Shown here piece after piece: positions 1-64,000 of a stretch of 64,000 nt of DNA; the first letter of the stretch is position 1; the number at the start of each line of letters is the position of its first letter. The stretch is from a virus: positions 5,840 through 69,839 of IMG/VR virus record IMGVR_UViG_3300006201_000015; one strand, written 5' to 3'. The position numbers and the translations under genes are program-made. The notes below the pieces were generated by a model. The model made no database searches. It was not told the origin of the DNA and saw nothing but the letters and a program-made list of their open reading frames with translations.

Positions 1-135
1 GTGCTTGCTATGGTTAAGGCTTCTGCCGATACCATCAAGTACGAAATCGACATGGACGAAATCTCTGCGCTGATTGATAGCCTGTGCGATATGAGCAAGG
101 TGGTCAACAACAGTGCGGAGGTGAAAACAAAATGA
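1..135 (+). CDS. hypothetical protein, C-terminal fragment (5' end lies outside window)
   Basis: Open frame from position 1 to a TGA at 133-135; overlaps next start (ATGA). Confidence 0.3.
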   Translation: MLAMVKASADTIKYEIDMDEISALIDSLCDMSKVVNNSAEVKTK

Positions 136-575
136 CTCTAAAAGACATTTTCCTAAGTGGTAGCGGCGCTCTGGTTGTCATTCTGATGCTGATTCAGATT
201 ACGCCAATTAAGGTTGATCCGTTTGGCGCTCTTGCTCGGTGGATTGGTCGTGCGCTGAATGGTGATGTGCTGAAGAAGCTGGACAAGATGGAGAGTGCTC
301 AGGCAGAAACACGAGAGCGGCTGGATGAGCATATCCGCATTGACAATGAACGCAATGCGGATACCCATAGAGTGCAGATTCTTCGGTTTAATCGGGAGTT
401 GTTGCAGGAGGCTCCGCATACCCAGGAGGATTTTATCGAAGCTCTGTCAGAGATTGACTTTTATGAGCACTATTGTAAGAGCCACCCTGAGTATGAAAAT
501 AACCGAGCGGTGCTGGCGATTGAGAATATCAAGCGTGCCTATATGGAGTGGCTGGAGAAGCACGAGGGAACGTAA
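132..575 (+). CDS. putative small membrane protein (N-terminal TM helix, charged helical tail); possibly holin-like
   Basis: ATG at 132 (ORF track frame 84..575). N-terminal hydrophobic segment SGSGALVVILMLIQITPI followed by a charged coiled region. It is the last gene of a plus-strand operon ahead of a terminator. Confidence 0.3.
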   Translation: MTLKDIFLSGSGALVVILMLIQITPIKVDPFGALARWIGRALNGDVLKKLDKMESAQAETRERLDEHIRIDNERNADTHRVQILRFNRELLQEAPHTQEDFIEALSEIDFYEHYCKSHPEYENNRAVLAIENIKRAYMEWLEKHEGT

Positions 576-760
576 GCAGAGGGTAGCCCGGATTTGAGCT
601 TCAGGCTACCCAAGAAACATGAGATGTAAAGAATAGTATAGTAATACTACAGATTTGGAGCTGATCGAATATCGGTTCTTTTGCCGGGGAGTTGGCTTTT
701 TATGCCAGCTTCCTATTTTTTTGCATTTGTGGTATTTTGAGAAATTCTGGGAATAAGCCG

Positions 761-799
761 GGGCGTAGGTATCAATCACGATACTCACGCCCTTTTTTT
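761..799 (+). terminator. rho-independent terminator
   Basis: Imperfect inverted repeat gggcgtaggtatc..gatactcacgccc followed by a T7 run. Confidence 0.5.
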
Positions 800-1007
800 G
801 TCCCGCAAGAAATTTGAAACCCACATCGAGCTTTTCTTCAAATGGTGTAAACTTGGTGTAAATCTGAAATGGTACTCCCGGCATACCAGAACATTTTACA
901 CAAGATATGGTATGTTTTGACGATTGGCGCACTGTATTTTGCGCTTTTCTGGTGTTGCTGAGAAAATCCTTGTTATATCCACAGGATAAAAATTTTATGG
1001 TGCATAT

Positions 1008-1084
1008 CTTCTCATAAGTTCTTAGAACGGCTCTGTTCAAGCAATTCTTCCGAATTATCTCACGCAATTTCTCATAACTTCTTA
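1008..1084. repeat. two 17-bp direct repeats (ctcataagttcttagaa / ctcataacttcttagaa) ~60 bp apart, adjacent to the integrase stop
   Basis: Seen directly. Their position next to int suggests arm-type or core att repeats. Confidence 0.35.
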
Positions 1085-1123
1085 GAAAAACTGCGTGAGA
1101 TGGTGTAGGTTTTGGTGTACGAC

Positions 1124-2476
1124 TCAGCCAATCTTAATCTTCCCCTCCAGGTTCCCAAAGCTGGCCTTTTTCTTCTCCATCGTGGCTTCATTATAGATAT
1201 CCATGGTGGTAGAAATATTGGCGTGCCCCATGATTTCCTGGATGATTTTCAAGTTGGTTTCGTTCTCACAGAAGCGGGTGCAGAAGGTGTGCCTCAAATT
1301 ATGGACGGAGAAGTGCGGGAGCAAGATCGGCTCCCGCCGCTGCTTTTTAGCGGCAGCAGTTTCCTCAGCATTGCAGTCACGGATGATGTGCTTGATGATC
1401 TGGTTGATAGATGTACTCGTGTAGAGATTACCTTTCTTCGTTTGGAAGATAAAGCCAGTGTAGCCGTCTACTTCATTTCGAGTAAAGCCCTCTGCCATCT
1501 GGCGAAGCCGCTCATTTAGCAGAGCAGATTTGACTTCACGGAGCATGGGAATTACCCTTGTACCAGCTTCGGTCTTGGGTGTAGACACGAGGAACCTCAT
1601 CCTCTCTTCATTCTCAGGCCTACAAAAAGCCATGTTGTGGTTGATCGAGATAAGGTTTTCTTCAAAGTCACAGTCGTCCCAGCGCAGGCCAATAACCTCA
1701 CCCACACGACAGCCAGTACCCAGGAATACAGTAAACAGGTTGAGGAAACCAGCATACTTCGGAGAGCTACGAATGAAATCAACGAACATCTGTTGCTGAA
1801 CTTCGGTCAGAGCGTGACGCTTATCCTGTCCCCAGCCGTTCTGCTTTTTCAACTCGGCATATACCTGATAGGCGGGATTTGCTCGGATGTAACCGTCACG
1901 TACAGCCAATGTGAAGATAGGATGGAGGACGGTATTGACAGCATGAACGGTATTGGGCTTAAATCCTTTCTCATAGAACAGGGAGAGATAGAACTGCTTG
2001 ACATCACTGTACTTGATAGAGCTGATACTTCGACTTCCCAGCTCGTCCTTGATGTAGTTATTGTACACTTGGATATAGCCAGAGCGGGTAGTAGGCTTCA
2101 GCTCTTTCTTCATTGCCATGTACTTCCGAAAGAAGTCGTCCAGAGTTTTCTTACTGGCTACAAAACTTTCAATACCGTCATCGGTATCACGAGTCAACTG
2201 CTTTTCCAGATCGCGTAAAGGCGCACCAGCCTTTTTGCCTACTGGCAACTTATCAGTATCTACCAGCCGCCAGCTGTAAATAGTCCGTCTCACCCCTCCT
2301 GCATCGTTATATCGGTACATATACATCCCATCGGATCGCTGGGATTCACCGACTTTGAGAAGCCGGCCTTTTGAGTCTCTTCTTTTCGAGGCCATTGCAA
2401 ACTCCTTTCTGCCTGAAGAAGAAACTCGATGTGGTACTTGCATTATACCACACCGAGTATCCAATCTCAAGCGCAA
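1124..2476 (-). CDS. int: tyrosine-type site-specific integrase
   Basis: 450 aa. Box II HNLRHTFCTRF (HxLRHT) and the C-terminal LGHANISTTMDIYN Tyr motif. N-terminal SAM-like/arm-binding region. Confidence 0.85.
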   Translation of the reverse strand: MRLRLDTRCGIMQVPHRVSSSGRKEFAMASKRRDSKGRLLKVGESQRSDGMYMYRYNDAGGVRRTIYSWRLVDTDKLPVGKKAGAPLRDLEKQLTRDTDDGIESFVASKKTLDDFFRKYMAMKKELKPTTRSGYIQVYNNYIKDELGSRSISSIKYSDVKQFYLSLFYEKGFKPNTVHAVNTVLHPIFTLAVRDGYIRANPAYQVYAELKKQNGWGQDKRHALTEVQQQMFVDFIRSSPKYAGFLNLFTVFLGTGCRVGEVIGLRWDDCDFEENLISINHNMAFCRPENEERMRFLVSTPKTEAGTRVIPMLREVKSALLNERLRQMAEGFTRNEVDGYTGFIFQTKKGNLYTSTSINQIIKHIIRDCNAEETAAAKKQRREPILLPHFSVHNLRHTFCTRFCENETNLKIIQEIMGHANISTTMDIYNEATMEKKKASFGNLEGKIKIG

Positions 2477-2683
2477 TCAAATCAGACTGATTCGGTCAAT
2501 GTAGCTTTCAAATTTCTTGCGTTTTATCTGTGCTCTGGTATTATTCCAGAGGATGAAGTCAGCGTCGGGATTTTCGCTGATTAACTTCCGCAGCTTGTTT
2601 TCTCCCACTCTGAAATATGCTGCGGCCTCTTCTATGGAGAGCGTGTATCGCTCCCAGAATGGGATTTCAAGAGTCATGGGCAC
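2477..2683 (-). CDS. xis: excisionase-family HTH DNA-binding protein
   Basis: 68 aa. SIEEAAAYFRVGENKLRKLI helix-turn-helix typical of the Xis/HTH_17 family. Immediately upstream of int. Confidence 0.6.
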   Translation of the reverse strand: MPMTLEIPFWERYTLSIEEAAAYFRVGENKLRKLISENPDADFILWNNTRAQIKRKKFESYIDRISLI

Positions 2684-2700
2684 TCACCTCTTGTTTCGTT

Positions 2701-2719
2701 GATTTTGTTCGTTGTTATA
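2701..2719 (-). promoter_or_regulatory. conserved leader motif copy 1 (coding-strand TAAYAACGAAYAAAATCAA + SD)
   Basis: gattttgttcgttgttata on plus, directly upstream of the xis start. Confidence 0.5.
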
Positions 2720-2724
2720 GAAAA

Positions 2725-3087
2725 TTAGCAGAACCGCCTTTTGTTGCGGTAGTCGGAATACTTTTTTGCGAAGCCTAATTCAAACTGTCGGATTGCGCCC
2801 TTGAACCAGAAGCACCTATACCACGGAAGCCCATCGGCCTCGTTATCTGAAAAGTCATAGTCAGCTGTGCCGTCTGACCACATAAAGTGCATCATTTGAA
2901 AGTGCTTGTTCTCTGTGATCCGTGGCTTGCAGAAGTAGATCTTTACCAGTGGATTATGGAACTTGGCTTTCAGCGCTTCTATGAAGCAGTTGGAGTGATA
3001 CCACTCAGTTATGAATCTGTCTTTCATGGGCTGGATTCCTTTATTGTCACTCTGAGTTCCACGGTGCGTCCATCTTTCAGCGTCCAT
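2725..3087 (-). CDS. hypothetical protein
   Basis: 120-aa ORF. No recognisable motif. Confidence 0.3.
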   Translation of the reverse strand: MDAERWTHRGTQSDNKGIQPMKDRFITEWYHSNCFIEALKAKFHNPLVKIYFCKPRITENKHFQMMHFMWSDGTADYDFSDNEADGLPWYRCFWFKGAIRQFELGFAKKYSDYRNKRRFC

Positions 3088-3308
3088 TCATAGCCACTCG
3101 AAGTAGCCTTGTGGCAATCAATGCCACCAAGAAGCTCTTGCACCATATAATCCCTAACAGCGCACAACGCTTCATCTGTACACTCTGTTTTGTTCTGCCA
3201 CAAATTTTTGTTTCTGCTGTTCAGCGTACCTGCATAGATTGCAAATGCACCGCAGCCAACATGATATTCTGCCATAACATCACCACCTATTTTTATCTGC
3301 GATACCAT
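3024..3308 (-). CDS. hypothetical protein
   Basis: 94-aa ORF in the minus-strand gene series. Confidence 0.3.
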   Translation of the reverse strand: MVSQIKIGGDVMAEYHVGCGAFAIYAGTLNSRNKNLWQNKTECTDEALCAVRDYMVQELLGGIDCHKATSSGYEWTLKDGRTVELRVTIKESSP

Positions 3309-3508
3309 TCAAGCTGCTTGTGATCAACCCTGGCTACATTTTCGGCATGGCAAAATAATACTACCGCCCTATCTTCGTCATCTCGGACATAAACGCATCT
3401 TGTTTTATGCCCATCAAGCGGAGAACGATAAAGTAGCAGTGCTCCAAAATACAGCCCTTGCAATATATTCGTCACCACCAAAATTCTATTTGCTATACAC
3501 TGCTTCAT
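3293..3508 (-). CDS. hypothetical protein
   Basis: 71-aa ORF, tightly packed with its neighbours. Confidence 0.25.
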   Translation of the reverse strand: MKQCIANRILVVTNILQGLYFGALLLYRSPLDGHKTRCVYVRDDEDRAVVLFCHAENVARVDHKQLEWYRR

Positions 3509-3894
3509 AATGGAACCCGTATTGGATTGGTTAGTATTGATTCTGCCTCTTCACCTGGCGGAATTAACCTGGCACTTATAATCTTCATCCAGTCACCCAT
3601 TACAGCTTTGAAATTCCGCTTGGCCTCGTTCATTGTTTTAGCCAGCCTGTAATAGGTGCATGGTGGAATTGTTTTTGCATAAGTAGCACAGATTTCAAAG
3701 AGGTAAAAACCATGAGCTGGGATACAACGAGCAATACTCATAATTCCTCTGTCGTCTGTCTTATAAATTACCTCACAATTTCCACAAAACACTTTTGCAG
3801 ATTGCCCCAGAGGTAGCACAGTGGTTTCTGTTGTATTGTCAAGATAGTTTCTAAAATTCTTATAAGATTCAAAACTGAGCATACCTGCCATCAA
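3505..3894 (-). CDS. hypothetical Cys-rich protein
   Basis: 129 aa, several Cys (CGNC..C). Confidence 0.3.
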   Translation of the reverse strand: MMAGMLSFESYKNFRNYLDNTTETTVLPLGQSAKVFCGNCEVIYKTDDRGIMSIARCIPAHGFYLFEICATYAKTIPPCTYYRLAKTMNEAKRNFKAVMGDWMKIISARLIPPGEEAESILTNPIRVPL

Positions 3895-3907
3895 CTCCGC
3901 AAAAACT

Positions 3908-4288
3908 TTATTTTATTCCATGCCCATTGGCAAGAGCTGACTCTGCCATTTCTTTGCTGATAAAGAAGCAGTCTCCGATTGCGTCACCAACAAACTCATC
4001 AAAGTTTCCAGTTTCTTTGAAGTCTACCGAGAAGCTGTCAATGCGGCCATCTTTGAACTGAATGGAAAAGACTTCTCTTTCCTCAATCTCTCCAGATTCA
4101 AAGTCCACATACCATATTGCGTCGCCTTTTCTAATAGCCTTGGAGCAGTTTTCAAGGTTAGCTCTTTCTCTTAGCAGCGTCATAGCCATTTGCAATGCTT
4201 CTGTAATCAGAACTGCATGAGGATACTCATTCTTATAATGAATTTGGATGTGTTCTTCAATCCTGTTTGCTGCTTCTCTATAGGTCAC
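3908..4288 (-). CDS. hypothetical protein
   Basis: 126-aa ORF. Confidence 0.3.
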   Translation of the reverse strand: MTYREAANRIEEHIQIHYKNEYPHAVLITEALQMAMTLLRERANLENCSKAIRKGDAIWYVDFESGEIEEREVFSIQFKDGRIDSFSVDFKETGNFDEFVGDAIGDCFFISKEMAESALANGHGIK

Positions 4289-4303
4289 AAAATCACCACC
4301 AAA

Positions 4304-4891
4304 CTAATCTTTTATGTTACTCTTTCTGGTGCTTTTGAATATGAAAATGTAGAAGATATTATCAATCGCATTTCCAAAAGTCGCAATACACAGTATGACT
4401 CCAAAGTTCAAATTCAACGACATTGCAATAAGAGAGCCAATGATTGTTGCAATGGCAGACGCTGAATTGTTGTTGTTGTCGAAGTGCTCTCTTAATTCCT
4501 CTGTCTTATACCGAATCGCTCGGAGTTTTACACCACCACAACATATATTTCTTGTAACAATCGCAAAAATCAGAGTATCAATTACGTAGTAGGCGGCGAT
4601 ATTTTGTGCGCATATAGCAAAAACCGTACTACAGATACCGAGCAAAGTTTCTAATACACATAACGCAGGATAATACTTGAAGAGCTTGTTTGACCACTTA
4701 TTCCACACGCTCCCAAAGAATACAATGCTAAGGCAGTTGATTATCTGATTTACCGCAATAAGCGAGTCAGAAGCAACCATCATGATTTGCTTGTGAATGT
4801 ACGGATATGTGGCTGAGTAGAACAGGGTTGTCAAAAATGTAGCCGCCAACATACCGTCAATTCTCCTGATTTTCGTTTGTATCACCACCAA
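4304..4891 (-). CDS. multi-pass membrane protein
   Basis: 195 aa with about 5 hydrophobic helices. Confidence 0.4.
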   Translation of the reverse strand: MVVIQTKIRRIDGMLAATFLTTLFYSATYPYIHKQIMMVASDSLIAVNQIINCLSIVFFGSVWNKWSNKLFKYYPALCVLETLLGICSTVFAICAQNIAAYYVIDTLIFAIVTRNICCGGVKLRAIRYKTEELREHFDNNNNSASAIATIIGSLIAMSLNLNFGVILCIATFGNAIDNIFYIFIFKSTRKSNIKD

Positions 4892-4908
4892 ATTATTCTT
4901 TTACAACC

Positions 4909-5127
4909 TCAATCGTAGTCATCGTCAAAAGTGCAACAAACAACCCGCTCCATTCCGCAACGACGACAGCGGGCGATATCCCAGTCTCCGCCATCACAAT
5001 AAATAATGAAGCTGAAATCATGATTGCACTGAGTTGGCTTGTTGGGATATGCTGGCAAAGGAGGATATTTCAAACGCCCTTGCTTCAGTGCGGCTTCATA
5101 CTCCAGCTTGCTATCCATTATCGACAT
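4909..5127 (-). CDS. small Cys-rich (zinc-ribbon-like) protein
   Basis: 72 aa; C..C....C..C pattern (CRRCGMERVVCC). Confidence 0.3.
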   Translation of the reverse strand: MSIMDSKLEYEAALKQGRLKYPPLPAYPNKPTQCNHDFSFIIYCDGGDWDIARCRRCGMERVVCCTFDDDYD

Positions 5128-5147
5128 CTATAAATACCTCCACCAAA

Positions 5148-5567
5148 TTAACCTTTCATATACTCTGATACCATTTTTCGGACAATAACCTCTGCTGTGT
5201 TTTCGTTGTGCTCCGCATCCCGCCATTTCTTACCTTCTATGATAGCCAGAGCTTCTGCCCAACTCAGACCGCCCCTCTTTGCTAACTGGTTAAGAGATTG
5301 CATATGATTTTCCCATGCCTGCCCCTCATGAATCATAAGTAGTCCGCAAGGAATATACTGTTGCGGTCTACTTCCAAGAATGGGATATGGGGCATACCGT
5401 TCATCATCCTTGGTCATGTCAATTTGGTTAATCAAATCCTCCAAATCAACATCGCTGATAGCCGGAGTCCGATTCTTTTGCGGAACATCCCTGACCGCTT
5501 TGAGAAATTCAATAACTTTCATAAAATCAACCTTCCGATGTACTCCAGCAATCGGAGTAGTCCGCAC
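5148..5567 (-). CDS. hypothetical protein
   Basis: 139-aa ORF. Confidence 0.3.
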   Translation of the reverse strand: MRTTPIAGVHRKVDFMKVIEFLKAVRDVPQKNRTPAISDVDLEDLINQIDMTKDDERYAPYPILGSRPQQYIPCGLLMIHEGQAWENHMQSLNQLAKRGGLSWAEALAIIEGKKWRDAEHNENTAEVIVRKMVSEYMKG

Positions 5568-5709
5568 ATTCTTTTATATCTTCGTCAAAGCCATCACAGG
5601 CACCACCAAGAAATAAATTACAATCATAACAGGTTCTCTCCCTCCGCTCAATCGACGGAGGATTCCGCTCCATATGCTTGTTGTTATCATTCATAATGAA
5701 ACCCTCATT

Positions 5710-6102
5710 TCATACAGTCTTTCTTTGAAGTAAAAATTCATAATAGGCGTTGGTGCTTTCCGGCTTCTGATCAGCTTCGATAAACTCAGAGATAATCTTG
5801 TCTTCTATCTCACCATCAAATATATCTGAGTCATGCCATGGAAGTGATTTGTAATAGTCAAGCAGCCATGCCATATCCAGCTTTTCACTGGTCATTTTCA
5901 GAGCTTCCATCCATCCAGTTGTACCACCAATATAGGATATACCATAAACCCCAGACTCGTCTTTGTCGAAAATCATACGTCCAAAAACGCTGCATAGTTC
6001 TCCAGCGAGTGCGCTATAAAAATGCTGTGGTATCTTGCTCTTTATTTCATCGGGGATCTGGTACTCAACATGAACATCATTTCCATTATCAACGATGGAC
6101 AT
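5710..6102 (-). CDS. hypothetical protein
   Basis: 130-aa ORF. Confidence 0.3.
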   Translation of the reverse strand: MSIVDNGNDVHVEYQIPDEIKSKIPQHFYSALAGELCSVFGRMIFDKDESGVYGISYIGGTTGWMEALKMTSEKLDMAWLLDYYKSLPWHDSDIFDGEIEDKIISEFIEADQKPESTNAYYEFLLQRKTV

Positions 6103-6621
6103 TTATACACCTCCGTTCTGTTGCATCAACGTAACATATAATTCCCACTGTGGAGCAAACTTCCCAAATAGGCGCACCTCAGTTTCAAGGCGGGCCAGAA
6201 TTGCGTCATCCCTGTTTTGAAAACGGCCAATAAATATCCGTTTGTGGTCACACATGATTGTTGCTACCCAACGCTCCCGTCTTTTGTCAAAGGTAACACC
6301 AGTCACGCCAGAGGTGTTGGTAGAGTACCGGCCTCGATTCCTATTGTTTTGGGAGCAGTTGCAGCACCGCAGATTTTGCTTTCTGTTGTTTGCCCGATTT
6401 TTGTCTTTGTGGTCTACCCATTGACCAGGCTTGGCGTGAGCAACCACCCTGTGAAACCTGACAATCCGTAGTTGCCCCAGATAGTAGTAGCTGCTTGTAA
6501 GGTATCCGTCTTTATCCGCATACCAGTTGCGACTTTGGATTAGCACAAGGTCTTCCAAATCGAAATAGAAAACCGCTGTGCCTATATGCAAAACGCCGTA
6601 TGTGTCGAACAGCTCTACCAT
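6103..6621 (-). CDS. HNH homing endonuclease with AP2 DNA-binding domain
   Basis: HNH motif H..H...DHKDKNRANNRKQNLR..C..C, followed by an AP2-like segment SGVTGVTFDKRRERWVATI...IGRFQNRDDA. Confidence 0.75.
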   Translation of the reverse strand: MVELFDTYGVLHIGTAVFYFDLEDLVLIQSRNWYADKDGYLTSSYYYLGQLRIVRFHRVVAHAKPGQWVDHKDKNRANNRKQNLRCCNCSQNNRNRGRYSTNTSGVTGVTFDKRRERWVATIMCDHKRIFIGRFQNRDDAILARLETEVRLFGKFAPQWELYVTLMQQNGGV

Positions 6622-6623
6622 CT

Positions 6624-6875
6624 TTATACCCTCTGTTCAGTGTGATCTGGTGGATTGGGGAGAGGCATCCAGTGCGTCACCCGCTTGGTCACTTTCTGTG
6701 TTGAGCGCATGGAAGTGAAGATGTACCACTCTTTGCGCTTTGCTCTGGGATAGCGTTCATTCATCGGATCTTTACGGTAATACCCGATGAAGATGTACCC
6801 GTCTATTGGAGTATAGCCTAAAACGACTTGATTGTCGATGGGTAGACGATCTTTTACGGAAATCCACTCGCTCAT
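6624..6875 (-). CDS. DUF551-family phage protein
   Basis: W..V.DRLP ... THWMPLPNPP signature. Paralogous to 17766..18104. Confidence 0.5.
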   Translation of the reverse strand: MSEWISVKDRLPIDNQVVLGYTPIDGYIFIGYYRKDPMNERYPRAKRKEWYIFTSMRSTQKVTKRVTHWMPLPNPPDHTEQRV

Positions 6876-6881
6876 TGATTG

Positions 6882-7730
6882 TCACCAATCCAATCTTACT
6901 TTCAATCCAGCTGCTGTCACTGCGTTCAATAGGAGCATAGCACGTGTCATTGGGCCGACACCACCAGGAACGGGTGTATATGCGGAGCTTCTTTCGTAAG
7001 CCTCTGGATTACAGTCTCCGCATAATTTTCCGTCTTTGTCACGGTTCATGCCAACATCAATGATGGTTGTGTTTGGCTTTATAAACTCCGGCTTAATGAG
7101 GTTTTTTCTTCCGGTAGCAGATATCAAAATGTCAGCTGATTTACAGATACCGCCAAGGTTTCTTGTATGCGAATGACAGATTGTAGTTGTGGCGTTATTC
7201 CAAAGTGCTATCGTAGCCATAGGTTTGCCAACAATGTCAGAACGACCCACTATAACGCAGTGTCTTCCTACGATTGGAATCTTGTAAAACCTCATCAGTT
7301 CAATAATGCCTCCAGGAGTGCAGGGAACGAATCGGAACTTGCCGTCTAACATTGCCATGGTATTAGCCTTGGTGAATCCATCAACATCCTTTTCTGGTTT
7401 GATTGCGGAGATAACGTGATCCTTGTTGATGTGCTTAGGAAGCGGGAGCTGAACCAAGATACCATGTACGCTGTCGTCATTAGACAACGAGCGGATTAGT
7501 TCAACCAGCTTTTCCTCGCTTGTGTCTTCAGGGAGCACATAGGTCACACTGTCGATACCGCACTGCTCACAGTCTTTTGCTTTGTTTCGGACATAAATTT
7601 TGGACGCTGGATCATGCCCGACCAAAACAACAGCAAGTCGCGGCTGTGTGCCAGACTCAGCAATCGCCTCTCTGACTTTGTGCTTGATAGCGGACGCGGC
7701 ATGGTTGCCGTCTAAAATGAGTGACATCAC
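6882..7730 (-). CDS. folD: bifunctional methylenetetrahydrofolate dehydrogenase/cyclohydrolase
   Basis: VLVGHDPASKIYVRNKAKDCEQCGI and PGGVGPMT motifs. 282 aa. Confidence 0.85.
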   Translation of the reverse strand: MMSLILDGNHAASAIKHKVREAIAESGTQPRLAVVLVGHDPASKIYVRNKAKDCEQCGIDSVTYVLPEDTSEEKLVELIRSLSNDDSVHGILVQLPLPKHINKDHVISAIKPEKDVDGFTKANTMAMLDGKFRFVPCTPGGIIELMRFYKIPIVGRHCVIVGRSDIVGKPMATIALWNNATTTICHSHTRNLGGICKSADILISATGRKNLIKPEFIKPNTTIIDVGMNRDKDGKLCGDCNPEAYERSSAYTPVPGGVGPMTRAMLLLNAVTAAGLKVRLDW

Positions 7731-8303
7731 ATTACCTCCTTGTCAGAAGCCTTTTTACATAGTGGCTTAATATAGTCTATAAAGATTTGAACGATTTTCT
7801 TTGCGTTTGCGGTAAAATCCATACAAATACAACCCCACAAGTCGCCGTCATCGCAATCCTCCATAGGTGTGCCTCTAAACGTATTTCGCAAGGCGAAAAT
7901 TACCTCTGGTGGTATGCTTTCCTCACAACAACTTTTAACCACACTTAGATCAATGGTTGGCTCATCATATTCATTCAGCTCTGAAGGATCGACGCCATAG
8001 TCACTTATGAGTTGCTTAACCGCTTTGAATGTCTCACCAGTGTTTAAGATTTTTTGCGTTGCGATTTTGTCAAGCAAGTACCCACTGTCTATTCGTGCTA
8101 TGAGGTGCATGAAGCTCTCACTATGAGGAGTAGGAACCCATCCATAAGCGTAGTTTCCACAGTCCGAAGTAATAGACAACTCATAACGATCAAGGTCGAA
8201 GTTAAAGATTGCCCAAAGGCAGGAGCCATAGTCTGGATCTCCTTTTTCTTGTTGGAAGTAAAGAGAGACTATGTTGGGCGTTCTGTTCTCTACTTTAGCC
8301 ATC
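7727..8303 (-). CDS. hypothetical protein
   Basis: ORF track gives 7727..8488. Start trimmed to an internal Met (MAKVEN) to avoid a ~190-nt overlap with the next gene. Confidence 0.3.
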
Positions 8304-8594
8304 CTGTGTTCCCTTCTTTGTCTTGGCATATCCAGTACCGTGGCAAACTGGGCAGGTGTTCCAGTCCTTTGGATCGTCGGGGTCGGGACGGTCATCTTCC
8401 GCACAGGCGCGACTGCGAAGGACTTTCCCTGTTCCTTCGCACCGTTCACAAGCGGTGTTGGCCTTTTTGAGAGCGGCCAAGCTGTCATTGTATGGTTTTA
8501 TCTTTTCCTCAAACTCCACTGTGAGCCGGTGGATCTGAGCTTCAACTTCGCGGATCGCGGGCACAAGATTTAGAGTTTCAGGTGCTTTTGCCAT
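8295..8594 (-). CDS. small protein with DnaJ-type CxxCxGxG zinc finger pair
   Basis: CERCEGTGKV ... CPVCHGTGY. Confidence 0.4.
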   Translation of the reverse strand: MAKAPETLNLVPAIREVEAQIHRLTVEFEEKIKPYNDSLAALKKANTACERCEGTGKVLRSRACAEDDRPDPDDPKDWNTCPVCHGTGYAKTKKGTQDG

Positions 8595-8892
8595 CGGTAG
8601 TATCCTCCTGTTCGTGGTGTGTAAAATTTACTGCTGGAATGAGGTGGAAGAACTCAGTATGGCTTCCTACATCGAAAATGGTCTTGCCATCAGAGTTCCA
8701 AACGCGGGTATAGTAGATTTTGAAGTTGCGTTCGGAACAGAAAGCGTTAATGAGTTTCCCAGCTTCGCTCATAATCTCTTGGTCGGTTTTGAGTCGGCCT
8801 GTATCGTGTAGGTCTTTGATAAAGGCAATCTTTTTCTTATTGCCACGGTTGCCTACAAAAATAAGAATGTGATTTTTCTCCACGTGCATCAC
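8578..8892 (-). CDS. hypothetical protein
   Basis: 104-aa ORF. Conserved leader motif immediately upstream. Confidence 0.3.
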   Translation of the reverse strand: MMHVEKNHILIFVGNRGNKKKIAFIKDLHDTGRLKTDQEIMSEAGKLINAFCSERNFKIYYTRVWNSDGKTIFDVGSHTEFFHLIPAVNFTHHEQEDTTDGKST

Positions 8893-8895
8893 CTT

Positions 8896-8914
8896 GATTT
8901 TGTTTGTTATTAAC
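8896..8914 (-). promoter_or_regulatory. conserved leader motif copy 2
   Basis: gattttgtttgttattaac, upstream of the 8578..8892 gene. Confidence 0.5.
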
Positions 8915-9346
8915 GAAAGATAACTACCATGCTGGGGAAAGGTGCGGAATTTTTACCATCTCCAAATTTCAACCGGCCACGGATAAAGCGGATTTCCACA
9001 TTGGGTTTCAAATAGATATAGTCGTGAAAATATGCCGTATCTGTTCTGGCAGGTATCAGCAGCACCACAGTGGTATTAGGCTGCTTGGCTTCCTCGAAGC
9101 ATTTCTTCACCCAGTCTTTGATAGCCTTGCCATACGGCGGGTTGCAGAAGACTGTCTGCCCCCCCACGACTGTTTCAGTCCATCGTCCGTCTCTGTAAAG
9201 TAGTGGGCGCATTTGTGGTTGGACTGATTGGCGCAGGGGTCAAGGGTGAAGTGAAACTCCGAATCCAGCTGGTTAAAGAAATCTTGTGGCGTCGCCCAGT
9301 CCATAGCTTTGGACGAGAACATAACCTCTGTATTCATTTGCTTCAC
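8910..9346 (-). pseudogene. Dam-like N6-adenine DNA methyltransferase, split by a frameshift at a C7 tract (9159-9165)
   Basis: N-terminal frame carries DPCANQSNH, C-terminal frame carries VFCNPPYGKAIKDW (NPPY motif IV). One extra C (8 instead of 7) rejoins the frames as ...KQSWGGQTVFCNPPYG. Confidence 0.6.
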
Positions 9347-9365
9347 CTCTTGTGATTTTTTTGTT

Positions 9366-10280
9366 TTAAGGCTTTTCTTCTAACACAATCTGCTCGACAA
9401 TGAAATCCGTACATTTGGAGATAACCTCGAATACGGGAACTCCGTTTTCAGCAAGATCCAGAGCTTCAAAGTTGTCATCACACCACGATTGCAGAGTATT
9501 GCTGTCCATTTCGTATCCGGCGTATCGAAAGAATTTGTCAGTGAGGGACACAACCTCTTGGCGTGTGAATGGCATTACCCGATAGCTGATGGGGAAGCGA
9601 CGAACAAGGGCGGGATCAAGCCTGTCGTATCTGTTTGTAGTGCCGATAATGATGACATTATTGGGTAGAGAATCCATCTCTTGCATAAGTGCGATGGTTA
9701 CGCGACTCATTTCCGAAACATCGTGCGAGTCTCCTCGTTTTAATCCAATGGCGTCAATCTCATCAAAGCAAAGGAGGCAGGGAGAGATCTTTGCATATGA
9801 GAATACTTTGTTTATGTTGGATTGTGTGCCGCCGAGAAGAGAATTGATCAAGCTGGAAAATCGCACATAAACAAACGGCAGATCAGCTTTGTGTGCGATA
9901 TATCGAGCAAGCTCAGTCTTACCTGTACCGCTTTGCCCATAAAGGATTGCTGCCGGCAGATAGGAAATACCAAGCTCCATAAGACGGTTAGACGCTCTGT
10001 AGGTGGCGAGGATTTTGTCTGCAATAGCCTCCTCGCCACTACGTAGGAGAAACTTTCCCATAGGATAGTCCGTGACATCTTCTGCCACCAATAGATCTTT
10101 GAGATTGTATGGCAGTTCAATGAAACTTGTCTTAGCTTCGAGCTTGCGAAGTAACTCTGCCTTGAAACGCTGATCCCGCTGTGCAGTAATATTATTCAAG
10201 ATAAGTTTGGCATACGCATGGGCTTTTTTAGGATCATTGTCAACTACGGCACGGAGGAGCATTCGTTCGTTGTCATTCAT
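9366..10280 (-). CDS. AAA+ ATPase (SpoVK/CbxX-like)
   Basis: Walker A GQSGTGKTELARYIA, Walker B LLCFDEID, second region of homology ...TTNRYDRLDPALVRRF. Confidence 0.7.
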   Translation of the reverse strand: MNDNERMLLRAVVDNDPKKAHAYAKLILNNITAQRDQRFKAELLRKLEAKTSFIELPYNLKDLLVAEDVTDYPMGKFLLRSGEEAIADKILATYRASNRLMELGISYLPAAILYGQSGTGKTELARYIAHKADLPFVYVRFSSLINSLLGGTQSNINKVFSYAKISPCLLCFDEIDAIGLKRGDSHDVSEMSRVTIALMQEMDSLPNNVIIIGTTNRYDRLDPALVRRFPISYRVMPFTRQEVVSLTDKFFRYAGYEMDSNTLQSWCDDNFEALDLAENGVPVFEVISKCTDFIVEQIVLEEKP

Positions 10281-10296
10281 TTGCTTTCACCCACCC

Positions 10297-11112
10297 CTAT
10301 ACAAAAATGGTTTCGTTTGTGACCTGGTTGTTATCGGTGATTTTCACTGTCATGCTGTCAGTGACCGCCATCCGAAGTTTGGTGAGAGAACCATTGAACG
10401 GAAGAAATGACGAACAATAGCAGTCACATACGATATCATCTCCATCAAAATGGAACAAGTTGCCTTGTAAATCCTTATACTCTGCTTTGCGATTGCAAGT
10501 GGATAGCTTTGCATAGCGTCCAGTCCAGTTAGGTGGCGTGATATTGTAGTCCGGATACATTGTGGTAAACGCCTCAAACAGCTCAGGGCACAACTGAGAG
10601 AGCTGATGCAAAAACATAGGGACTGTTTTCGCCTGATAATCAGTGATTTCTCCACCCATGAGTGCATGAGGTCGATAATCGCAAATACGTTTGATATTCT
10701 CGGGTGTCAATACCTCTTGCGGTACAAAAAGACGGTTGCCACCAAAACCAGGATCATGACACATCAGCCGCTCTCCCTGTAACTCAATATTGATATAAGG
10801 TGGAGTAAGAAATACACCGTTACCAATACGAGTGATATAGGTGTTGGATGGGTAAGATAATTTGTGATAATGCTCATCCGCCTTGGCCTCTCTATAAAGA
10901 CGGTGGTACATTTTTGACTGTTTTGTACCTCCATCAACATGGTTGATACGCCCAAATTCGCATCGTAATCCGAACAAGGTTGTTACACGAAAACATCTCC
11001 CTTCTTTATAGGCCGAGCACTCTTCGGCATGATCACAATAGATGTACTCAGCTCGGAGACGTGCCTTACGGCTACCATCTCCATATAGTCCTACGTTAAT
11101 CAGCTTTTCCAT
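10297..11112 (-). CDS. hypothetical protein
   Basis: 271 aa; co-oriented between the AAA ATPase and the radical SAM gene. Confidence 0.3.
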   Translation of the reverse strand: MEKLINVGLYGDGSRKARLRAEYIYCDHAEECSAYKEGRCFRVTTLFGLRCEFGRINHVDGGTKQSKMYHRLYREAKADEHYHKLSYPSNTYITRIGNGVFLTPPYINIELQGERLMCHDPGFGGNRLFVPQEVLTPENIKRICDYRPHALMGGEITDYQAKTVPMFLHQLSQLCPELFEAFTTMYPDYNITPPNWTGRYAKLSTCNRKAEYKDLQGNLFHFDGDDIVCDCYCSSFLPFNGSLTKLRMAVTDSMTVKITDNNQVTNETIFV

Positions 11113-11115
11113 TAT

Positions 11116-12162
11116 TTACTCCCTCTCAGCGCTTTCGCTAAACGGTTTTGGAGCATAAGAGATGAGGGCGTTGCCACAGGTAATGCGGTCGGAATCCTCC
11201 TCTTTACTGGGAACAAACACAATTACATCCCAGCCCAAATCCAGTAAGGGTTTCTCGAATTGGTCATAGACGCTGTAATTGTCGTAGGTGGTTGTGATAT
11301 TATAACCGTTTTCTGATGCAGCTGTGGTTTGATGGATCGGTGTGATTTTGACGATGAACTTCTGCTTATCAAAAAGCTGGTCGAGTTTTGTGGCATCCAG
11401 AACCGTCTGCTCTGTAACAGCAAAGTTCAGAGTGTATTTCCTACCAACCGGAGTAGGAAGAGCGTTTGCGATAGCTGCAATCTCCTCCAGATTTAGAGAT
11501 TTGCCCGCAAATTGAGCACTCCGCTGTTCGTCGGAGGTACTGTTAATGCTGAGTTGCAGCCCAGCTTCTCCGTGTCGCAAAACGTTCTTGATTTCACACC
11601 ATTTTTGTAAAAATTCCGCCAGCCGCTCGTTGTTTGCCGGCATCATGGTAGATATGACAGGGTGGATTGTGACGGCGTGCAGACCGCATTCTCTGACCAA
11701 GGCGTCAAGCCGATGCTCAGTGAACTCCAAAACCGAGGGATTCCATGTAGGTTCACCCATACGGGCGTAGTGAACATTGAAACGGTTGGTAAACCGTACA
11801 TCCTCATGCTCAATGATATAGCGGATTTGGTATTCCAGATCAAGCATTGAGGCGTTGCCGAAGAAGCCGTACTTATGAACGTCACAGAACGTACACTTCA
11901 TAGGGCACCCTTTCTGGGTACTGATCGTTGCCACCCACTTGTCCTGAATGTTTACATCGTGGTGCTGAACACCATCAATCTTCTTGGTAAGCCCTAAGAA
12001 ATCTGCTTTGATATTGTTTTCCTTGCCATAGTCACCTACGGTTAGGAACTCCAATCCCATCAGCGGATTGAAATAAATCTTCCCAGTATGGGTATGAACA
12101 ACTTTGGTTTCCATTGAGATAGTTCCTCCTCTTTTATTCCGACTGTCCAAAAGCCTGGTCAT
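11116..12162 (-). CDS. radical SAM protein (possibly SplB/COG1533-like)
   Basis: CPMKCTFC (Cx3Cx2C) and a downstream GEP motif (MGEPTWNP). Confidence 0.6.
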   Translation of the reverse strand: MTRLLDSRNKRGGTISMETKVVHTHTGKIYFNPLMGLEFLTVGDYGKENNIKADFLGLTKKIDGVQHHDVNIQDKWVATISTQKGCPMKCTFCDVHKYGFFGNASMLDLEYQIRYIIEHEDVRFTNRFNVHYARMGEPTWNPSVLEFTEHRLDALVRECGLHAVTIHPVISTMMPANNERLAEFLQKWCEIKNVLRHGEAGLQLSINSTSDEQRSAQFAGKSLNLEEIAAIANALPTPVGRKYTLNFAVTEQTVLDATKLDQLFDKQKFIVKITPIHQTTAASENGYNITTTYDNYSVYDQFEKPLLDLGWDVIVFVPSKEEDSDRITCGNALISYAPKPFSESAERE

Positions 12163-12475
12163 AGGAAAGACCGGTGGCTTTTAGAATAGCGGCGATGTTT
12201 TTATGGCTGATTTTTCCGCTACTTAGTGCTTTACGTAGACATTTACCAGTTATTTGCTCCAAATCGGCGACGAAAATGTGGTTCTCACACATCCACTGAC
12301 GCAGACCAGGGAAAACAACCGTTGTAGGTCTGATGTTGATACTGAGAGTGCCATATTCCTTAACACACTGGTGTACGGCTTGCCGACTAACGCCATACTT
12401 TTTGGCGATAGCAGCATAGGTCATGCCTTGCTTTCTCAGCCTCATATAGTTTTCTGATTTAGTCACAGACTTCAC
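12134..12475 (-). CDS. small HTH protein resembling sigma-70 region 4
   Basis: LRKQGMTYAAIAKKYGVSRQAVHQCV helix-turn-helix. Candidate transcription regulator. Confidence 0.45.
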   Translation of the reverse strand: MKSVTKSENYMRLRKQGMTYAAIAKKYGVSRQAVHQCVKEYGTLSINIRPTTVVFPGLRQWMCENHIFVADLEQITGKCLRKALSSGKISHKNIAAILKATGLSYDQAFGQSE

Positions 12476-12486
12476 CTCTGCACATT

Positions 12487-12505
12487 GATTTTGTTCGTTA
12501 CTATT
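12487..12505 (-). promoter_or_regulatory. conserved leader motif copy 3
   Basis: gattttgttcgttactatt, upstream of the HTH gene. Confidence 0.5.
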
Positions 12506-12917
12506 GCAGGCTGATAGGGCAGACTGTCATCCCGCGATCTTTGAAATACTGGATTGCCTGCTCTGCTGTGAGGTGTTTAGTGATCCAGTCGATAGAAACA
12601 CACTCTCGCTCTCGGTAGATTATTTTATAAGAAACGGTGTGTACATCATCGGCAAAATACCGTGAACCTCTCGACCTACAACATCCTACAACTCCGATAT
12701 ACGGACGGTGCAAGATTAAAGTTTCATTAGCGTATATCCCATTGAGGTAATTATTGTAGATTTCTTGGAAAGCCTTGCTGAATGGACACTTATCCAAGAT
12801 AATCCGCTCTTCTTGTACTTCCGAGTCATCTTTACAGGCATACCCAGCATCCCCACAGGCTTCCCACTGCTGTCGATTGATTTGAAAAACCGATCTTACA
12901 TCGTAAATTTTCAGCAC
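12501..12917 (-). CDS. hypothetical protein
   Basis: 138-aa ORF. Confidence 0.3.
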   Translation of the reverse strand: MLKIYDVRSVFQINRQQWEACGDAGYACKDDSEVQEERIILDKCPFSKAFQEIYNNYLNGIYANETLILHRPYIGVVGCCRSRGSRYFADDVHTVSYKIIYRERECVSIDWITKHLTAEQAIQYFKDRGMTVCPISLQ

Positions 12918-12918
12918 A

Positions 12919-13287
12919 TTATCTCCTCCTCGTAGTGTAATGTTTTACACGAATATCCAGCTTGTATTTTTGAGCTGTTTCAATCATGTGTTTTGTACCA
13001 CGACTCTTTCCGTCCCAAAAGGCAACCAAAGCGTCGGCGTTTTTAGCCATCTCCTCATTTCGGATAAACCCTGCCCCGCGTCCTTTCCCGTCCCAATCTG
13101 CCGGGAAGTACCTAATGGAATATCCACGCTCTTTTCCATATTGCTCTCCAAGCCGATCAGCGCCTTGAGCCATACCGCAGACAATGACAATTTCGTCGGT
13201 AACGTTGGCAAGCAGCTGATCCATTGCTTTGGCAAGACCAAGATAGTTGTTGAAGTCTCTTCCGCCGGCAATGATAACACGGAACAT
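12919..13287 (-). CDS. Rossmann-like SLOG/DUF2493-family protein (YpsA/DprA-like fold)
   Basis: MFRVIIAGGRDF...VIVCGMAQGADRLGEQY pattern. Start placed at the internal Met just downstream of the preceding gene's stop. Confidence 0.4.
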   Translation of the reverse strand: MFRVIIAGGRDFNNYLGLAKAMDQLLANVTDEIVIVCGMAQGADRLGEQYGKERGYSIRYFPADWDGKGRGAGFIRNEEMAKNADALVAFWDGKSRGTKHMIETAQKYKLDIRVKHYTTRRR

Positions 13288-13291
13288 AATC

Positions 13292-14731
13292 TCACCTCTC
13301 TGGAAGCTGAGGAAGCCAATTTTCTGGGGTTGGCATTCGGATTGATTTAGGAACACACATTTGATAAAATGCTGATGTTTCTGCAAGTGCCATGTCGATA
13401 AGCCAGAAGTCGTCGCCATTTTGCATGATGTCCAGTGACCACTGACCATGCAGGTGCAGGTCGGGAAGGAGGTTTTCTACCTCGGCAATCAGCTTTTCAA
13501 TGTTGTCTTGGTAGCGCCTCATCAGCGTATCCTCGTGCGCACGATAGATGATATAGTCATGGATCTGGTGTGGAGAGTTGGCGTCATTCCCGTGCCCAAA
13601 ACGCTGCTTCATCGTTTGCGGTTCCCAATACGGTGTGCAACCAATTACCTTACGCTGGTCACAGTCAATAAAGATGCGATACTCGGTGTGTAGCGGCAAC
13701 CCCTTGTAGATACAGGGGTTATTCTCCTTGTCTTCGATCCACTCCCTTACCACCCATTCATTTGTGGTTGAGACGCCATAGATACAGGGGGAGGATAGGT
13801 AGCTTGCCATTTGGAGCGCTTGGAAGTGAATATAAAGCAGATACTCACCCAACTCCCTCACTTCTTTTGCCCCTTTTACATGAGCATTGCGAAAATCAAA
13901 CTTGGAGGAATACGTGCCCGTTTTGATAAAGTATTCCTTATCATCGTTCAGCTGAAAAGCCTTATGCGCCCAAATGTCAACGATGGATAGCGTTGTAGGC
14001 GTAAGCCCGCCATATTCCTGTCGAGTCAGCTGCAGCAAAGTCAGCGGCACTTTCGCAATAGTTGTCGCTGGTATCTTGAAGAAATGCTTGCCTCGGCAGG
14101 CTTCTACGAGCTGTGGGAGCCAATGCCCCATTGAGTTGGGGTTGGTGCCAATAATCTCATAGGTAAGAGCGTCCAGATCGAGGATGTCCAAGCCCTGCCG
14201 AAACATATTGTAGGCAGTACGACCTCTCTCGGAGTTGGGATTGTCCAGATATTCCTTGTATTGGTAGAGCAGCATCGGCCCAGAATCCTCAGAGATATCA
14301 CGCTTCATAAGTGCGCCGGTGAGCTGCGGCTGCATTGCCGGAGGTAGGCTCGTAATTTCTTGGAGGGCGACTGGTTTCGTACCATCTGGAAGTGCCTTAA
14401 AATTCTGTACGGTTCCCAAATTCCCGTCGAAAATGTAAACACTGGTCTGGGAAAGCAATTCGTCTACGATGCGACGCTCAAGCTCTGAGGTATCAGCCGA
14501 AACAGGAGCAGTGTTTACATCTATGGCATGGTTTTGCTCTGCGGCCTGCCGGGAGTTTTGCTGATACAGGTCGTCCGGCTCTTCATTTAAGGTATAGGCT
14601 TGATAGGACTCTTCAAATTTGGCAAGCGTCTCTGGGCTGACTTTCAAAAGTTCAGCAATAGCGTCTTTGGACAAAGAGGGATCTTGCGCACCCAAATTTG
14701 CTAAGAAGATTTTCATTTGTCCTCCTCTCAT
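13292..14731 (-). CDS. hypothetical protein (479 aa); weak ATP-grasp-like features
   Basis: Long ORF. No firm motif; possible nucleotide-binding segments. Confidence 0.3.
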   Translation of the reverse strand: MRGGQMKIFLANLGAQDPSLSKDAIAELLKVSPETLAKFEESYQAYTLNEEPDDLYQQNSRQAAEQNHAIDVNTAPVSADTSELERRIVDELLSQTSVYIFDGNLGTVQNFKALPDGTKPVALQEITSLPPAMQPQLTGALMKRDISEDSGPMLLYQYKEYLDNPNSERGRTAYNMFRQGLDILDLDALTYEIIGTNPNSMGHWLPQLVEACRGKHFFKIPATTIAKVPLTLLQLTRQEYGGLTPTTLSIVDIWAHKAFQLNDDKEYFIKTGTYSSKFDFRNAHVKGAKEVRELGEYLLYIHFQALQMASYLSSPCIYGVSTTNEWVVREWIEDKENNPCIYKGLPLHTEYRIFIDCDQRKVIGCTPYWEPQTMKQRFGHGNDANSPHQIHDYIIYRAHEDTLMRRYQDNIEKLIAEVENLLPDLHLHGQWSLDIMQNGDDFWLIDMALAETSAFYQMCVPKSIRMPTPENWLPQLPER

Positions 14732-15210
14732 GCAAAAGGTATGTTCTCTGCCAGAGGCTTCGGAAGGTGTTTGATACCGGAAAGATAAGGCAGCTTCAGA
14801 ACTTTCGCCACCAAATATGCCGTGTAGCCGTCCATCAGCACATTGTTGTCTGCAACTACCACATTCGTGCTGAATTTGCCGGTATGATAGTATTCCATGA
14901 AACGCTTGGCGATCTTGTCATCACTCGGCCTGCTGCGCTTCATATAGTCCGGAATCACAATGCTGTCCACTGCAACATCGCAGGTTGTACCAACAATCTT
15001 GCGGAGCGGGAAAGTAGCTCCAGAGGCTATCATAAGTTCCCGCACATCTGCATCGTTGACAACAGAGCCGACCACGACACCACATTTTCTGCCTCGCGCG
15101 GTATCGCAGGCGACACGGGCGTTAGGCTTTACCTTATCGGCGAGATGGTCAGGAACTTCAAACCAGTACACTTTCCCACAGTTCCCATGCTTAATCATTG
15201 CGACGTTCAT
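14728..15210 (-). CDS. hypothetical protein
   Basis: ORF 14728..15219. ATG at 15210 has an AACGGAGGTG Shine-Dalgarno site 8 nt upstream. Confidence 0.3.
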   Translation of the reverse strand: MNVAMIKHGNCGKVYWFEVPDHLADKVKPNARVACDTARGRKCGVVVGSVVNDADVRELMIASGATFPLRKIVGTTCDVAVDSIVIPDYMKRSRPSDDKIAKRFMEYYHTGKFSTNVVVADNNVLMDGYTAYLVAKVLKLPYLSGIKHLPKPLAENIPFA

Positions 15211-15233
15211 TATAAGCACCTCCGTTATTCATT

Positions 15234-15251
15234 GATTTTATTCGTCGCTAT
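15234..15251 (-). promoter_or_regulatory. conserved leader motif copy 4
   Basis: gattttattcgtcgctat, upstream of 14728..15210. Confidence 0.5.
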
Positions 15252-15260
15252 ATGTAGTAT

Positions 15261-15298
15261 ATCACGGATTTCCCGTTTGTCAATAGGAAATCCGTGAT
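15261..15298. promoter_or_regulatory. perfect 13-bp inverted repeat (ATCACGGATTTCC-N12-GGAAATCCGTGAT) between two copies of the leader motif
   Basis: Seen directly. Candidate operator or RNA hairpin. Confidence 0.5.
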
Positions 15299-15316
15299 TT
15301 TGTTCGTTATTTTTTT
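15296..15316 (-). promoter_or_regulatory. conserved leader motif copy 5 (no SD; overlaps the 3' arm of the 13-bp inverted repeat)
   Basis: gattttgttcgttattttttt. Confidence 0.4.
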
Positions 15317-15317
15317 A

Positions 15318-15863
15318 TTAGGCAGGCTGGACGCACAAGAGTATAGCCAGAGGACTATCGGTATTTTTCAGTGTTGCCTTATAATGCTCTTTCCACCAGT
15401 GGTACAACAACTCAAAGTTCTTGGTGGGAAGATACTCTTCCAAGAGCAACTGGGGATCGTTTTGCGATGCGTAGTCCAAATACATAAGATGTAACTCATC
15501 TTCTGTGATGGATTGGATAGGCTTTTCCTTACTCACCGAGGAGATAACTGCATGGCGGCGGATAGCATATTCCGGCAGCTGAAATGCGGGACTCCATCTG
15601 GGGGCTTCATCGTACTGACTCGGCTCGTCGCCCACCCACGCGATTTTCTTATCGGTACGATACATGACACCGACAGGCACTTTTCTTTCCCGCGTCTCTC
15701 CGTCCTTTTCAAACTCCTCTGTCACTGTCAATCTCTTGAACGGTTCTTTAATTCCAACCGTTTGACCCACGCTAAGGTCGTCTACCCCCTGCGGGACGGC
15801 AAACGCTTTCAGTTTACCTTGCTCCCACAGTTCGAGGTCACGCTGATTCATATTTAGATCCAT
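15318..15863 (-). CDS. hypothetical protein
   Basis: ORF trimmed to the Met (MDLNMNQ) that follows the stop of the upstream methyltransferase gene. Confidence 0.3.
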   Translation of the reverse strand: MDLNMNQRDLELWEQGKLKAFAVPQGVDDLSVGQTVGIKEPFKRLTVTEEFEKDGETRERKVPVGVMYRTDKKIAWVGDEPSQYDEAPRWSPAFQLPEYAIRRHAVISSVSKEKPIQSITEDELHLMYLDYASQNDPQLLLEEYLPTKNFELLYHWWKEHYKATLKNTDSPLAILLCVQPA

Positions 15864-16641
15864 TGATTTCCTCCAGTCTCCGCTGGGCAACCTCAGCCCA
15901 AGGCACTCCATAATACGGGCTTTTCTTCTTGTCGCACACACCGTTATCAATTCCGATATAATGCCGCCCCTCCAGCTTCGCCGCAATCAGTGTTGAGCCA
16001 GTGCCACAGCAGTTGTCCAGAACTACCTCCCCCTGCAGCGTGTAAGTACGGATAGCATATCGCAGTAGCTCTATGGGTTTTTCGGTAGAGTGGAGCGCAA
16101 CAGAGGGGTGTGGCTTCGGGAACCGCCAAATCGACGCAGGATACTTCATATCGGTGTCCTCTGACTGGACGCAAATATAGTTGCCATAACTCCGATTGGA
16201 ATGAATGTCTTCAACTTGTTTGCCCACAGCCTTACCCTTGCTATGATTCTTTTCGCCTTTCTCCATCTGAGGATTGTATGTCGGTGGAGACTTATAGAAT
16301 ACCATAATATCCTCATGCTCTCGAAGCGGCATTTTCTTAGCGTTCAGAAATCCGCTCTTCAAGACCTTATCCCATATGATGTTGTAACGGTGAAGTTTAG
16401 GATTGGATAGCATCATTGTGGCGGTAAACTTATCCTGTCCGAAGAGAAGAATCGCGCCATTAGGTTTGATAATGCGCTCGTACTGTTGCCAGAGCAGATT
16501 GGGAGAGATCACCACATCCCACTTGTTCTGTGTCGCTCCGTAAGGTAAATCGCAAAGAATCATATCAATGCTTCCGGTATCAATTTGGGACATTATTTCT
16601 AGGCAATCACCGTTGATAACGGTGTCAAGAGAAATGCTCAC
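15838..16641 (-). CDS. DNA methyltransferase, beta-class N4/N6 amino-methyltransferase (pfam01555-like)
   Basis: DLPYG (DPPY-type motif IV) near the N-terminus and CCGTGSTLIAAKLEGRHYIGID (motif I, FxGxG) near the C-terminus. Confidence 0.8.
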   Translation of the reverse strand: MSISLDTVINGDCLEIMSQIDTGSIDMILCDLPYGATQNKWDVVISPNLLWQQYERIIKPNGAILLFGQDKFTATMMLSNPKLHRYNIIWDKVLKSGFLNAKKMPLREHEDIMVFYKSPPTYNPQMEKGEKNHSKGKAVGKQVEDIHSNRSYGNYICVQSEDTDMKYPASIWRFPKPHPSVALHSTEKPIELLRYAIRTYTLQGEVVLDNCCGTGSTLIAAKLEGRHYIGIDNGVCDKKKSPYYGVPWAEVAQRRLEEINGSKYESA

Positions 16642-16662
16642 AGCAAATCACCCTCTCTTTGG

Positions 16663-17457
16663 TTATTCTGCTTGTATCCACTTAAAAGCGGTTTCGGCGT
16701 TGGTGGCGCGTGTAGATTTGCCAGCGCCGCGCTCATAGTAACTGCAAAAATATTTGGCTGCGTCGCCTGGGTCGGCAATAGCGCAAAACTCATCATAGTC
16801 TCCGCCGAAGTAATCCATATTGGTACGAATGTTGCTCATTAAGTAATCAAGCTGGCCGGTGATATCTGCACCGTCAACCGAAGGGTTATAATAAAGGCTC
16901 CACTGGCATAGGCCGTAGTAATAGCTGCCATCATACCCATAAATATCCCACTGCAAATCCAAGGTTTGACCGCCGCACTCGGTCATCATGTTGCCAAGGA
17001 TGCCGGCAATCACAATATCTGACATACCCTGTGTGTTTAGATATTCATAAACCTGACCAGCTACATCATACTCAGATTTCAGTCGTTCAATCTTCTTTGC
17101 AGTGGGGGGGGGATCATCATCTATCGCTTTAAGTACCTCTTCGCCGGTGCGGTTATCTATAAAGAGTTCGGTTTTCTCATACGGCAGGTTTAGCCGATCT
17201 ATCTTGAAATTTCTTTGCTCTTCATAAATCTCCCCAACAAGCATGGCGTACTTACTACCGTCTTTGGCGCACTCTCGCATCTGGCGGTAATAATCCACAC
17301 CATCTTGATAGCCGACAACTTCAATTTGGTCGGTGATCAGTAAAGGAGCAAGAGCTTTTACCCCAACGCCCAAAATTGTGAAGCCGACCAGCGCTACAAG
17401 AAAGAGCACCGTTATCTTTTTCACCGGCACAAGGCCGGATCGTCGTTTGTTATTCAT
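16663..17457 (-). CDS. membrane-anchored lysozyme-like domain protein (phage tail-type lysozyme fold)
   Basis: N-terminal TM helix, then GILGNMMTECGG...GLCQWS motif. Contains an in-frame G9 tract (17104-17112) that encodes PPP. Confidence 0.45.
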   Translation of the reverse strand: MNNKRRSGLVPVKKITVLFLVALVGFTILGVGVKALAPLLITDQIEVVGYQDGVDYYRQMRECAKDGSKYAMLVGEIYEEQRNFKIDRLNLPYEKTELFIDNRTGEEVLKAIDDDPPPTAKKIERLKSEYDVAGQVYEYLNTQGMSDIVIAGILGNMMTECGGQTLDLQWDIYGYDGSYYYGLCQWSLYYNPSVDGADITGQLDYLMSNIRTNMDYFGGDYDEFCAIADPGDAAKYFCSYYERGAGKSTRATNAETAFKWIQAE

Positions 17458-17478
17458 ATTCTTTCCCTCACATTCTTT

Positions 17479-17496
17479 GATTTTATTCGTTATTTA
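17479..17496 (-). promoter_or_regulatory. conserved leader motif copy 6
   Basis: gattttattcgttattta, upstream of the lysozyme-like gene. Confidence 0.5.
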
Positions 17497-17540
17497 CTGA
17501 AAGAAATAAAGCAGTTCGCTTTCTGAATAAAACCAGTCTT

Positions 17541-17756
17541 TCATATGCCCTGAACGCTTATTTCAACATCGTACAATTTGAAGAGTTCAGGTTCGTCACA
17601 TTTTTGGATTTCGGCATTTGCTTCCTCAATCGTTTCAAATAGTTGAGCATCCTCAGCGTCCTCACTGACTTCGCCGCTTTTCATTAAAAACACTGTAGGG
17701 CGCTCTTTTGTTCCGATTGCAAACCTGCGATACTTTATGTCCATTTTTACCTCCAT
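17541..17756 (-). CDS. hypothetical protein
   Basis: 71-aa ORF. Confidence 0.25.
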   Translation of the reverse strand: MEVKMDIKYRRFAIGTKERPTVFLMKSGEVSEDAEDAQLFETIEEANAEIQKCDEPELFKLYDVEISVQGI

Positions 17757-17765
17757 CGTGGAATG

Positions 17766-18104
17766 TTATTGTTTTGTAGTATCTTCTGGTGGCTTCGGCA
17801 GAGGCATCCAATGCGTAACACATCCCTTATTTAATAGCTTAGTTGAGTTAAGAGCCGTTTTGATTCTCCACCGTGGTTCATTCTCATAGCTTATCCTGAA
17901 ACACGCCCCAACGAATATTGCTTTGTTTTTACACAGAATAAGTACCAAATCATCCTCAACTGGCAGTCTTTCATTTACAGCTATCCAGCCATCGTTAGAC
18001 GTGATTTCAATGGTAGGTGCGTCTCGTATCCACTCTTTACAGTAAATATCACGATCAGATGATCCAAGCGCATCCTCTAAAGCGTCTGCATCAATCAATC
18101 TCAT
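17766..18104 (-). CDS. DUF551-family phage protein
   Basis: WIAVNERLP ... VTHWMPLPKPP signature. Confidence 0.5.
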   Translation of the reverse strand: MRLIDADALEDALGSSDRDIYCKEWIRDAPTIEITSNDGWIAVNERLPVEDDLVLILCKNKAIFVGACFRISYENEPRWRIKTALNSTKLLNKGCVTHWMPLPKPPEDTTKQ

Positions 18105-18123
18105 TTCCGCATTTCTCCATGTT

Positions 18124-18456
18124 CTAATAATCGCTGGCTTGTTGTCTTGCCAGATGGTCGTTGATATAATCGCAAATCTCGCAGTAGTTCTTCATAGCGG
18201 ATCTCAACTGCTCCTGCTTTTCTGCTGGAAGTGTAGATGCCGTCTTGCCCAGCAACATGGTCATGTGGTCGAGCGGAACAACGGCTTCACTTTGCAAACT
18301 GGAAAGATTACAAGACGGAAACACATCATAGGGGCGATCCATCCACTCGTGAAACCATGCCTCTTTCTCAGGATTGAGCGGAATCCCCATAAGACCAAGT
18401 AGTGTGGCCTCGAAGAGAGGACGGGGTAGTTTGATAAGATATTCATATACGGTCAT
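18124..18456 (-). CDS. hypothetical protein
   Basis: 110-aa ORF. Confidence 0.3.
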   Translation of the reverse strand: MTVYEYLIKLPRPLFEATLLGLMGIPLNPEKEAWFHEWMDRPYDVFPSCNLSSLQSEAVVPLDHMTMLLGKTASTLPAEKQEQLRSAMKNYCEICDYINDHLARQQASDY

Positions 18457-18460
18457 ATCA

Positions 18461-18805
18461 TCACCTCAATGTAAACCCAAATGTTTGGTATCCAAGGCTA
18501 ACACCTTTCCATTCTGGCTTGAGCTTTGCTTTCAGCTCGCTTGCGACACCTTTGCACATAGCTTTCGTATCGCCAAACACTTCATATTCACATAGGAACG
18601 TCTTATCTTCAGATAATCCAAAGCCTACATAAATGTTTAGTGTGTTCGCCCATGCAATTATGCTGTCGATAGCAGCCTTATGTGTTTTACAGTAAGCATT
18701 ACTGTCAGCAACATTCTTTTCGAGCAACCAGGAACCACGTACAAACTGCTTCTTTGCCATTTGCTTACCTCGTTCCTGTAGAGCCAATACCGCCGCGATC
18801 TTCAT
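18461..18805 (-). CDS. hypothetical protein
   Basis: 114-aa ORF. Confidence 0.3.
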
Positions 18806-19421
18806 TACCCAGCGTTTCTACGGCTTCAAAAGAGATCTGAGGCTGGTGCTCCACAATGCGGAACTGACAAATGCGGTCGCCAACCTTGATTGAGGTATCA
18901 CGCATAGCAATGGCCGGGAAATACCATTGATCGTTGTCTCCACAATAACTTTCATCCACCATCCCCATGTGGTTGGCCTGAATAACACCGAAATTTTTGA
19001 AAGTTGAGCTGCGGGGAATGATGTGCGCCTCATATCCCTTGGGGAGCTGCATCGCCACACCCAGCGAAATCAACTTAAAGTCGCCGGCTTTCAGATCCAC
19101 ATTTTCAGCGGCCCGTAAATCAATCCAATCAGACTTGCTGGCGATATAGTCCAATTTCTCAATTTTATCGCTTAGGTATTTGACCTTGATTGTCTGTCCG
19201 ATAGGCTGTTCGGGTTGTCCAGGCATTTTTGCTCCCTCAGCAATGAGATAGAGAGCGTGAAAGCAGTTATCGCATAGATGGATTTCCTTACGTTCTACAG
19301 TGGGATTCGTAAGAACAGTCCCATAATCATAACTGGTATTCAACGTGAACTCCCGCATTTTTTGATCATGCGGATGCTGAATGACTTTTCCGCAGGCATC
19401 ACATACATGAACCATCGACAT
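18765..19421 (-). CDS. dut: dUTP diphosphatase with N-terminal zinc-ribbon extension
   Basis: dUTPase motifs [21 protein letters not shown] and RGGIGSTG in the C-terminal 150 aa. N-terminal ~60 aa carry CDACGK...CDNC. Confidence 0.8.
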
Positions 19422-19424
19422 ATC

Positions 19425-19970
19425 TTAACCCTCCGTTTTCTTTGAATTGAGCTTACTTAAAATGTCGGTTACTAACACATCGTACCCTTCGATATCACCA
19501 CTATAATGCCGACAGGCGACACCGTGGCCTACAAGAAATTCATGAAGATCACGAGAAAGCGCATCACTCTCTGCTTCAGTCTGGAAACGACCAGCACCGT
19601 TATAAGGTTTAGTGCGATTGATAAAGACATTCATAGAGTCGTATGACTCAGAAACCTTTGTGACCAACCGATCGAACTCCTCACCCAGAACAGGATCGTT
19701 GGCGTAGAACGGAGACAGCAGGATGGGGGAGTCAGTAATAACCACATCCACCTTGTCTTGAACGCGACTGATGCGGAAATATTGCTTACCAAAGATGTAC
19801 GCCTGATTCTGGAAAACAGCTTTACTTTCCTCCCACACCTTATCCTTAGCAAATTCCGTTACCAACTCAGCATTGATTCCACGCATTTTCAGCTGAGAAA
19901 AGACATAAGCTGCTCCGGTGGATTTACCCGCTCCAGGAGCGCCATATAAATTAACGATAAGCATTTTCAT
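19425..19970 (-). CDS. P-loop NTPase / putative (deoxy)nucleotide kinase
   Basis: Walker A GAPGAGKST. Start trimmed to MKMLIV. Confidence 0.45.
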   Translation of the reverse strand: MKMLIVNLYGAPGAGKSTGAAYVFSQLKMRGINAELVTEFAKDKVWEESKAVFQNQAYIFGKQYFRISRVQDKVDVVITDSPILLSPFYANDPVLGEEFDRLVTKVSESYDSMNVFINRTKPYNGAGRFQTEAESDALSRDLHEFLVGHGVACRHYSGDIEGYDVLVTDILSKLNSKKTEG

Positions 19971-20338
19971 CACCCTTTCTGTTTTTGTGCTGGCTCTTTT
20001 AGCCATGCAATAAATTCGTCCACCAGCTCCGCTACTCGGCTTTCATCCCACTCCACAAAGTCGTCAAAGCTCATTGTGCCGATAGCAAATGCTTCTTTTA
20101 CCCTGGTCAAATCGAAGATATAACTGTCACCACAACTCGCCCACTGGCAGAAATACTCAATTAAAGTTTCCCGCAGTTTATCCTCTTCCAGAGTTACAAG
20201 TGTTTCCGCATTGGTTTGGGGGTCGAAATCCACACCTACCCTATCCCGATAAACAGAGCAGCGCGATCCTCGATACATAGTGTCACATTCCTTAACAGGG
20301 CAGACTGCACAACCGGTCAAAGGTCTATCTCTTTGCAT
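19970..20338 (-). CDS. hypothetical protein
   Basis: 122-aa ORF. Confidence 0.3.
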   Translation of the reverse strand: MQRDRPLTGCAVCPVKECDTMYRGSRCSVYRDRVGVDFDPQTNAETLVTLEEDKLRETLIEYFCQWASCGDSYIFDLTRVKEAFAIGTMSFDDFVEWDESRVAELVDEFIAWLKEPAQKQKG

Positions 20339-20347
20339 ATTGCTACC

Positions 20348-20671
20348 TCATTCACACCGAACGAAGTGTACGGTATTAAAACGCTGACCAGGGATTTCTT
20401 TCAGTACAATATGGGAAATCCAGCCACCTACATTGAGGCTTTCTACCTCATAAACTTCTCCCTCAGTCAGAAATTGATGCGCCTGTTTGGAATCTCCACT
20501 CATGCCGGCGTCCAGATCAACAGCCCTGACTTTGCAGCCGCGCTCACAATACAAAACATCAGTTTGATCTGCTGCACATTTACTGCACAACCATTTTTGA
20601 CTGTAATCCAGGGTTGCACCGTTCAGCAGTTTCCCGCACTTAGAACAACGAAACTCCAACTTTCCATTCAT
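20348..20671 (-). CDS. zinc-ribbon protein
   Basis: CSKCGK...CSKC...C..C. Confidence 0.3.
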   Translation of the reverse strand: MNGKLEFRCSKCGKLLNGATLDYSQKWLCSKCAADQTDVLYCERGCKVRAVDLDAGMSGDSKQAHQFLTEGEVYEVESLNVGGWISHIVLKEIPGQRFNTVHFVRCE

Positions 20672-20859
20672 TTCAAATCATCCTCCTTGATGTATAAACC
20701 GCAATGACACATACCACTTTCCATTTCACGAAACTCCTTGCACATACATTTCGTATCTTCACTTTTTAGCAGAGAGCACGGACAATAGCCTGAGTTTTCT
20801 TTGAGTTGTCTTCTAATCTCTTTTACATATTTCTGATCAGGATTCAAACGTATTTTCAT
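20668..20859 (-). CDS. small Cys-rich protein
   Basis: 63 aa with 7 Cys. Confidence 0.25.
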   Translation of the reverse strand: MKIRLNPDQKYVKEIRRQLKENSGYCPCSLLKSEDTKCMCKEFREMESGMCHCGLYIKEDDLK

Positions 20860-21338
20860 TATGAAATCCTTTCTGCATATTGGTTGTCACTTGCCAGTGT
20901 TGTTCCCAGTACAGTGTCATACTTCCTGGATTGATTAGGAATGTAACGTCCAAATTTAATGATAACATTCGGAAAGTTAGCTAATGAATTAAGCCATCCT
21001 TTTTCTGTACATTCATCTCTGGTATATCCTGTGTAGATTACAAAATCGTCGCTGCTTTCATTACGAAACCTACATAATAACTCTAACAAAGAATCAAAGG
21101 TGTCCATAGGTTCCATACCACCACAAACAATAGCTTTGCTGATAGGGTTGGAAATATAGCGTTGGATAATGTCTTCGACCCCCACCTTAATTATAGGAGA
21201 ATGGGCAAGGTTGCTGTTCTGGCAACAGCAAACCTTGGCCTCCTTCTCACATTTGAAAGTGCAGTAGGGAAAGATGATAAACATGGACGGTTTTTTGTAA
21301 TTGACGAAATCTTCGTCCACCAATCCTTTAATCAGCAA
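20859..21338 (-). CDS. nrdG: putative anaerobic RNR activating protein-like (non-canonical Cys spacing)
   Basis: Position immediately downstream of nrdD. Cys cluster CTFKCEKEAKVCCC. Confidence 0.4.
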   Translation of the reverse strand: MLIKGLVDEDFVNYKKPSMFIIFPYCTFKCEKEAKVCCCQNSNLAHSPIIKVGVEDIIQRYISNPISKAIVCGGMEPMDTFDSLLELLCRFRNESSDDFVIYTGYTRDECTEKGWLNSLANFPNVIIKFGRYIPNQSRKYDTVLGTTLASDNQYAERIS

Positions 21339-23241
21339 CTTTTTCCCACTCCCTCATCTGATACTCTGCCTTACGTTCCTTAGAATAGGTTGTGATAGGA
21401 ACATAAAATCCTACAATACGGGTGTATTCTGTTGCAACAGGTTCCCCGCATTCAGGACAAACCTTGCCGAAAAATGCGTGGTTGTTTTTACAAACCTGGA
21501 TTTTTGTGTTAAACGCAAAGTAAGTCACACCTTGATCAGCAATGTAGTTAAGCATATCCCATGCTTGCTCGAAGGTGTTGAACGGAGCTTCAATATTGAC
21601 ATGAAGAATACTGCCGCCGTTGCAGAATCCGTCAAACATGGAAGCGATACGAATACGCTCTTGCATAGTGGTCTTAATCCCAAGAGGAATGAATTGATTG
21701 CCATAGAGGGGCAAATCGGTCACGGTGGCATCGGGATAGAAGAAGAGATCCTTCTTCATCAGTTTGGCAGCTGCAGTTTCACCAGGAATTTGTTCACAGT
21801 TGATTTGATAATCAACTGCCTTTGCGAACTCAGCCTTGGTATTGTGAATCACTTCAAAGATTTTTTTGCCAAATCTCTCTGCATTCTCAGTGTAATACGT
21901 ATTGCCAAGAGTATCCTTGCGGACATAGCCAAAGGTTTTCATCGTTTCGTAGATACCGATAAAACCAATGGTGTTGTAAAGATGCTCAAAATCTACAATA
22001 CCAAGAGAGAAGTTACGGAGCAGCCCTTTATCCACGTTTCGTTTGATGATATTTCGGACGCAATCAAGCACTTTTAGATTTAGTACGACCATTTCTTTAA
22101 GTGCTACCAAATACTCGTCCTCTGTTTTATTCTCCAAAGCCAGACGAGCCAAATTGATGGTACTAACTTTAACGGAGCCAACCTTGAGCGCAGTGCCACC
22201 GATAGAGTTAAAGTAACCTAAGTCCTCAATGTTGTTTTTCAAACGGCAGCAGTTAGATAAACTGGTGACAGAATCGTCGATAAATAGATTGCTGTCGTTC
22301 CACTTTATATTGTGAGCACAAGCATATTTAGCAAAATCTTCGTCCACGAACTTTCCGTCAACGCGAAGTAGAGAAATGGAGTTGACAGGAAATGTCATCA
22401 TGTTCTTGGAACGAATCTTTGCCATGGTTTCAAGAAATACTTTCTGGAACTCCATGATCCCGTCAATTTCGTCAATCATAAAAGAACCGTCAGGAAACTC
22501 TGCTCCGCCGAACAGAGCTTCTAAATAAGGTCTGTCGAAGATACTGGTGTTAGTAAATGCAGACTGGATACCACCACGAAGGAACGGCTGGTTTAATGCG
22601 TAAATCAAGCGCTGAATCTCCTGTTGGGCAGCTCGATTGCAGTCTGTATACAGATTTTCGGCGCAATCCTTCTTCCAGAAGTAGTACATATAGGGAATCA
22701 GGTTGGGCAGGCCAACAGCTCCAGAACTACGGTTACACGTCCAGCTAACAAACTCCTTGACAAAATCCACGAATGTTTCAAGATGCTGGGGCGGCTCGGC
22801 GTTGAAGTTTTCAATAAAATACAGCCCACGTTCTGCCAGACTCTTCAAGTCATATGCAAAGCAGTAATGGACAAATGTGGAGGTATTTGCGTCATGAAGG
22901 TACAAATGACCATCCCATTCACAGCGTAACCACTCATTCGCCACTCTGAATCCATACTTTTTGTTGATCTCGTAGTAAATCTTATTGAATGCCAATAGTT
23001 TCTGATGTGGCTTAGGCATTTCGTTGATCAAAGTGACAATATCTTTTTGACCGACATTGGCGTTGCCGTCTACTGAAGCATCAGCCACAGTGTCCGAATC
23101 AATAAAGTTGTCAATAAAGTCGGTATAGCTTAACTGACCGGTAGAGAAGCCGTTGATTTTTGCCATTTCTTCTCCATAGTCATTCTGCATTCTGTTGTAT
23201 GCGTTAATAAAATTCTTTTTTAGCTCGATGTTGATGTTCAT
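21328..23241 (-). CDS. nrdD: anaerobic ribonucleoside-triphosphate reductase (class III RNR)
   Basis: 637 aa. C-terminal zinc ribbon CKNNHAFFGKVCPECG and glycyl-radical motif TRIVGFY. Confidence 0.9.
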   Translation of the reverse strand: MNINIELKKNFINAYNRMQNDYGEEMAKINGFSTGQLSYTDFIDNFIDSDTVADASVDGNANVGQKDIVTLINEMPKPHQKLLAFNKIYYEINKKYGFRVANEWLRCEWDGHLYLHDANTSTFVHYCFAYDLKSLAERGLYFIENFNAEPPQHLETFVDFVKEFVSWTCNRSSGAVGLPNLIPYMYYFWKKDCAENLYTDCNRAAQQEIQRLIYALNQPFLRGGIQSAFTNTSIFDRPYLEALFGGAEFPDGSFMIDEIDGIMEFQKVFLETMAKIRSKNMMTFPVNSISLLRVDGKFVDEDFAKYACAHNIKWNDSNLFIDDSVTSLSNCCRLKNNIEDLGYFNSIGGTALKVGSVKVSTINLARLALENKTEDEYLVALKEMVVLNLKVLDCVRNIIKRNVDKGLLRNFSLGIVDFEHLYNTIGFIGIYETMKTFGYVRKDTLGNTYYTENAERFGKKIFEVIHNTKAEFAKAVDYQINCEQIPGETAAAKLMKKDLFFYPDATVTDLPLYGNQFIPLGIKTTMQERIRIASMFDGFCNGGSILHVNIEAPFNTFEQAWDMLNYIADQGVTYFAFNTKIQVCKNNHAFFGKVCPECGEPVATEYTRIVGFYVPITTYSKERKAEYQMREWEKVAD

Positions 23242-23447
23242 TCTGCACTCTCCTGTTTATTAACCCAGTCATTTGCATCCGCAAACTCAAGGAGCCTACT
23301 TCCAATTTTTAGAACTGGCACCTGAGTAATCCCAAGTCCCAACATCTCCTCGACAGAGTTATTTTCTTGGTAAACGATTCCTTTTTGCTCCAATTTCTTT
23401 TTCAGAATCGAGCACTTCGGGCATCCTGTTGAAAAAAGAACAATCAT
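23238..23447 (-). CDS. nrdH: NrdH-like glutaredoxin
   Basis: CPKC redox motif at the N-terminus. 69 aa thioredoxin fold. Confidence 0.6.
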   Translation of the reverse strand: MIVLFSTGCPKCSILKKKLEQKGIVYQENNSVEEMLGLGITQVPVLKIGSRLLEFADANDWVNKQESAE

Positions 23448-24541
23448 TCAATCTTCCTTCTTTCTGCATACTGCTGTACTAAGGCGTCAACATCATCCCA
23501 TGTTTCCGCACGATGAATGTCGTATTTCTCCACATCCAGACCACAATTATGCGGACGGTTAAACAGGATTTTGAAGTAGTCGCCGTTGACAAGATTGTGG
23601 ATACCGTCGTCGATCAGAATGTCGCCATGCACCATCTGCTTATTTGAGGCCAAGATGATATGCTCCCAATCGAGGAACGGGAACATCTGCAAAATTCGTT
23701 CTACTTTTACCTTGCAAGTGCGGTAGTCTGAGGCAGTCACCATATAAAGCTGGTGTCCTTGGTCATACCATTTCTGGAGAACACACTGGCTACCAGGCAT
23801 AGGTTCCAGTCTGTGCCACAGTTCATCGTCCAACAAAACGCCAAATACTTGCTGTTTTGTCAGAGTGGGGAATGCTATCGTCATATCCCAATCCTTAACA
23901 TCCTCAAAGGCAACCGATGTGCCATACCGCTCATTCAGCAGATCAACCCAGCAGTTCAGCAAATTTTCCGCCACATCATCGGCGTCAAAAAGGATCGTCA
24001 GAGGTGTAGGCGGTGATTCCAATTCTGTGATAAGAATGGCAACCGTAACACGCAGCTTATCCAAATCCTCATCGTTTTGGATGACGTAATCAAAGTGGTA
24101 GTCATCCAACGCTGTTTCAGATTTGTGAGCTTGCTGCTCCGGTGTCAGCGGGGAGACGAAATTGGGACGTACCACCCTCACCAAAACCGTATCAATGCCA
24201 CTGTATTTGAACAACTCGTATTCATTCGGGAAACGGCAGTCAGGCAAAATCACATAGTCCCATTCGTCTTGGAACATGGAAAAGAAGTTGACAATGAAAT
24301 CGGCCCAGTAGTTAGGGGATTTTGCTCGAATCACATCGGTTCCGACATATTGGAGAATGTGCCGACCACGCTCGTCTTTCTGCCCATCCCAACCGAAATA
24401 GGTCTTGCAGATGTATTTGAGGAGGTCTGCAAAATGAGCAATTATGACGTTCTTGCCATTTTTCTCCAACATCTCTTTCAACATAGTGGCGGTAGTGTCC
24501 TTGCCATGCTGCGCTTTGCCGGAAATGCAAATCACTTTCAT
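23444..24541 (-). CDS. fusion of dNMP kinase (N-terminal) and 5'(3')-deoxyribonucleotidase (HAD-like, C-terminal)
   Basis: P-loop SGKAQHGKDT at the N-terminus. C-terminal ILFDADDV DxD motif and a HAD-like end. Confidence 0.55.
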   Translation of the reverse strand: MKVICISGKAQHGKDTTATMLKEMLEKNGKNVIIAHFADLLKYICKTYFGWDGQKDERGRHILQYVGTDVIRAKSPNYWADFIVNFFSMFQDEWDYVILPDCRFPNEYELFKYSGIDTVLVRVVRPNFVSPLTPEQQAHKSETALDDYHFDYVIQNDEDLDKLRVTVAILITELESPPTPLTILFDADDVAENLLNCWVDLLNERYGTSVAFEDVKDWDMTIAFPTLTKQQVFGVLLDDELWHRLEPMPGSQCVLQKWYDQGHQLYMVTASDYRTCKVKVERILQMFPFLDWEHIILASNKQMVHGDILIDDGIHNLVNGDYFKILFNRPHNCGLDVEKYDIHRAETWDDVDALVQQYAERRKIE

Positions 24542-25167
24542 GCGGCCACCTCAATATCATCAAAGAGCACAGGAATCAACCGCTGGAACTCTTGAAGGAG
24601 AGAAATTGCAACCTCACGCATTTGCGGATGCGCTGCCAGCGAAGTCCGGAGCTTAAAGAAATGCCGCCACTCACGGATATTGGCTGTCATAACTACCTCA
24701 GTTTTGAGACTGTTAGGGAGAACACTACGGGCTTCTTGGGGAGAACAGCCGAGATCCAGCATCCTAAAATAGAAGAACTCTGCGTTTTTCATAGCAGACT
24801 CCCATGCTACCCATTGCGGAGTGTCATGCTCCAAGAAACAAGGCTCAATAACAGTAATCTCGTTTCCAAAACCATCCTTAGAGTAGTTGCAGTAACGGGT
24901 ACTTTCCTGGCAATACGCCGCCAGCCGATTACGTACAATCTCATGGGATACGCCACGATCAACGATGAACTTAACTCGAATGGATTCATGCTCCAGCACC
25001 GCCTCATGACCACGCTTGATAATCCCAGCAACAAATTTCTCGGCGCTGCCGTCTGTGATCTTGTCTTCGGATTTGTAGCAGACTCGTCCGGCCTGCTCAA
25101 TGGATTTCAAAATCTCTGCCCCATTGGCAGGCGAAAGGATATGAAATCCCGCTTTGATAATCTTCAT
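24538..25167 (-). CDS. thyX: FAD-dependent thymidylate synthase
   Basis: RGVSHEIVRNRLAAYCQESTRY (ThyX RHR/SQES region) and the C-terminal REWRHFFKLRTS block. Confidence 0.85.
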   Translation of the reverse strand: MKIIKAGFHILSPANGAEILKSIEQAGRVCYKSEDKITDGSAEKFVAGIIKRGHEAVLEHESIRVKFIVDRGVSHEIVRNRLAAYCQESTRYCNYSKDGFGNEITVIEPCFLEHDTPQWVAWESAMKNAEFFYFRMLDLGCSPQEARSVLPNSLKTEVVMTANIREWRHFFKLRTSLAAHPQMREVAISLLQEFQRLIPVLFDDIEVAA

Positions 25168-25181
25168 ACTCGTTCCTCCTT

Positions 25182-25200
25182 GATTTTATTCGTTGCTTTG
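25182..25200 (-). promoter_or_regulatory. conserved leader motif copy 7
   Basis: gattttattcgttgctttg, upstream of thyX. RBS AAGGAGG is contiguous. Confidence 0.5.
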
Positions 25201-25215
25201 ATATATTGAATACGG

Positions 25216-28200
25216 CTAAATTACATAGTCGTAACCAATCAGATACCAGTATCCAGAGCGCTCTTGCCTTACATCGCTGGCGTAGATTACATCAAGACGC
25301 TTCAATGGCCTCTTTTCAAAGAGTCTGCTACGTACCGTCAGTCTGGAGGTTTTACCACTCCCAATAGATCTTGTTTGGAGCGCATATCCCCAGATTTCTT
25401 TACTTGCCTTGCTCTTCAGTGGAAATACTTCCAAAATGATAAGTTTGCGTCGGTCTTCTTTTTTGTCCGTTGTCAAATCAATATAGCCCAGGTTCTCCAT
25501 CTGGTCTTGCATTTTGCTTTTTAGGTCAAAGTCCGGAATGTGCATATCTCTTACCACACCCTCCAGATGGAGAAGCAACCCTGGCATATCTGTAAAAGTG
25601 TAGCTTTTCGCCTCTGCTCCATTTTTTGAAAGTCCAGTAGCATATTGAGCAACGATAGGTTCCAGATTTGGCGTCAACTTCTCTTTGAGGACTTTTTTCA
25701 TAGTGCCATTTTTGAAGAAAGAAAACAGATCTACCATCCGCAATAATTCTTTGGCGTTGCCATATTCGATAAAGTAGTCGATCTTGATTAAGATGTCCCG
25801 CTGCCGCGTATCCAGATGTGTTTTTTCATTCATCAGTTGTAGTAGCTCCATAAAGGATTTGGGTTTTCCAGTCTCAGCCAAAGCATACAACTCGTTGGCA
25901 ACATCTGCATTCATATATTTCACAGAGCTAATCCCCTTGGCAATGACCTTCTCTTCTTTATTGAGTAAGTATTTGTCCTTGGAGAGTCCAAAGCGCGGTG
26001 GAACAATTTTGATCCCGTATAAAAGCGCCAGCTCATTACCGTTTTTTACATCTTCATCGTTGTTGGCGTTGTTAAGGTAGGCTGTGATGAACTCATACGG
26101 ATGGTAGTAGCGCAGATACGCACAGAGATATCCGATCATGCAGTAGCCAACTGAATGGTTATAACCGAACATATAGCTGGAAGCGTCACTGATAATTTGC
26201 AGAAACTCTTTTGCCTCCTGCTCTGCAACTTCTCTTGGCTGAGGGGATTTACTACAATATCCGTTCAGAATGTTGGGCAGTTCCTTCTCCAAGTCCTCTG
26301 GCACCTTCCGAGCAATCATCCTTCGCGTGTTATCTGCATCAGAGCCAGAATAACCACAAATCTGTTGTAGAAACTTGATAACATCCTCTTGGTAGATTAG
26401 ATAGCCATTGTTGTCCGCCAGAAGTTCATCAATAATTGGGGAGGGGTTTTTGTGTGGCTTATGCTGCATAAGATCGTCACGGTAAGAAGCACCAGAAGGA
26501 CGAAGTGCTGCCGTTACAAGACTCATATCAAAAATGCTATGAGGCGCATACTGCTTGAGCATTTGGAAAGCAAAGTCTCCTTCAAACTGGAAGATACCGA
26601 TAGGGGAACGCAACATATCTTTCCAAACTGCCTCATCATCCCAGTTGATTTCGTGAGACTTAGGATAAGGTTTTCCCAGCAGTTCATAGGCATCCTTGAT
26701 GATCTCGATATTCTTCAGCCCTAAGATATCGTACTTGACCAGGCTGACTTCATGCACGCACTCCATGTCAATCTGCAAGATCTCTTTGCCCTCTGAAATG
26801 AAAGTGCCATAATTATCTCGGAGTGTAATAGGACTTGCCACAATGCCGGCAGGGTGCATGGATTGCGAGATTGCCACATCAAGCAGACCGTCATAGTAGT
26901 AAAAGACATCTGAATACTTTTTACGTACTTCAGCAGTCTCATCTCTCATGATTTGTTTAGCTTCTTCTTTACTCTTGCCCTCTGCTAAACTAAGTGCTCG
27001 CTGTTCTGCCGCGCTATATTCATCTTTGATTGTGGCGTTAATTTTGCCAACCCAAGGATTCTTTGCAAATATCCTTTCGTTTTCCTTTTTCAAGTGATCC
27101 AGCTCTTTGATAAGCTGCTGTGCCAGCTGATCGTTTCCTTGTTCTTTAGCCTCTGCGATCTGCTGCTTGATCTCTTTCAAATTGTGTTGGTGCTCTTTGT
27201 TCCACATAACGCCCAAGGCTCGGCATATCTCGTCAATGCACCCTTTAGATTTGATAGTGCCAATAGCAAGGATGAATGCGGTTCGGTCTTGTCCAAACCG
27301 ATTGATAATATAGTCATACACCTGATCGCGCTGAGACGGAGATACGTCGATATCAATATCGCCAATCTCTTTACGATCCTCGTTACAAAAACGACTGAAC
27401 ACCGTATGCCACTTTTCAGGGTTCAAATCGGTTGTGTTGGTAACATAAGCAACACGGGAGCCACCGCACGAACCACGGTTCGGCCCAATCGGAATACCAT
27501 TCTCCTTGCACCACGTCACCATTTCGCCCATGAACAGCATAAAACCTGACATATCAATCTTTTCAAAGACCCGCAACTCCTCCTCAATAGCTTCTCGGAA
27601 TGGCGCTATCTGCTCTGGGGTAATTGCGCCATCAGCAATCTTTGCTTGAAAATTGCGTTCAATCGTTTCATGTAGCACTTGTTTATCACGATCTCCGTAC
27701 AGCGGGGGATATTTGAAAGAGATATCCAATTCAAAGGGTTCTACGGAATCAGCCATGCGATTGGTGTTTTCGATTGCTTCAAGATAGAGTGTTGCAGGAA
27801 TAGCATCCTGTTTGGCAAACATTGCAACCAGCTCATCATAGCTTTTGTAGGTGAGGTCAAAACTGTCCTCGTCTGCAAACTCGATATGTTTCGCCAGCTG
27901 AAGAATGCTCCGACACTCAGCTTTGTATTTGTCAATACTGTGCGTGTCAGTACCAGCAATCAAAGGGATGTTATAGCGCTGGGACAAATCGGCCAAATGG
28001 CGGTTATAAGCGATTTGCTCTGGATGATCATGCGCCTGGATTTCCAAATAGTCATAGTGCCGCAGTAACCGCTCGTACATAGGGTGGGTAATGCTCATCT
28101 TATTGAGCGGAGAAGCAAGACAAGCACTGATTTTGATAACATTATTGGAGAGGCTAAGAAACTCCTCAAACGTAATTCGAGGCTTATAATAGAAGTGATC

Positions 28201-28794
28201 GCTGTGAGTAGAGCGGCTAATCAACTCATTCATTTCCTGTAGACCGGCATAGTTTCGGGCAATTAGGATGGTGTGGAAGTTATCACGAACCTTGTGCATC
28301 CCAGCCTTGGTCAGCTCATCGGTGCGCCAGCTAATATAATTTGCGGTATCGAAAGGCTCTGGTTCTTTGGCTTCATTTTCATGTAGGGCATCCAAATCGT
28401 CACAAAAGCGGTCATAGTACGCTTTACCCTCTGGGTTTTTTTGCAACATCTCAAGGTATGCCTCTAACTTTTTCGGAGCTTCCCGCAGTTCGTCATATTC
28501 CTTCTCACGCTGCCAAACCTCCTCCATAACCTGGCGGCGCACCTCGCTGGGGTCAGGTGGCACCAAAAGCGCTTCCGTCAAATAAACTTCGCAGCCATGA
28601 AGATATTTCAGCCCAGCTTTCTCGCAGGCCATCTTCTTCTCAACCCACTGATAGATATGACCGTGCTCCGTAAATGCAATAGCGGTCTGCCCCAGTTCTA
28701 CCGCACGAGCAATGTAATCTGAATGCTTGGTGGTGCTATCCAACAAGGATAGCTGAGTATGCAGGTGATATACTGTATAGTTTTTGTTTCCCAT
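25216..28794 (-). CDS. dnaE: DNA polymerase III alpha subunit (DnaE-type)
   Basis: PHP domain HLHTQLSLLDSTTK at the N-terminus. ~1190 aa. Start trimmed to MGNKNY, which has an AGGAG site. Confidence 0.9.
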   Translation of the reverse strand: MGNKNYTVYHLHTQLSLLDSTTKHSDYIARAVELGQTAIAFTEHGHIYQWVEKKMACEKAGLKYLHGCEVYLTEALLVPPDPSEVRRQVMEEVWQREKEYDELREAPKKLEAYLEMLQKNPEGKAYYDRFCDDLDALHENEAKEPEPFDTANYISWRTDELTKAGMHKVRDNFHTILIARNYAGLQEMNELISRSTHSDHFYYKPRITFEEFLSLSNNVIKISACLASPLNKMSITHPMYERLLRHYDYLEIQAHDHPEQIAYNRHLADLSQRYNIPLIAGTDTHSIDKYKAECRSILQLAKHIEFADEDSFDLTYKSYDELVAMFAKQDAIPATLYLEAIENTNRMADSVEPFELDISFKYPPLYGDRDKQVLHETIERNFQAKIADGAITPEQIAPFREAIEEELRVFEKIDMSGFMLFMGEMVTWCKENGIPIGPNRGSCGGSRVAYVTNTTDLNPEKWHTVFSRFCNEDRKEIGDIDIDVSPSQRDQVYDYIINRFGQDRTAFILAIGTIKSKGCIDEICRALGVMWNKEHQHNLKEIKQQIAEAKEQGNDQLAQQLIKELDHLKKENERIFAKNPWVGKINATIKDEYSAAEQRALSLAEGKSKEEAKQIMRDETAEVRKKYSDVFYYYDGLLDVAISQSMHPAGIVASPITLRDNYGTFISEGKEILQIDMECVHEVSLVKYDILGLKNIEIIKDAYELLGKPYPKSHEINWDDEAVWKDMLRSPIGIFQFEGDFAFQMLKQYAPHSIFDMSLVTAALRPSGASYRDDLMQHKPHKNPSPIIDELLADNNGYLIYQEDVIKFLQQICGYSGSDADNTRRMIARKVPEDLEKELPNILNGYCSKSPQPREVAEQEAKEFLQIISDASSYMFGYNHSVGYCMIGYLCAYLRYYHPYEFITAYLNNANNDEDVKNGNELALLYGIKIVPPRFGLSKDKYLLNKEEKVIAKGISSVKYMNADVANELYALAETGKPKSFMELLQLMNEKTHLDTRQRDILIKIDYFIEYGNAKELLRMVDLFSFFKNGTMKKVLKEKLTPNLEPIVAQYATGLSKNGAEAKSYTFTDMPGLLLHLEGVVRDMHIPDFDLKSKMQDQMENLGYIDLTTDKKEDRRKLIILEVFPLKSKASKEIWGYALQTRSIGSGKTSRLTVRSRLFEKRPLKRLDVIYASDVRQERSGYWYLIGYDYVI

Positions 28795-28895
28795 TTTGAT
28801 TACTCCTATTTCACGAGCCACAAGCGTATCGTCAACGGGAATCATCATACAATAGATTGGCGATCCCGTTTTTTCGGTACGTGGCTTCGTGCTGA

Positions 28896-30869
28896 TTATT
28901 GGTTACTCACTCTGCCAAACACCTCGTCTTCGCTATCATCCTCTACCAGTTGCTGGGGTGGGAACGGAAGTGGCGTAGTATATTTCCGTTTATCCCATGC
29001 GTATTGGTAGTCAAGCTCTGCCTCGGTTGTGAAGAACCGCTTAGACGGACGATCGTAAAAGGTTTCGATACTACGACTTTCATAGCCCGTTAGTCGGTCT
29101 TTCAGAATATCAAAAATGACATCCGCTTTAATGGGTTTTACCTTCCATCCGCTCCCATTCATTTTGGGAACGCCTTGACGATCTGACTCCTGTACACGGT
29201 AAAGGCTAATGATACGATGAGCAAGGTCAATAATAGCTGAAATACCTTGCACATCCATTTTGCTTAACCGCCGCATCATGTCGATTTTATGTGGATGGAC
29301 AACCAGGATTACAACGACATTGAACTTTACAGCAAACGCAATCAAATCCATAATGAAATCCGCCTGCTTATCGTACTTGTTGTTGTCATTGCTTTCCAAA
29401 TTGATAGCTGTCAGATTATCGAGAATCAACAGTTTTGTGCCGTATTTCCTCACCGAATCCTCCATGGATTTTAAGAGATCTGCTGATTTGTTGGATTCAC
29501 CGTCTTGCCGAATATAGAGCCGACCACGGTAAAATTCGCTGATTGCTCTTTTTGCTTCTGGTGTCACTTTATAGAAGACAGAATCATTATATTGACATTC
29601 CTTCACGTTCCGTTGGCCTGCGAAAATAAAGTTGAGCCAGTTCTTTGCCTGGAAGTTAGGCAATTCACCGGAAAAGAGGTATGCGTTTTCGCCTCGATCT
29701 AAGCATTGGCATATCACTTGATTTAAGAAGGATGATTTACCGCTGCCGTTAATGCCGGTTACAATGTTCAGCGTTCCATAGAATAGTTTCATCAGGTATC
29801 GGTCAAGATTGGGAAGTCCGGTCGGGATGCCGTCAAGAGCATCAAGGTCAATGTCTTCAATATCAGCGAAATCAACTACGCCCGGAACAGGGGAGTCTTT
29901 GGCGTCCAATATGATCTCCATAACTTTCTCTTTACCGAAGTAGTAAAGCACTTCATTGAGATCATTAACGGAATATCGCTGATTTGTCGTTTCGTCAACA
30001 TAGAGTTGAGGAACTTCTACAACTTTTGTCCGCCAGCTTCCCAGCCGATAGATACATTCCTTTTGCATTTTGAGGCCAGCTTCGTCATTATCAGAACAAA
30101 TTACGATAGAACTGAATTGTTCAAGAAAATCCCAGTTCTCTTCAATCCAGTGGAAGTTGGTGCTGCCAAGCGGAACAGAAACTGCATTTGTGAAACCTGC
30201 TTCGATTGCTGAAAGGCAATCTGGCTCTCCCTCGCAAATCAACAATGGGACTGTAGTGTTGATCCGATTCATGTTGAAAAGAAGTGGTGTGGTGTCTGCT
30301 CCTTTTTGGCACCAACATTTGTTTTCACCCTTTTTGACTTTTCTGGACGGACGATATTTCACCATTGTCAACACATCGTTGGTGTCGTAGTAGTTAAAAA
30401 CGGCATTCCCCTCACCGTCCTGTCTTACATCAGCATAATCTATCGTATGAGGGCTAATTTTGCGTTTTTTGAAGTATTCGTAAACCTGAGTCTTATCATC
30501 ACACACGACCTCTTTTGGGTACTGGTATTGCCGTCGTGTTTTTACTCCCAACTCTCCGAATGAGTAGGATATGCCAGCCAATTCAAAGAGCTTACGACAC
30601 GCTTGAGCATAGGTCATCCCTTTGTACATCAGCACATCCAAAATGTCATAGCTACGTGAACACGCACCAAAGCACCGAAAATTGAACGCCTTTTTATTAT
30701 AGATAAACGAAGCGTGATCTTCTTGGTGGAACGGGCAACAGCATTTCATATCCCGCACATCATAATCGGTTATGCCAAGCTCCTCCACGATGATTCGGGC
30801 ATTATCGTCACCGAGCTTTTCTTTTGCCTGCATAATTGCGTCGCGGTCAATCTGCACAGATAAAATCAC
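28896..30869 (-). CDS. primase-helicase (DnaG-like zinc finger and TOPRIM, plus DnaB-like helicase)
   Basis: CHC2 zinc finger CCCPFHQEDHASF...C.GAC. Walker A GINGSGKSSF in the C-terminal half. Confidence 0.85.
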   Translation of the reverse strand: MILSVQIDRDAIMQAKEKLGDDNARIIVEELGITDYDVRDMKCCCPFHQEDHASFIYNKKAFNFRCFGACSRSYDILDVLMYKGMTYAQACRKLFELAGISYSFGELGVKTRRQYQYPKEVVCDDKTQVYEYFKKRKISPHTIDYADVRQDGEGNAVFNYYDTNDVLTMVKYRPSRKVKKGENKCWCQKGADTTPLLFNMNRINTTVPLLICEGEPDCLSAIEAGFTNAVSVPLGSTNFHWIEENWDFLEQFSSIVICSDNDEAGLKMQKECIYRLGSWRTKVVEVPQLYVDETTNQRYSVNDLNEVLYYFGKEKVMEIILDAKDSPVPGVVDFADIEDIDLDALDGIPTGLPNLDRYLMKLFYGTLNIVTGINGSGKSSFLNQVICQCLDRGENAYLFSGELPNFQAKNWLNFIFAGQRNVKECQYNDSVFYKVTPEAKRAISEFYRGRLYIRQDGESNKSADLLKSMEDSVRKYGTKLLILDNLTAINLESNDNNKYDKQADFIMDLIAFAVKFNVVVILVVHPHKIDMMRRLSKMDVQGISAIIDLAHRIISLYRVQESDRQGVPKMNGSGWKVKPIKADVIFDILKDRLTGYESRSIETFYDRPSKRFFTTEAELDYQYAWDKRKYTTPLPFPPQQLVEDDSEDEVFGRVSNQ

Positions 30870-30926
30870 CTCGATTCGTTCGGCAAGTCAGCCCACTTTC
30901 GTGGGCTTGACTTTACCGATCGGAGA

Positions 30927-31778
30927 TTAGAAGCTAAAGCCGGGGCGCACACCCGCCGACCAGGAAGCAATGCTGTAGTCGATGGCGCCGGTGCCGTTCA
31001 CATAACAGAAAGAGCCGGTGTAGTTGTAATAGGGGGAACGCAACCCGCTGGAGCAGGGGTCGCCATCTTCATCAAGAGCGAAGTAAGGCACATCCTCCAA
31101 GCGGTAATATTCGTACCAGCTACCCTCGCCCGGAACAGAGTAGGCTACACGACCGTAAACCTCTTTCTCGCTGAGAATGAAGATACGATCAACGCTTTTG
31201 ACAATCTCCTTGCTACGCCCACCAGCAGAGGTAAGTTTGACCACGGGGCGAATAACAGCCTGTAGTTCATCGGAGCAAAGTGCCAAGAACTCCGAATTAA
31301 GCCACTGCCGAAGCTCACTTTTGTCCCAGCCGCCCTCGTTAGTGCATTCACTATTCCAAGGACGCCGCTCCTTATAAATCCGAACGGCCTCCCAAGAGAA
31401 TGGAGCTTTGCCGGAACCATCCGCCAGATCGTCGTGGTCGAAACCGATGATGCGATACTCTGCGGCGAAGCCGTTCTTCATGTGATCGGTCTTTACTGCA
31501 CCAACCGCGATTTGCTGTCGCGCTTTCTTACTCCGCCCAATAGCATCCAGCTCACCCCATGTCAGGTGGTTCAAATCTGTCAAAAGCCCAGCGGCAGGCT
31601 GTTGGACAAGGGTAGGTGTAACAATCTCCTGCGGGCAGCTGGAAATGAGCAGGCCGCTCTCATCCAGATCCACACTGAAGTTGATGTGCTTACGCTGGGC
31701 AAGCTCTTCTGCCGAAATGTAAAAATTCATATTGCAATCCTCGCTTTCTGTTTGTGAATGAAACTTAACTTTCATCAT
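30927..31778 (-). CDS. hypothetical protein
   Basis: 283-aa ORF. Confidence 0.3.
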   Translation of the reverse strand: MMKVKFHSQTESEDCNMNFYISAEELAQRKHINFSVDLDESGLLISSCPQEIVTPTLVQQPAAGLLTDLNHLTWGELDAIGRSKKARQQIAVGAVKTDHMKNGFAAEYRIIGFDHDDLADGSGKAPFSWEAVRIYKERRPWNSECTNEGGWDKSELRQWLNSEFLALCSDELQAVIRPVVKLTSAGGRSKEIVKSVDRIFILSEKEVYGRVAYSVPGEGSWYEYYRLEDVPYFALDEDGDPCSSGLRSPYYNYTGSFCYVNGTGAIDYSIASWSAGVRPGFSF

Positions 31779-32545
31779 AGAAATTCTTCGTACTCACACT
31801 CCACAGCTACATCACAGAGGTGTTTACAAAACCAAAAATCCAAGTTAGCATACCAGTCGTCAGTCGCTGTGATTTTGGCAATCAGCTTTGCTGCCCACAT
31901 TTCCACCTCGTCTAACCGCTCTTTTCTAAATGGTTCACAAATCCATGTGCCAGTCCGAAAACAGTTAAATTCGAGATAGTCGGGATATCGGCCATATAAC
32001 TGATAGACCGCACTGGCGTAGATATAGAGCTGCCGTAGGTACTTATCCAATTCAACATCTCCGAGGGTGGGCTTCGCCCTGTTGGAGCGAGGCTTCAATG
32101 CTCTGGATTTGTGATCGGTAATGTACAGCTTACCGCTCTCATCCTCAGACAACAGATCCAGAAAGCCTATAAACGAATGCCCGGCAAATTGGAATTGCAT
32201 CTTGTCCTCTACCTTTATTACTTTTCGGGCAGGGAACGACAGCGTTTTAAGGTACTGCCGTCCCTGCTCCAGATAACCCATATGAATCTTGTGTAATGGA
32301 GCTTTATCTGTGATGTCAGTTGTAAAATGGGAAAGGTAGTAAGGTGTAAGCTCTTCCTTATGCAGCATACCAGTCAGATATTGCTGAAGAATAGAGTGCA
32401 TCAGGCTTCCATATTGAGCGAAGAACTTCGACTGACCTGGTATTTCGTAGATGTACCGTTGGAGCCATAGATAAGGGCAGTCCTCAAAGGCGGACAGCCT
32501 CGAATAGCTCCACTCCATCGCCTCAATCGTTAGGTCATATCGCAT
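31775..32545 (-). CDS. PD-(D/E)XK nuclease of Cas4/RecB family with Fe-S cysteine cluster
   Basis: N-terminal CPYLW, ITDHKS nuclease motif, C-terminal CKHLCDVAVEC. Confidence 0.65.
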   Translation of the reverse strand: MRYDLTIEAMEWSYSRLSAFEDCPYLWLQRYIYEIPGQSKFFAQYGSLMHSILQQYLTGMLHKEELTPYYLSHFTTDITDKAPLHKIHMGYLEQGRQYLKTLSFPARKVIKVEDKMQFQFAGHSFIGFLDLLSEDESGKLYITDHKSRALKPRSNRAKPTLGDVELDKYLRQLYIYASAVYQLYGRYPDYLEFNCFRTGTWICEPFRKERLDEVEMWAAKLIAKITATDDWYANLDFWFCKHLCDVAVECEYEEFL

Positions 32546-32556
32546 TTAGTTCCTCC

Positions 32557-32991
32557 TTAGAACGGAAGCTCACCGTCATCCTCAGTCTCACCGGATTCTA
32601 CCTCACTCTCGGCGGTGGGAGGAGGTGCTTTCTTTGTAGATTTACCCTTGGTGGCGGGCGCAGAGGCATTTTCCTCACCTTGCCCCTTGCTACCACAGAA
32701 CTCTACACGGTCGGCCTTAATCTCCCATGCAATGCGGTTGTTGCCCTCTTTGTCCTCGTATTTGCGGCTCTGCATCTCACCTTGCACCAAGATTTCCTGC
32801 CCTTTGGAAAAATACTTGGACACAAACTCGGCAGTCTGCCGCCAGAACACAACAGTAAAGAAATCCGTCTCCTTATCTTTAGAATAGGGGCGATCTACGG
32901 CAACATTCACCGTACACACAGCGGTGTCACTCTGGGTGTAGCGCAGTTCAGGATCTTTGGTCAGTCGGCCTTTAATGATGATACTATTCAT
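32557..32991 (-). CDS. ssb: single-stranded DNA-binding protein
   Basis: OB-fold pattern IKGRLTKDPELRYTQSDTAVCTVNVAV...DFFTVVFWR and an acidic DDGELPF tail. Confidence 0.8.
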   Translation of the reverse strand: MNSIIIKGRLTKDPELRYTQSDTAVCTVNVAVDRPYSKDKETDFFTVVFWRQTAEFVSKYFSKGQEILVQGEMQSRKYEDKEGNNRIAWEIKADRVEFCGSKGQGEENASAPATKGKSTKKAPPPTAESEVESGETEDDGELPF

Positions 32992-33734
32992 GCTCCATTG
33001 CCTCCTACAAATTTCTTAACCGCTTCCAAGACATCAGTGGCGGTCTTCATGTTGGTAACAATCCGGTAGTTGCCGGACGGCTTGCCCTTTTCGTCCTTGA
33101 CGTGTTTCTTCACCACGGCAGTTAGCTTAGTGCGGGCGTCTTTCAGTTTCTCCTCGTCCTGGAAGCTGTTGAGGTAGTTGGAAATAAGCTCGTCGATTTC
33201 GTCAATCATGGCGGAAACGACTGCCCGCTCCTCTTCCTCAGCGGCCTGTAGCTTCTTACTCCGCCAGTTGTCGGGGTCGTCGTCAGGTGTAGCGATCTGG
33301 AAAAACTTCAGCAGGAAGTAGCGGTGGAGATAGCTAAGACCGCTGCCGACCGCTTGGCTGGCGTCGCTCTGCTGACCGACAATTACCCACGGCACCACCA
33401 GTGTGTCTTCCGGATTGTCCAAGTTGATCCATGTAAAGGTCATGTCGGCCTTAACCAGCACCTCGTTGACGCTCTCTTCGATCTTCTTGCCATCTTTGGC
33501 ATTCTTGATCTTGGTGTAGTTGTACGGGCTTACCTCCGCCGTCTGCGGGACAATGCCGGGATACAACAGAACATGGTATTTATCCATGCCGGCTGTCACA
33601 CGGGCCAGAATCTCATCCTCGGACACATACTTGTAGTTGTAGCCCGATTTGTTCTTACGGATAACCTCAACCATCTTGCGGATACCCGCCAACTTCTGGA
33701 CAAGGTTTAGGTCTTTGATTTCTTCATTTGCCAT
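32988..33734 (-). CDS. ERF-family single-strand annealing protein
   Basis: N-terminal LVQKLAGIRKMVEVIRKNKSGYNYKYVSEDEILARV pattern typical of Erf. Confidence 0.6.
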   Translation of the reverse strand: MANEEIKDLNLVQKLAGIRKMVEVIRKNKSGYNYKYVSEDEILARVTAGMDKYHVLLYPGIVPQTAEVSPYNYTKIKNAKDGKKIEESVNEVLVKADMTFTWINLDNPEDTLVVPWVIVGQQSDASQAVGSGLSYLHRYFLLKFFQIATPDDDPDNWRSKKLQAAEEEERAVVSAMIDEIDELISNYLNSFQDEEKLKDARTKLTAVVKKHVKDEKGKPSGNYRIVTNMKTATDVLEAVKKFVGGNGA

Positions 33735-33746
33735 ACTATCCTCCTT

Positions 33747-33766
33747 GATTTTGTTTGTTGTTAACC
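33747..33766 (-). promoter_or_regulatory. conserved leader motif copy 8
   Basis: gattttgtttgttgttaacc, upstream of erf. Confidence 0.5.
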
Positions 33767-33773
33767 GAGATTT

Positions 33774-34031
33774 TTAATCGTCACCAAACGATTTGAGCAT
33801 AAAGCATGAGTCGCAATAGCACTCACCGCTTGATTCGATTCGTACATATTCGCCGGTAATTGCTTCGCCACAGCCGTCGCACACGATTGTTGACGCATAT
33901 GCCCCATCGCAGACTGGGCAACCGCTGAATTGCTCATATGGTGGCGTGTCCAATCCGTGACGTTCTTCCCATCTCTTGGGTTCATCGAAAGTCGCCCCAC
34001 AGTCCAAACAGGTGTATTCTCCCAACATCAA
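33774..34031 (-). CDS. zinc-ribbon protein
   Basis: CLDCGA...CPVCDG...CDGCGE...C..C. Confidence 0.3.
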   Translation of the reverse strand: MMLGEYTCLDCGATFDEPKRWEERHGLDTPPYEQFSGCPVCDGAYASTIVCDGCGEAITGEYVRIESSGECYCDSCFMLKSFGDD

Positions 34032-34321
34032 TGCTTAACCACTTTCCAAACGGCAGTATTGCGAGTGGTGATCTGACTCCGGCGTTTGCCGACCACCTCT
34101 ACTACACCATCCTCTTTCAACTCTGTCAAACGAGGACGAGTAAAGTTAGGGTCAATGTGAGAAATCTTTCCGTCGTGAAGAAGCTGCTGGGCAATCTCTT
34201 CCGCCGTCATACCCCCAGGATCGCCATTCTTTAGCACCTCCAGGATCATATCCTTACGGCTTTCCCGTTTCGGTTTAATCTCATTGTAGGCTTCACGACG
34301 ATTCATAATTACGATGCTCAA
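34028..34321 (-). CDS. winged-helix DNA-binding protein
   Basis: ILEVLKNGDPGGMTAEEIAQQL...LKEDGVVEVV pattern. Confidence 0.4.
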   Translation of the reverse strand: MSIVIMNRREAYNEIKPKRESRKDMILEVLKNGDPGGMTAEEIAQQLLHDGKISHIDPNFTRPRLTELKEDGVVEVVGKRRSQITTRNTAVWKVVKH

Positions 34322-34339
34322 AGGATCTCATCCTTTCTA

Positions 34340-35191
34340 TTAGGAAGCTGATACCAGCCCGTTTTTGCACCCCCCCCCACCAGCTTCGGCTTTCAGGGCA
34401 CGGGCCACGGTACTTCCATCGTAAATGCGGTTAGCATCTCCGTTGTAGTCGTTGATATATCCAAGCTGGTGGAGATCGTCACTTTCGATAGCCCGATTTT
34501 GTTCGTCGCTATTAGGCGATTTATCAAAACTGGCAAGCGCCTTTTCAAAAGCGCCAATACCAGAGAAAAAAGATCCTACCACCATATCTTCAAAAAGATA
34601 CGGCATAGCTTCACACAGTTCTCCCATAATGGCACAAAGCACATCCACCACAATGGAATTTCCGGCCTGCTTGTAAAGCTGAGAGCCGCTACGGTCATTG
34701 CCACTGTATAGGTTCTGATTCATTGCGGTTTGTGCCTTAGCGAAGTCTTCGTCTGTGAAGCCCATAAGCCGCCAACACTCTCGCTGGGTGAGCTTTCTCA
34801 CCCGAAACCCTGGACGGATCGCGATAGGCGTTTGTCCGCCACCCATCCGTGCCGCACTGTTTACACACGGGCAAATCCCGTCCGACCGGGGAGATTGGTG
34901 TTTCTGAAGACCACCAATCATTGTAATATCGTTCTCAATCACTCTCTTGTCCCCCCCCCCGTCAATGGTGCGAATCGTGCCGCAGACATCATCTCGGAAA
35001 AACCGAATGCCCTCGTCACATCGCTGCTCACATACAATCTTCATATCTTCTTCATCCTCCATGGTAATTTCCATAACCAGTTGTCTTCGTTTCTTTTTAA
35101 GATACTGTTGGATGGTGGTGCCCTTATAGTAATTTGCATCAATGCAATATGCCACTGGTGGTGCAAGCAACACCTTTACCAAGTCATTCAT
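34340..35191 (-). CDS. DNA cytosine-5 methyltransferase, C-terminal segment (TRD, motifs IX and X, then a motif-I-like FFSGIGAF); possibly a separate beta subunit
   Basis: NYYKG TRD motif, RKLTQRECWRLMGF (IX), QAGNSIVVDV (X), then VVGSFFSGIGAFEKAL (motif I-like). Own SD (AGGAG) and ATG that overlap the upstream frame's stop. Contains in-frame C10 (34951-34960) and C9 (34370-34378) tracts. Confidence 0.65.
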   Translation of the reverse strand: MNDLVKVLLAPPVAYCIDANYYKGTTIQQYLKKKRRQLVMEITMEDEEDMKIVCEQRCDEGIRFFRDDVCGTIRTIDGGGDKRVIENDITMIGGLQKHQSPRSDGICPCVNSAARMGGGQTPIAIRPGFRVRKLTQRECWRLMGFTDEDFAKAQTAMNQNLYSGNDRSGSQLYKQAGNSIVVDVLCAIMGELCEAMPYLFEDMVVGSFFSGIGAFEKALASFDKSPNSDEQNRAIESDDLHQLGYINDYNGDANRIYDGSTVARALKAEAGGGGCKNGLVSAS

Positions 35192-35391
35192 TCTTCTCCA
35201 TCACTCCTGTCATTTGCTGGTTCCCAAAGCCTTTGTAATCGCGGGCCAGCAGTGCCAAGGCTGTATCGCAGTACCCTTCAAACTTGCTTCCTTTCTTACT
35301 CAGTTTCACGCCGGAAAGAGAGCAAATCCCATGAGTGCCTGTCTGTGGAGCCTCGACCTCCGGCTCTGACGGTGTTACTGATTGGTTTGAG
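35184..35391 (-). CDS. C5-methyltransferase segment in a third frame (second TRD-like block), reached from segment B by a shift at the G8 tract
   Basis: Translation ...GICSLSGVKLSKKGSKFEGYCDTALALLARDYKGFGNQ contains a TL.A..YKG-type TRD motif. Open frame from the tract (35393-35400) to a stop that overlaps the next ATG. Confidence 0.4.
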
Positions 35392-35836
35392 CGGGGGGGG
35401 TAATCATGGCAGCTACTTTATCGTCAGATAGGTAATAGCGCTCGTCAACATGGTCGTCAAGCATATCGACCAGCGCCTTTTTCAGCGGAATCGGCGTGGG
35501 AAACTTGAATTTTCCGTTGTCCAGATCCTTGCGGACGATGACACAATACACACGCTCTCGGTTTTGAGGAATACCATAGTGTTTTGCGTTCAGCACCTGC
35601 CAATAGACATTGTAGCCGTAGTCTTCCAACTCTTTTACAAAGAGGTCGAAAGTGGTGCGGAAGCGGGAACCAGTAATGTTTTTGACATTTTCATAGATGG
35701 CAAAGCGGGGCTTCTTTTCTCTCAGGAAGCGCAACCATTCGACGAGCAAAGAAGAACGAGTCTTCTCAATCTCGGTTGAACCACACTTAGGGCAATGGTC
35801 ACGCTGATCGTAGTGAGCTTCCAGAGGGTTGTACAC
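35375..35836 (-). CDS. C5-methyltransferase segment B (motifs V-VIII and TRD start)
   Basis: TRSSLL (V), FAIYENVKNI (VI), QNRERVY (VIII), YYLSDDK. Ends ...ITPPAQTNQ, read across the G8 tract. Confidence 0.65.
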   Translation of the reverse strand: MYNPLEAHYDQRDHCPKCGSTEIEKTRSSLLVEWLRFLREKKPRFAIYENVKNITGSRFRTTFDLFVKELEDYGYNVYWQVLNAKHYGIPQNRERVYCVIVRKDLDNGKFKFPTPIPLKKALVDMLDDHVDERYYLSDDKVAAMITPPAQTNQ

Positions 35837-35849
35837 ATGACCGCAGTGT

Positions 35850-36062
35850 TTACAAGTCCATGCAGCCCCCCCCCTGTTTGCCCGCTATGCTGAAGTCCTG
35901 GCACGGGCTTCCACCAAACATGGTGTTAAAATCTGGAACAGCTTTCTCGTCGGCCTGTGTGATATCACCGATGTTGGCTGTCGAATCGACACCGTGAATG
36001 GCGCAATAGCTTTCTGCGGCGTACTTATCGAACTCGCAGAAAAGGGCGGTTTTGAAATCCAA
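35850..36062 (-). CDS. C5-methyltransferase segment A (post-motif-I region, motif IV PCQ); TTG start behind a consensus sigma-70 promoter
   Basis: EFDKYAAESYCAIHG, then GGSPCQDFSIAGKQ. Terminates after the C9 tract (35866-35874). Motif I is absent from this N-terminus. Confidence 0.65.
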   Translation of the reverse strand: MDFKTALFCEFDKYAAESYCAIHGVDSTANIGDITQADEKAVPDFNTMFGGSPCQDFSIAGKQGGGCMDL

Positions 36063-36068
36063 GGTTCT

Positions 36069-36097
36069 TACCTCCTATATTATAGCGTATTTCGGGC
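36069..36097 (-). promoter_or_regulatory. consensus sigma-70/sigma-A promoter (TTGACA-17-TATAAT) driving the C5-methyltransferase locus
   Basis: Minus strand reads TTGACAagaagcccgaaatacgcTATAATataGGAGGtaagaaccTTG. Confidence 0.55.
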
Positions 36098-36098
36098 T

Positions 36099-36118
36099 TC
36101 TTGTCAACGATTTTGTTC
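36099..36118 (-). promoter_or_regulatory. conserved leader motif copy 9 (here followed by the consensus sigma-70 promoter rather than an SD)
   Basis: gattttgttcgttgttaatg. Confidence 0.5.
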
Positions 36119-36135
36119 GTTGTTAATGAAGTTTT

Positions 36136-36662
36136 TTATGCGCTTTTGTCGATCTCCTCAAAGATGATTTGCTTCGGGAGTATGCTGTAGCACACATACA
36201 CGCTACTGAACGGCGGGTTAAGCGACGGTTTTTGATCCGTATAACTCTTGAAGTAAGAGACACGGCGGTTCAGATACATAATCTCGAAATCGTGATCTCG
36301 GAACATACTGAACCGCCGCTGGCTCTCAAAGAGTCCCACCACACCGACCAGCATGGCAAAGGGGATTTTGAGCTGGAACAGCCGCTCAAACACTTCACCT
36401 TTCAGAGAGTAGGGCGGGTTGCTGATAATATAGTCGCACTGTGGCGGTTCCAACTCAAAGAAATCCTGCCCGTTGCAAATGTGCGTAGCAATTACGGTAT
36501 ACCCGCGCTGGCGGAACAGCTTTACGAATAGGCTATCCTCCGTGTCAAAGGGGCACCATATCACTGCGGGGGGGGTGCTAAATACTTGTACAGCGGAGCA
36601 ATCGCATACTCCGGCGTGTAGAACTCGTCGTTGCCGCTACCGGCAACTTTATCCATCTTCAT
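36136..36662 (-). pseudogene. N6-adenine DNA methyltransferase split by a frameshift at a G8 tract (36568-36575)
   Basis: Upstream frame: MKMDKVAGSGNDEFYTPEYAIAPLYKYLAPP. Downstream frame: AVIWCPFD...ISNPPYSLKG (NPPY). One extra G fuses the two frames. Confidence 0.6.
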
Positions 36663-36707
36663 AAAAGATTCCTCCTTGGTCATAAAAGTCTGCTTTCATC
36701 CTACTGA

Positions 36708-37295
36708 CTACTTTTTGTTCCCCATCATCGAATCAAGGCCAATCACGTCGGCAAGTTTTTCCCCGATTTGCCTTTTCACCTCTTCCGTAATCTTTTTCTT
36801 GATGTTGTCCGTAACTTCGGTAGTAGCCCTCTTAATTGCATATTCCATATCGTGGTTTACGGCCTTATCAAGAATGTATTCCAGGCGCGTTTTACAGGAG
36901 CCATATCCGGAGGCGGGCTTTCCAGAGCTGTCTACTTTTTGATCCAGGTATTGAGCGCAGGACTCCTTCAACTGCTCCCGAACGGTTATACCACGCTTTA
37001 CAACATCTCCCCACCTATCGGTGATGTCTTTAGGCGTGTCAAAAAACTCCTGCATCATAGCATTAAGTTTTTCGCTGATTTCGTTTTCGAGGGATGCCAT
37101 TTTTGCGTCTAAGAGTTTTCTCGCTTCGCTTTCCAAAGAGTTTGTGATGTTTGTTCCAACCTTTGCGACAATGCCCGAAAGAATTTCGTCCCTCAGCCGC
37201 CCGTCAAGGTTCTCTTCCTCGTCCAACCAGTCCAAGTTGACTGTTACATTAAATGTTGCCATTGCAAAAACCTCCATAGTTTTTAGAATGAGCAC
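36708..37295 (-). CDS. hypothetical protein
   Basis: 195 aa, predicted helical. Confidence 0.3.
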   Translation of the reverse strand: MLILKTMEVFAMATFNVTVNLDWLDEEENLDGRLRDEILSGIVAKVGTNITNSLESEARKLLDAKMASLENEISEKLNAMMQEFFDTPKDITDRWGDVVKRGITVREQLKESCAQYLDQKVDSSGKPASGYGSCKTRLEYILDKAVNHDMEYAIKRATTEVTDNIKKKITEEVKRQIGEKLADVIGLDSMMGNKK

Positions 37296-38113
37296 TCACA
37301 AGGCAAGTTGCCATCATCTTGGACAAGTTTCCTTGCTGCCGCCCAGAACTTTTGCGGCTTAGTCTTCTCAGATGGTGGTAATGCTTTTTCTTTGAGCCTG
37401 GCAAATTCCATCTCAAAATCTGAAAGATAGCCCTGTTTGAGAATGCTGTATCCGATAGCCGCCTCAGCCTGTTTTGCTTTCTCCCAGATCTCGGGATAAA
37501 GACAATAGACAATAAACCAGTGCTGTTTACCAGCTTTGAGGCAACCGGTGCAATTTGCATGATTGAAAATGCTGTAGGTCTTCGGACGTTCGATCCCAAC
37601 CTCTTCAATATTATGAACAGTACGTATCTCCCAGGTCAGCGGGTATTCCGTGTGATATCCCATAGCAGCCATGATACCAACCCTACGCTGAATACGATGC
37701 TGCTCATTAGTATCAAAGCCGTAGACCAGAGAAATATCGTCCCTTATCTGGGGAGGATTTGTGGGATAGTGCTCGGATAACCACTTATGAAACGGTTCGG
37801 TCTTTAGCCTGTTTGTGCAGAAAGCGGTTGACTGAGCGCCAGACTTGAACGCTTTAATTTCCATACACACATCAAACTGGTCTTTGACTTCCCATCCAGG
37901 CATATTGGCATAAGTGATAGGAACGCCCAAATAATCCGAAACCTCATTCTTAAAACGTTTGATATCTTCGTCTTCGGTACGGGGACATAGGTCATGATTG
38001 AGCAAAATCGTGTTCTCTGCCCCGTACCTTCTGACTACCTCCACGGCGGCGATTGCTGAAGAATGACCGCCAGAAAAACATACGATGTGTTTCATACCGA
38101 CCACAACCATCAC
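37283..38113 (-). CDS. PP-loop ATP pyrophosphatase (PAPS reductase/QueC-like superfamily)
   Basis: HIVCFSGGHSSAIAA (SGGxxS PP-loop). C-terminal CTGC. Confidence 0.6.
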   Translation of the reverse strand: MMVVVGMKHIVCFSGGHSSAIAAVEVVRRYGAENTILLNHDLCPRTEDEDIKRFKNEVSDYLGVPITYANMPGWEVKDQFDVCMEIKAFKSGAQSTAFCTNRLKTEPFHKWLSEHYPTNPPQIRDDISLVYGFDTNEQHRIQRRVGIMAAMGYHTEYPLTWEIRTVHNIEEVGIERPKTYSIFNHANCTGCLKAGKQHWFIVYCLYPEIWEKAKQAEAAIGYSILKQGYLSDFEMEFARLKEKALPPSEKTKPQKFWAAARKLVQDDGNLPCECSF

Positions 38114-38252
38114 TGGCTGAGGTCAACTGCCTAATCCTCCTAAGCTACTTTCCACAAACCTAAAGTCCGTGTTTGAATAATTTCACGCTGTAACAGGCAG
38201 CTTTACCATGTACTTATCAATCTTACATGAACCTGGTTTACCAGGATTGGTA

Positions 38253-38528
38253 TTAACTCCTTCCGTTGTTATTGTTCGTTTGTGAACTCTTGAAGTATTT
38301 TCCGATTGTAGCCAGTGTTGCACAGGCCAATGGAATGAAATCCGGGGTAAATCGGGTTGTGTTGAACATTAGGTTCATGCCACCAGCGATGGCATTGCCA
38401 ACACATACTTTTAGTATCCAGCCACCGATCCATGCACACCCAAATGTGAGAACCGGACTGAAAACCAGCAATCCGATAAATCCTAAAATGGTCGTTACAA
38501 TGCCGATACCCTCAAATGTCCTTTTCAA
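38253..38528 (-). CDS. small membrane protein
   Basis: 91 aa, 2-3 hydrophobic helices. Confidence 0.3.
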   Translation of the reverse strand: MKRTFEGIGIVTTILGFIGLLVFSPVLTFGCAWIGGWILKVCVGNAIAGGMNLMFNTTRFTPDFIPLACATLATIGKYFKSSQTNNNNGRS

Positions 38529-38545
38529 AACTTACACTCCTTTAC

Positions 38546-39552
38546 TTATTCAATAGGCACACCGATATACTCAAGCACTCTCTGCATACCAAGACCATGT
38601 TCTTCCCACGGCTTCATGCAGTAGCTCCAGAGTTTTGGGTGGGTTGTTTTCAGACGTTGGAAACGGTTCGGTGCCTTTTCCAGATGAGCGCCAAAGGCAC
38701 AAAAGACACAGCCAGTACGCTTTTCTCCTGTTGTTGTCCACCCCCCCCGTCAGTCTTAATGATCTCGCCATAGACAGGTGCATAGGGGATTTGGTAAGTG
38801 TAAAGATATTCGAGTACGTCTTCCTCTGTCCAAAACGACATAGGCTGAGAACTGGGTTTCTTGCCAGAAAAGGCGTTGCACCCCATACGCAACCATGTAG
38901 CGCGGCGGGATCGGCTCTCATTCGCCATTGTTGCGATGATAGGCACTCTTCCAGTTTCCTTAGCGTATTTCTTCATGGGGCGCTTTTTCATAACAGCACA
39001 GCATCGGGAAGATACCTTAAAGGGCGCATCCAGCAGATAACACCATTTCTCACAATTAAACTCTGAGGGTGTCCCATTGCTCCGCATAATCTCGCCGTGT
39101 AGTTCCTTCCACCGGAAGGAGCCAGGCTTATGCCCGTACTCTACTGTGTCAGCTACACGCTTGGAAACCACAGGATATCCGTATACCTCAATAACTTTTC
39201 GGAAATTCATCTCAGGTTTTACCACTACCACATTGTCTCGGCTCATGGCAAATTGGCGAACCTCTGGAAACTCTAACCCAGTATCCGAGAACACAGCCGG
39301 CACATCAGGATAGATACGCCGCACAATATCAAGGAGTACGGTCGAGTCCTTGCCGCCAGAAAAGGCCACATAGACCTTGCCATTGTAATGCTGATACCAT
39401 TCGATGATCCGAGCTGTGGTAATCTGGATTTTGCGGGGAAGAGGCAGACGCTGCATTTCTTCCAGTTGTTCCTTGCTATGCAAAACGTCCACCTCCTTGC
39501 CCGCCACCGCCTCCTCCATCAAACAGATAGAGGAGAAGCAGTAGCAAAGCAC
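38546..39552 (-). pseudogene. phage PAPS-reductase-like PP-loop protein with a frameshift at a C8 tract (38741-38748)
   Basis: VAFSGGKDSTVLLD PP-loop. With one extra C the reading continues ...DGGGWTTTGEKRTGCVFCAFGAHLEKAPNRFQRLKTTHPKLWSYC... and ends at 38546. Confidence 0.6.
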
Positions 39553-39585
39553 AACCTATGAAGATATAAACCTCATTTGACATAA

Positions 39586-40044
39586 TTAACTCCCATGGTC
39601 TTCGGTAGCCTTCGGCAGAGCAGGCTGATGAGTAGTAGCCAACCAGTAATTGATGACTTTGTTGTAGCTGTTGTCATTGCCCATGAAACGCTTGAGCATA
39701 GCGGCCATCAAACCAGTCTCTGCGCTGAAGGTGTCTCCCTGCTGACACTTCACCACAGTCTTCGTACCGTCACTCCAATAGACAATGGTAGCGGGATCGT
39801 TAAAGATCAAACGCTCAATCTCAGGAAGAAGTGTGTCGGAATGCTGCCGCATATGCCGCAGTGCAGCGTTCCAGCCATTGTGAAATCCCTCGTGATCCAT
39901 TGCCGTCTCAACCCCTTTGGATTCAGCAGGCAAAGACAGAAGCCGACGCAAATCACCATTTACTGGTACAGCCACAAAATTTGCGAGGGGGGGGTGAACC
40001 TGAACAGCCCTCAGCGGATACAAACTCATTTCATTGTTACGCAT
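39586..40044 (-). CDS. hypothetical protein
   Basis: 152 aa. An in-frame G8 tract (39987-39994) encodes HPPL near the N-terminus. Confidence 0.3.
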   Translation of the reverse strand: MRNNEMSLYPLRAVQVHPPLANFVAVPVNGDLRRLLSLPAESKGVETAMDHEGFHNGWNAALRHMRQHSDTLLPEIERLIFNDPATIVYWSDGTKTVVKCQQGDTFSAETGLMAAMLKRFMGNDNSYNKVINYWLATTHQPALPKATEDHGS

Positions 40045-40067
40045 TGCATTTTCCTCCTATAATTTGG

Positions 40068-40988
40068 TTAATGTGCATGACGGTCACAGTCATTCAAGAC
40101 CATAACCTGATTCCAGATATCCTCACCGAGCAAGCCTTTGAACTTTCTCTCCGTCTTGTTCGGGTTATCTGACTTTTCTACTGCGAAAGGTGCCATATGC
40201 CAGCGAATCAAAAGTGCTACTTTCAACCTTTCGTGCAGAGTCAAATCGGTAGTGTGGGCAAAGCTCTCATAAGCACCGACACGCTCATGTTGATAAAAAT
40301 GAGCAATATCTGTAGGTTCACCTTTGGCATTACAGAAAACTTTCGTATACTCCTTGCCAATATCGTGAATCGCTACCGCCCGGCCCAAAGAGATATCATT
40401 CACCCACTGGGGATACTGTTTGTCGAAATACTCATAGGCCGTTAGCATATGTTGCCCTACAGTAAACTCATGATGGGGATTATCGTGCTCCAGAGCTGCA
40501 AGGCGGGAGAGCAGAAGGCTGATACCGCCGATAAACGGTTCCACACCCTCAACCCAGATTTCGTCCCAGCCTTCAGCTTCCATAGGGATATCAAAACCCC
40601 GGTACATTCGGTCGATCACATTCTCTGGAACACTACGTTCACGGTTGGCGTTGCGCTCTACACAGAGGATATACGGCGTCGCCATGAAAACGCACACTTT
40701 CTTGATCTGGGGATTAACAGCGGTGACACGATGCAGAAATCCCATTCGGCGCTTGTAACTGACATTCGTGGCGTCGTAGACCACATCTTTACCAGCACGC
40801 AAATCGGAGAGCACACGGTCATGGAGCGTCTGGAATACCAGCTCCTGGTGGTTTTGGTCGGAGATGTCACTCAGTAGCTCTTCACGAATGGTATCACTGG
40901 AATGGATCACGGCGTCAGGCAACTTGTTCTCGGCATACCAAGACTTTCCACTTCCAGGAAGACCAACCATCATATAGAAGCACTGCAT
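40068..40988 (-). CDS. polynucleotide kinase (P-loop) fused to an HD-domain phosphohydrolase; putative RNA end-healing enzyme
   Basis: Walker A GLPGSGKS at the N-terminus. C-terminal HD region (HDIGK ... H..D). Confidence 0.6.
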   Translation of the reverse strand: MQCFYMMVGLPGSGKSWYAENKLPDAVIHSSDTIREELLSDISDQNHQELVFQTLHDRVLSDLRAGKDVVYDATNVSYKRRMGFLHRVTAVNPQIKKVCVFMATPYILCVERNANRERSVPENVIDRMYRGFDIPMEAEGWDEIWVEGVEPFIGGISLLLSRLAALEHDNPHHEFTVGQHMLTAYEYFDKQYPQWVNDISLGRAVAIHDIGKEYTKVFCNAKGEPTDIAHFYQHERVGAYESFAHTTDLTLHERLKVALLIRWHMAPFAVEKSDNPNKTERKFKGLLGEDIWNQVMVLNDCDRHAH

Positions 40989-40989
40989 T

Positions 40990-41793
40990 TTACTTACCCT
41001 CCTGTAATTCCATCAGAAACCGCCGCTTCAAAATCTCCACCGTCGCTGTCTGTAGCACCTGATCGGCGTGCTGATTGATTGCGAGAGGCACTGTATCCAT
41101 ATATTGCTTTTTATCGGCGATCATGGAATCAACTGCCTCCTGCATAAGCTGCCGCGCCTCCTCTAAGGTGTGACACCCTCTTTTTACCTCTACAAGGTAA
41201 TCCGACTGTTTGCTAACCAGACAATCAAAATAATTTTCGCCGGCCATATAGCGGGTCATAAATTCCCGCATCCGCAAGGCATGATGAAGCTGCTTAGGGT
41301 CGTACCCAAATTGCTCAATCTTGGCAAGAGCGGCGGGATAAGGATGCTCCATAGCGTGTTGCTTTTCCAACGCCATACCCAGCAGACAACTCATACCAGC
41401 ATAGTTGTTATAGCGGGCAATATCTTCTCTGGCGTCCAACACCGATTGAAACAGATCGGTGTAGAGCGGGTTGATAATGCAGTAGGGCGTGAACAGAATC
41501 TCAATGAAATTGACGTTTTGTTTGCGAATACACTCAAACATGAGCCGAATATCCTTAAAGTCCACGTGCTCATCGTTTTCCATAACATGGGTGGTGCTGA
41601 CGGGCTTGTGGGTAAGAACGAAATCTGAGAAGCTGGGGAGTACGATTGCCTTGGTATCAATATCGCTACTCTCATAATCCAGTTTGTAATTTTGTGAACC
41701 TTGCAGGAACAGGCCAACCCACGCATCTCCGAAGTGTTCTTGAACGGTAGCCAAATGCTCTTGCATCCGAGCCATAATGCGCTCCTTATTCAT
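40990..41793 (-). CDS. Pol-beta-superfamily nucleotidyltransferase
   Basis: GLFLQGSQNYKLDYESSDIDTKAIV (GS...DxD nucleotidyltransferase signature). Confidence 0.5.
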   Translation of the reverse strand: MNKERIMARMQEHLATVQEHFGDAWVGLFLQGSQNYKLDYESSDIDTKAIVLPSFSDFVLTHKPVSTTHVMENDEHVDFKDIRLMFECIRKQNVNFIEILFTPYCIINPLYTDLFQSVLDAREDIARYNNYAGMSCLLGMALEKQHAMEHPYPAALAKIEQFGYDPKQLHHALRMREFMTRYMAGENYFDCLVSKQSDYLVEVKRGCHTLEEARQLMQEAVDSMIADKKQYMDTVPLAINQHADQVLQTATVEILKRRFLMELQEGK

Positions 41794-42097
41794 CGCTACA
41801 CTCCTTCTTTCTCACACAGTCTCGTAAAATCCGCTGATAGAGGGAGGGGTCATACCCCTCCATATCAGCCCAGAACATCAAATACTCTGTGGTGTACTGA
41901 TCGGTCACATCACCGGAGACATCGTAAAGCCGGCCACCGATTTCCTGAACGAAGTGGTTAATCACTGGCTCATACATCATGTTTCCGCCAAATCTCTCTT
42001 GAAGAATAAAGGCAAACCAGTAACAGCAGCCATTTAGAAAAACCTCCTCAGAGCCTTTGAAGTTCTGGATAAAGTTGAGGATTGTAGACTTATTCAT
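41786..42097 (-). CDS. hypothetical protein
   Basis: 103-aa ORF. Confidence 0.3.
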   Translation of the reverse strand: MNKSTILNFIQNFKGSEEVFLNGCCYWFAFILQERFGGNMMYEPVINHFVQEIGGRLYDVSGDVTDQYTTEYLMFWADMEGYDPSLYQRILRDCVRKKECSDE

Positions 42098-43533
42098 CCC
42101 TCTTCTTCCATAACCTCCACCTCCTGGGCTTCCTCCATATCCGGCGCAGCGGCGGTATCTTTAATAAGCCCCTCCAGTGCCTTGAAGTAGAAGTTCTTAT
42201 GCTTGTAGGCCGCAAACTTGGGACGATTGACAATCCGACACACAACGCCCTCTCGAATATGGGTTTTGCCAACAGGGTCGGGGCCGTCATAATACCTCTC
42301 TGCGATAGCTTTGATGTATTCGCCAGCGTCCACAGCTTGGGGAGAACCCACAGCGTCGGGAAGCTGAACCATATCCGGGATAAAGCAACGCCAGAACAGC
42401 GGCACACACTTGACACCCATCTGTTCACAGCGATAACGCATGAAGTCGGGCGGGTACTCCACCACATCACCATCCTCGTTGGTCATGGTCATCCGGTAGA
42501 CATAGATGTCGGATTTGGGAACAGGCTCGGCAGATACTCCAGAACCGTCTGCTGTCGTTTTCTTGCCGGTAGGATCGCAGCCATAGCTAAAGAAAGTGGT
42601 TTTGCCGTACTGTTTGGAAAACTCCTTGTCACCAATCTTGGCGTTATTGCTAGGAGACATGATGGGCGTGCCATCATCCGTGAAACCCACCACCTCATAG
42701 TAGACCTCCTCGCCTTTGTGGAGCTTCCCTTCAAAAATCTTGGCGTGCTGTTCACGGAAAGCATTGCTACCATAGAAACCTCCGTCAAAGCTATCCAACA
42801 CTACACGGCGGGTTCCGGTAACATAACCCCAATCATAGATGGGCGTCCGCTCAATCATAGAGCGTAGCCAGTTCGGAGTTTTATCGCTCTCAAACAGCCG
42901 CTTTTGCAAACCGTTCTTATACTTGTAGCCTTGAAGCACAGGAAGATAGCCAGTACGCTGACTGGTGCCGTGCATTTTCAGCGTGATCTCTACCAGGTCG
43001 CCGGCACGGAAAGCAGACAGATTGTAGGCAAGCTGCTCTGTATCGGCGTGTTCCATGAAGAGCGGAGAAATCGGATCGGACTTCTTGCGGACACGACTTC
43101 CGCCGCCAGGACTTCCACCACTACGGTTGCGCTTAGGAATGTACTTCTCACAGATGGTGATACCGTTCACGACAGAAATTGTGTCTCCATCTTTCAGCAA
43201 AGAGGTATCAATAAATCCCTCCATGCAGGAGATGGGCAGAAACAAGCCATCACTTTTTTCTCCTCGGAGCTTCAGCGCCTTAATGTTGCGCTTCTCTGGA
43301 TCGAGGTAGCCGCCGGCGGGGTTGCCGTTCTCATCTTTTCGCCGCAGAAGGTCGTTCTTCTGAGCGAACTCTACACCGAGCTTGCCGTCTACGGGGAAGT
43401 AGACCCCCAGCTGGTCAGGTTCGGTTCCAAGATCCACAATTACCGTGTTCCCAAAGCACTCGCCACAGAGCAGACGATCAGCGTTAGTGTGCTTACGCAG
43501 ATTACGGATTTTGGTGACATACGCACAGTACAT
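42094..43533 (-). CDS. ATP-dependent RNA ligase (Rnl2/Rnl5-like nucleotidyltransferase with N-terminal OB-like domain)
   Basis: Lysine-adenylate motif EITLKMHGTS (KxHGT[NS]) about 180 aa from the start. Start trimmed to the ATG that follows the conserved leader/SD. Confidence 0.6.
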   Translation of the reverse strand: MYCAYVTKIRNLRKHTNADRLLCGECFGNTVIVDLGTEPDQLGVYFPVDGKLGVEFAQKNDLLRRKDENGNPAGGYLDPEKRNIKALKLRGEKSDGLFLPISCMEGFIDTSLLKDGDTISVVNGITICEKYIPKRNRSGGSPGGGSRVRKKSDPISPLFMEHADTEQLAYNLSAFRAGDLVEITLKMHGTSQRTGYLPVLQGYKYKNGLQKRLFESDKTPNWLRSMIERTPIYDWGYVTGTRRVVLDSFDGGFYGSNAFREQHAKIFEGKLHKGEEVYYEVVGFTDDGTPIMSPSNNAKIGDKEFSKQYGKTTFFSYGCDPTGKKTTADGSGVSAEPVPKSDIYVYRMTMTNEDGDVVEYPPDFMRYRCEQMGVKCVPLFWRCFIPDMVQLPDAVGSPQAVDAGEYIKAIAERYYDGPDPVGKTHIREGVVCRIVNRPKFAAYKHKNFYFKALEGLIKDTAAAPDMEEAQEVEVMEEEG

Positions 43534-43548
43534 TTGCATCTCTCCTTT

Positions 43549-43569
43549 GATTTTATTCGTTGTTAATAG
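43549..43569 (-). promoter_or_regulatory. conserved leader motif copy 10
   Basis: gattttattcgttgttaatag, upstream of the RNA ligase gene. Confidence 0.5.
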
Positions 43570-43598
43570 AAAAAACAAAAAAGAATAAATATAGGGGG

Positions 43599-44753
43599 TT
43601 AGGAATACATAGCTTTCAGCCTATGCGCCACACTCGCAACACCCTGAGCAGCTTGACGCATTTCATCTTCCGTAGTATCAAACCCCATTGAAATACGGAC
43701 GGTACAGGCAGCGCTTTCCTCAGATAATCCAATTCCACGCAGAACGTGTGAAGTTGTGGCGTCGGATGCGCTGCAAGCGGAACCAGCAGAAAGGTAGATG
43801 TCTTGCTGATCCAGCAACAGAAGTAAAGATTCGCTGTTGACTCCCGGCAGTGTCAAGCTGATGATAGCGGAGGAACGCCGGTCGGTATCGCCGTTGATAT
43901 GAAACTCTCCATCCATTTCGACATTAAGCTCATTCAAAAACACATCCCGCAAATGTGCCCACTGTGCCATCTGCCTTGGCAGGCGCTTGGTCGCTATCTC
44001 TGCCGCTTTGCCAATCCCCACGATTCCTGGTACATTCTCGGTGCCGCCTCGCAATCCACGCTCCTGACCTCCACCATAAACCCACGGTTCCTTTCTGATT
44101 CGATTGGAGATATACAGCACTCCAATTCCCTGGGGTGCTCCGAACTTATGACCGGAGAGAGATAGGAAGTCCACATTATAGGCGTGAACGTCGATTGGAA
44201 CGTGACCCGCCGCCGCTACTGCGTCTGTATGGAAAGGAACGTCATACTTTTTACAAAGTGTTCCGATTTCTTTGATAGGATTCACCGTTCCAAGTTCGTT
44301 GTTGACCCACATGACAGAAACGGCACCCAGCTCTTTCTTGTTCTCAATGATAAGCCGCTCCAAATCATCCAGGTCTACCGAGCCGTCCGACCAAACCCTT
44401 GCGTATTTCATAACAACGGGGAGCGGGCATACACACGCATTTTTCAACGGTTCAGAAATCGAATGATGCTCAATCTCGTCCGTAAGGACAACGTGTTTGG
44501 TCAGACATCGGAACCAGGCGTTGTTCGCCTCAGTTCCGCCGGAGGTAAAAAATATCTCCGAAGGGTCTGCACCGATCATTAGCGCTACCTGTTCTCGTGC
44601 CTTTTCGATAGCGTGGCGGGCGTTGATACCCTGGGAATGGATACTGCTGGGGTTTCCAACATGACACGTCTGAAACCATGGAAGCATGGTATCCAAGACT
44701 TCGGGAAAAGGTGCGGTCGATGCCGCATGGTCGAGATAGACCAATGATATCAC
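43599..44753 (-). CDS. cysteine desulfurase (class V aminotransferase, IscS/NifS-like)
   Basis: PLP-lysine motif SLSGHKFGAPQGIGVLY and active-site SAGSACSAS. Confidence 0.85.
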   Translation of the reverse strand: MISLVYLDHAASTAPFPEVLDTMLPWFQTCHVGNPSSIHSQGINARHAIEKAREQVALMIGADPSEIFFTSGGTEANNAWFRCLTKHVVLTDEIEHHSISEPLKNACVCPLPVVMKYARVWSDGSVDLDDLERLIIENKKELGAVSVMWVNNELGTVNPIKEIGTLCKKYDVPFHTDAVAAAGHVPIDVHAYNVDFLSLSGHKFGAPQGIGVLYISNRIRKEPWVYGGGQERGLRGGTENVPGIVGIGKAAEIATKRLPRQMAQWAHLRDVFLNELNVEMDGEFHINGDTDRRSSAIISLTLPGVNSESLLLLLDQQDIYLSAGSACSASDATTSHVLRGIGLSEESAACTVRISMGFDTTEDEMRQAAQGVASVAHRLKAMYS

Positions 44754-44822
44754 TCCTTCGTATAAGAAGAGGCTCAGACCGTAGACAGCCGGCGTGCTAC
44801 TCTATCGTTCTGAGCCTCCTTT

Positions 44823-44842
44823 GATTTTATTCGTTATTAGTC
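44823..44842 (-). promoter_or_regulatory. conserved leader motif copy 11 (overlaps the 3' end of the vWA gene; about 60 nt upstream of the cysteine desulfurase start, with an intervening hairpin)
   Basis: gattttattcgttattagtc. Confidence 0.45.
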
Positions 44843-46396
44843 GTTGACAACAGGACGCAGTGCGTCCTCGATAGGCTGGTAGCGCTCAGTGTTCAGCGTT
44901 TCCAACAGACACTCATAGGGATCGAGCTTGCCACTCATCACCATCTGAGCGATGTTGACGGAGAAACCGCTGACCAGCGCCACGCCCATGTCGTTCTCCC
45001 TAACGGGAATCGTCCCAGAGCGGCTGGCAACATTCCAGAACACCAATCTGGGCATTTTGTAACCTGCCTGCTGATACCGCCTATTGATCTCGTCAAAAAG
45101 GCGGGCGTTTGGCCTCTGCGTGTTGTAGCTCCACCGATCTCTCGAAGGAGCACCGCAGCTGGCACAAGCATCAAACTCCATATCGGAAATGATGAGAATG
45201 TTGGCAGGCAAGTCATTCTGATTCATATGCTTAGAAACCGCTGTTTCCAGGATGAGATCAAAGACTGCCTCCACGTTGGTATTGGCTCCAGCATGGCAAG
45301 CATGGACAATTTGAAGCCGCTCATAGAGGTTCTTGCCACTGGAGATGTCGAGGAGCTGCGGTCTGTCGGAGAAGGACATATACTGATCCTTGAATTGACC
45401 AGAAGATCGCTCGGCAAAATAGATCGCCAAGGCGTTTGCCACCTCCAACGGACGAGCGGAACTCCCAGGGAGCATCACCCACTCCATACTTCCGCTATCG
45501 TCCATAACCACCATCGTGTTTCCACAACCCTGTACCGTGTCAGGCAAATTCTGCCACAATGCCTCCAGTGTGGCGTCCACGCCGTGGCTCTGACGATACT
45601 TGTTGACAATATCGTGCGGGAACAGCGTACCAGCGTTGATCTTGGCCTCGCCGTTCTCCACCCGACTAAGGAACTCACGGCGGCGCTCCTCATCGTGGCG
45701 GAGGAAAGCCTTGTTGTAAATCAGGTTGGCACGGGAGGGGACTCGCTGGTAATCAATCCCGTCCCAATCGTTCTTGGACATCTGCTGCTCCACAACAACC
45801 AGGTAACGGGACAGGCCAGAAAGAGTATGCCGATAGGTACGCTCGGTCATATTCAACCCTTCGCACAGAATACGGGCGTAATGACGAGACTCCTTAGAAG
45901 AGGACTTGCGGCGCGGCATCCACTTTGCCAGCAGAGAGATCGGCTTCTGCTCGACGTTGTTATGCAGATCGTCATGCAGCTGCCTTGCCACCAGCTCAAT
46001 CACCTTATCGCCCACCGGCGTATCCAGCAGACACCAGAGATCGTCCCAACGCCCATACTCAGGCACCAACGACAGCACCGGTGTAACGTACTCCGGAAAC
46101 TTCTTTGCCATCGGCACCATAGCCGCACGAAACAGTCGGCGCTCACCCAGCCCGCCACGCACATCGCGGGCAAAGAACAGCCACTTCATCGCTGTCACCT
46201 TATCCTCGAAAAACGCCTGGGTGAAGCGATCCGCGATCTCCTTAACGCTGGCGTTACGGAGAGACGCCACGGCAAAGTTGAGATCCAGCAAAGATCGACC
46301 AGTGGTGCGATAGCCGACCGCCCCATTCTCGGTAACAGAGATATTGTTTGCGCCGTCCAGCATCGTGTCCTTGACACTTTCCATAAAGTTGCTCAT
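44837..46396 (-). CDS. vWA-domain protein of the DUF2828/UCP015417 type; N-terminal helical domain possibly TROVE (Ro60)-like
   Basis: MIDAS motifs VVMDDSGSM and ISDMEFD in the C-terminal half. Large helical N-terminal domain. Confidence 0.5.
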   Translation of the reverse strand: MSNFMESVKDTMLDGANNISVTENGAVGYRTTGRSLLDLNFAVASLRNASVKEIADRFTQAFFEDKVTAMKWLFFARDVRGGLGERRLFRAAMVPMAKKFPEYVTPVLSLVPEYGRWDDLWCLLDTPVGDKVIELVARQLHDDLHNNVEQKPISLLAKWMPRRKSSSKESRHYARILCEGLNMTERTYRHTLSGLSRYLVVVEQQMSKNDWDGIDYQRVPSRANLIYNKAFLRHDEERRREFLSRVENGEAKINAGTLFPHDIVNKYRQSHGVDATLEALWQNLPDTVQGCGNTMVVMDDSGSMEWVMLPGSSARPLEVANALAIYFAERSSGQFKDQYMSFSDRPQLLDISSGKNLYERLQIVHACHAGANTNVEAVFDLILETAVSKHMNQNDLPANILIISDMEFDACASCGAPSRDRWSYNTQRPNARLFDEINRRYQQAGYKMPRLVFWNVASRSGTIPVRENDMGVALVSGFSVNIAQMVMSGKLDPYECLLETLNTERYQPIEDALRPVVND

Positions 46397-46474
46397 ATTC
46401 TCTTACCTCCTATAATTTTGAGATACCTCGGAACACAGTTGTCATCTTGCTATTGCTGTATGTGTTCAGAGAAT

Positions 46475-46598
46475 TGGAGCGGCAGGTAGGAATCGAACCT
46501 ACGAATGGCAGCTTGGCTTCCTTTTTACCTTGCTGTTAGTGAAACTTCCGCTTCACATTTTTTATAGGGCTGCTGTGTTACCACTTCACCACTGCCGC
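46475..46598 (-). tRNA. tRNA-like gene with a ~50-nt insertion replacing the anticodon loop
   Basis: 7-bp acceptor GCGGCAG/CTGCCGC, encoded CCA, D-arm, T-arm GTAGG-TTCGATT-CCTAC, anticodon stem GCAGC/GCTGC. The stem encloses a 57-nt loop that contains a hairpin and CACTAACAGCAAGG. Confidence 0.5.
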
Positions 46599-46811
46599 AT
46601 AGTTGCTTGTCTTTCCAAGCTGCCACAGCCCAGTTCAAGATATTTGGGCTGATTATCTGGCGCTTATTTTCAGAGCAGACGTAAGCGATCCCAAAGCCCT
46701 GCCCTTATCCATTCATTAGCGAGAATGGATTTCGCTTGCGTTTTATCATCCGCAACTACGCCGGTTTTTTTCTTGACGACTCGAAAGAACACCGGAAAAC
46801 AAAGGAGTCTT

Positions 46812-46926
46812 GTGCCAGGGGTGGGAATCGAACCCACGACCACGGGATTAAAATTCCTTCAATCATTGCTGTGAGCGTTTCATACGATACGCATTGATAC
46901 GCGCTCTATCCACTGAGCTACCCTGG
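46812..46926 (-). tRNA. tRNA-like gene, anticodon region atypical (contains CTCACAGCAATG)
   Basis: Acceptor GCCAGGG/CCCTGGC, D-arm GCTC-AGTGGAT-AGAGC, T-arm GTGGG-TTCGATT-CCCAC. No canonical anticodon stem found. Confidence 0.4.
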
Positions 46927-47128
46927 CTTGAGGTGATAGGGTATGGGCCACTCTCCCATACAAACAGTGTTCTCCACGGTTGCGCACCCGTTTCAATAAA
47001 CATGACGTTTACAATCTTTTCGTCTATGCTACACCGTTTTACATAAGGGTTCATCCGTCGTTTTTGTACATCGGGCAGCTACTCCCAATGCGCATGGTCA
47101 GCTATTCCATGACGCCCTTCTTTTTAGT

Positions 47129-47204
47129 CACAGCGAATGGGACTCGAACCCAATCCTTCCGGCCCCACATGGGCCAGCGTGCTATCCAGCTACACCACAT
47201 CTGC
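47129..47204 (-). tRNA. standard-length tRNA-like element with weak acceptor pairing and non-canonical anticodon loop (possible pseudo-tRNA)
   Basis: T-loop TTCGAGT, D-arm GTGT-AGCTGGATA-GCAC, anticodon arm TGGCC-CATGTGG-GGCCG (A at position 33). Confidence 0.3.
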
Positions 47205-47432
47205 TAAGGCACGAGGATTTGCCTTATGAGCTTTCTCTTTGCTCACCTATCTCTTGCTGTCCTGGCTCTCACAGGTGGGAGTGGTACAACTCCCAGACGT
47301 TCCGATTTGCACGGTCACTACACTTGTTTTACGTCCGTTGCTGATCACCTTTAGACGGCGTTCTCTGTACCAGAGCAATCGCATTCTGCATCCGAACCGC
47401 AAAGAAAGGATTTGCGTACAAAAGTACGCTTG

Positions 47433-47548
47433 TGCAGAGGGTAGGACTCGAACCTACGACACATAGTTCCCCATTATACATTGCTGTTAGTGAGGCTGTG
47501 CGCTCCACATTTTCTATACTATTGCTCTACCGACTGAGCTACCTCTGC
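47433..47548 (-). tRNA. tRNA-like gene with a ~43-nt insertion replacing the anticodon loop
   Basis: Acceptor GCAGAGG/CCTCTGC, D-arm GCTC-AGTCGGT-AGAGC, T-arm GTAGG-TTCGAGT-CCTAC, anticodon stem ATAGT/ACTAT around a 50-nt loop with hairpin and TCACTAACAGCAATG. Confidence 0.5.
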
Positions 47549-47664
47549 ATATTGGGAGGTTTTCATTGCTGCCTGTGTTTTTTCATTACACATATGAATG
47601 CGGGAACCTCCCAGGAACCGCCGTATTCATGATATTAGCGGACGCATTTTTTCCAAAATTTTAG

Positions 47665-47686
47665 AATGAATTGCTGTTAGCGTCCC
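47665..47686. repeat. left copy of a ~20-bp direct repeat (gaattgctgttagcgtccca) that carries the ACAGCAAT motif
   Basis: Identical sequence recurs at 48333-48355. Confidence 0.5.
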
Positions 47687-47966
47687 AGTTGATAACTTTT
47701 TCAATGTTGTGCCGGAAGCGGTAAGTATGATGTTATTGACATCACTTAGGGCTTGTCTCGTGCTTTGTTCATGCAGAGCCTCCTTAACTGCATCCCAATC
47801 TTCCGCACTTTTGTGGGCGGTTCACATTTTGAAACCTGTTGGGGCACCGCCCCATACGTTTCAGCAGCCGATTACATTACATTTTCCAAAGATAACTCAG
47901 ATGGTCTGGTCACGTGCTCTACTCATGGCACGAATCTCCTTTCTAAGAATTATCATAGCGGCTTTT

Positions 47967-47991
47967 AGGGGAGCCTACGGACTCGAACCGT
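47967..47991 (-). ncRNA. tRNA-like 3' half (T-arm TACGG-TTCGAGT-CCGTA plus acceptor 3' strand); 5' half not resolved
   Basis: Canonical T-arm. Upstream RNA contains CACGCACAGCAATTTAC, a variant of the insert motif. Confidence 0.3.
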
Positions 47992-48170
47992 AGAGGAAAA
48001 GATTTGCAGTCTTCTTGTATAGTAAATTGCTGTGCGTGTCCGCCGCCCGTTACACGGTATGGCCTGCCACCCGACGCTCCCATATTGCTCGTCTTTCCGA
48101 GCTGTCAGCGGTCTTTCCCGCCGTCAAGAAAGGGGGCTTACAATGTACGCTATGCCGCTCACCACACGGC

Positions 48171-48261
48171 TGGCGGAGAGGGTGGGACTTGAACCCACAC
48201 GCCCTTGCGGGTTACTGGCACCTTAGCAGGATGCTTCCTTACCAATTAGGATTACCCCTCC
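48171..48261 (-). tRNA. tRNA-Ser (anticodon GCU), class II with long variable arm, CCA encoded
   Basis: Acceptor GGAGGGG/CCTCTCC, anticodon arm GCATC-CTGCTAA-GGTGC, long variable arm, T-arm GTGGG-TTCAAGT-CCCAC. Confidence 0.8.
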
Positions 48262-48332
48262 ATATGTGGCGATTTCCGCCACCACGGGACGCATTTTCAA
48301 CTGGATGAATTAAATGTTCATTGTTTTGAAAT

Positions 48333-48355
48333 TGCTGTTAGCGTCCCAAAACAAA
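48333..48355. repeat. right copy of the ~20-bp direct repeat (aaattgctgttagcgtccca)
   Basis: Matches 47665-47686. Confidence 0.5.
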
Positions 48356-48364
48356 ATGCTCGTT

Positions 48365-48691
48365 TTATTCAGTAGTTTCGCCGTCGCCGGCACCAGTAGT
48401 CTCCTCAGCATAATGCGGATTGAGGAGCTTAGAGAAATTGCTGATGATAGCCGCGTTGTTCTGACGCTGTGTGGACATGGTTTCCCGTGTCTTTACAAGG
48501 TCGGCCATATAGGTGTCGATCTCGGTCATGCCGTCGTCGATCTGCTGGTTGATGAGTTCCAGTCGAGAGATAGTGCGGGTTACGATTTCAACCGCATCGT
48601 CCGCCTGCCGTTCCAGTCGGTTAATTTCCTGCTGCTTTTCCCTCAGAATGTCATGTGAACTGGAAGAGGTAGTCTTCTTTCCAAAAGCCAT
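48365..48691 (-). CDS. hypothetical coiled-coil protein
   Basis: 108 aa, heptad-like charged sequence. Confidence 0.3.
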   Translation of the reverse strand: MAFGKKTTSSSSHDILREKQQEINRLERQADDAVEIVTRTISRLELINQQIDDGMTEIDTYMADLVKTRETMSTQRQNNAAIISNFSKLLNPHYAEETTGAGDGETTE

Positions 48692-48704
48692 ATTGCTCTC
48701 CTCC

Positions 48705-49637
48705 TTAATTCATGCCGGGGATGGATACGATAGCGTTAGAACCAGACACCGTAGGCATCTTACCATCCCACTGTTCGTATTTGATCTTCTCAATCAGCTC
48801 AGGAGTGAGAGAGGAAGCAATTTCACGGTTAGCCTGAGCCTCTGCCTCTGCCGCAATCCGAACAACTTCCGCCTCGGCATTCGCTTTAACGATAGCAGTC
48901 TCTGCTTGAATCTCAGCGGCCTCCTTATCCTTCTGTGCCTGAATCATAGCGACTTCCTTGTCTTTGTTAGCCTGGATTTTGGCGGTCTGAGCCTCAATAT
49001 TTGCCAGTTCCAGTTCCTGCTGGGCAGTTACTTTCTTCTGAATAGCCGCTGCCGTTTCAGAATCCACGGAGATGTCAGTAAAGTTCACCGTATCAATGAT
49101 AATGCCGTACTTGTCAAACTTCTCCTTGAGGTACAGATCCAATTCCGCATTGATGGCTGTGCGTTTATCGCCAAAGATGTCTGTAACGGGATAGTTGGCA
49201 CTGACTTCCTGTGTCCATGCGATAATCTTGGGCTTAATAAAGGTATCCTTGATTTCCTCGCCAGACTTGCCCTTAAAGGTAACAAATGTGCTTGCTACAC
49301 GCGCCTCATCGAAGCGGTAGGAGAACTCCAGATTAACTCGGACTGTCTTACCATCCGATGTGGGAATACTGAAACTCTCGTCGTTCTTGCTGTCTCCCTT
49401 ATCGTCGGATGTCAGGTAGCTTTGCTCAATGCCGATGGAATAGGTAGTGACCTTTTTGGTGGGCGCTACCAAATTCCAGCCCTGGGATAGAACCTCACCG
49501 TCTACACCACCGTTCATGTTGTAAACCACTCCGACGTAACCTGCGGGCACACGGCTGGTACACAGCAGAGCCAGGATAATACCGCCAAAAATTAGGACAG
49601 CCAGAACGATCGCTCCAATGAAACCTTTCTTTCTCAT
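48705..49637 (-). CDS. SPFH/band-7 (prohibitin/stomatin-like) membrane protein
   Basis: N-terminal TM helix, SPFH core, long Ala/Glu-rich coiled-coil tail. Confidence 0.8.
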   Translation of the reverse strand: MRKKGFIGAIVLAVLIFGGIILALLCTSRVPAGYVGVVYNMNGGVDGEVLSQGWNLVAPTKKVTTYSIGIEQSYLTSDDKGDSKNDESFSIPTSDGKTVRVNLEFSYRFDEARVASTFVTFKGKSGEEIKDTFIKPKIIAWTQEVSANYPVTDIFGDKRTAINAELDLYLKEKFDKYGIIIDTVNFTDISVDSETAAAIQKKVTAQQELELANIEAQTAKIQANKDKEVAMIQAQKDKEAAEIQAETAIVKANAEAEVVRIAAEAEAQANREIASSLTPELIEKIKYEQWDGKMPTVSGSNAIVSIPGMN

Positions 49638-49656
49638 AGTGTTCTTTTACCTCCGT

Positions 49657-49823
49657 CAGTTTTTATTTGCTGTGTCGTCTTCGCTGGGATCTTCCTCGTC
49701 CATTGCGTCTTTTGCATCCTTCCAAACTCGTCCGACAAAACGACCGAGCGGCCTAAATACGAATGATAGCAGCACCCACAGCACAGCCGCTAACACAAAG
49801 ACCAGGAAAATGAATACCGGCAT
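49657..49823 (-). CDS. small membrane protein co-transcribed with the SPFH gene (NfeD-like partner?)
   Basis: 55-aa ORF MPVFIFLVFVLAAVLWVLLSFVF..., not in the track (<60 aa). The usual SD is replaced by a G9 tract. Confidence 0.35.
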
Positions 49824-49850
49824 CTCTACCCCCCCCCATAAGCATACATT

Positions 49851-49870
49851 GATTTTGTTCGTTATTATGC
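49851..49870 (-). promoter_or_regulatory. conserved leader motif copy 12 (followed by a G9 tract instead of an SD)
   Basis: gattttgttcgttattatgc. Confidence 0.45.
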
Positions 49871-49895
49871 TAATCCTAAAACGGCTTTCGCCGCT

Positions 49896-50849
49896 TTAGG
49901 AGAATAGCTGTTTGTACAGCGTATAGTCCCGTATCCGTTCACGAAGACGCTTGCCAGGATCTGCCTTGTTTTGCTTCTGAGTAAAATCCTCACAGAATAC
50001 ATTGGCTGCAAACTCAGGATCGCTCAAATCAAAATTGTTGTTTTCACATTCCAGCATATACGCTCGATAGAATATACCAGACTGACGAGCAGTATCGAAC
50101 CGCAAAGAGTAGGTGTGATCCATCACCTTATCCATTCGACTGAGACTGGCCCGCATTTGAAAGACGCTTACTTGGTGGCTATCCTCAGTCCGAATCAGAT
50201 AATCCGAATACATATACTTTCGGAAAATAATCCCTCTACCTTTTGTGTTGAACCCCTCAGCGTCCCGCAGACGAACCAACAAGTCTGTCAAGAAATAGGG
50301 CATCTCAATTTTCTGACCATTCAGTATAATTCCGTCTTCCAGAACAGCTGTTTTGGGAAGCGTCAGAACCTGTTCCTCAGTCAATCCATACCAGGCCAAA
50401 TAGAGAACGGCACTGGGTACATCGTACATCGTCTCGTCCACTCGATCCGCAGCTTTGACCGTATCCTCGATCGCTTCGCGCAGATGATTGAGATTTTTGA
50501 AGTAACGGATACGGTCTGTCCCGCCCTTGATGCTCAAATCATCCGCTGTAATACCAGCTAAAATAGTTTCGTGTTCAGCTGGTAACGCTCCGCGTGCAAT
50601 CAGATATCGGATATAGAATACAACAACCTTTTTGTCATTGTAAAAAGTGCTGGAACAGCGGGCTAACGCAAAGTTAAACAGTGCGATATATTCCTCTCTG
50701 GTGTATCCATCGTCAAGAGTTTTACCGATGCTCTCCTCAAACGCTCTAACTTTGTTCCAAGTCTTGGTGAAGTGCTTCGGGTGAGAGAAAGAGGTATAAC
50801 CTCCATCGGCATCCTCAAAAAATTGTGTTCGGTTCATGGTGCCCTCCAT
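49896..50849 (-). CDS. hypothetical protein (317 aa)
   Basis: Long ORF. Weak resemblance to recombinase/SAM-like regions only. Confidence 0.3.
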   Translation of the reverse strand: MEGTMNRTQFFEDADGGYTSFSHPKHFTKTWNKVRAFEESIGKTLDDGYTREEYIALFNFALARCSSTFYNDKKVVVFYIRYLIARGALPAEHETILAGITADDLSIKGGTDRIRYFKNLNHLREAIEDTVKAADRVDETMYDVPSAVLYLAWYGLTEEQVLTLPKTAVLEDGIILNGQKIEMPYFLTDLLVRLRDAEGFNTKGRGIIFRKYMYSDYLIRTEDSHQVSVFQMRASLSRMDKVMDHTYSLRFDTARQSGIFYRAYMLECENNNFDLSDPEFAANVFCEDFTQKQNKADPGKRLRERIRDYTLYKQLFS

Positions 50850-50957
50850 TTCCCTCTAACGATCTCTCATGCCATTATACTACCACAAGTTTCTGCCGTT
50901 GTCAATAGCAAATAACAAAATCATTGAAAATTTTTTGGGGGAGGAGCGCCAGCCTGC

Positions 50958-51413
50958 TTATTCCAGCAATCGACGGGAAAGATATGCCCTTTCCTGAATA
51001 GGCAACGCCATCAGCGGTTTCAGCAGTCGGCGATAATCGGCGGCGACTTGCCTCCATCCCATATAGTTGGCCTGCTCGAAGCCCAGCCAATAGGTATCAA
51101 GCCCTGTATCCTGTTGGTTGAAAAACTGATCCAGTAGGGTCATAATTTCTTGATTGGTTGCCTCCATAGGCCGGCGGAACTGCTTGCCATTTCTCTCAAC
51201 TACCAGAGCCAACATAGCGCCCTGGATAGGCTGAACATTTACCTGGAGGAAAGCGCTGGATACCGAGGACATTTGCTCCGGAAGAGTGCCACTGTACGGG
51301 AGCATGATATCCTGTGAATTTGCACTATGCAGTTTGATTGCACCGGTATCCAGCTCAAAACCACCGAAATCTTCCACCAGGCTATTGACGATTCTCATAT
51401 TGCACTCCTCCAA
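50958..51413 (-). CDS. hypothetical protein
   Basis: 151-aa ORF. Confidence 0.3.
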   Translation of the reverse strand: MEECNMRIVNSLVEDFGGFELDTGAIKLHSANSQDIMLPYSGTLPEQMSSVSSAFLQVNVQPIQGAMLALVVERNGKQFRRPMEATNQEIMTLLDQFFNQQDTGLDTYWLGFEQANYMGWRQVAADYRRLLKPLMALPIQERAYLSRRLLE

Positions 51414-51581
51414 TTTTTATAGTTTTGGGTTGACATACCCGAAAATATGTGATATACTATCCTCGATATCACGAATAGTTTCGTGTCTGGTGATTACTAT
51501 ACCAGCATTTTCTCGTGATGTCAAGTGGTTTTCACGATTTTTTTCGTGACTTTGCAGATTTTTCTGTTTGGGGGTTGTGTT

Positions 51582-51947
51582 ATGGACTCTATCATTTTTA
51601 CGAGAATTAAAGATTTGTGCGCTGAAAACGATATCACAGTCAACAAACTGGAAACCGAACTTGGTATGAGCCAGTATTCTATTGGCAGGTGGAAAAACGC
51701 TACCAGCCCGACAATCGAAAAAATTTCCAAGATTGCAAAATATTTTGATGTTTCTATTGACTATCTCGTGGGCGCTACCGACATCCGCACACCTATTGAT
51801 ACTGTTATGTGCGATCAAGACTTTGTTTCCCTGCAACGCGCCAGAGAACGGATGACAGATCGGGACAAGAGCCGCATGATGGCAATGCTGAAGGTTGGTT
51901 TTGACTACGCATTTTCTGATGAAAAGTCCGATAAATCGGACACCTGA
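51582..51947 (+). CDS. XRE-family HTH transcriptional regulator
   Basis: IKDLCAENDITVNKLETELGMSQYSIGRWKN helix-turn-helix. Confidence 0.7.
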   Translation: MDSIIFTRIKDLCAENDITVNKLETELGMSQYSIGRWKNATSPTIEKISKIAKYFDVSIDYLVGATDIRTPIDTVMCDQDFVSLQRARERMTDRDKSRMMAMLKVGFDYAFSDEKSDKSDT

Positions 51948-52011
51948 TATGTTATACTGAGTTCTCCAACATGGAGAGTCTGTCATTTTCCAGTTAGGAG
52001 GGGAGGTCTAA

Positions 52012-52611
52012 ATGGTCAGAACGGCATTTATACAGCGCAAGGTGTTGGAATTATATCAGCTTATGGATACCATTTCCTATCCTATTCAACCGCAAAAGAT
52101 TATCCCTTGTATCCCCAAAAGCTGCCGTATCCTTACCTATCAAACAATGGCCGAACTGAATCGCTGTTCTATCCGTGATATTGCTATCATGTGTAAAAGC
52201 AACTCCGGTGCGACCCATCATGATGTGGAACAGAACAGATATTTGATTCTCTATAACGCATCCATGAATCAGGGTAGGATTTTGTGGACACTCTGCCATG
52301 AAGTTGGTCATATCTGTATTGGCCATCTTGAAACGATTGAGGAGGCTGAAATTGCCTATACGGATTGGCGGGAGCCATACGATCAGTTTGAAAGCGAGGC
52401 TGATTACTTCGCATGGAATATGATTGCTCCACTACCGATTATGCGCGAAATGGGCATCCGTACCGTTACGGAGATTCAAACTGTGTTTGGCCTATCATCC
52501 CAAGCTGCGGCACTTCAATATGACCGATACACAAAATGGTGCCGAAGCCACATAAAAACTGCGTGGGAAAACAATATGTTACGAGAGTTCCGCACTAAGC
52601 ACAAATGTTGA
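52012..52611 (+). CDS. ImmA/IrrE-family zinc metallopeptidase
   Basis: HEVGH (HExxH) within LWTLCHEVGHICIGHLE. Paired with the XRE gene. Confidence 0.7.
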   Translation: MVRTAFIQRKVLELYQLMDTISYPIQPQKIIPCIPKSCRILTYQTMAELNRCSIRDIAIMCKSNSGATHHDVEQNRYLILYNASMNQGRILWTLCHEVGHICIGHLETIEEAEIAYTDWREPYDQFESEADYFAWNMIAPLPIMREMGIRTVTEIQTVFGLSSQAAALQYDRYTKWCRSHIKTAWENNMLREFRTKHKC

Positions 52612-52641
52612 CCACAGGAGCCGCCCTCTTTCGAGGGCGGC
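52611..52641 (+). terminator. rho-independent terminator
   Basis: GCCGCCCTC-tttc-GAGGGCGGC followed by TTTTTCTTC. Confidence 0.6.
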
Positions 52642-52648
52642 TTTTTCT

Positions 52649-53029
52649 TCACGCCCGAAACACAATAGACTCCTTTTGAGGTGCCATTTGATGATACACC
52701 TCCTGTATAGCCTCCCACAACTGATCTTCCGTACAATATTTCATATATTCCTGATGTGCGTACTCAGCACGCTCCTCATGATTCAACTTCCGATATTCGT
52801 ACAGATCTCTTACTTGAGCCGCTATGCTGATAGGCTTTCGCTTTCGGAACGGCGTGATATAGATGTCCTCAATCCTATATGTGCAGTTTCCGTGATAATC
52901 CAACATTGTTCTAACAACGATTTCAACACGTTCCTTTTTCTCGTTTATAAATGTCATATTGACACCTCCATTATTCAATCTTTTGTTCACCCCAAGCGAT
53001 GTAGGACTTTCCATCCTCATCCACCTCAC
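52649..53029 (-). CDS. hypothetical protein
   Basis: 126-aa ORF. Confidence 0.3.
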   Translation of the reverse strand: MRWMRMESPTSLGVNKRLNNGGVNMTFINEKKERVEIVVRTMLDYHGNCTYRIEDIYITPFRKRKPISIAAQVRDLYEYRKLNHEERAEYAHQEYMKYCTEDQLWEAIQEVYHQMAPQKESIVFRA

Positions 53030-56024
53030 GAGACATGAGGAGGCTCATCAAATCGTAGTCCACGCCGAATCTGTCATAAATCTCGTCCAAATCGACATCC
53101 TGCCCTTTCATGAAGAGGTTCAGCTTTTCTTTGGAAAGAACCATCTGCATCTGATTTGACTCAATGCTTCCAGCGTGTGTAATGAAATAGATATCCTTCC
53201 AGTCCGTTGAAGTAAAGCGGACAAACCGCATATAAAACTGGCTCATCCGAGCGTTGTTGTAGTGCAACTCTGGAATCAATATCTTATTCACGAACTCAAA
53301 GTTGACGGAGGAGGGGAGGCACTGCTGCGTGCAAAGCAGAATGCCATTCCCACTGTCCTTGAGCGTCTGTTTCAGCTTTCGGCGTCCGGCCAGTGTAGTC
53401 GTGCTGCCAGTAACTACAAACAATGGACGGTCTGGGAAACATCGGCGAATCTCATCTGCATATGCGGCCACAACATTCTTGTGACGAACACCAATCACCA
53501 CGATCTCATTTTTCCACCCATCCAGCATGGAGCAGACTTTTTCTATCTTGGTTGGTGTCTTGTCGCTGTTATACTCTTCCACAGTGTTGGGCGCAGCAGA
53601 AATTCTGAGTAGTAAAGTAATCTGCTGAATCAACGCCATCATGCTGTCCTTACGGCTGTTACCAGTAAGAGCAAAGTAGTGCTGCCGCATGAAATAAAAC
53701 TCCTCCACCGCTTTCTTATAAACCGCTTGTTCCGCAAGGGAAAAAGAAACCTGCACCTGATGAATACGACGGATCTCTTTTCCGGTGATTTCCGCAAACG
53801 TCCGAGTAATGACGGAATAGGACAGAATTTTGTTTAGTGCCTCAGCGTTGAAAATATCCTGGTTTTTCTTACCCACTCCAAAAACTGTAATTTTCTCCGG
53901 CAGATGGGACTCAGCAAAGAGTGTGTAACCTGGTTTATAGGCGGGGATGGGTTTTCCATAGAAGGGGTTGTTTGAAATGCTCAAATAGTCCTTGCCATCG
54001 CTACCCTTCTCGTAATAATAGAGCGAATCCGCCCAGGATATCATGTTGTAAGAGTTGTTGTAGAGCAGTTCCAACTGAGGAGCACTCTCCGAAATATTGT
54101 TGCGGGTAACGGTGCCGGTCATTGCCAGCTTAAAACGCACTTTCCGAAAGCAATCCAGCACAGCCTTAGTACGCTTGCTGTTAGGGTTAGTCATCTCGTC
54201 CGATTCATCAAAGACCAGGCAAACATTTCTGTTCCTAATTTTGATGTGGCGTTTAACTTGTTTCCGATACTTGGAAAGCATATTCAAAGTGATAATGACG
54301 AACTCTCCATCCTGCACTGTGTTCAAATCAGCAAGGTTACGGATCATTCGATAGTTGGTCATGCCATAATTCTTGAATACCAAATCCCAGTTATTCTTGA
54401 TGGAGATAGCTGTTGATACTACCCAGACATTCCTTGCCCCTTGGTGTTCCATCCGATACCGGCCAGTAGAGATACCAGCCAGCGTCTTACCGCCACCCTG
54501 TTCCCACTGCAGCAGGTGATAGTGCTTTTGAAGTACAAGGTTCAAATCGTGGCGTTGGATTTCATTGAGGTATATCCATTCTTCGTTTTCCTGATCGTAA
54601 ACGGTAAACTCCGACAGAAAACGGGCAATCTCAGCGTTCTCCTCCATATCCGCAAAAGGCTTTGTTTCCCGTTCATAATTTCTCTGCTTACGCCGAATGA
54701 GGCGGGCAAAAGGCTCCAATCCCGTATTTTCTACCTGTCCCGAAGCGAGAGCGTAAAAAGGGATAGGCTCTTTCATATCTGGGGTCATGGTCTGCCGAGC
54801 TTTTTTACTGTATCCTTTGTGGATCAGTCCGCTGTCCTGCTTGACCAGCCGCACGATATCACGGTCGGGCTTTCTGTTCTGAGAGCGGATAACTCGACGA
54901 AGGTAGGCCAAAACCTTGGGCTGGGTAATGCGGATTTTTGCCCACTCTTCATACTTCATTCCGTCTGGCTGTTTCTGATTTTCAAAACGGTAAAGATATT
55001 CCTGGCATTTCGCATATTTGTCTACCAGTTTGGGATTGTTCTTAATGTGGTACAACATTTTCTGTACCTGATAATGAAAATCATCTTCGTTTTCACCACG
55101 AGATACCAGCTTAACACGGGTGCGCTCTGAAGACATCCGCTCCTTTGCTTGTTTGATAATTGCCTCCTGAACCACATCGAGCAGGTCGCTGGCGTGCTCC
55201 ATACTGGAAATGTTGAACCAATTAGCGGTATTCAGCTCATATTGGTTTCCAGTCTCCTCATCGGTCAGCTTGCGCTGCCAAAAGAGAATTTTAGTGGCAT
55301 AGTCCTCTACACCCAAGGACTTAAAAGCGTCTTTCTGGACTGAAACCTGCCCTAAGAAGCTGAACAACTTCTCCAGTTCATTCCGCTTGGCGCTGTCCAA
55401 ATAATCATCAGCCAGAAAAGAGGCAGGAACGACGATAGCCATAATCCCCAAGGGCTTTAACAGCTGGGCGGCTTTCAGGCAGTAGTACATCTGAGAAATG
55501 ATTTCCCCCTGTGGTGTGTCCCATTTCAGATTAAACGGCGGATTTCCCACGATGTAGTCAAAACGCATATCTGGCTCGTAGAAACGGATATCCTTGTGTT
55601 CCAGATTTGCGGTAGGGTAGAGGTAATGCGCTACCTTGTGAGATTTGATATCCAGCTCGCACCCATAGAAGTTTGCCTCTACTGGCATATAGTTACAAAA
55701 GTTAGCAATTCCAGAAGTGAGATCAGCCACAGTCTCTCCCATTCCAACGCCCAGCACATTCATGATGAACTGGCACAGAACTGGAGGGGTAAAAAATTGG
55801 CCGTTTTCGATTTCTTTCTTAGCCTCAGAGAACTCGTAATAGTTGGCGAAATCAGAACGCTTCAGGCCATGCAGCCCACCGTCCCCAGTGTAGGCGTTGA
55901 AAATATCCTCACGGGTAATTCCCTCACGCTCCGCCAGATCCTGATCGACAAGGTAGAGAATCTTTTCATTCAGTTCCTGACGGGCCTCCTGTGGGATTCT
56001 CTCATTGTGAAACGTGTATTTCAT
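52971..56024 (-). CDS. fusion of N6-adenine DNA methyltransferase and SNF2-family helicase
   Basis: NPPF motif (IVGNPPFNLKW) and FxGxG-like segment in the N-terminal third. Walker A GGGKTLAG and DESDEM box in the C-terminal helicase part. Start set at MKYTFHN, behind the leader motif. Confidence 0.7.
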   Translation of the reverse strand: MKYTFHNERIPQEARQELNEKILYLVDQDLAEREGITREDIFNAYTGDGGLHGLKRSDFANYYEFSEAKKEIENGQFFTPPVLCQFIMNVLGVGMGETVADLTSGIANFCNYMPVEANFYGCELDIKSHKVAHYLYPTANLEHKDIRFYEPDMRFDYIVGNPPFNLKWDTPQGEIISQMYYCLKAAQLLKPLGIMAIVVPASFLADDYLDSAKRNELEKLFSFLGQVSVQKDAFKSLGVEDYATKILFWQRKLTDEETGNQYELNTANWFNISSMEHASDLLDVVQEAIIKQAKERMSSERTRVKLVSRGENEDDFHYQVQKMLYHIKNNPKLVDKYAKCQEYLYRFENQKQPDGMKYEEWAKIRITQPKVLAYLRRVIRSQNRKPDRDIVRLVKQDSGLIHKGYSKKARQTMTPDMKEPIPFYALASGQVENTGLEPFARLIRRKQRNYERETKPFADMEENAEIARFLSEFTVYDQENEEWIYLNEIQRHDLNLVLQKHYHLLQWEQGGGKTLAGISTGRYRMEHQGARNVWVVSTAISIKNNWDLVFKNYGMTNYRMIRNLADLNTVQDGEFVIITLNMLSKYRKQVKRHIKIRNRNVCLVFDESDEMTNPNSKRTKAVLDCFRKVRFKLAMTGTVTRNNISESAPQLELLYNNSYNMISWADSLYYYEKGSDGKDYLSISNNPFYGKPIPAYKPGYTLFAESHLPEKITVFGVGKKNQDIFNAEALNKILSYSVITRTFAEITGKEIRRIHQVQVSFSLAEQAVYKKAVEEFYFMRQHYFALTGNSRKDSMMALIQQITLLLRISAAPNTVEEYNSDKTPTKIEKVCSMLDGWKNEIVVIGVRHKNVVAAYADEIRRCFPDRPLFVVTGSTTTLAGRRKLKQTLKDSGNGILLCTQQCLPSSVNFEFVNKILIPELHYNNARMSQFYMRFVRFTSTDWKDIYFITHAGSIESNQMQMVLSKEKLNLFMKGQDVDLDEIYDRFGVDYDLMSLLMSREVDEDGKSYIAWGEQKIE

Positions 56025-56038
56025 ACAGTCACCACCTT

Positions 56039-56058
56039 GATTTTGTTCGTTATTATAA
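56039..56058 (-). promoter_or_regulatory. conserved leader motif copy 13
   Basis: gattttgttcgttattataa, upstream of the methyltransferase-helicase gene. Confidence 0.5.
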
Positions 56059-56136
56059 AAAGTTGTGGATGGAGGCTTTTGAGTAGAGTCCTCCAAGAAC
56101 CACGCCCCTATTCTTATTACAGAGGCAATTCAAATC

Positions 56137-56145
56137 TTGCTAACC
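56137..56145 (-). promoter_or_regulatory. GGTTAGCAAA-type promoter-like motif (coding strand), copy 1
   Basis: ttgctaacc on plus. A TGTAAT-like -10 element lies about 17 nt downstream on the coding strand. Confidence 0.4.
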
Positions 56146-56159
56146 ATGAAAGAGTAATT

Positions 56160-56435
56160 TTATTCGTCCTGATACATTCCGCGTTCTTTATATAACTTGT
56201 TGCACTCACGGAAGTGGATGATATAGAGAATACTAATTTTATCCCCGACTTCAAGCTCAGGGAAGAATTTGGAGTCCAACTCGCATGAGGTTTTAACATT
56301 CATCATCCTAACGTGAGGAACACTTATCCTGCCTCCACATTTATCAACTGCATATTTTTCAATACAGTCAAAACCAAGTGTATTGGCAGCTTCCGCTGCC
56401 TTGACAGACTTTTCAGAAAACTCTTTAAGTTTCAC
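56160..56435 (-). CDS. hypothetical protein
   Basis: 91-aa ORF with its own upstream GGTTAGCAAA promoter-like motif. Confidence 0.3.
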   Translation of the reverse strand: MKLKEFSEKSVKAAEAANTLGFDCIEKYAVDKCGGRISVPHVRMMNVKTSCELDSKFFPELEVGDKISILYIIHFRECNKLYKERGMYQDE

Positions 56436-56473
56436 GCTAACACCTCCATAAAAGGACTGTTTTGTCTGTCTTT

Positions 56474-56749
56474 TCAGGCATCATCTCGGCATAATTTCCA
56501 ATATGCCTCAAAATCGTCACCCTCCTCGTTCTCCCAAGAATCTCCTACCTGCCCATTGCGATATTGGCACACATCGAACATATTGTAATCCACATCGTCG
56601 TTAAGTAAATCACTGTCTGCGATAGCGTCCGCAAGACGCACGGCCTGGTCAATATCCTTAACAGGGAAAATAGTCTCATGCCCGTTCCGGATATAGATAA
56701 GAGTAAGCTGAACATTCATATCAATACCTCCATTTTTAATACAAAGCAA
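56474..56749 (-). CDS. hypothetical acidic protein
   Basis: 91-aa ORF. Confidence 0.3.
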   Translation of the reverse strand: MLCIKNGGIDMNVQLTLIYIRNGHETIFPVKDIDQAVRLADAIADSDLLNDDVDYNMFDVCQYRNGQVGDSWENEEGDDFEAYWKLCRDDA

Positions 56750-56757
56750 AGCGGAAC

Positions 56758-56767
56758 TTTGCTAACC
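56758..56767 (-). promoter_or_regulatory. GGTTAGCAAA-type motif, copy 2
   Basis: tttgctaacc; GTTAGCAAAG..N18..TATTAA, then ATG. Confidence 0.4.
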
Positions 56768-57634
56768 AATCTCACTGGTATATTTTTGAGTGACCTTTGC
56801 AACTGCCTCTAAAAAGCGCTCCCACTCCAGATTATACTCTTCAGTGGCCCAATGGTGATACTGCCGAATCATAGGCCAGACCGTAGTAGCAACTTGGGTG
56901 CTGTTCAGATGCTTTACCAACTGAACAAAATTAGTGATCTGCAACCACGCTCTATTCCTTATTACAATAGCACCCCAAGAATCCGCATAGATGAACTTTT
57001 CCGGTCTTAGAACGCCAAAATATTTCTTCATGTAGTACGACGTTGGCTTCCCAATATCATCCGCTGGTGGCCTCCACATCTGACTGAAATAGTCACTGTG
57101 GTTAATGTAAAGATCGTCACCACTTAAAAACAGTTGACACTGGCTTTTCCCATCGAAAGGAACAGATGCAAATTTCCGTATCCCTTTCAGTTCCTGCGGC
57201 TTTTGTACCTTCTTGCCAGAGCAAAGCACTGTATACTCCGATGTTGGGAAAATGAACTCTTTACAGAAGTTATCGGGAGTGGTCAATGTGAATGTGACCG
57301 GCACAACAAGCGCCCCGTTTTTCCATAGTTGGTACTTACAGAAGTCGTACCATACACCATCGCTGGCGTCCTGATGCAGCGTAGCAATGCACGTTCCAAC
57401 CGATGTATTGAACCGTAGCACATGGACGATGGAACCTTTACGTTCCATCGTCTTGTGCTCATCCGCGCTGGCAAGCATTTTGTTGATGTACTCTATATGG
57501 GATTGATCGTGACACTCGGAGATTTTGGCGTTCGGATAATGCTCCTGAGCCACCTCCATAGTGGGGTAATATAGCTTCAGAAACGTACCGTCTTCCGCCA
57601 TAATTGTGAACCGTTTCAAAATAAACACCTCCAA
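56762..57634 (-). CDS. hypothetical protein
   Basis: 290-aa ORF. Confidence 0.3.
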   Translation of the reverse strand: MEVFILKRFTIMAEDGTFLKLYYPTMEVAQEHYPNAKISECHDQSHIEYINKMLASADEHKTMERKGSIVHVLRFNTSVGTCIATLHQDASDGVWYDFCKYQLWKNGALVVPVTFTLTTPDNFCKEFIFPTSEYTVLCSGKKVQKPQELKGIRKFASVPFDGKSQCQLFLSGDDLYINHSDYFSQMWRPPADDIGKPTSYYMKKYFGVLRPEKFIYADSWGAIVIRNRAWLQITNFVQLVKHLNSTQVATTVWPMIRQYHHWATEEYNLEWERFLEAVAKVTQKYTSEIG

Positions 57635-57667
57635 TTCTTATTCCTATTTACAGGCAGAAAACGGAGT

Positions 57668-57677
57668 TTGCTAACCT
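57668..57677 (-). promoter_or_regulatory. GGTTAGCAAA-type motif, copy 3
   Basis: tttgctaacc; N18 TAAATA, then a GGAGG-containing leader. Confidence 0.4.
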
Positions 57678-58029
57678 ATTTCCAGATAGAAAGTTCCTCG
57701 TCCAGAAAAATCCCAAGCGTTCCCTCCGTAATCCCATAGGTCTGATCTTTCATGCCTACCTCCGCATGGGTATGAGCAATCCGCAATCTGGTAGGCGGAC
57801 GGTCGAATCCGAGGGAAGAATGGTATATCCCGTTAAGTCGGGCCAGTGCCTGAAGAAAATCTCCCATCCCAGCGACATTTTTCAAGCTGTCCAGAATTTC
57901 CTCCCAGGTGTTTTCACAGTAGTCGCTTGATCCCATCCGTTCCAACTCGGTCTTGTCACCATTGATTTCCTCAGAGACATAATATTTGCCACTTTGCGGG
58001 GAGTAAAAGTAAATCTGCCGTCGTGTCAT
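57676..58029 (-). CDS. hypothetical protein
   Basis: Start trimmed to MTRRQIYF, which has a GGAGG site 8 nt upstream. Confidence 0.3.
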   Translation of the reverse strand: MTRRQIYFYSPQSGKYYVSEEINGDKTELERMGSSDYCENTWEEILDSLKNVAGMGDFLQALARLNGIYHSSLGFDRPPTRLRIAHTHAEVGMKDQTYGITEGTLGIFLDEELSIWK

Positions 58030-58042
58030 GATAAAACCTCCA

Positions 58043-58594
58043 TTATTGCCGAATCGAAAGTAGGAACCCAATCCTATCTGGGTTATGCTCCATCCAGTCC
58101 TTTGGGTACACGAACAGAGAGGGAAACTTGCTAAACTGAACGCTATACCCAATGTAAACCAAGGCGTTCGTGCCCACAGCCTCCACGACATTTACCAGAT
58201 ACCAAGGATTGTAGTATCCAGTCACGGCACGTCCATCCTCCATACGGGCGGTGATCTCCACCGGCGTTGCGCCGGTCTTGCTGTCCTTGCCCTGTTTCCA
58301 CGGCTTTACCAGAGCTTTCCATTCTTTGATTTTTTCCACAGTAGCGGTACAGGCCAGCACAGAATCTCCACGCTTGACCTCCCGCTCCACCATCTCATAA
58401 ATCTTCCGCATCTCCTCGCCCTCCGGCAACCCATCCGGCTTTTCGGCAAGCAGCACTGCCGAGATCCCATCGGTAACGATCCACTTATCCCATGCGGCAT
58501 GAATGCCGGGTTTTACTGCCGACTTTCGCTCCTCAAGGCGTGCATTTTCATTGGCAATAATATTGCTCAGTGCCGCAATTTGCTTCTTTGTCAT
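58043..58594 (-). CDS. hypothetical protein
   Basis: Start at MTKKQIAAL with a GAGGAGG site. Confidence 0.3.
   Translation of the reverse strand: MTKKQIAALSNIIANENARLEERKSAVKPGIHAAWDKWIVTDGISAVLLAEKPDGLPEGEEMRKIYEMVEREVKRGDSVLACTATVEKIKEWKALVKPWKQGKDSKTGATPVEITARMEDGRAVTGYYNPWYLVNVVEAVGTNALVYIGYSVQFSKFPSLFVYPKDWMEHNPDRIGFLLSIRQ
58127..58136 (-). promoter_or_regulatory. GTTTAGCAAG variant motif, copy 4
   Basis: cttgctaaac. Confidence 0.3.
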
Positions 58595-59544
58595 ACAGAT
58601 CTCCTCCTCATGCACTGCTCCACAAACTCCTGGACATAGGCGGCGCTTCTGAATTTGATATCTACACGACCATTTTTGAACAGTTTGATAAATTTGACCT
58701 TGCTCATATTACAAGTGTCGAACTCATTTACCTTGGTCGTGTATTTGCACAACTCAGGAAACCACAGCGCGGCTTCACCCATGCGTCCACACTGATACCA
58801 CGCCAACGCATCCAGTAAGGTATGAAGATTCTCGTTCGGCTTCCACTCCGGCCCCCAGCTCCACTGGTCATCACAGTAACACCAACCACTGGTCAGCCGA
58901 AGCGTGTCGTTCTTGATTTCAAACTTTTCTTTCCCGTCCCAGTTCTGGTGACAGCAATTCCATGTGCGCTCCAGGAACTCGTTCATAGCCTGCTCCTGGA
59001 AAGAGAAACCTCCCAGCTGGACGAAAATCTCATCCACGATCTGTTCATAACGAAGGGGGAGCGTTCTCATAGCCTCGCTATACTTGCTTTCTTCCTGATG
59101 GTAGATCTCCATCTGTTCCTTAAACTGGTCGATTTGCTCATCACTCATCTCACGATATCCACCCCAAGGCAGCTGCGGTTCTTTTGGTGGGGTAGGGATA
59201 AGATGTTCCAGAATTATTGAGCTATCCAGCTCCACGGTATATTTCCGGCTAAAGTAGTCCACGATTGCCTTAATAAATCGCTTATTTCGTTTTTGCATCA
59301 TCTCGTAGATGTGCTCATCATCACACTTAAAGCTGTTACAAGTGATGTATGTTCCATAACTATCGTTCCCAAGGATCTGCCGCTGCTCATATCTCGTGTC
59401 GGATATGACATTCGCAATTTTTTGGAGTGCCGGCCCAGATTTGTCAAACGCATCCTGGTGTCGCAGACAAAACGCCTTGTCCTCCTCAGAAATTCTGTTA
59501 TCCGCCTTGATCTCCACGGACGCGAACTTATTAAGCAGACTCAT
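58591..59544 (-). CDS. hypothetical protein (317 aa)
   Basis: Long ORF; start overlaps the upstream stop by 4 nt. Confidence 0.3.
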   Translation of the reverse strand: MSLLNKFASVEIKADNRISEEDKAFCLRHQDAFDKSGPALQKIANVISDTRYEQRQILGNDSYGTYITCNSFKCDDEHIYEMMQKRNKRFIKAIVDYFSRKYTVELDSSIILEHLIPTPPKEPQLPWGGYREMSDEQIDQFKEQMEIYHQEESKYSEAMRTLPLRYEQIVDEIFVQLGGFSFQEQAMNEFLERTWNCCHQNWDGKEKFEIKNDTLRLTSGWCYCDDQWSWGPEWKPNENLHTLLDALAWYQCGRMGEAALWFPELCKYTTKVNEFDTCNMSKVKFIKLFKNGRVDIKFRSAAYVQEFVEQCMRRRSV

Positions 59545-60241
59545 CTAAATTCTCCTCACTTTCAATGTTTTGTACTCCACTTAACACCTTGTCCAGATTA
59601 GCGGAGGTAATGGTGTTAAAAAGCTCCTCCAGAATGCGCGGCGTATATGTCCGTGTTTCCAAATGCTCATGGTATTTTGTCATCTCATTCTGCAGGTTCA
59701 TCAAACTGGATACCGTGCCAGAACGATGAATAGTTCCAAGCATATCGCAGACATCCTTGCACTGACGGCGGCGCTGACGAATTTCCTGCAATGCCTTGTA
59801 GAGTTTGAACCCGTCCACTACATTGGCGTTAGTGAACTCGATCTTGTGAAGCATATCCTCCTGCGCTTTGTCCGCTACACGGACTTGATCTGAATAGTAG
59901 GAGAGAAGTACCCGCATAATGCGTCCTGTTTCGTACATCTGTCCGATCATATCGGGTAGCGTATCCAGATACACATTGGCCTGTTCCTCGGTAATTTCAG
60001 CCCTAAGAGTACCTGAACTATCGAAAGGCATATGTGCTGTATCACAAGGAAGAATCTCCACCTCCGACTTTCTGATCTGCCCCTTGACCGCATTATTGAA
60101 ATTCATACGCATGAAGTTATCCACTTTCTGTCGGTCGCTAAAACGATGAGCTTTATCCAGATCAACCCACACAGCCTCATTCCGTAGCTTTACAAGACTG
60201 AGATATTTCCCAGACTCGCAGTGTCGAATTACATATTCCAA
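59531..60241 (-). CDS. hypothetical protein
   Basis: 236 aa. TTG start behind an AAGGAGG site. Confidence 0.3.
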   Translation of the reverse strand: MEYVIRHCESGKYLSLVKLRNEAVWVDLDKAHRFSDRQKVDNFMRMNFNNAVKGQIRKSEVEILPCDTAHMPFDSSGTLRAEITEEQANVYLDTLPDMIGQMYETGRIMRVLLSYYSDQVRVADKAQEDMLHKIEFTNANVVDGFKLYKALQEIRQRRRQCKDVCDMLGTIHRSGTVSSLMNLQNEMTKYHEHLETRTYTPRILEELFNTITSANLDKVLSGVQNIESEENLDESA

Positions 60242-60246
60242 TAGAA

Positions 60247-60363
60247 CTCACTCCTCCTTGTAGCGTCGCACCACCATATCGGCGTACCTGTTAGCCTCTT
60301 TTTCTTGGAAAGCCTCGCAAATCAGTTTGACTGCCGTGATAATCACGCCTATCAGAATCTCCA
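60247..60363 (-). CDS. small hydrophobic protein (38 aa)
   Basis: MEILIGVIITAVKLICEAF... directly behind a leader-motif copy. Not in the ORF track. Confidence 0.3.
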
Positions 60364-60377
60364 TATCGCCGCCTCCT

Positions 60378-60396
60378 TGATTTTGTTTGTCGCTAT
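60378..60396 (-). promoter_or_regulatory. conserved leader motif copy 14
   Basis: gattttgtttgtcgctatg, upstream of the 38-aa ORF. Confidence 0.45.
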
Positions 60397-60460
60397 GATA
60401 AGGCTTGTTAGGTGCTTCGTGCTTACGGCACCCATTCTATATAACTGAATGAAACCATTG

Positions 60461-60470
60461 TTTGCTAACC
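60461..60470 (-). promoter_or_regulatory. GGTTAGCAAA-type motif, copy 5
   Basis: tttgctaacc; N19 TATATA. Confidence 0.4.
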
Positions 60471-60474
60471 TTTG

Positions 60475-60714
60475 CTACTTTACGGTTTGTACATCTGGCA
60501 TTTCCATCAGACCAATTACAACACTGTGCAAAAAGTTTTTAATTTTCGGTTCTTCCGATAAAGGAAGCAAGAAACTCTTTTCCCGTGCCGGTGGCCTGGA
60601 AAGTGACGCGCCAGGATGGTAATACTCAATGTGGAGATAGATGTTCTTCCCGTCAATCCAGTCAAATGCACGGACTTTGTATCCTCCCGCCATCCAAGTA
60701 TTGATTTCTGTCAT
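60475..60714 (-). CDS. hypothetical protein
   Basis: Start trimmed to MTEINTW, which has a GGAGG site. Confidence 0.3.
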   Translation of the reverse strand: MTEINTWMAGGYKVRAFDWIDGKNIYLHIEYYHPGASLSRPPAREKSFLLPLSEEPKIKNFLHSVVIGLMEMPDVQTVK

Positions 60715-60756
60715 ATGACCACTCCTCCCATTACTATTACAGAAAAAGGGGAGAGG

Positions 60757-60766
60757 TCTGCTAACC
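60757..60766 (-). promoter_or_regulatory. GGTTAGCAGA variant motif, copy 6, embedded in inverted repeat GAGAGGT..ACCTCTC
   Basis: tctgctaacc. Confidence 0.35.
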
Positions 60767-60784
60767 TCTCCCCAAAACTTTTTG

Positions 60785-61048
60785 TTAGTCGTACTTGAAG
60801 TTCTCACGTCCGATATACTCACCATTCGCATAGTCCTCATCGACATAGCCGGAGTACCAGACCAGCTCACCGTGCTGCTCCGTCAGCTCGCCCAGCTTTT
60901 CCATGCAGTCGCTCTCATCGTTACTGCCGACTGTTACCTCGAAGTCATCCACGAACCGCCCACACATTCTGAACGGCTCCAGGATTGCGCTCTTGATGTC
61001 GGAAATGGTGTTATAATAAATCATCAGTTGTATCCTCCTAAATTTCAC
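60785..61048 (-). CDS. hypothetical protein
   Basis: 87-aa ORF. Confidence 0.3.
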   Translation of the reverse strand: MKFRRIQLMIYYNTISDIKSAILEPFRMCGRFVDDFEVTVGSNDESDCMEKLGELTEQHGELVWYSGYVDEDYANGEYIGRENFKYD

Positions 61049-61331
61049 TTCTGTAAACAGTGAAGTCGTAGCTGTTGTCCGTCACCTCCTCCACCCACAA
61101 CTGGCAGGTGGCGTCGTTGCCGTACTTATCCCAGGCGGTGTGCTCCGCTTCCTCCTGGCTGTCGGCCAACACCACACCGCAACGTTTCCCGATATGCTCA
61201 TCGGTACGGCGGTGGCACACAGTCATACAGAAGAAGAAAATCTTTTTGCCGTCCATGTTGTATCCTTCCTCCCCGTATAGCCGATGGGACAGCTTTATTG
61301 TATCAAACATCCAGCTCATTTGCAAGGGCAT
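61038..61331 (-). CDS. hypothetical protein
   Basis: 97-aa ORF. Confidence 0.3.
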   Translation of the reverse strand: MPLQMSWMFDTIKLSHRLYGEEGYNMDGKKIFFFCMTVCHRRTDEHIGKRCGVVLADSQEEAEHTAWDKYGNDATCQLWVEEVTDNSYDFTVYRSEI

Positions 61332-61365
61332 AGGCTCCTATTACATTTACAAACCGTTCTAAAAT

Positions 61366-61375
61366 ATTGCTAACT
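61366..61375 (-). promoter_or_regulatory. AGTTAGCAAT variant motif, copy 7
   Basis: attgctaact. Confidence 0.35.
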
Positions 61376-61383
61376 AAAAATTA

Positions 61384-61419
61384 CAGGCGAGGCAGATTTC
61401 TCCACCTCGCCTGTTTTAT
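61384..61419 (-). terminator. hairpin terminator (CAGGCGAGG..CCTCGCCTG followed by a T-run), potentially bidirectional
   Basis: Perfect 9-bp stem flanked by T/A runs, immediately downstream of the DUF932 gene's stop. Confidence 0.55.
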
Positions 61420-61420
61420 T

Positions 61421-62362
61421 TTACTTTGCGCCCACCCCGGCCAGCAGGGAGGCCATCTTGTCCATCATGGCGTGTCCGTCCATGATACGGCCCCAGTTGT
61501 TCTCCCAGTAGTTGGCCGTCTGACGGCGGGGAGCGTTGTGGCCTACCATATCGCTCATGGCGTTCAAAGCGCCCCAGGCGGTGCCCTTGAACTTGGCGAT
61601 GTCCGGGGCGAAGTAGCAGACCATGTACTCCGTGCGGGCTTTCTTCGCGTTCTGCTTCTCACGGTCGGTGCTATCCTCAGCGATGGGGAACATCTCATCC
61701 AGAATCTTGGCGATCTCCTCATCCTTGATGGTCTTGTTCGCCAGGTTGTCAGCGTACACGGCCAGCTTGTCCATGTACTTGTTTGCCATATCCAGACACA
61801 TCCGCGCCTCGTGGAGCTTGGCCTGAATGTCTCCAGTATGCCGCACAGACCATGCCCGCTTTGCGCCGTTCAGGGCGATGTTCAGGGTGTTGTTGCAAAC
61901 CACACGCACCGGCGTCATGCAGACACGGATAGCGCCACTCCCGTCGTGGGTGTTGGAGAAGCACAGATACGGCTCCGTCTTGTCGCCGACGATCTCCGTG
62001 TCGGGCAGCTTTGCCAACAGCCAAATCTTCCGGCCACCCCGAAGGGAACCCGCCGTGTCATACCGCACGGGAACGTCACCACCGATCAGGGCGTCGGTAA
62101 AAGCAAAGGCGTCCACGTTCTGAACGATCTTGTACTGGTCAGACACAACCCCCAGCACAGACCCGTCACTGCTCCGCACGTTGGCCTTGTAGTTGGGAAT
62201 GACTGCGCCAGTGGGCAGGTGAACATCGTGCCGATCCACCGTCCAGTTCAGCCCAGCCAGCCGCAGCGCGTCGGCGCTGGTAGGCGCTTCCTCCACCCGT
62301 GTGCCCAGACCGTGCCAGGGCTTCTCACGAACATACATCATAGTCTCCACATTAGCAGCCAT
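61421..62362 (-). CDS. DUF932-family protein (phage/conjugative-element associated)
   Basis: MAANVETMMYVREKPWHGLGTRV...ADALRLAGLNWTV N-terminus, typical of DUF932. Start trimmed from the track's 62593 to the Met that follows the RBS. Confidence 0.6.
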   Translation of the reverse strand: MAANVETMMYVREKPWHGLGTRVEEAPTSADALRLAGLNWTVDRHDVHLPTGAVIPNYKANVRSSDGSVLGVVSDQYKIVQNVDAFAFTDALIGGDVPVRYDTAGSLRGGRKIWLLAKLPDTEIVGDKTEPYLCFSNTHDGSGAIRVCMTPVRVVCNNTLNIALNGAKRAWSVRHTGDIQAKLHEARMCLDMANKYMDKLAVYADNLANKTIKDEEIAKILDEMFPIAEDSTDREKQNAKKARTEYMVCYFAPDIAKFKGTAWGALNAMSDMVGHNAPRRQTANYWENNWGRIMDGHAMMDKMASLLAGVGAK

Positions 62363-62448
62363 TTTTCTGTTCCTCCTCAAATTTGTTTGTGATTGGTGGG
62401 GGGGGGAGGAATGTCCCCTCCCCATTGTACTTACAAGATGCAATAGGG

Positions 62449-62458
62449 TTTTGCTAAC
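62449..62458 (-). promoter_or_regulatory. GGTTAGCAAA-type motif, copy 8 (upstream of the DUF932 gene)
   Basis: tttgctaacc; TGTAAGTACAAT, then a G/C hairpin and RBS. Confidence 0.4.
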
Positions 62459-62837
62459 CGTTGTTATAAACTTTTTCCACAACGGGCAGGCAATCATGCC
62501 GCCAGGTATAGAAGTCCTCCACAGCGGCGATGGCGTCCTCCTTGGGCATATCGTCGGGGAAGTTGGAAAAGAAGTGCTCCAACCTCTCCACATCAGGACT
62601 GAACTCCTCCTCGTCGCACAGTGTCAGCACCTCGCCCAGCGTCAGATCGTTTTCCTTGCAGGCACGCCAGTCATCCTCCGTGAAGTCCAGCACGGAACCC
62701 ATGGAGCCATGGTAGTCTTGGAGCGTCCAGGCCAGTGTCTCGCTCCAATATTCATCCCGTCCACCCTTTTCGTGGAACTCCGCCTTTGCCTCGGCGATCT
62801 TGTTTCTCAGCGTAAACTCTTTCGGCATAATTGACAC
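62454..62837 (-). CDS. hypothetical protein
   Basis: 127-aa ORF. Confidence 0.3.
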   Translation of the reverse strand: MSIMPKEFTLRNKIAEAKAEFHEKGGRDEYWSETLAWTLQDYHGSMGSVLDFTEDDWRACKENDLTLGEVLTLCDEEEFSPDVERLEHFFSNFPDDMPKEDAIAAVEDFYTWRHDCLPVVEKVYNNG

Positions 62838-62867
62838 CTCCTATTTCATATACAGGGATAAAAGCTG

Positions 62868-62877
62868 TTTTGCTAAC
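62868..62877 (-). promoter_or_regulatory. GTTAGCAAAA-type motif, copy 9
   Basis: ttttgctaac; N~18 TGTATAT. Confidence 0.4.
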
Positions 62878-63237
62878 TTACTCTATCCAGACTTTTTCTA
62901 TCCCGAAGGAAATGCGGATGCCCCGGTCGCCGCCGCTCATCATGATGCGGTCAGCCTTGCCCATGATCGTGGTCAGCTTGTCCGTCTCCGCCTTATCAAA
63001 GATAGAGATCGACTTGATGTCCAGGAAAATCACCGCGTTCGGCTCATACTGGTTGGGCTTGCATTCGGATAGCTTCACCACATCATCACAGCCCTGCAGA
63101 AAGTCCACCAGATTGGCCTTAATCTCCTGATAAAGCGCCAGCTTGGAAAAGTCGGCGCGTTTACCATCGAAGTTTTCATTGTGGTCTACCATTTCCCCGA
63201 ACTCCTCTGGGGTGATCTTGTCATAATTGTTGCTCAT
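62878..63237 (-). CDS. hypothetical protein
   Basis: 119-aa ORF. Confidence 0.3.
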   Translation of the reverse strand: MSNNYDKITPEEFGEMVDHNENFDGKRADFSKLALYQEIKANLVDFLQGCDDVVKLSECKPNQYEPNAVIFLDIKSISIFDKAETDKLTTIMGKADRIMMSGGDRGIRISFGIEKVWIE

Positions 63238-63397
63238 CCCTGCTTCCTCCTAATGTCCATGTAATCCCTGTAGCTCATGCCGCAAAGGTCAGCGGCGTAG
63301 TGCAAAGCGGCTTTCTTATCCATCAGCGGGCCAGCGGGCGTCTTGGCTGCCCTTCTGCTTGGACACGTCATAGGCCATGGTCATATCTTTTCCTCCC

Positions 63398-63586
63398 TCA
63401 TAAAGTCCAGGCGATCTTTGCCGCCTGTGATTTTAATTCCTCATCGGAACCGCTCTCGAAGTCCTCCACGAATATCATAGGCAGGCGTCCGTATTTCTTG
63501 CGGAACAGAATGTCGAACACGGTGTTGACCACCGTGTTCATTGACATCCCTATTTCCTTGAACGCCTTGGCGTCGCTAAAATCCAC
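63398..63586 (-). CDS. hypothetical small protein
   Basis: 62-aa ORF. Confidence 0.2.
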   Translation of the reverse strand: MDFSDAKAFKEIGMSMNTVVNTVFDILFRKKYGRLPMIFVEDFESGSDEELKSQAAKIAWTL

Positions 63587-63598
63587 CTCAACGCCTCC

Positions 63599-64000
63599 TC
63601 ACCATACGTTCCGCCAGCCAGGGGCCTTGACCCGCTCGTTCAGCTCGGCCTCTTTTTTGTCGGCCTCATCCTGTTCACCCTCATCGGGGAAGTCGGACAC
63701 GTCCAAATCGTACACATCGGCGCTCACATCGGTGTTGGCGTAGATGTTCTGAACCATCCCACCTTTGACCTCCACGGCCAGCTCCACAGCCAGATCGTAC
63801 TCATCAATGCGCCAGTGCATAGAGTCCATACCGTCACGGATAACGGCGCTGTCCTCCTCGCAGTAGCACTCGTCCTCATCCTTGTGCTCCTTGGCGTTGT
63901 ACTCCCATCCTTCAACGGACTCTTGCCAACCAGTCCGCATAGCGGCCTGGGCGTCCTCCTTATGGAGAAAAGGGGATGCTTCTGCGCTGCACACACAATC
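63599..64000 (-). CDS. hypothetical acidic protein, N-terminus outside window
   Basis: Open frame runs to the window edge. Confidence 0.3.
   Translation of the reverse strand, partial: DCVCSAEASPFLHKEDAQAAMRTGWQESVEGWEYNAKEHKDEDECYCEEDSAVIRDGMDSMHWRIDEYDLAVELAVEVKGGMVQNIYANTDVSADVYDLDVSDFPDEGEQDEADKKEAELNERVKAPGWRNVW

What the first reader, a model, noticed from the sequence alone, without database searches (positions are those of the whole stretch)
46475..48261. tRNA-like genes whose anticodon loop is replaced by a conserved ~45-57-nt element (ACAGCAA motif)
- Six minus-strand tRNA T-arms cluster here: 46475-46598, 46812-46926, 47129-47204, 47433-47548, ~47967-48080 and 48171-48261.
- Only the last is a canonical tRNA, tRNA-Ser(GCU).
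- Two others (46475-46598 and 47433-47548) have perfect acceptor, D and T arms and a 5-bp anticodon stem. That stem encloses a 50-57-nt loop instead of 7 nt.
- The two inserts align: AAAATGTGRAGCG..hairpin..TCACTAACAGCAAKGTAWAA. The hairpins covary (GTGAA/TTCAC versus GTGGAG/CTCAC).
- Variants of the core, CTCACAGCAATG and CGCACAGCAATT, occur in the two other tRNA-like elements.
- The same core also sits in the 20-bp direct repeats at 47665 and 48333.
- The inserts are far too short for group I introns, and BHB-type introns are not expected in bacteria or phage.
- Unspliced, these RNAs cannot decode.
- Alternatives are a new class of small spliced or processed inserts, tRNA-mimic ncRNAs such as decoys or Y-RNA-like partners of the adjacent vWA/TROVE-like protein, or split or processing-site-bearing precursors.
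Basis: seen in the sequence. Interest (0 to 1): 0.85.

Follow-up and report, generated by a model that had tools for sequence, protein, structure and literature searches.

The report
tRNA-shaped partner RNAs of phage Ro-like protein
The odd "tRNAs with a stuffed anticodon loop" are real: they belong to a large, apparently undescribed family of phage tRNA-derived small RNAs that carry a conserved helix-plus-ACAGCAA module and are encoded next to a Ro60-like protein inside an RNA-repair gene set, so they are most likely Y-RNA-like partner RNAs and not decoding tRNAs.

Summary
The Rfam tRNA model hits three 115-121-nt cloverleaves carrying 49-55-nt inserts, plus tRNA-Ser(GCU). A fourth insert-bearing tRNA-like and a degenerate 76-nt one are also present.

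The insert is a module: a covarying helix (P1) closed by a G-C pair. An A-rich ..AAU segment flanks it 5', and (C)UA-ACAGCAA flanks it 3'.

The module sits at different sites in different tRNA bodies. It also occurs three times outside tRNAs, once in the leader of the next gene.

That gene (DUF2828) models as a full-length structural homolog of Ro60.

The same module lies beside DUF2828 genes in coliphage JH2, mycobacteriophage Krypton555, Listeria LMTA-57, Campylobacter CP81 and KVP40. There it is often in a circularly permuted, YrlA-like layout.

A motif-only scan of viral contigs gave more than 120 loci, and 58 of the 120 held encode DUF2828.

Neighbouring genes are an RNA ligase, a nucleotidyltransferase, a kinase/HD protein and Band-7.

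Best reading: Y-RNA-like, tRNA-mimicking partner RNAs of a Ro-like protein. Rfam has no such family.

A cut-and-ligate intron or permuted-tRNA reading is not excluded.

The parts
48286..48347 (-). Short 'open' module E0. It runs P1 strand GGGACGC, then UA-ACAGCAA, an inner hairpin, ..AAAAU, and P1 strand GCGUCCC. It lies just upstream of tRNA-Ser.
   Evidence: Sequence read. The MFE fold pairs 7 bp and leaves UAACAGCAA unpaired. Motif hit.
48171..48261 (-). Canonical tRNA-Ser(GCU), the only ordinary tRNA in the cluster.
   Evidence: ARAGORN. Rfam 46.6 bits. Syntenic in all related loci.
48083..48125 (-). Leader made of two hairpins with GAAAGA loops, directly 5' of tRNA-like X.
   Evidence: Fold z-score -5.2. 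A 43-nt match at 95% identity to Vibrio phages includes a compensatory change in hairpin 1.
47968..48081 (-). tRNA-like X. It has an acceptor stem, a T arm and an anticodon-like hairpin (loop CUGCAAA). A module (P1 GUGU/ACAC, GC-ACAGCAA) replaces the D-arm / D-anticodon junction region.
   Evidence: Orthologs keep U33/A37 but change the triplet (GCA, UGA, GGA, GGU, GUA).
47640..47685 (-). Short 'open' module E1 (GGACGC, UA-ACAGCAA, hairpin, AAAAAU, GCGUCC).
47433..47548 (-). tRNA-like A. It is a full cloverleaf whose anticodon stem AUAGU/ACUAU encloses about 50 nt. P1 is the capped hairpin at 47490-47508 and ACAGCAA is at 47481-47487.
   Evidence: Rfam 56.5 bits. Alignment. ARAGORN calls it only in intron mode.
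47129..47204 (-). Degenerate 76-nt tRNA-like with no module. Its acceptor stem is mismatched and its anticodon loop has 9 nt. An isolated ACAGCAA lies upstream at 47254-47260.
   Evidence: Rfam 25.6 bits, below the gathering threshold of 29..
46813..46927 (-). tRNA-like C. The module is inserted between positions 28 and 29 of the anticodon stem. An intact loop AUUUUAA follows. ACAGCAA is at 46866-46872.
   Evidence: Rfam 48.5 bits. The structure is 98.4% paired in 15 orthologs, 10 pairs show compensatory change and 0 of 500 shuffles reach this. Excision gives tRNA-Lys(UUU).
46605..46620 (-). Single GAAAGA-loop hairpin in the leader of tRNA-like B.
   Evidence: Fold z-score -3.3 for 46599-46665. 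The same leader precedes B-type RNAs in other loci.
46478..46598 (-). tRNA-like B. It has a Gly-like body (G1-C72, C2-G71, G3-C70, U73, encoded CCA). The module sits in the anticodon loop with P1 GUGAA/UUCAC. ACAGCAA is at 46530-46536. The 3' loop part AAGCCAA is conserved.
   Evidence: Rfam 51.1 bits. Fold z-score -3.7. Orthologs.
46431..46467 (-). Short 'open' module (GAACAC, AU-ACAGCAA, .., GUGUUC), 35 nt upstream of the DUF2828 start codon.
   Evidence: An equivalent copy lies directly upstream of the gene in L002, KVP40, Listeria and Campylobacter phages.
44837..46396 (-). DUF2828/DUF7788 protein (519 aa), a Ro60-like ring plus vWA domain. It is the presumed protein partner.
   Evidence: Pfam. 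PHROG 850 'RNA-binding protein'. AF2 model gives Foldseek top hits Ro60 9l5y_A at E 3.7e-8 and Rsr 2nvo at E 1.1e-6.
42094..43578 (-). ATP-dependent RNA ligase (494 aa).
   Evidence: PHROG 968 at E 8e-64. Weak Pfam RNA_ligase and TIGR02306 hits.
40990..41793 (-). Nucleotidyltransferase-like protein (267 aa).
   Evidence: PHROG 388 at E 4e-15. No Pfam hit.
40068..40988 (-). Polynucleotide-kinase-like P-loop domain fused to an HD domain (306 aa).
   Evidence: Pfam AAA_33 at E 2.5e-19 and HD at E 0.0049. TIGR04075 Pnkp N-terminal region. PHROG 505.
48705..49637 (-). SPFH/Band-7 protein (310 aa), upstream of the RNA cluster.
   Evidence: Pfam Band_7 at E 7e-26. The same Band-7 / tRNA / Ro-like order occurs in Mycobacterium phage Krypton555.

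Best explanation
The 46.4-48.35 kb minus-strand stretch is a cluster of small non-coding RNAs that all carry one RNA module.

The module is a 5-8 bp helix (P1) closed by a G-C pair. An A-rich ..AAU segment precedes it on one strand. The single-stranded sequence (C)UA-ACAGCAA follows it on the other.

The module comes in two layouts:
- Closed layout. In four RNAs (A, B, C, X) the module is grafted into a tRNA body. P1 is capped by a loop and the RNA ends lie at the acceptor stem.
- Open layout. In three short RNAs P1 is the terminal stem and encloses only a small hairpin.
- In other phages the open layout encloses a circularly permuted tRNA: anticodon arm, T arm, loop-capped acceptor stem, then D arm. 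That is the architecture of bacterial YrlA Y RNAs.

Proposed mechanism:
- I infer that the module is the docking site for the Ro60-like DUF2828 protein encoded immediately downstream.
- I infer that the tRNA-shaped part presents a tRNA surface, including an anticodon loop whose triplet changes quickly between relatives. That surface could engage tRNA-handling enzymes or tRNA-targeting nucleases.
- The resulting RNP would work with the co-encoded RNA ligase, nucleotidyltransferase, kinase/HD protein and Band-7 protein. This would be a phage counterpart of the bacterial rsr-yrlBA-rtcBA RNA-repair unit.

Shown here: the RNA structures and their covariation, the gene linkage, and the Ro60-like fold.

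Inferred only: binding, the absence of splicing, and the repair or decoy role.
For: (1) Real RNA structure.
- In C-type orthologs 98.4% of cells are paired and 10 of 25 pairs show compensatory change. No shuffle in 500 reaches this, and slid controls give 32-55% pairing.
- In 138 distinct model hits the P1 helix is 97% paired. Its outer pair is G-C in 68 of 81, and the inner pairs take 5-6 pair types.
- Of 408 C-NN-ACAGCAA sites, 333 have a 6-bp partner, against 136 of 408 for a scrambled strand. The partner is most often preceded by AAAAU.
- P1 lengths peak at 7-8 bp.

(2) Linkage to the protein gene.
- All 16 loci found through the protein carry 6-9 same-strand modules upstream of the gene.
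- Of 120 loci found only through the RNA pattern, 58 encode a DUF2828 homolog at 22-83% identity.
- Modules abut the gene in JH2 and Krypton555 and in Listeria LMTA-57, Campylobacter CP81 and KVP40.
- The T4 and T5 tRNA regions lack both the gene and the module.

(3) The protein is Ro60-like. Foldseek's only significant PDB hits are phage phiLo Ro60 and D. radiodurans Rsr, aligned over the full length.

(4) Precedent.
- phiLo Ro60 binds two Y-like RNAs encoded just upstream of its gene. Each has a terminal stem flanking a loop with a conserved CGAA motif (PMC12135203).
- YrlA RNAs mimic tRNA and lie within 4 kb of Ro60 on the same strand (PMC4201824).

(5) Not ordinary decoders.
- ARAGORN rejects them.
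- In A and B orthologs no excision leaves a 7-nt loop with U33.
- Permuted copies in JH2 and Krypton555 have 6-nt loops.
- Module-bearing copies duplicate anticodons that canonical tRNAs in the same arrays already supply: Arg-UCU in L050 and L109, Leu-UAA in L065 and L127.

(6) Repair context. RNA ligase, nucleotidyltransferase, kinase/HD and Band-7 genes surround the cluster.
Against: - No binding or expression data exist.
- Only about half of the motif-derived loci show DUF2828 within the stretch held, and this fraction does not rise with locus length.
- The module is inserted at four or five different tRNA positions. Some copies are flanked by 5-nt direct repeats of the anticodon-stem strand (L065, L076). 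Excision of C gives a perfect tRNA-Lys.
- Permuted copies of the L050 type have canonical loops and a covarying 27-43 pair.
- All of these are what an intron or permuted-gene system would also show.
- The model-fitted alignment A5 leans towards the structure it was fitted to.
- The negative controls are only two phage regions.
Confidence: 0.58

Rival explanations
1. The module is a protein-dependent intron signal.
- An endonuclease would cut on both sides of the module, and the phage kinase/phosphatase plus RNA ligase would rejoin the exons.
- Closed copies would then be intron-containing tRNA genes.
- Open copies would be permuted tRNA genes that mature through a circular intermediate, as in archaea and red algae.
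- The Ro-like protein would hold or chaperone the substrate.
For: - The insertion site varies: anticodon loop, stem 28/29, D-anticodon junction, and D loop in L003:5659-5776. Non-canonical archaeal introns vary in the same way.
- In-silico excision yields tRNA-Lys(UUU), tRNA-Pro(GGG) and tRNA-Gly(GCC) that ARAGORN accepts.
- Permuted L050-type genes reassemble into canonical cloverleaves with loops CUUCUAA, CUUAAAA, CUUAUAA or CUUUUAA. The 27-43 pair, split between the two gene ends, covaries as U-A, C-G and G-C.
- L065, L127 and L076 keep a duplicate of the anticodon-stem 5' strand on both sides of the insert.
- Healing and sealing enzymes are encoded alongside. RtcB lies near the gene in the Listeria phage.
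Against: - No endonuclease candidate and no bulge-helix-bulge geometry were identified.
- The distance from the module to the exon boundary is not fixed: 7-14 nt on either side.
- A- and B-type orthologs do not regain a U33 7-nt loop under any simple excision.
- JH2 and Krypton555 permuted copies have 6-nt loops.
- Short modules enclose no tRNA at all.
- Interrupted copies are redundant with canonical tRNAs of the same anticodon.
- C-type orthologs carry triplets such as GCU on a class I body.
Confidence: 0.2
2. The tRNA-like RNAs act mainly as decoys or sponges for host tRNA-targeting defence nucleases, or as sensors that trigger repair. In this reading the module merely stabilises or marks them, and DUF2828 linkage is secondary.
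For: - The anticodon triplet is the fastest-changing part of otherwise conserved bodies. C-type orthologs carry UUU, GUU, UGU, GCU or UCU while U33, A37 and A38 are kept.
- L039 and L097 are near-identical yet differ as UCU against GUU.
- X-type triplets vary likewise.
- Copies mirror anticodons of canonical tRNAs in the same phage.
Against: - A and B types lack a normal anticodon loop, and short modules have no tRNA part. A decoy role therefore cannot explain the whole family.
- No nuclease target data exist.
- Triplet turnover could also reflect relaxed constraint.
Confidence: 0.12
3. The motif is a DNA-level signal, such as a phage promoter, a recombination site or the end of a small mobile element, and it has happened to land in decaying tRNA pseudogenes.
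For: - The sequence (C)ACUA-ACAGCAA loosely resembles single-subunit RNA polymerase promoters. This is from recall, not tested.
- Copies precede tRNA-Ser and the DUF2828 gene.
- Direct repeats flank some inserts.
Against: - The partner strand of P1 covaries, both over 10-30 nt (closed layout) and over 30-250 nt (open layout), while the motif stays fixed. That points to selection at the RNA level.
- The interrupted tRNA bodies keep compensatory changes in all arms, so they are not decaying pseudogenes.
- In the window the extended motif is essentially confined to this cluster and is not spread genome-wide.
Confidence: 0.05

Closest known systems
Bacterial and phage Y RNAs: YrlA/YrlB (Rfam RF02553; Chen et al. 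2014, PMC4201824) and phiLo Yrl1/Yrl2 (PMC12135203)
   Same: - They are encoded next to, and on the same strand as, a Ro60-type ring protein.
- A terminal stem flanks a loop that carries a short conserved motif.
- One class carries a tRNA-like domain with T arm, D arm and loop-capped acceptor stem, which is exactly the 'open' permuted layout seen in JH2, Krypton555 and many contigs. A second, shorter class lacks that domain.
- They are embedded in an RNA-repair operon.
   Different: - The conserved motif is ACAGCAA with an A-rich opposite flank, not GNCGAAN0-1G / CGAA.
- The Rfam YrlA model does not match (17 bits against a threshold of 69).
- The protein belongs to Pfam DUF2828/DUF7788, not TROVE.
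- In this window the layout is the reverse permutation: normal tRNA gene order with the module inside the anticodon arm.
- Many copies keep a complete anticodon hairpin.
Non-canonical tRNA introns and permuted or split tRNA genes of Archaea and Cyanidioschyzon (BHB endonuclease plus RtcB pathway; reviewed in PMC4090602 and PMC3400036)
   Same: - A short insert lies at variable tRNA positions.
- Permuted genes have a linked acceptor stem.
- A helix flanked by unpaired conserved segments sits at the junction.
- RNA ligase genes are nearby.
   Different: - There is no BHB geometry and no EndA-type endonuclease.
- The host range is bacterial phages.
- Many copies cannot yield a functional anticodon loop.
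- The module also occurs with no tRNA around it.
Stable tRNA-like RNAs of unknown function in T4 (rnaC, rnaD) and T5 (RNA1, RNA2, RNA3)
   Same: They are phage-encoded, tRNA-sized or larger stable RNAs embedded in tRNA clusters, with a T arm and an acceptor-like end.
   Different: Neither the T4 nor the T5 region contains the ACAGCAA module or a DUF2828 gene.
RNA-repair gene neighbourhoods with ROT/TROVE and SPFH/Band-7 scaffolds and 'a novel tRNA-like molecule' (Burroughs & Aravind 2016, NAR 44:8525; recalled from the abstract, paper not held)
   Same: The gene syntax is the same: RNA ligase, nucleotidyltransferase, kinase/phosphatase and a scaffold protein, with an associated tRNA-like RNA.
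   Different: I could not read what RNA they describe. Nothing I could access defines the P1/ACAGCAA module, its two topologies or its link to DUF2828.

Membership tests
tRNA (Rfam RF00005) | Cloverleaf scoring at or above the gathering threshold | tested here: met
   A scores 56.5, B 51.1 and C 48.5 bits against a threshold of 29. The 47129-47204 element scores 25.6 bits and fails.
tRNA (Rfam RF00005) | 7-nt anticodon loop with U33, in an uninterrupted anticodon arm | tested here: not met
   49-55 nt are inserted. ARAGORN in default mode rejects all of them. C keeps a 7-nt loop, but its stem is split at 28/29.
tRNA (Rfam RF00005) | Aminoacylation and decoding | not testable with these tools
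   Needs acid-gel Northern blots or charged-tRNA sequencing.
YrlA / Y RNA (RF02553) | Encoded beside a Ro60-type protein gene on the same strand | tested here: met
   The cluster ends 35 nt upstream of the DUF2828 gene. That protein's model matches Ro60 structures.
YrlA / Y RNA (RF02553) | Match to the family covariance model at the gathering score | tested here: not met
   The best hit is 17.1 bits against 69, at E = 4.3. No YrlA hit appears in 25 related loci.
YrlA / Y RNA (RF02553) | GNCGAAN0-1G / CGAA motif in the Ro-binding region | tested here: not met
   The conserved motif here is (C)UA-ACAGCAA. The YrlA motif is as given in PMC4201824 and PMC12135203.
YrlA / Y RNA (RF02553) | tRNA-like domain with T and D arms | tested here: met
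YrlA / Y RNA (RF02553) | Physical binding to the Ro protein | not testable with these tools
   Needs EMSA, RIP or cryo-EM.
Ro60 / TROVE proteins | HEAT-repeat ring plus vWA fold | tested here: met
   AF2 model with pLDDT 77 and pTM 0.72. Foldseek hits 9l5y_A at E 3.7e-8 and 2nvo at E 1.1e-6, over 504-554 aligned columns, with TM-scores of 0.45-0.50.
Ro60 / TROVE proteins | Sequence-level match to the TROVE family or to solved Ro60 chains | tested here: not met
   Pfam gives DUF2828 and DUF7788, with vWA_Ro60 only at E 0.0047, below its cut-off. phmmer against PDB sequences finds nothing.
Group I intron in a tRNA anticodon loop | Catalytic core of 200 nt or more, and a match to the Rfam intron model | tested here: not met
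   The inserts are 43-58 nt. No Rfam hit appears even at E <= 10.
Endonuclease/ligase-spliced (BHB-type) tRNA intron or permuted tRNA gene | Excision restores a canonical tRNA | tested here: inconclusive
   Excision works for C, and formally for A and B in the window, and for L050-type permuted genes. It fails for A and B orthologs and for the JH2 and Krypton555 copies.
Endonuclease/ligase-spliced (BHB-type) tRNA intron or permuted tRNA gene | Bulge-helix-bulge motif and a splicing endonuclease gene | tested here: not met
   No 3-4-3 BHB can be drawn at the junctions. None of the roughly 20 neighbouring proteins scanned hits an endonuclease family. The whole window was not scanned.
Phage/bacterial RNA-repair cassette (ligase + NTase + end-healing + scaffold) | Co-located RNA ligase, nucleotidyltransferase, kinase/phosphatase and scaffold genes | tested here: met
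   PHROG 968, 388 and 505; Pfam AAA_33, HD and Band_7; plus DUF2828.

The most novel reading that the evidence does not exclude
The P1/ACAGCAA module may be the recognition signal of a previously unknown RNA cut-and-rejoin system in bacteriophages that is independent of group I introns.
- It would splice inserts out of tRNA genes at several positions.
- It would mature circularly permuted tRNA genes through circular intermediates.
- It would use the phage's own kinase/phosphatase and RNA ligase, with the Ro-like protein as substrate holder.
- This would make tRNA supply, including a CUA suppressor-like copy in L076, conditional on phage gene expression.
Probability: 0.17. Interest if true: 0.95.

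Novelty: new variant of a known kind. Interest (0 to 1): 0.76.

Why it matters
DUF2828 'RNA-binding proteins' occur in at least 710 sequenced phages. These include Felix O1-like coliphages, KVP40-like vibriophages, Listeria, Staphylococcus and Enterococcus Herelleviridae, Campylobacter phages and mycobacteriophages. No RNA partner has been reported in anything I could search.

What the module provides:
- A concrete, sequence-defined ligand (P1 plus ACAGCAA) to test for binding.
- A handle for annotating hundreds of overlooked small-RNA genes in phage tRNA arrays. These are currently missed or mis-called as pseudo-tRNAs.

It also extends the Ro/Y-RNA paradigm to a second protein family. The same RNP idea has been built in two circular permutations of a tRNA.

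If the RNAs act with the adjacent ligase and kinase, this would be a phage tRNA-repair or anti-defence device. That would be relevant to the current work on tRNA-targeting immunity.

If instead they are spliced, it would be the first protein-type tRNA splicing and the first permuted tRNA genes in the bacterial virus world.

Tried and rejected
- Rfam at permissive thresholds over the region and over 25 related loci found only tRNA. There was no ribozyme, intron or Y RNA hit.
- T4 rnaC/rnaD and the T5 stable tRNA-like RNAs were checked as possible relatives. They have no module.
- A flank-to-flank helix 'P0' (UCAAU/AUUGA in C) was considered. It is absent in the closest ortholog L002, so it was dropped.
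- The resemblance of GU...UACUAAC..AG to group II or spliceosomal signals was noted. It was set aside because joined 'exons' do not give tRNAs and no catalytic core is present.
- A resemblance to the 11-nt tetraloop receptor, with possible docking of the GAAAGA loops, is speculation only and was not pursued.
- A 5-bp partner search proved non-discriminating (638 of 645 sites). I therefore rely on the 6-bp search with a scrambled control and on the length distribution.
- A regular expression meant to count 27-43 covariation in permuted genes returned nothing. The six cases cited were read by eye.
- Literature searches for DUF2828, for Band-7 plus tRNA-like, for permuted tRNA plus phage, and for the motif string found nothing relevant.
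- The Burroughs & Aravind 2016 paper could not be opened.
- Sequence-only comparison of the protein with PDB chains failed. The fold comparison succeeded.


Full report
**1. What is in the window**

On the minus strand between 48350 and 46400 there is no credible ORF. Instead there is a dense row of RNA-like elements.

- ARAGORN finds only tRNA-Ser(GCU) at 48171-48261.
- The Rfam tRNA model finds three more cloverleaves above its gathering score: 47433-47548 (A), 46478-46598 (B) and 46813-46927 (C). Each skips 49-55 nt in the anticodon region.
- A sub-threshold 76-nt element lies at 47129-47204.
- A further element, X at 47968-48081, has a good acceptor stem and T arm.
- The motif CRCTAACAGCAAT, with up to 2 mismatches, occurs 13 times in the window against 3 expected. 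Seven copies lie on this strand within 1.9 kb.

**2. Anatomy of the insert**

I compared the window with 16 loci recovered through the neighbouring protein and with many more recovered through the RNA itself. This shows that the conserved unit is a module with three parts.

- A helix P1, commonly 7-8 bp, whose terminal pair is almost always G-C.
- An A-rich run ending in AAU, directly 5' of the G strand.
- The sequence UA-ACAGCAA, directly 3' of the C strand.

ACAGCAA is invariant while P1 changes freely with compensation.

- In 15 C-type orthologs, 3 of the 4 P1 pairs show double changes. The whole structure is 98.4% paired, against 32-55% when partners are slid, and 0 of 500 shuffles reach this.
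- In 138 distinct hits of a covariance model, P1 is 97% paired with 5-6 pair types at inner positions. That alignment is fitted to the model, so it leans towards the structure.
- Of 408 C-NN-ACAGCAA sites, 333 have a perfect 6-bp partner, against 136 for a scrambled strand.

This is selection at the RNA level. It argues against a promoter or a recombination site.

**3. Two topologies and several insertion sites**

In the window the module occurs in two ways.

- 'Closed': P1 is capped by a loop and the module is embedded in a tRNA body.
- 'Open': P1 is the outer stem and encloses only a small hairpin. These copies are at 48286-48347, 47640-47685 and 46431-46467.

The embedding site differs between the closed elements.

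- In A and B the module is inside the anticodon loop.
- In C it lies between positions 28 and 29 of the anticodon stem, and the split stem CG+GGA / UCCCG and the loop AUUUUAA are intact.
- In X it lies between the acceptor stem and a complete anticodon hairpin.
- In a relative (L003:5659-5776) it lies in the D loop.

In many other phages the open form encloses a circularly permuted tRNA. Its order is:

- motif, then 7-9 nt;
- anticodon arm;
- T arm;
- acceptor 3' strand, a short loop, then acceptor 5' strand;
- U8, then a canonical D arm;
- positions 26 and 27, then ..AAAAU and the second P1 strand.

The circular order of parts is identical in both topologies.

**4. The neighbouring protein and the gene set**

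The gene that starts 35 nt after the last module (44837-46396) is a DUF2828/DUF7788 protein (PHROG 850 'RNA-binding protein').

- Sequence searches against PDB chains find nothing.
- An AlphaFold model built on 32 homologs (pLDDT 77, pTM 0.72) has only two significant Foldseek hits. Both are Ro60 proteins aligned over the full length: Thermus phage phiLo Ro60 (9l5y, E 3.7e-8) and D. radiodurans Rsr (2nvo, E 1.1e-6).

Downstream genes are a NifS/DndA-like cysteine desulfurase, an RNA ligase, a nucleotidyltransferase-like protein and a polynucleotide-kinase-like P-loop/HD fusion. Upstream lies a Band-7 protein.

As far as I recall it, this is the 'syntax' of RNA-repair systems described by Burroughs and Aravind (2016). 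I could not open that paper.

**5. Linkage of RNA and protein across phages**

- Every protein-derived locus has the same upstream cluster: tRNA-Ser, sometimes tRNA-Leu, then three to four long tRNA-likes and 6-9 motifs on the gene's strand.
- Of the 120 loci held, 58 encode a DUF2828 homolog at 22-83% identity within the few kb available. This fraction does not depend on locus length.
- tblastn finds the protein in 710 GenBank phages.

In all five phages I opened, modules abut the gene.

- JH2 (Felix O1-like): a short copy and a permuted tRNA-like copy, with P1 AGACC/GGUCU.
- Krypton555 (mycobacteriophage): two short copies and one permuted copy, with P1 GGACCCC/GGGGUCC. Band-7 and tRNA-Tyr lie upstream.
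- Listeria LMTA-57: three copies within 330 nt upstream, and RtcB nearby.
- Campylobacter CP81 and KVP40 also carry copies next to the gene.

The tRNA regions of T4 and T5 have neither the gene nor the module.

**6. Are they tRNAs that get spliced?**

Arguments for splicing:

- Excising the insert from C gives a sequence that ARAGORN calls tRNA-Lys(UUU). Chosen excisions of A and B give Pro(GGG) and Gly(GCC).
- L050-type permuted genes reassemble into canonical tRNAs, and the 27-43 pair that spans the two gene ends covaries.
- Some inserts are flanked by duplicate copies of the anticodon-stem strand (L065, L127, L076).
- A ligase and a kinase are at hand.

Arguments against splicing:

- In orthologs of A and B no excision leaves a 7-nt loop with U33.
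- The JH2 and Krypton555 permuted copies have 6-nt loops.
- Short modules contain no tRNA at all.
- The distance from the module to the tRNA body varies between 7 and 14 nt.
- No endonuclease or BHB geometry was found.
- Interrupted copies duplicate anticodons already supplied by canonical tRNAs in the same array: Arg-UCU in L050 and L109, Leu-UAA in L065 and L127.

I therefore rank splicing second, but it is not excluded.

**7. Most likely mechanism**

The architecture is a terminal or capped stem next to a short invariant single-stranded motif, joined to a tRNA-like domain or to a small hairpin. The RNAs come in several copies directly beside a Ro60-type gene inside an RNA-repair set.

That is the architecture of YrlA/YrlB next to rsr and rtcBA (PMC4201824). 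It is also the architecture of Yrl1/Yrl2 upstream of phiLo Ro60, which bind that protein in vitro (PMC12135203).

I therefore propose that the module docks the DUF2828 ring and that the tRNA-shaped part recruits or distracts tRNA-recognising factors.

One striking detail is that C- and X-type orthologs keep U33, A37 and A38 but swap the triplet.

- C-type triplets are UUU, GUU, UGU, GCU and UCU.
- X-type triplets are GCA, UGA, GGA, GGU and GUA.
- The swap occurs even between near-identical sequences.

This suggests that the displayed 'anticodon' matters. It would matter for mimicry of particular tRNAs that host nucleases attack, or that the repair enzymes mend. This last step is inference only.

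**8. Relation to known families and novelty**

- The RNAs are not members of Rfam YrlA: 17 bits against a threshold of 69, and a different motif.
- They are not functional-looking tRNAs by ARAGORN.
- They are not group I introns.
- The protein is Ro60-like by fold but not by Pfam family.
- Searches of the held literature for DUF2828, the motif, Band-7 plus tRNA-like, and permuted tRNA in phages found nothing describing these RNAs.
- The 2016 comparative-genomics paper mentions 'a novel tRNA-like molecule' with Band-7 systems. It may overlap with these RNAs, and I could not check.

I class the finding as a new variant of a known kind: a second Ro/Y-RNA-type pairing, with a distinct RNA signature and an unusual pair of tRNA permutations.

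The interest is high because the system sits in many well-studied phages and is directly testable.

Noticed in passing
window 48083-48125 (-) and 46605-46620 (-); L001 4001-4043: Hairpins with GAAAGA loops form the 5' leaders of tRNA-likes X and B. The 43-nt double hairpin is 91-95% identical to an intergenic stretch of about 13 Vibrio phages (for example MG592655), with a compensatory C-G to A-U change. In the Vibrio phage it lies in a 1.4-kb non-coding region that also holds a tRNA-like gene. Its function is unknown. The sequence ACAGC-hairpin-GCAA looks like the ACAGCAA motif split by a hairpin.
   Followed up: partly
window 43599-44753, 38650-39552, 37283-38113 (-): A NifS/DndA-like cysteine desulfurase and two PAPS-reductase/PP-loop-like proteins are interleaved with the RNA-repair genes. 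This could be a nucleic-acid thiolation system (Dnd-like DNA modification or tRNA thiolation). Close relatives share these genes.
   Followed up: no
window 52971-56096 (-): A 1041-aa fusion of an N6-adenine methylase (N6_Mtase/Eco57I-like) with a ResIII/DEAD helicase domain.
   Followed up: no
L065 8238-8409; L127 4043-4192; L076 1455-1578: Two related viral contigs carry tandem tRNA(CUA) genes, which ARAGORN calls 'tRNA-Pyl'. This suggests TAG-recoded phages. In L076 a module-bearing class II tRNA-like has the loop CUCUAAA (anticodon CUA), flanked by exact UCAGA repeats. If the insert were removed it would be an amber suppressor.
   Followed up: no
L003 5659-5776: A C-type tRNA body in which the module sits in the D loop instead of the anticodon stem. 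This shows that the module has moved, or been grafted, independently.
   Followed up: partly
L140 (Mycobacterium phage Krypton555) 1493-5700: The order Band-7-like lipoprotein, then tRNA-Tyr, then small ORFs, then Ro-like DUF2828, then three ACAGCAA modules mirrors the window's Band-7 / RNA cluster / DUF2828 order. Host phyla are unrelated. This points to an old conserved unit.
   Followed up: partly
L144 (phage T5) 5285-8950 and 15849-16567: The T5 record annotates eight stable RNAs of unknown function, three of them called tRNA-like, plus a 719-nt RNAX next to a lipoprotein gene and tRNA-Arg. None carries the ACAGCAA module.
   Followed up: partly
window 47205-47330 (-): The spacer before the degenerate 76-nt tRNA-like holds several stable hairpins and an isolated CCAGG-ACAGCAA. 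I could not assign a clear P1 partner to it, so it may be a decayed or divergent module.
   Followed up: no
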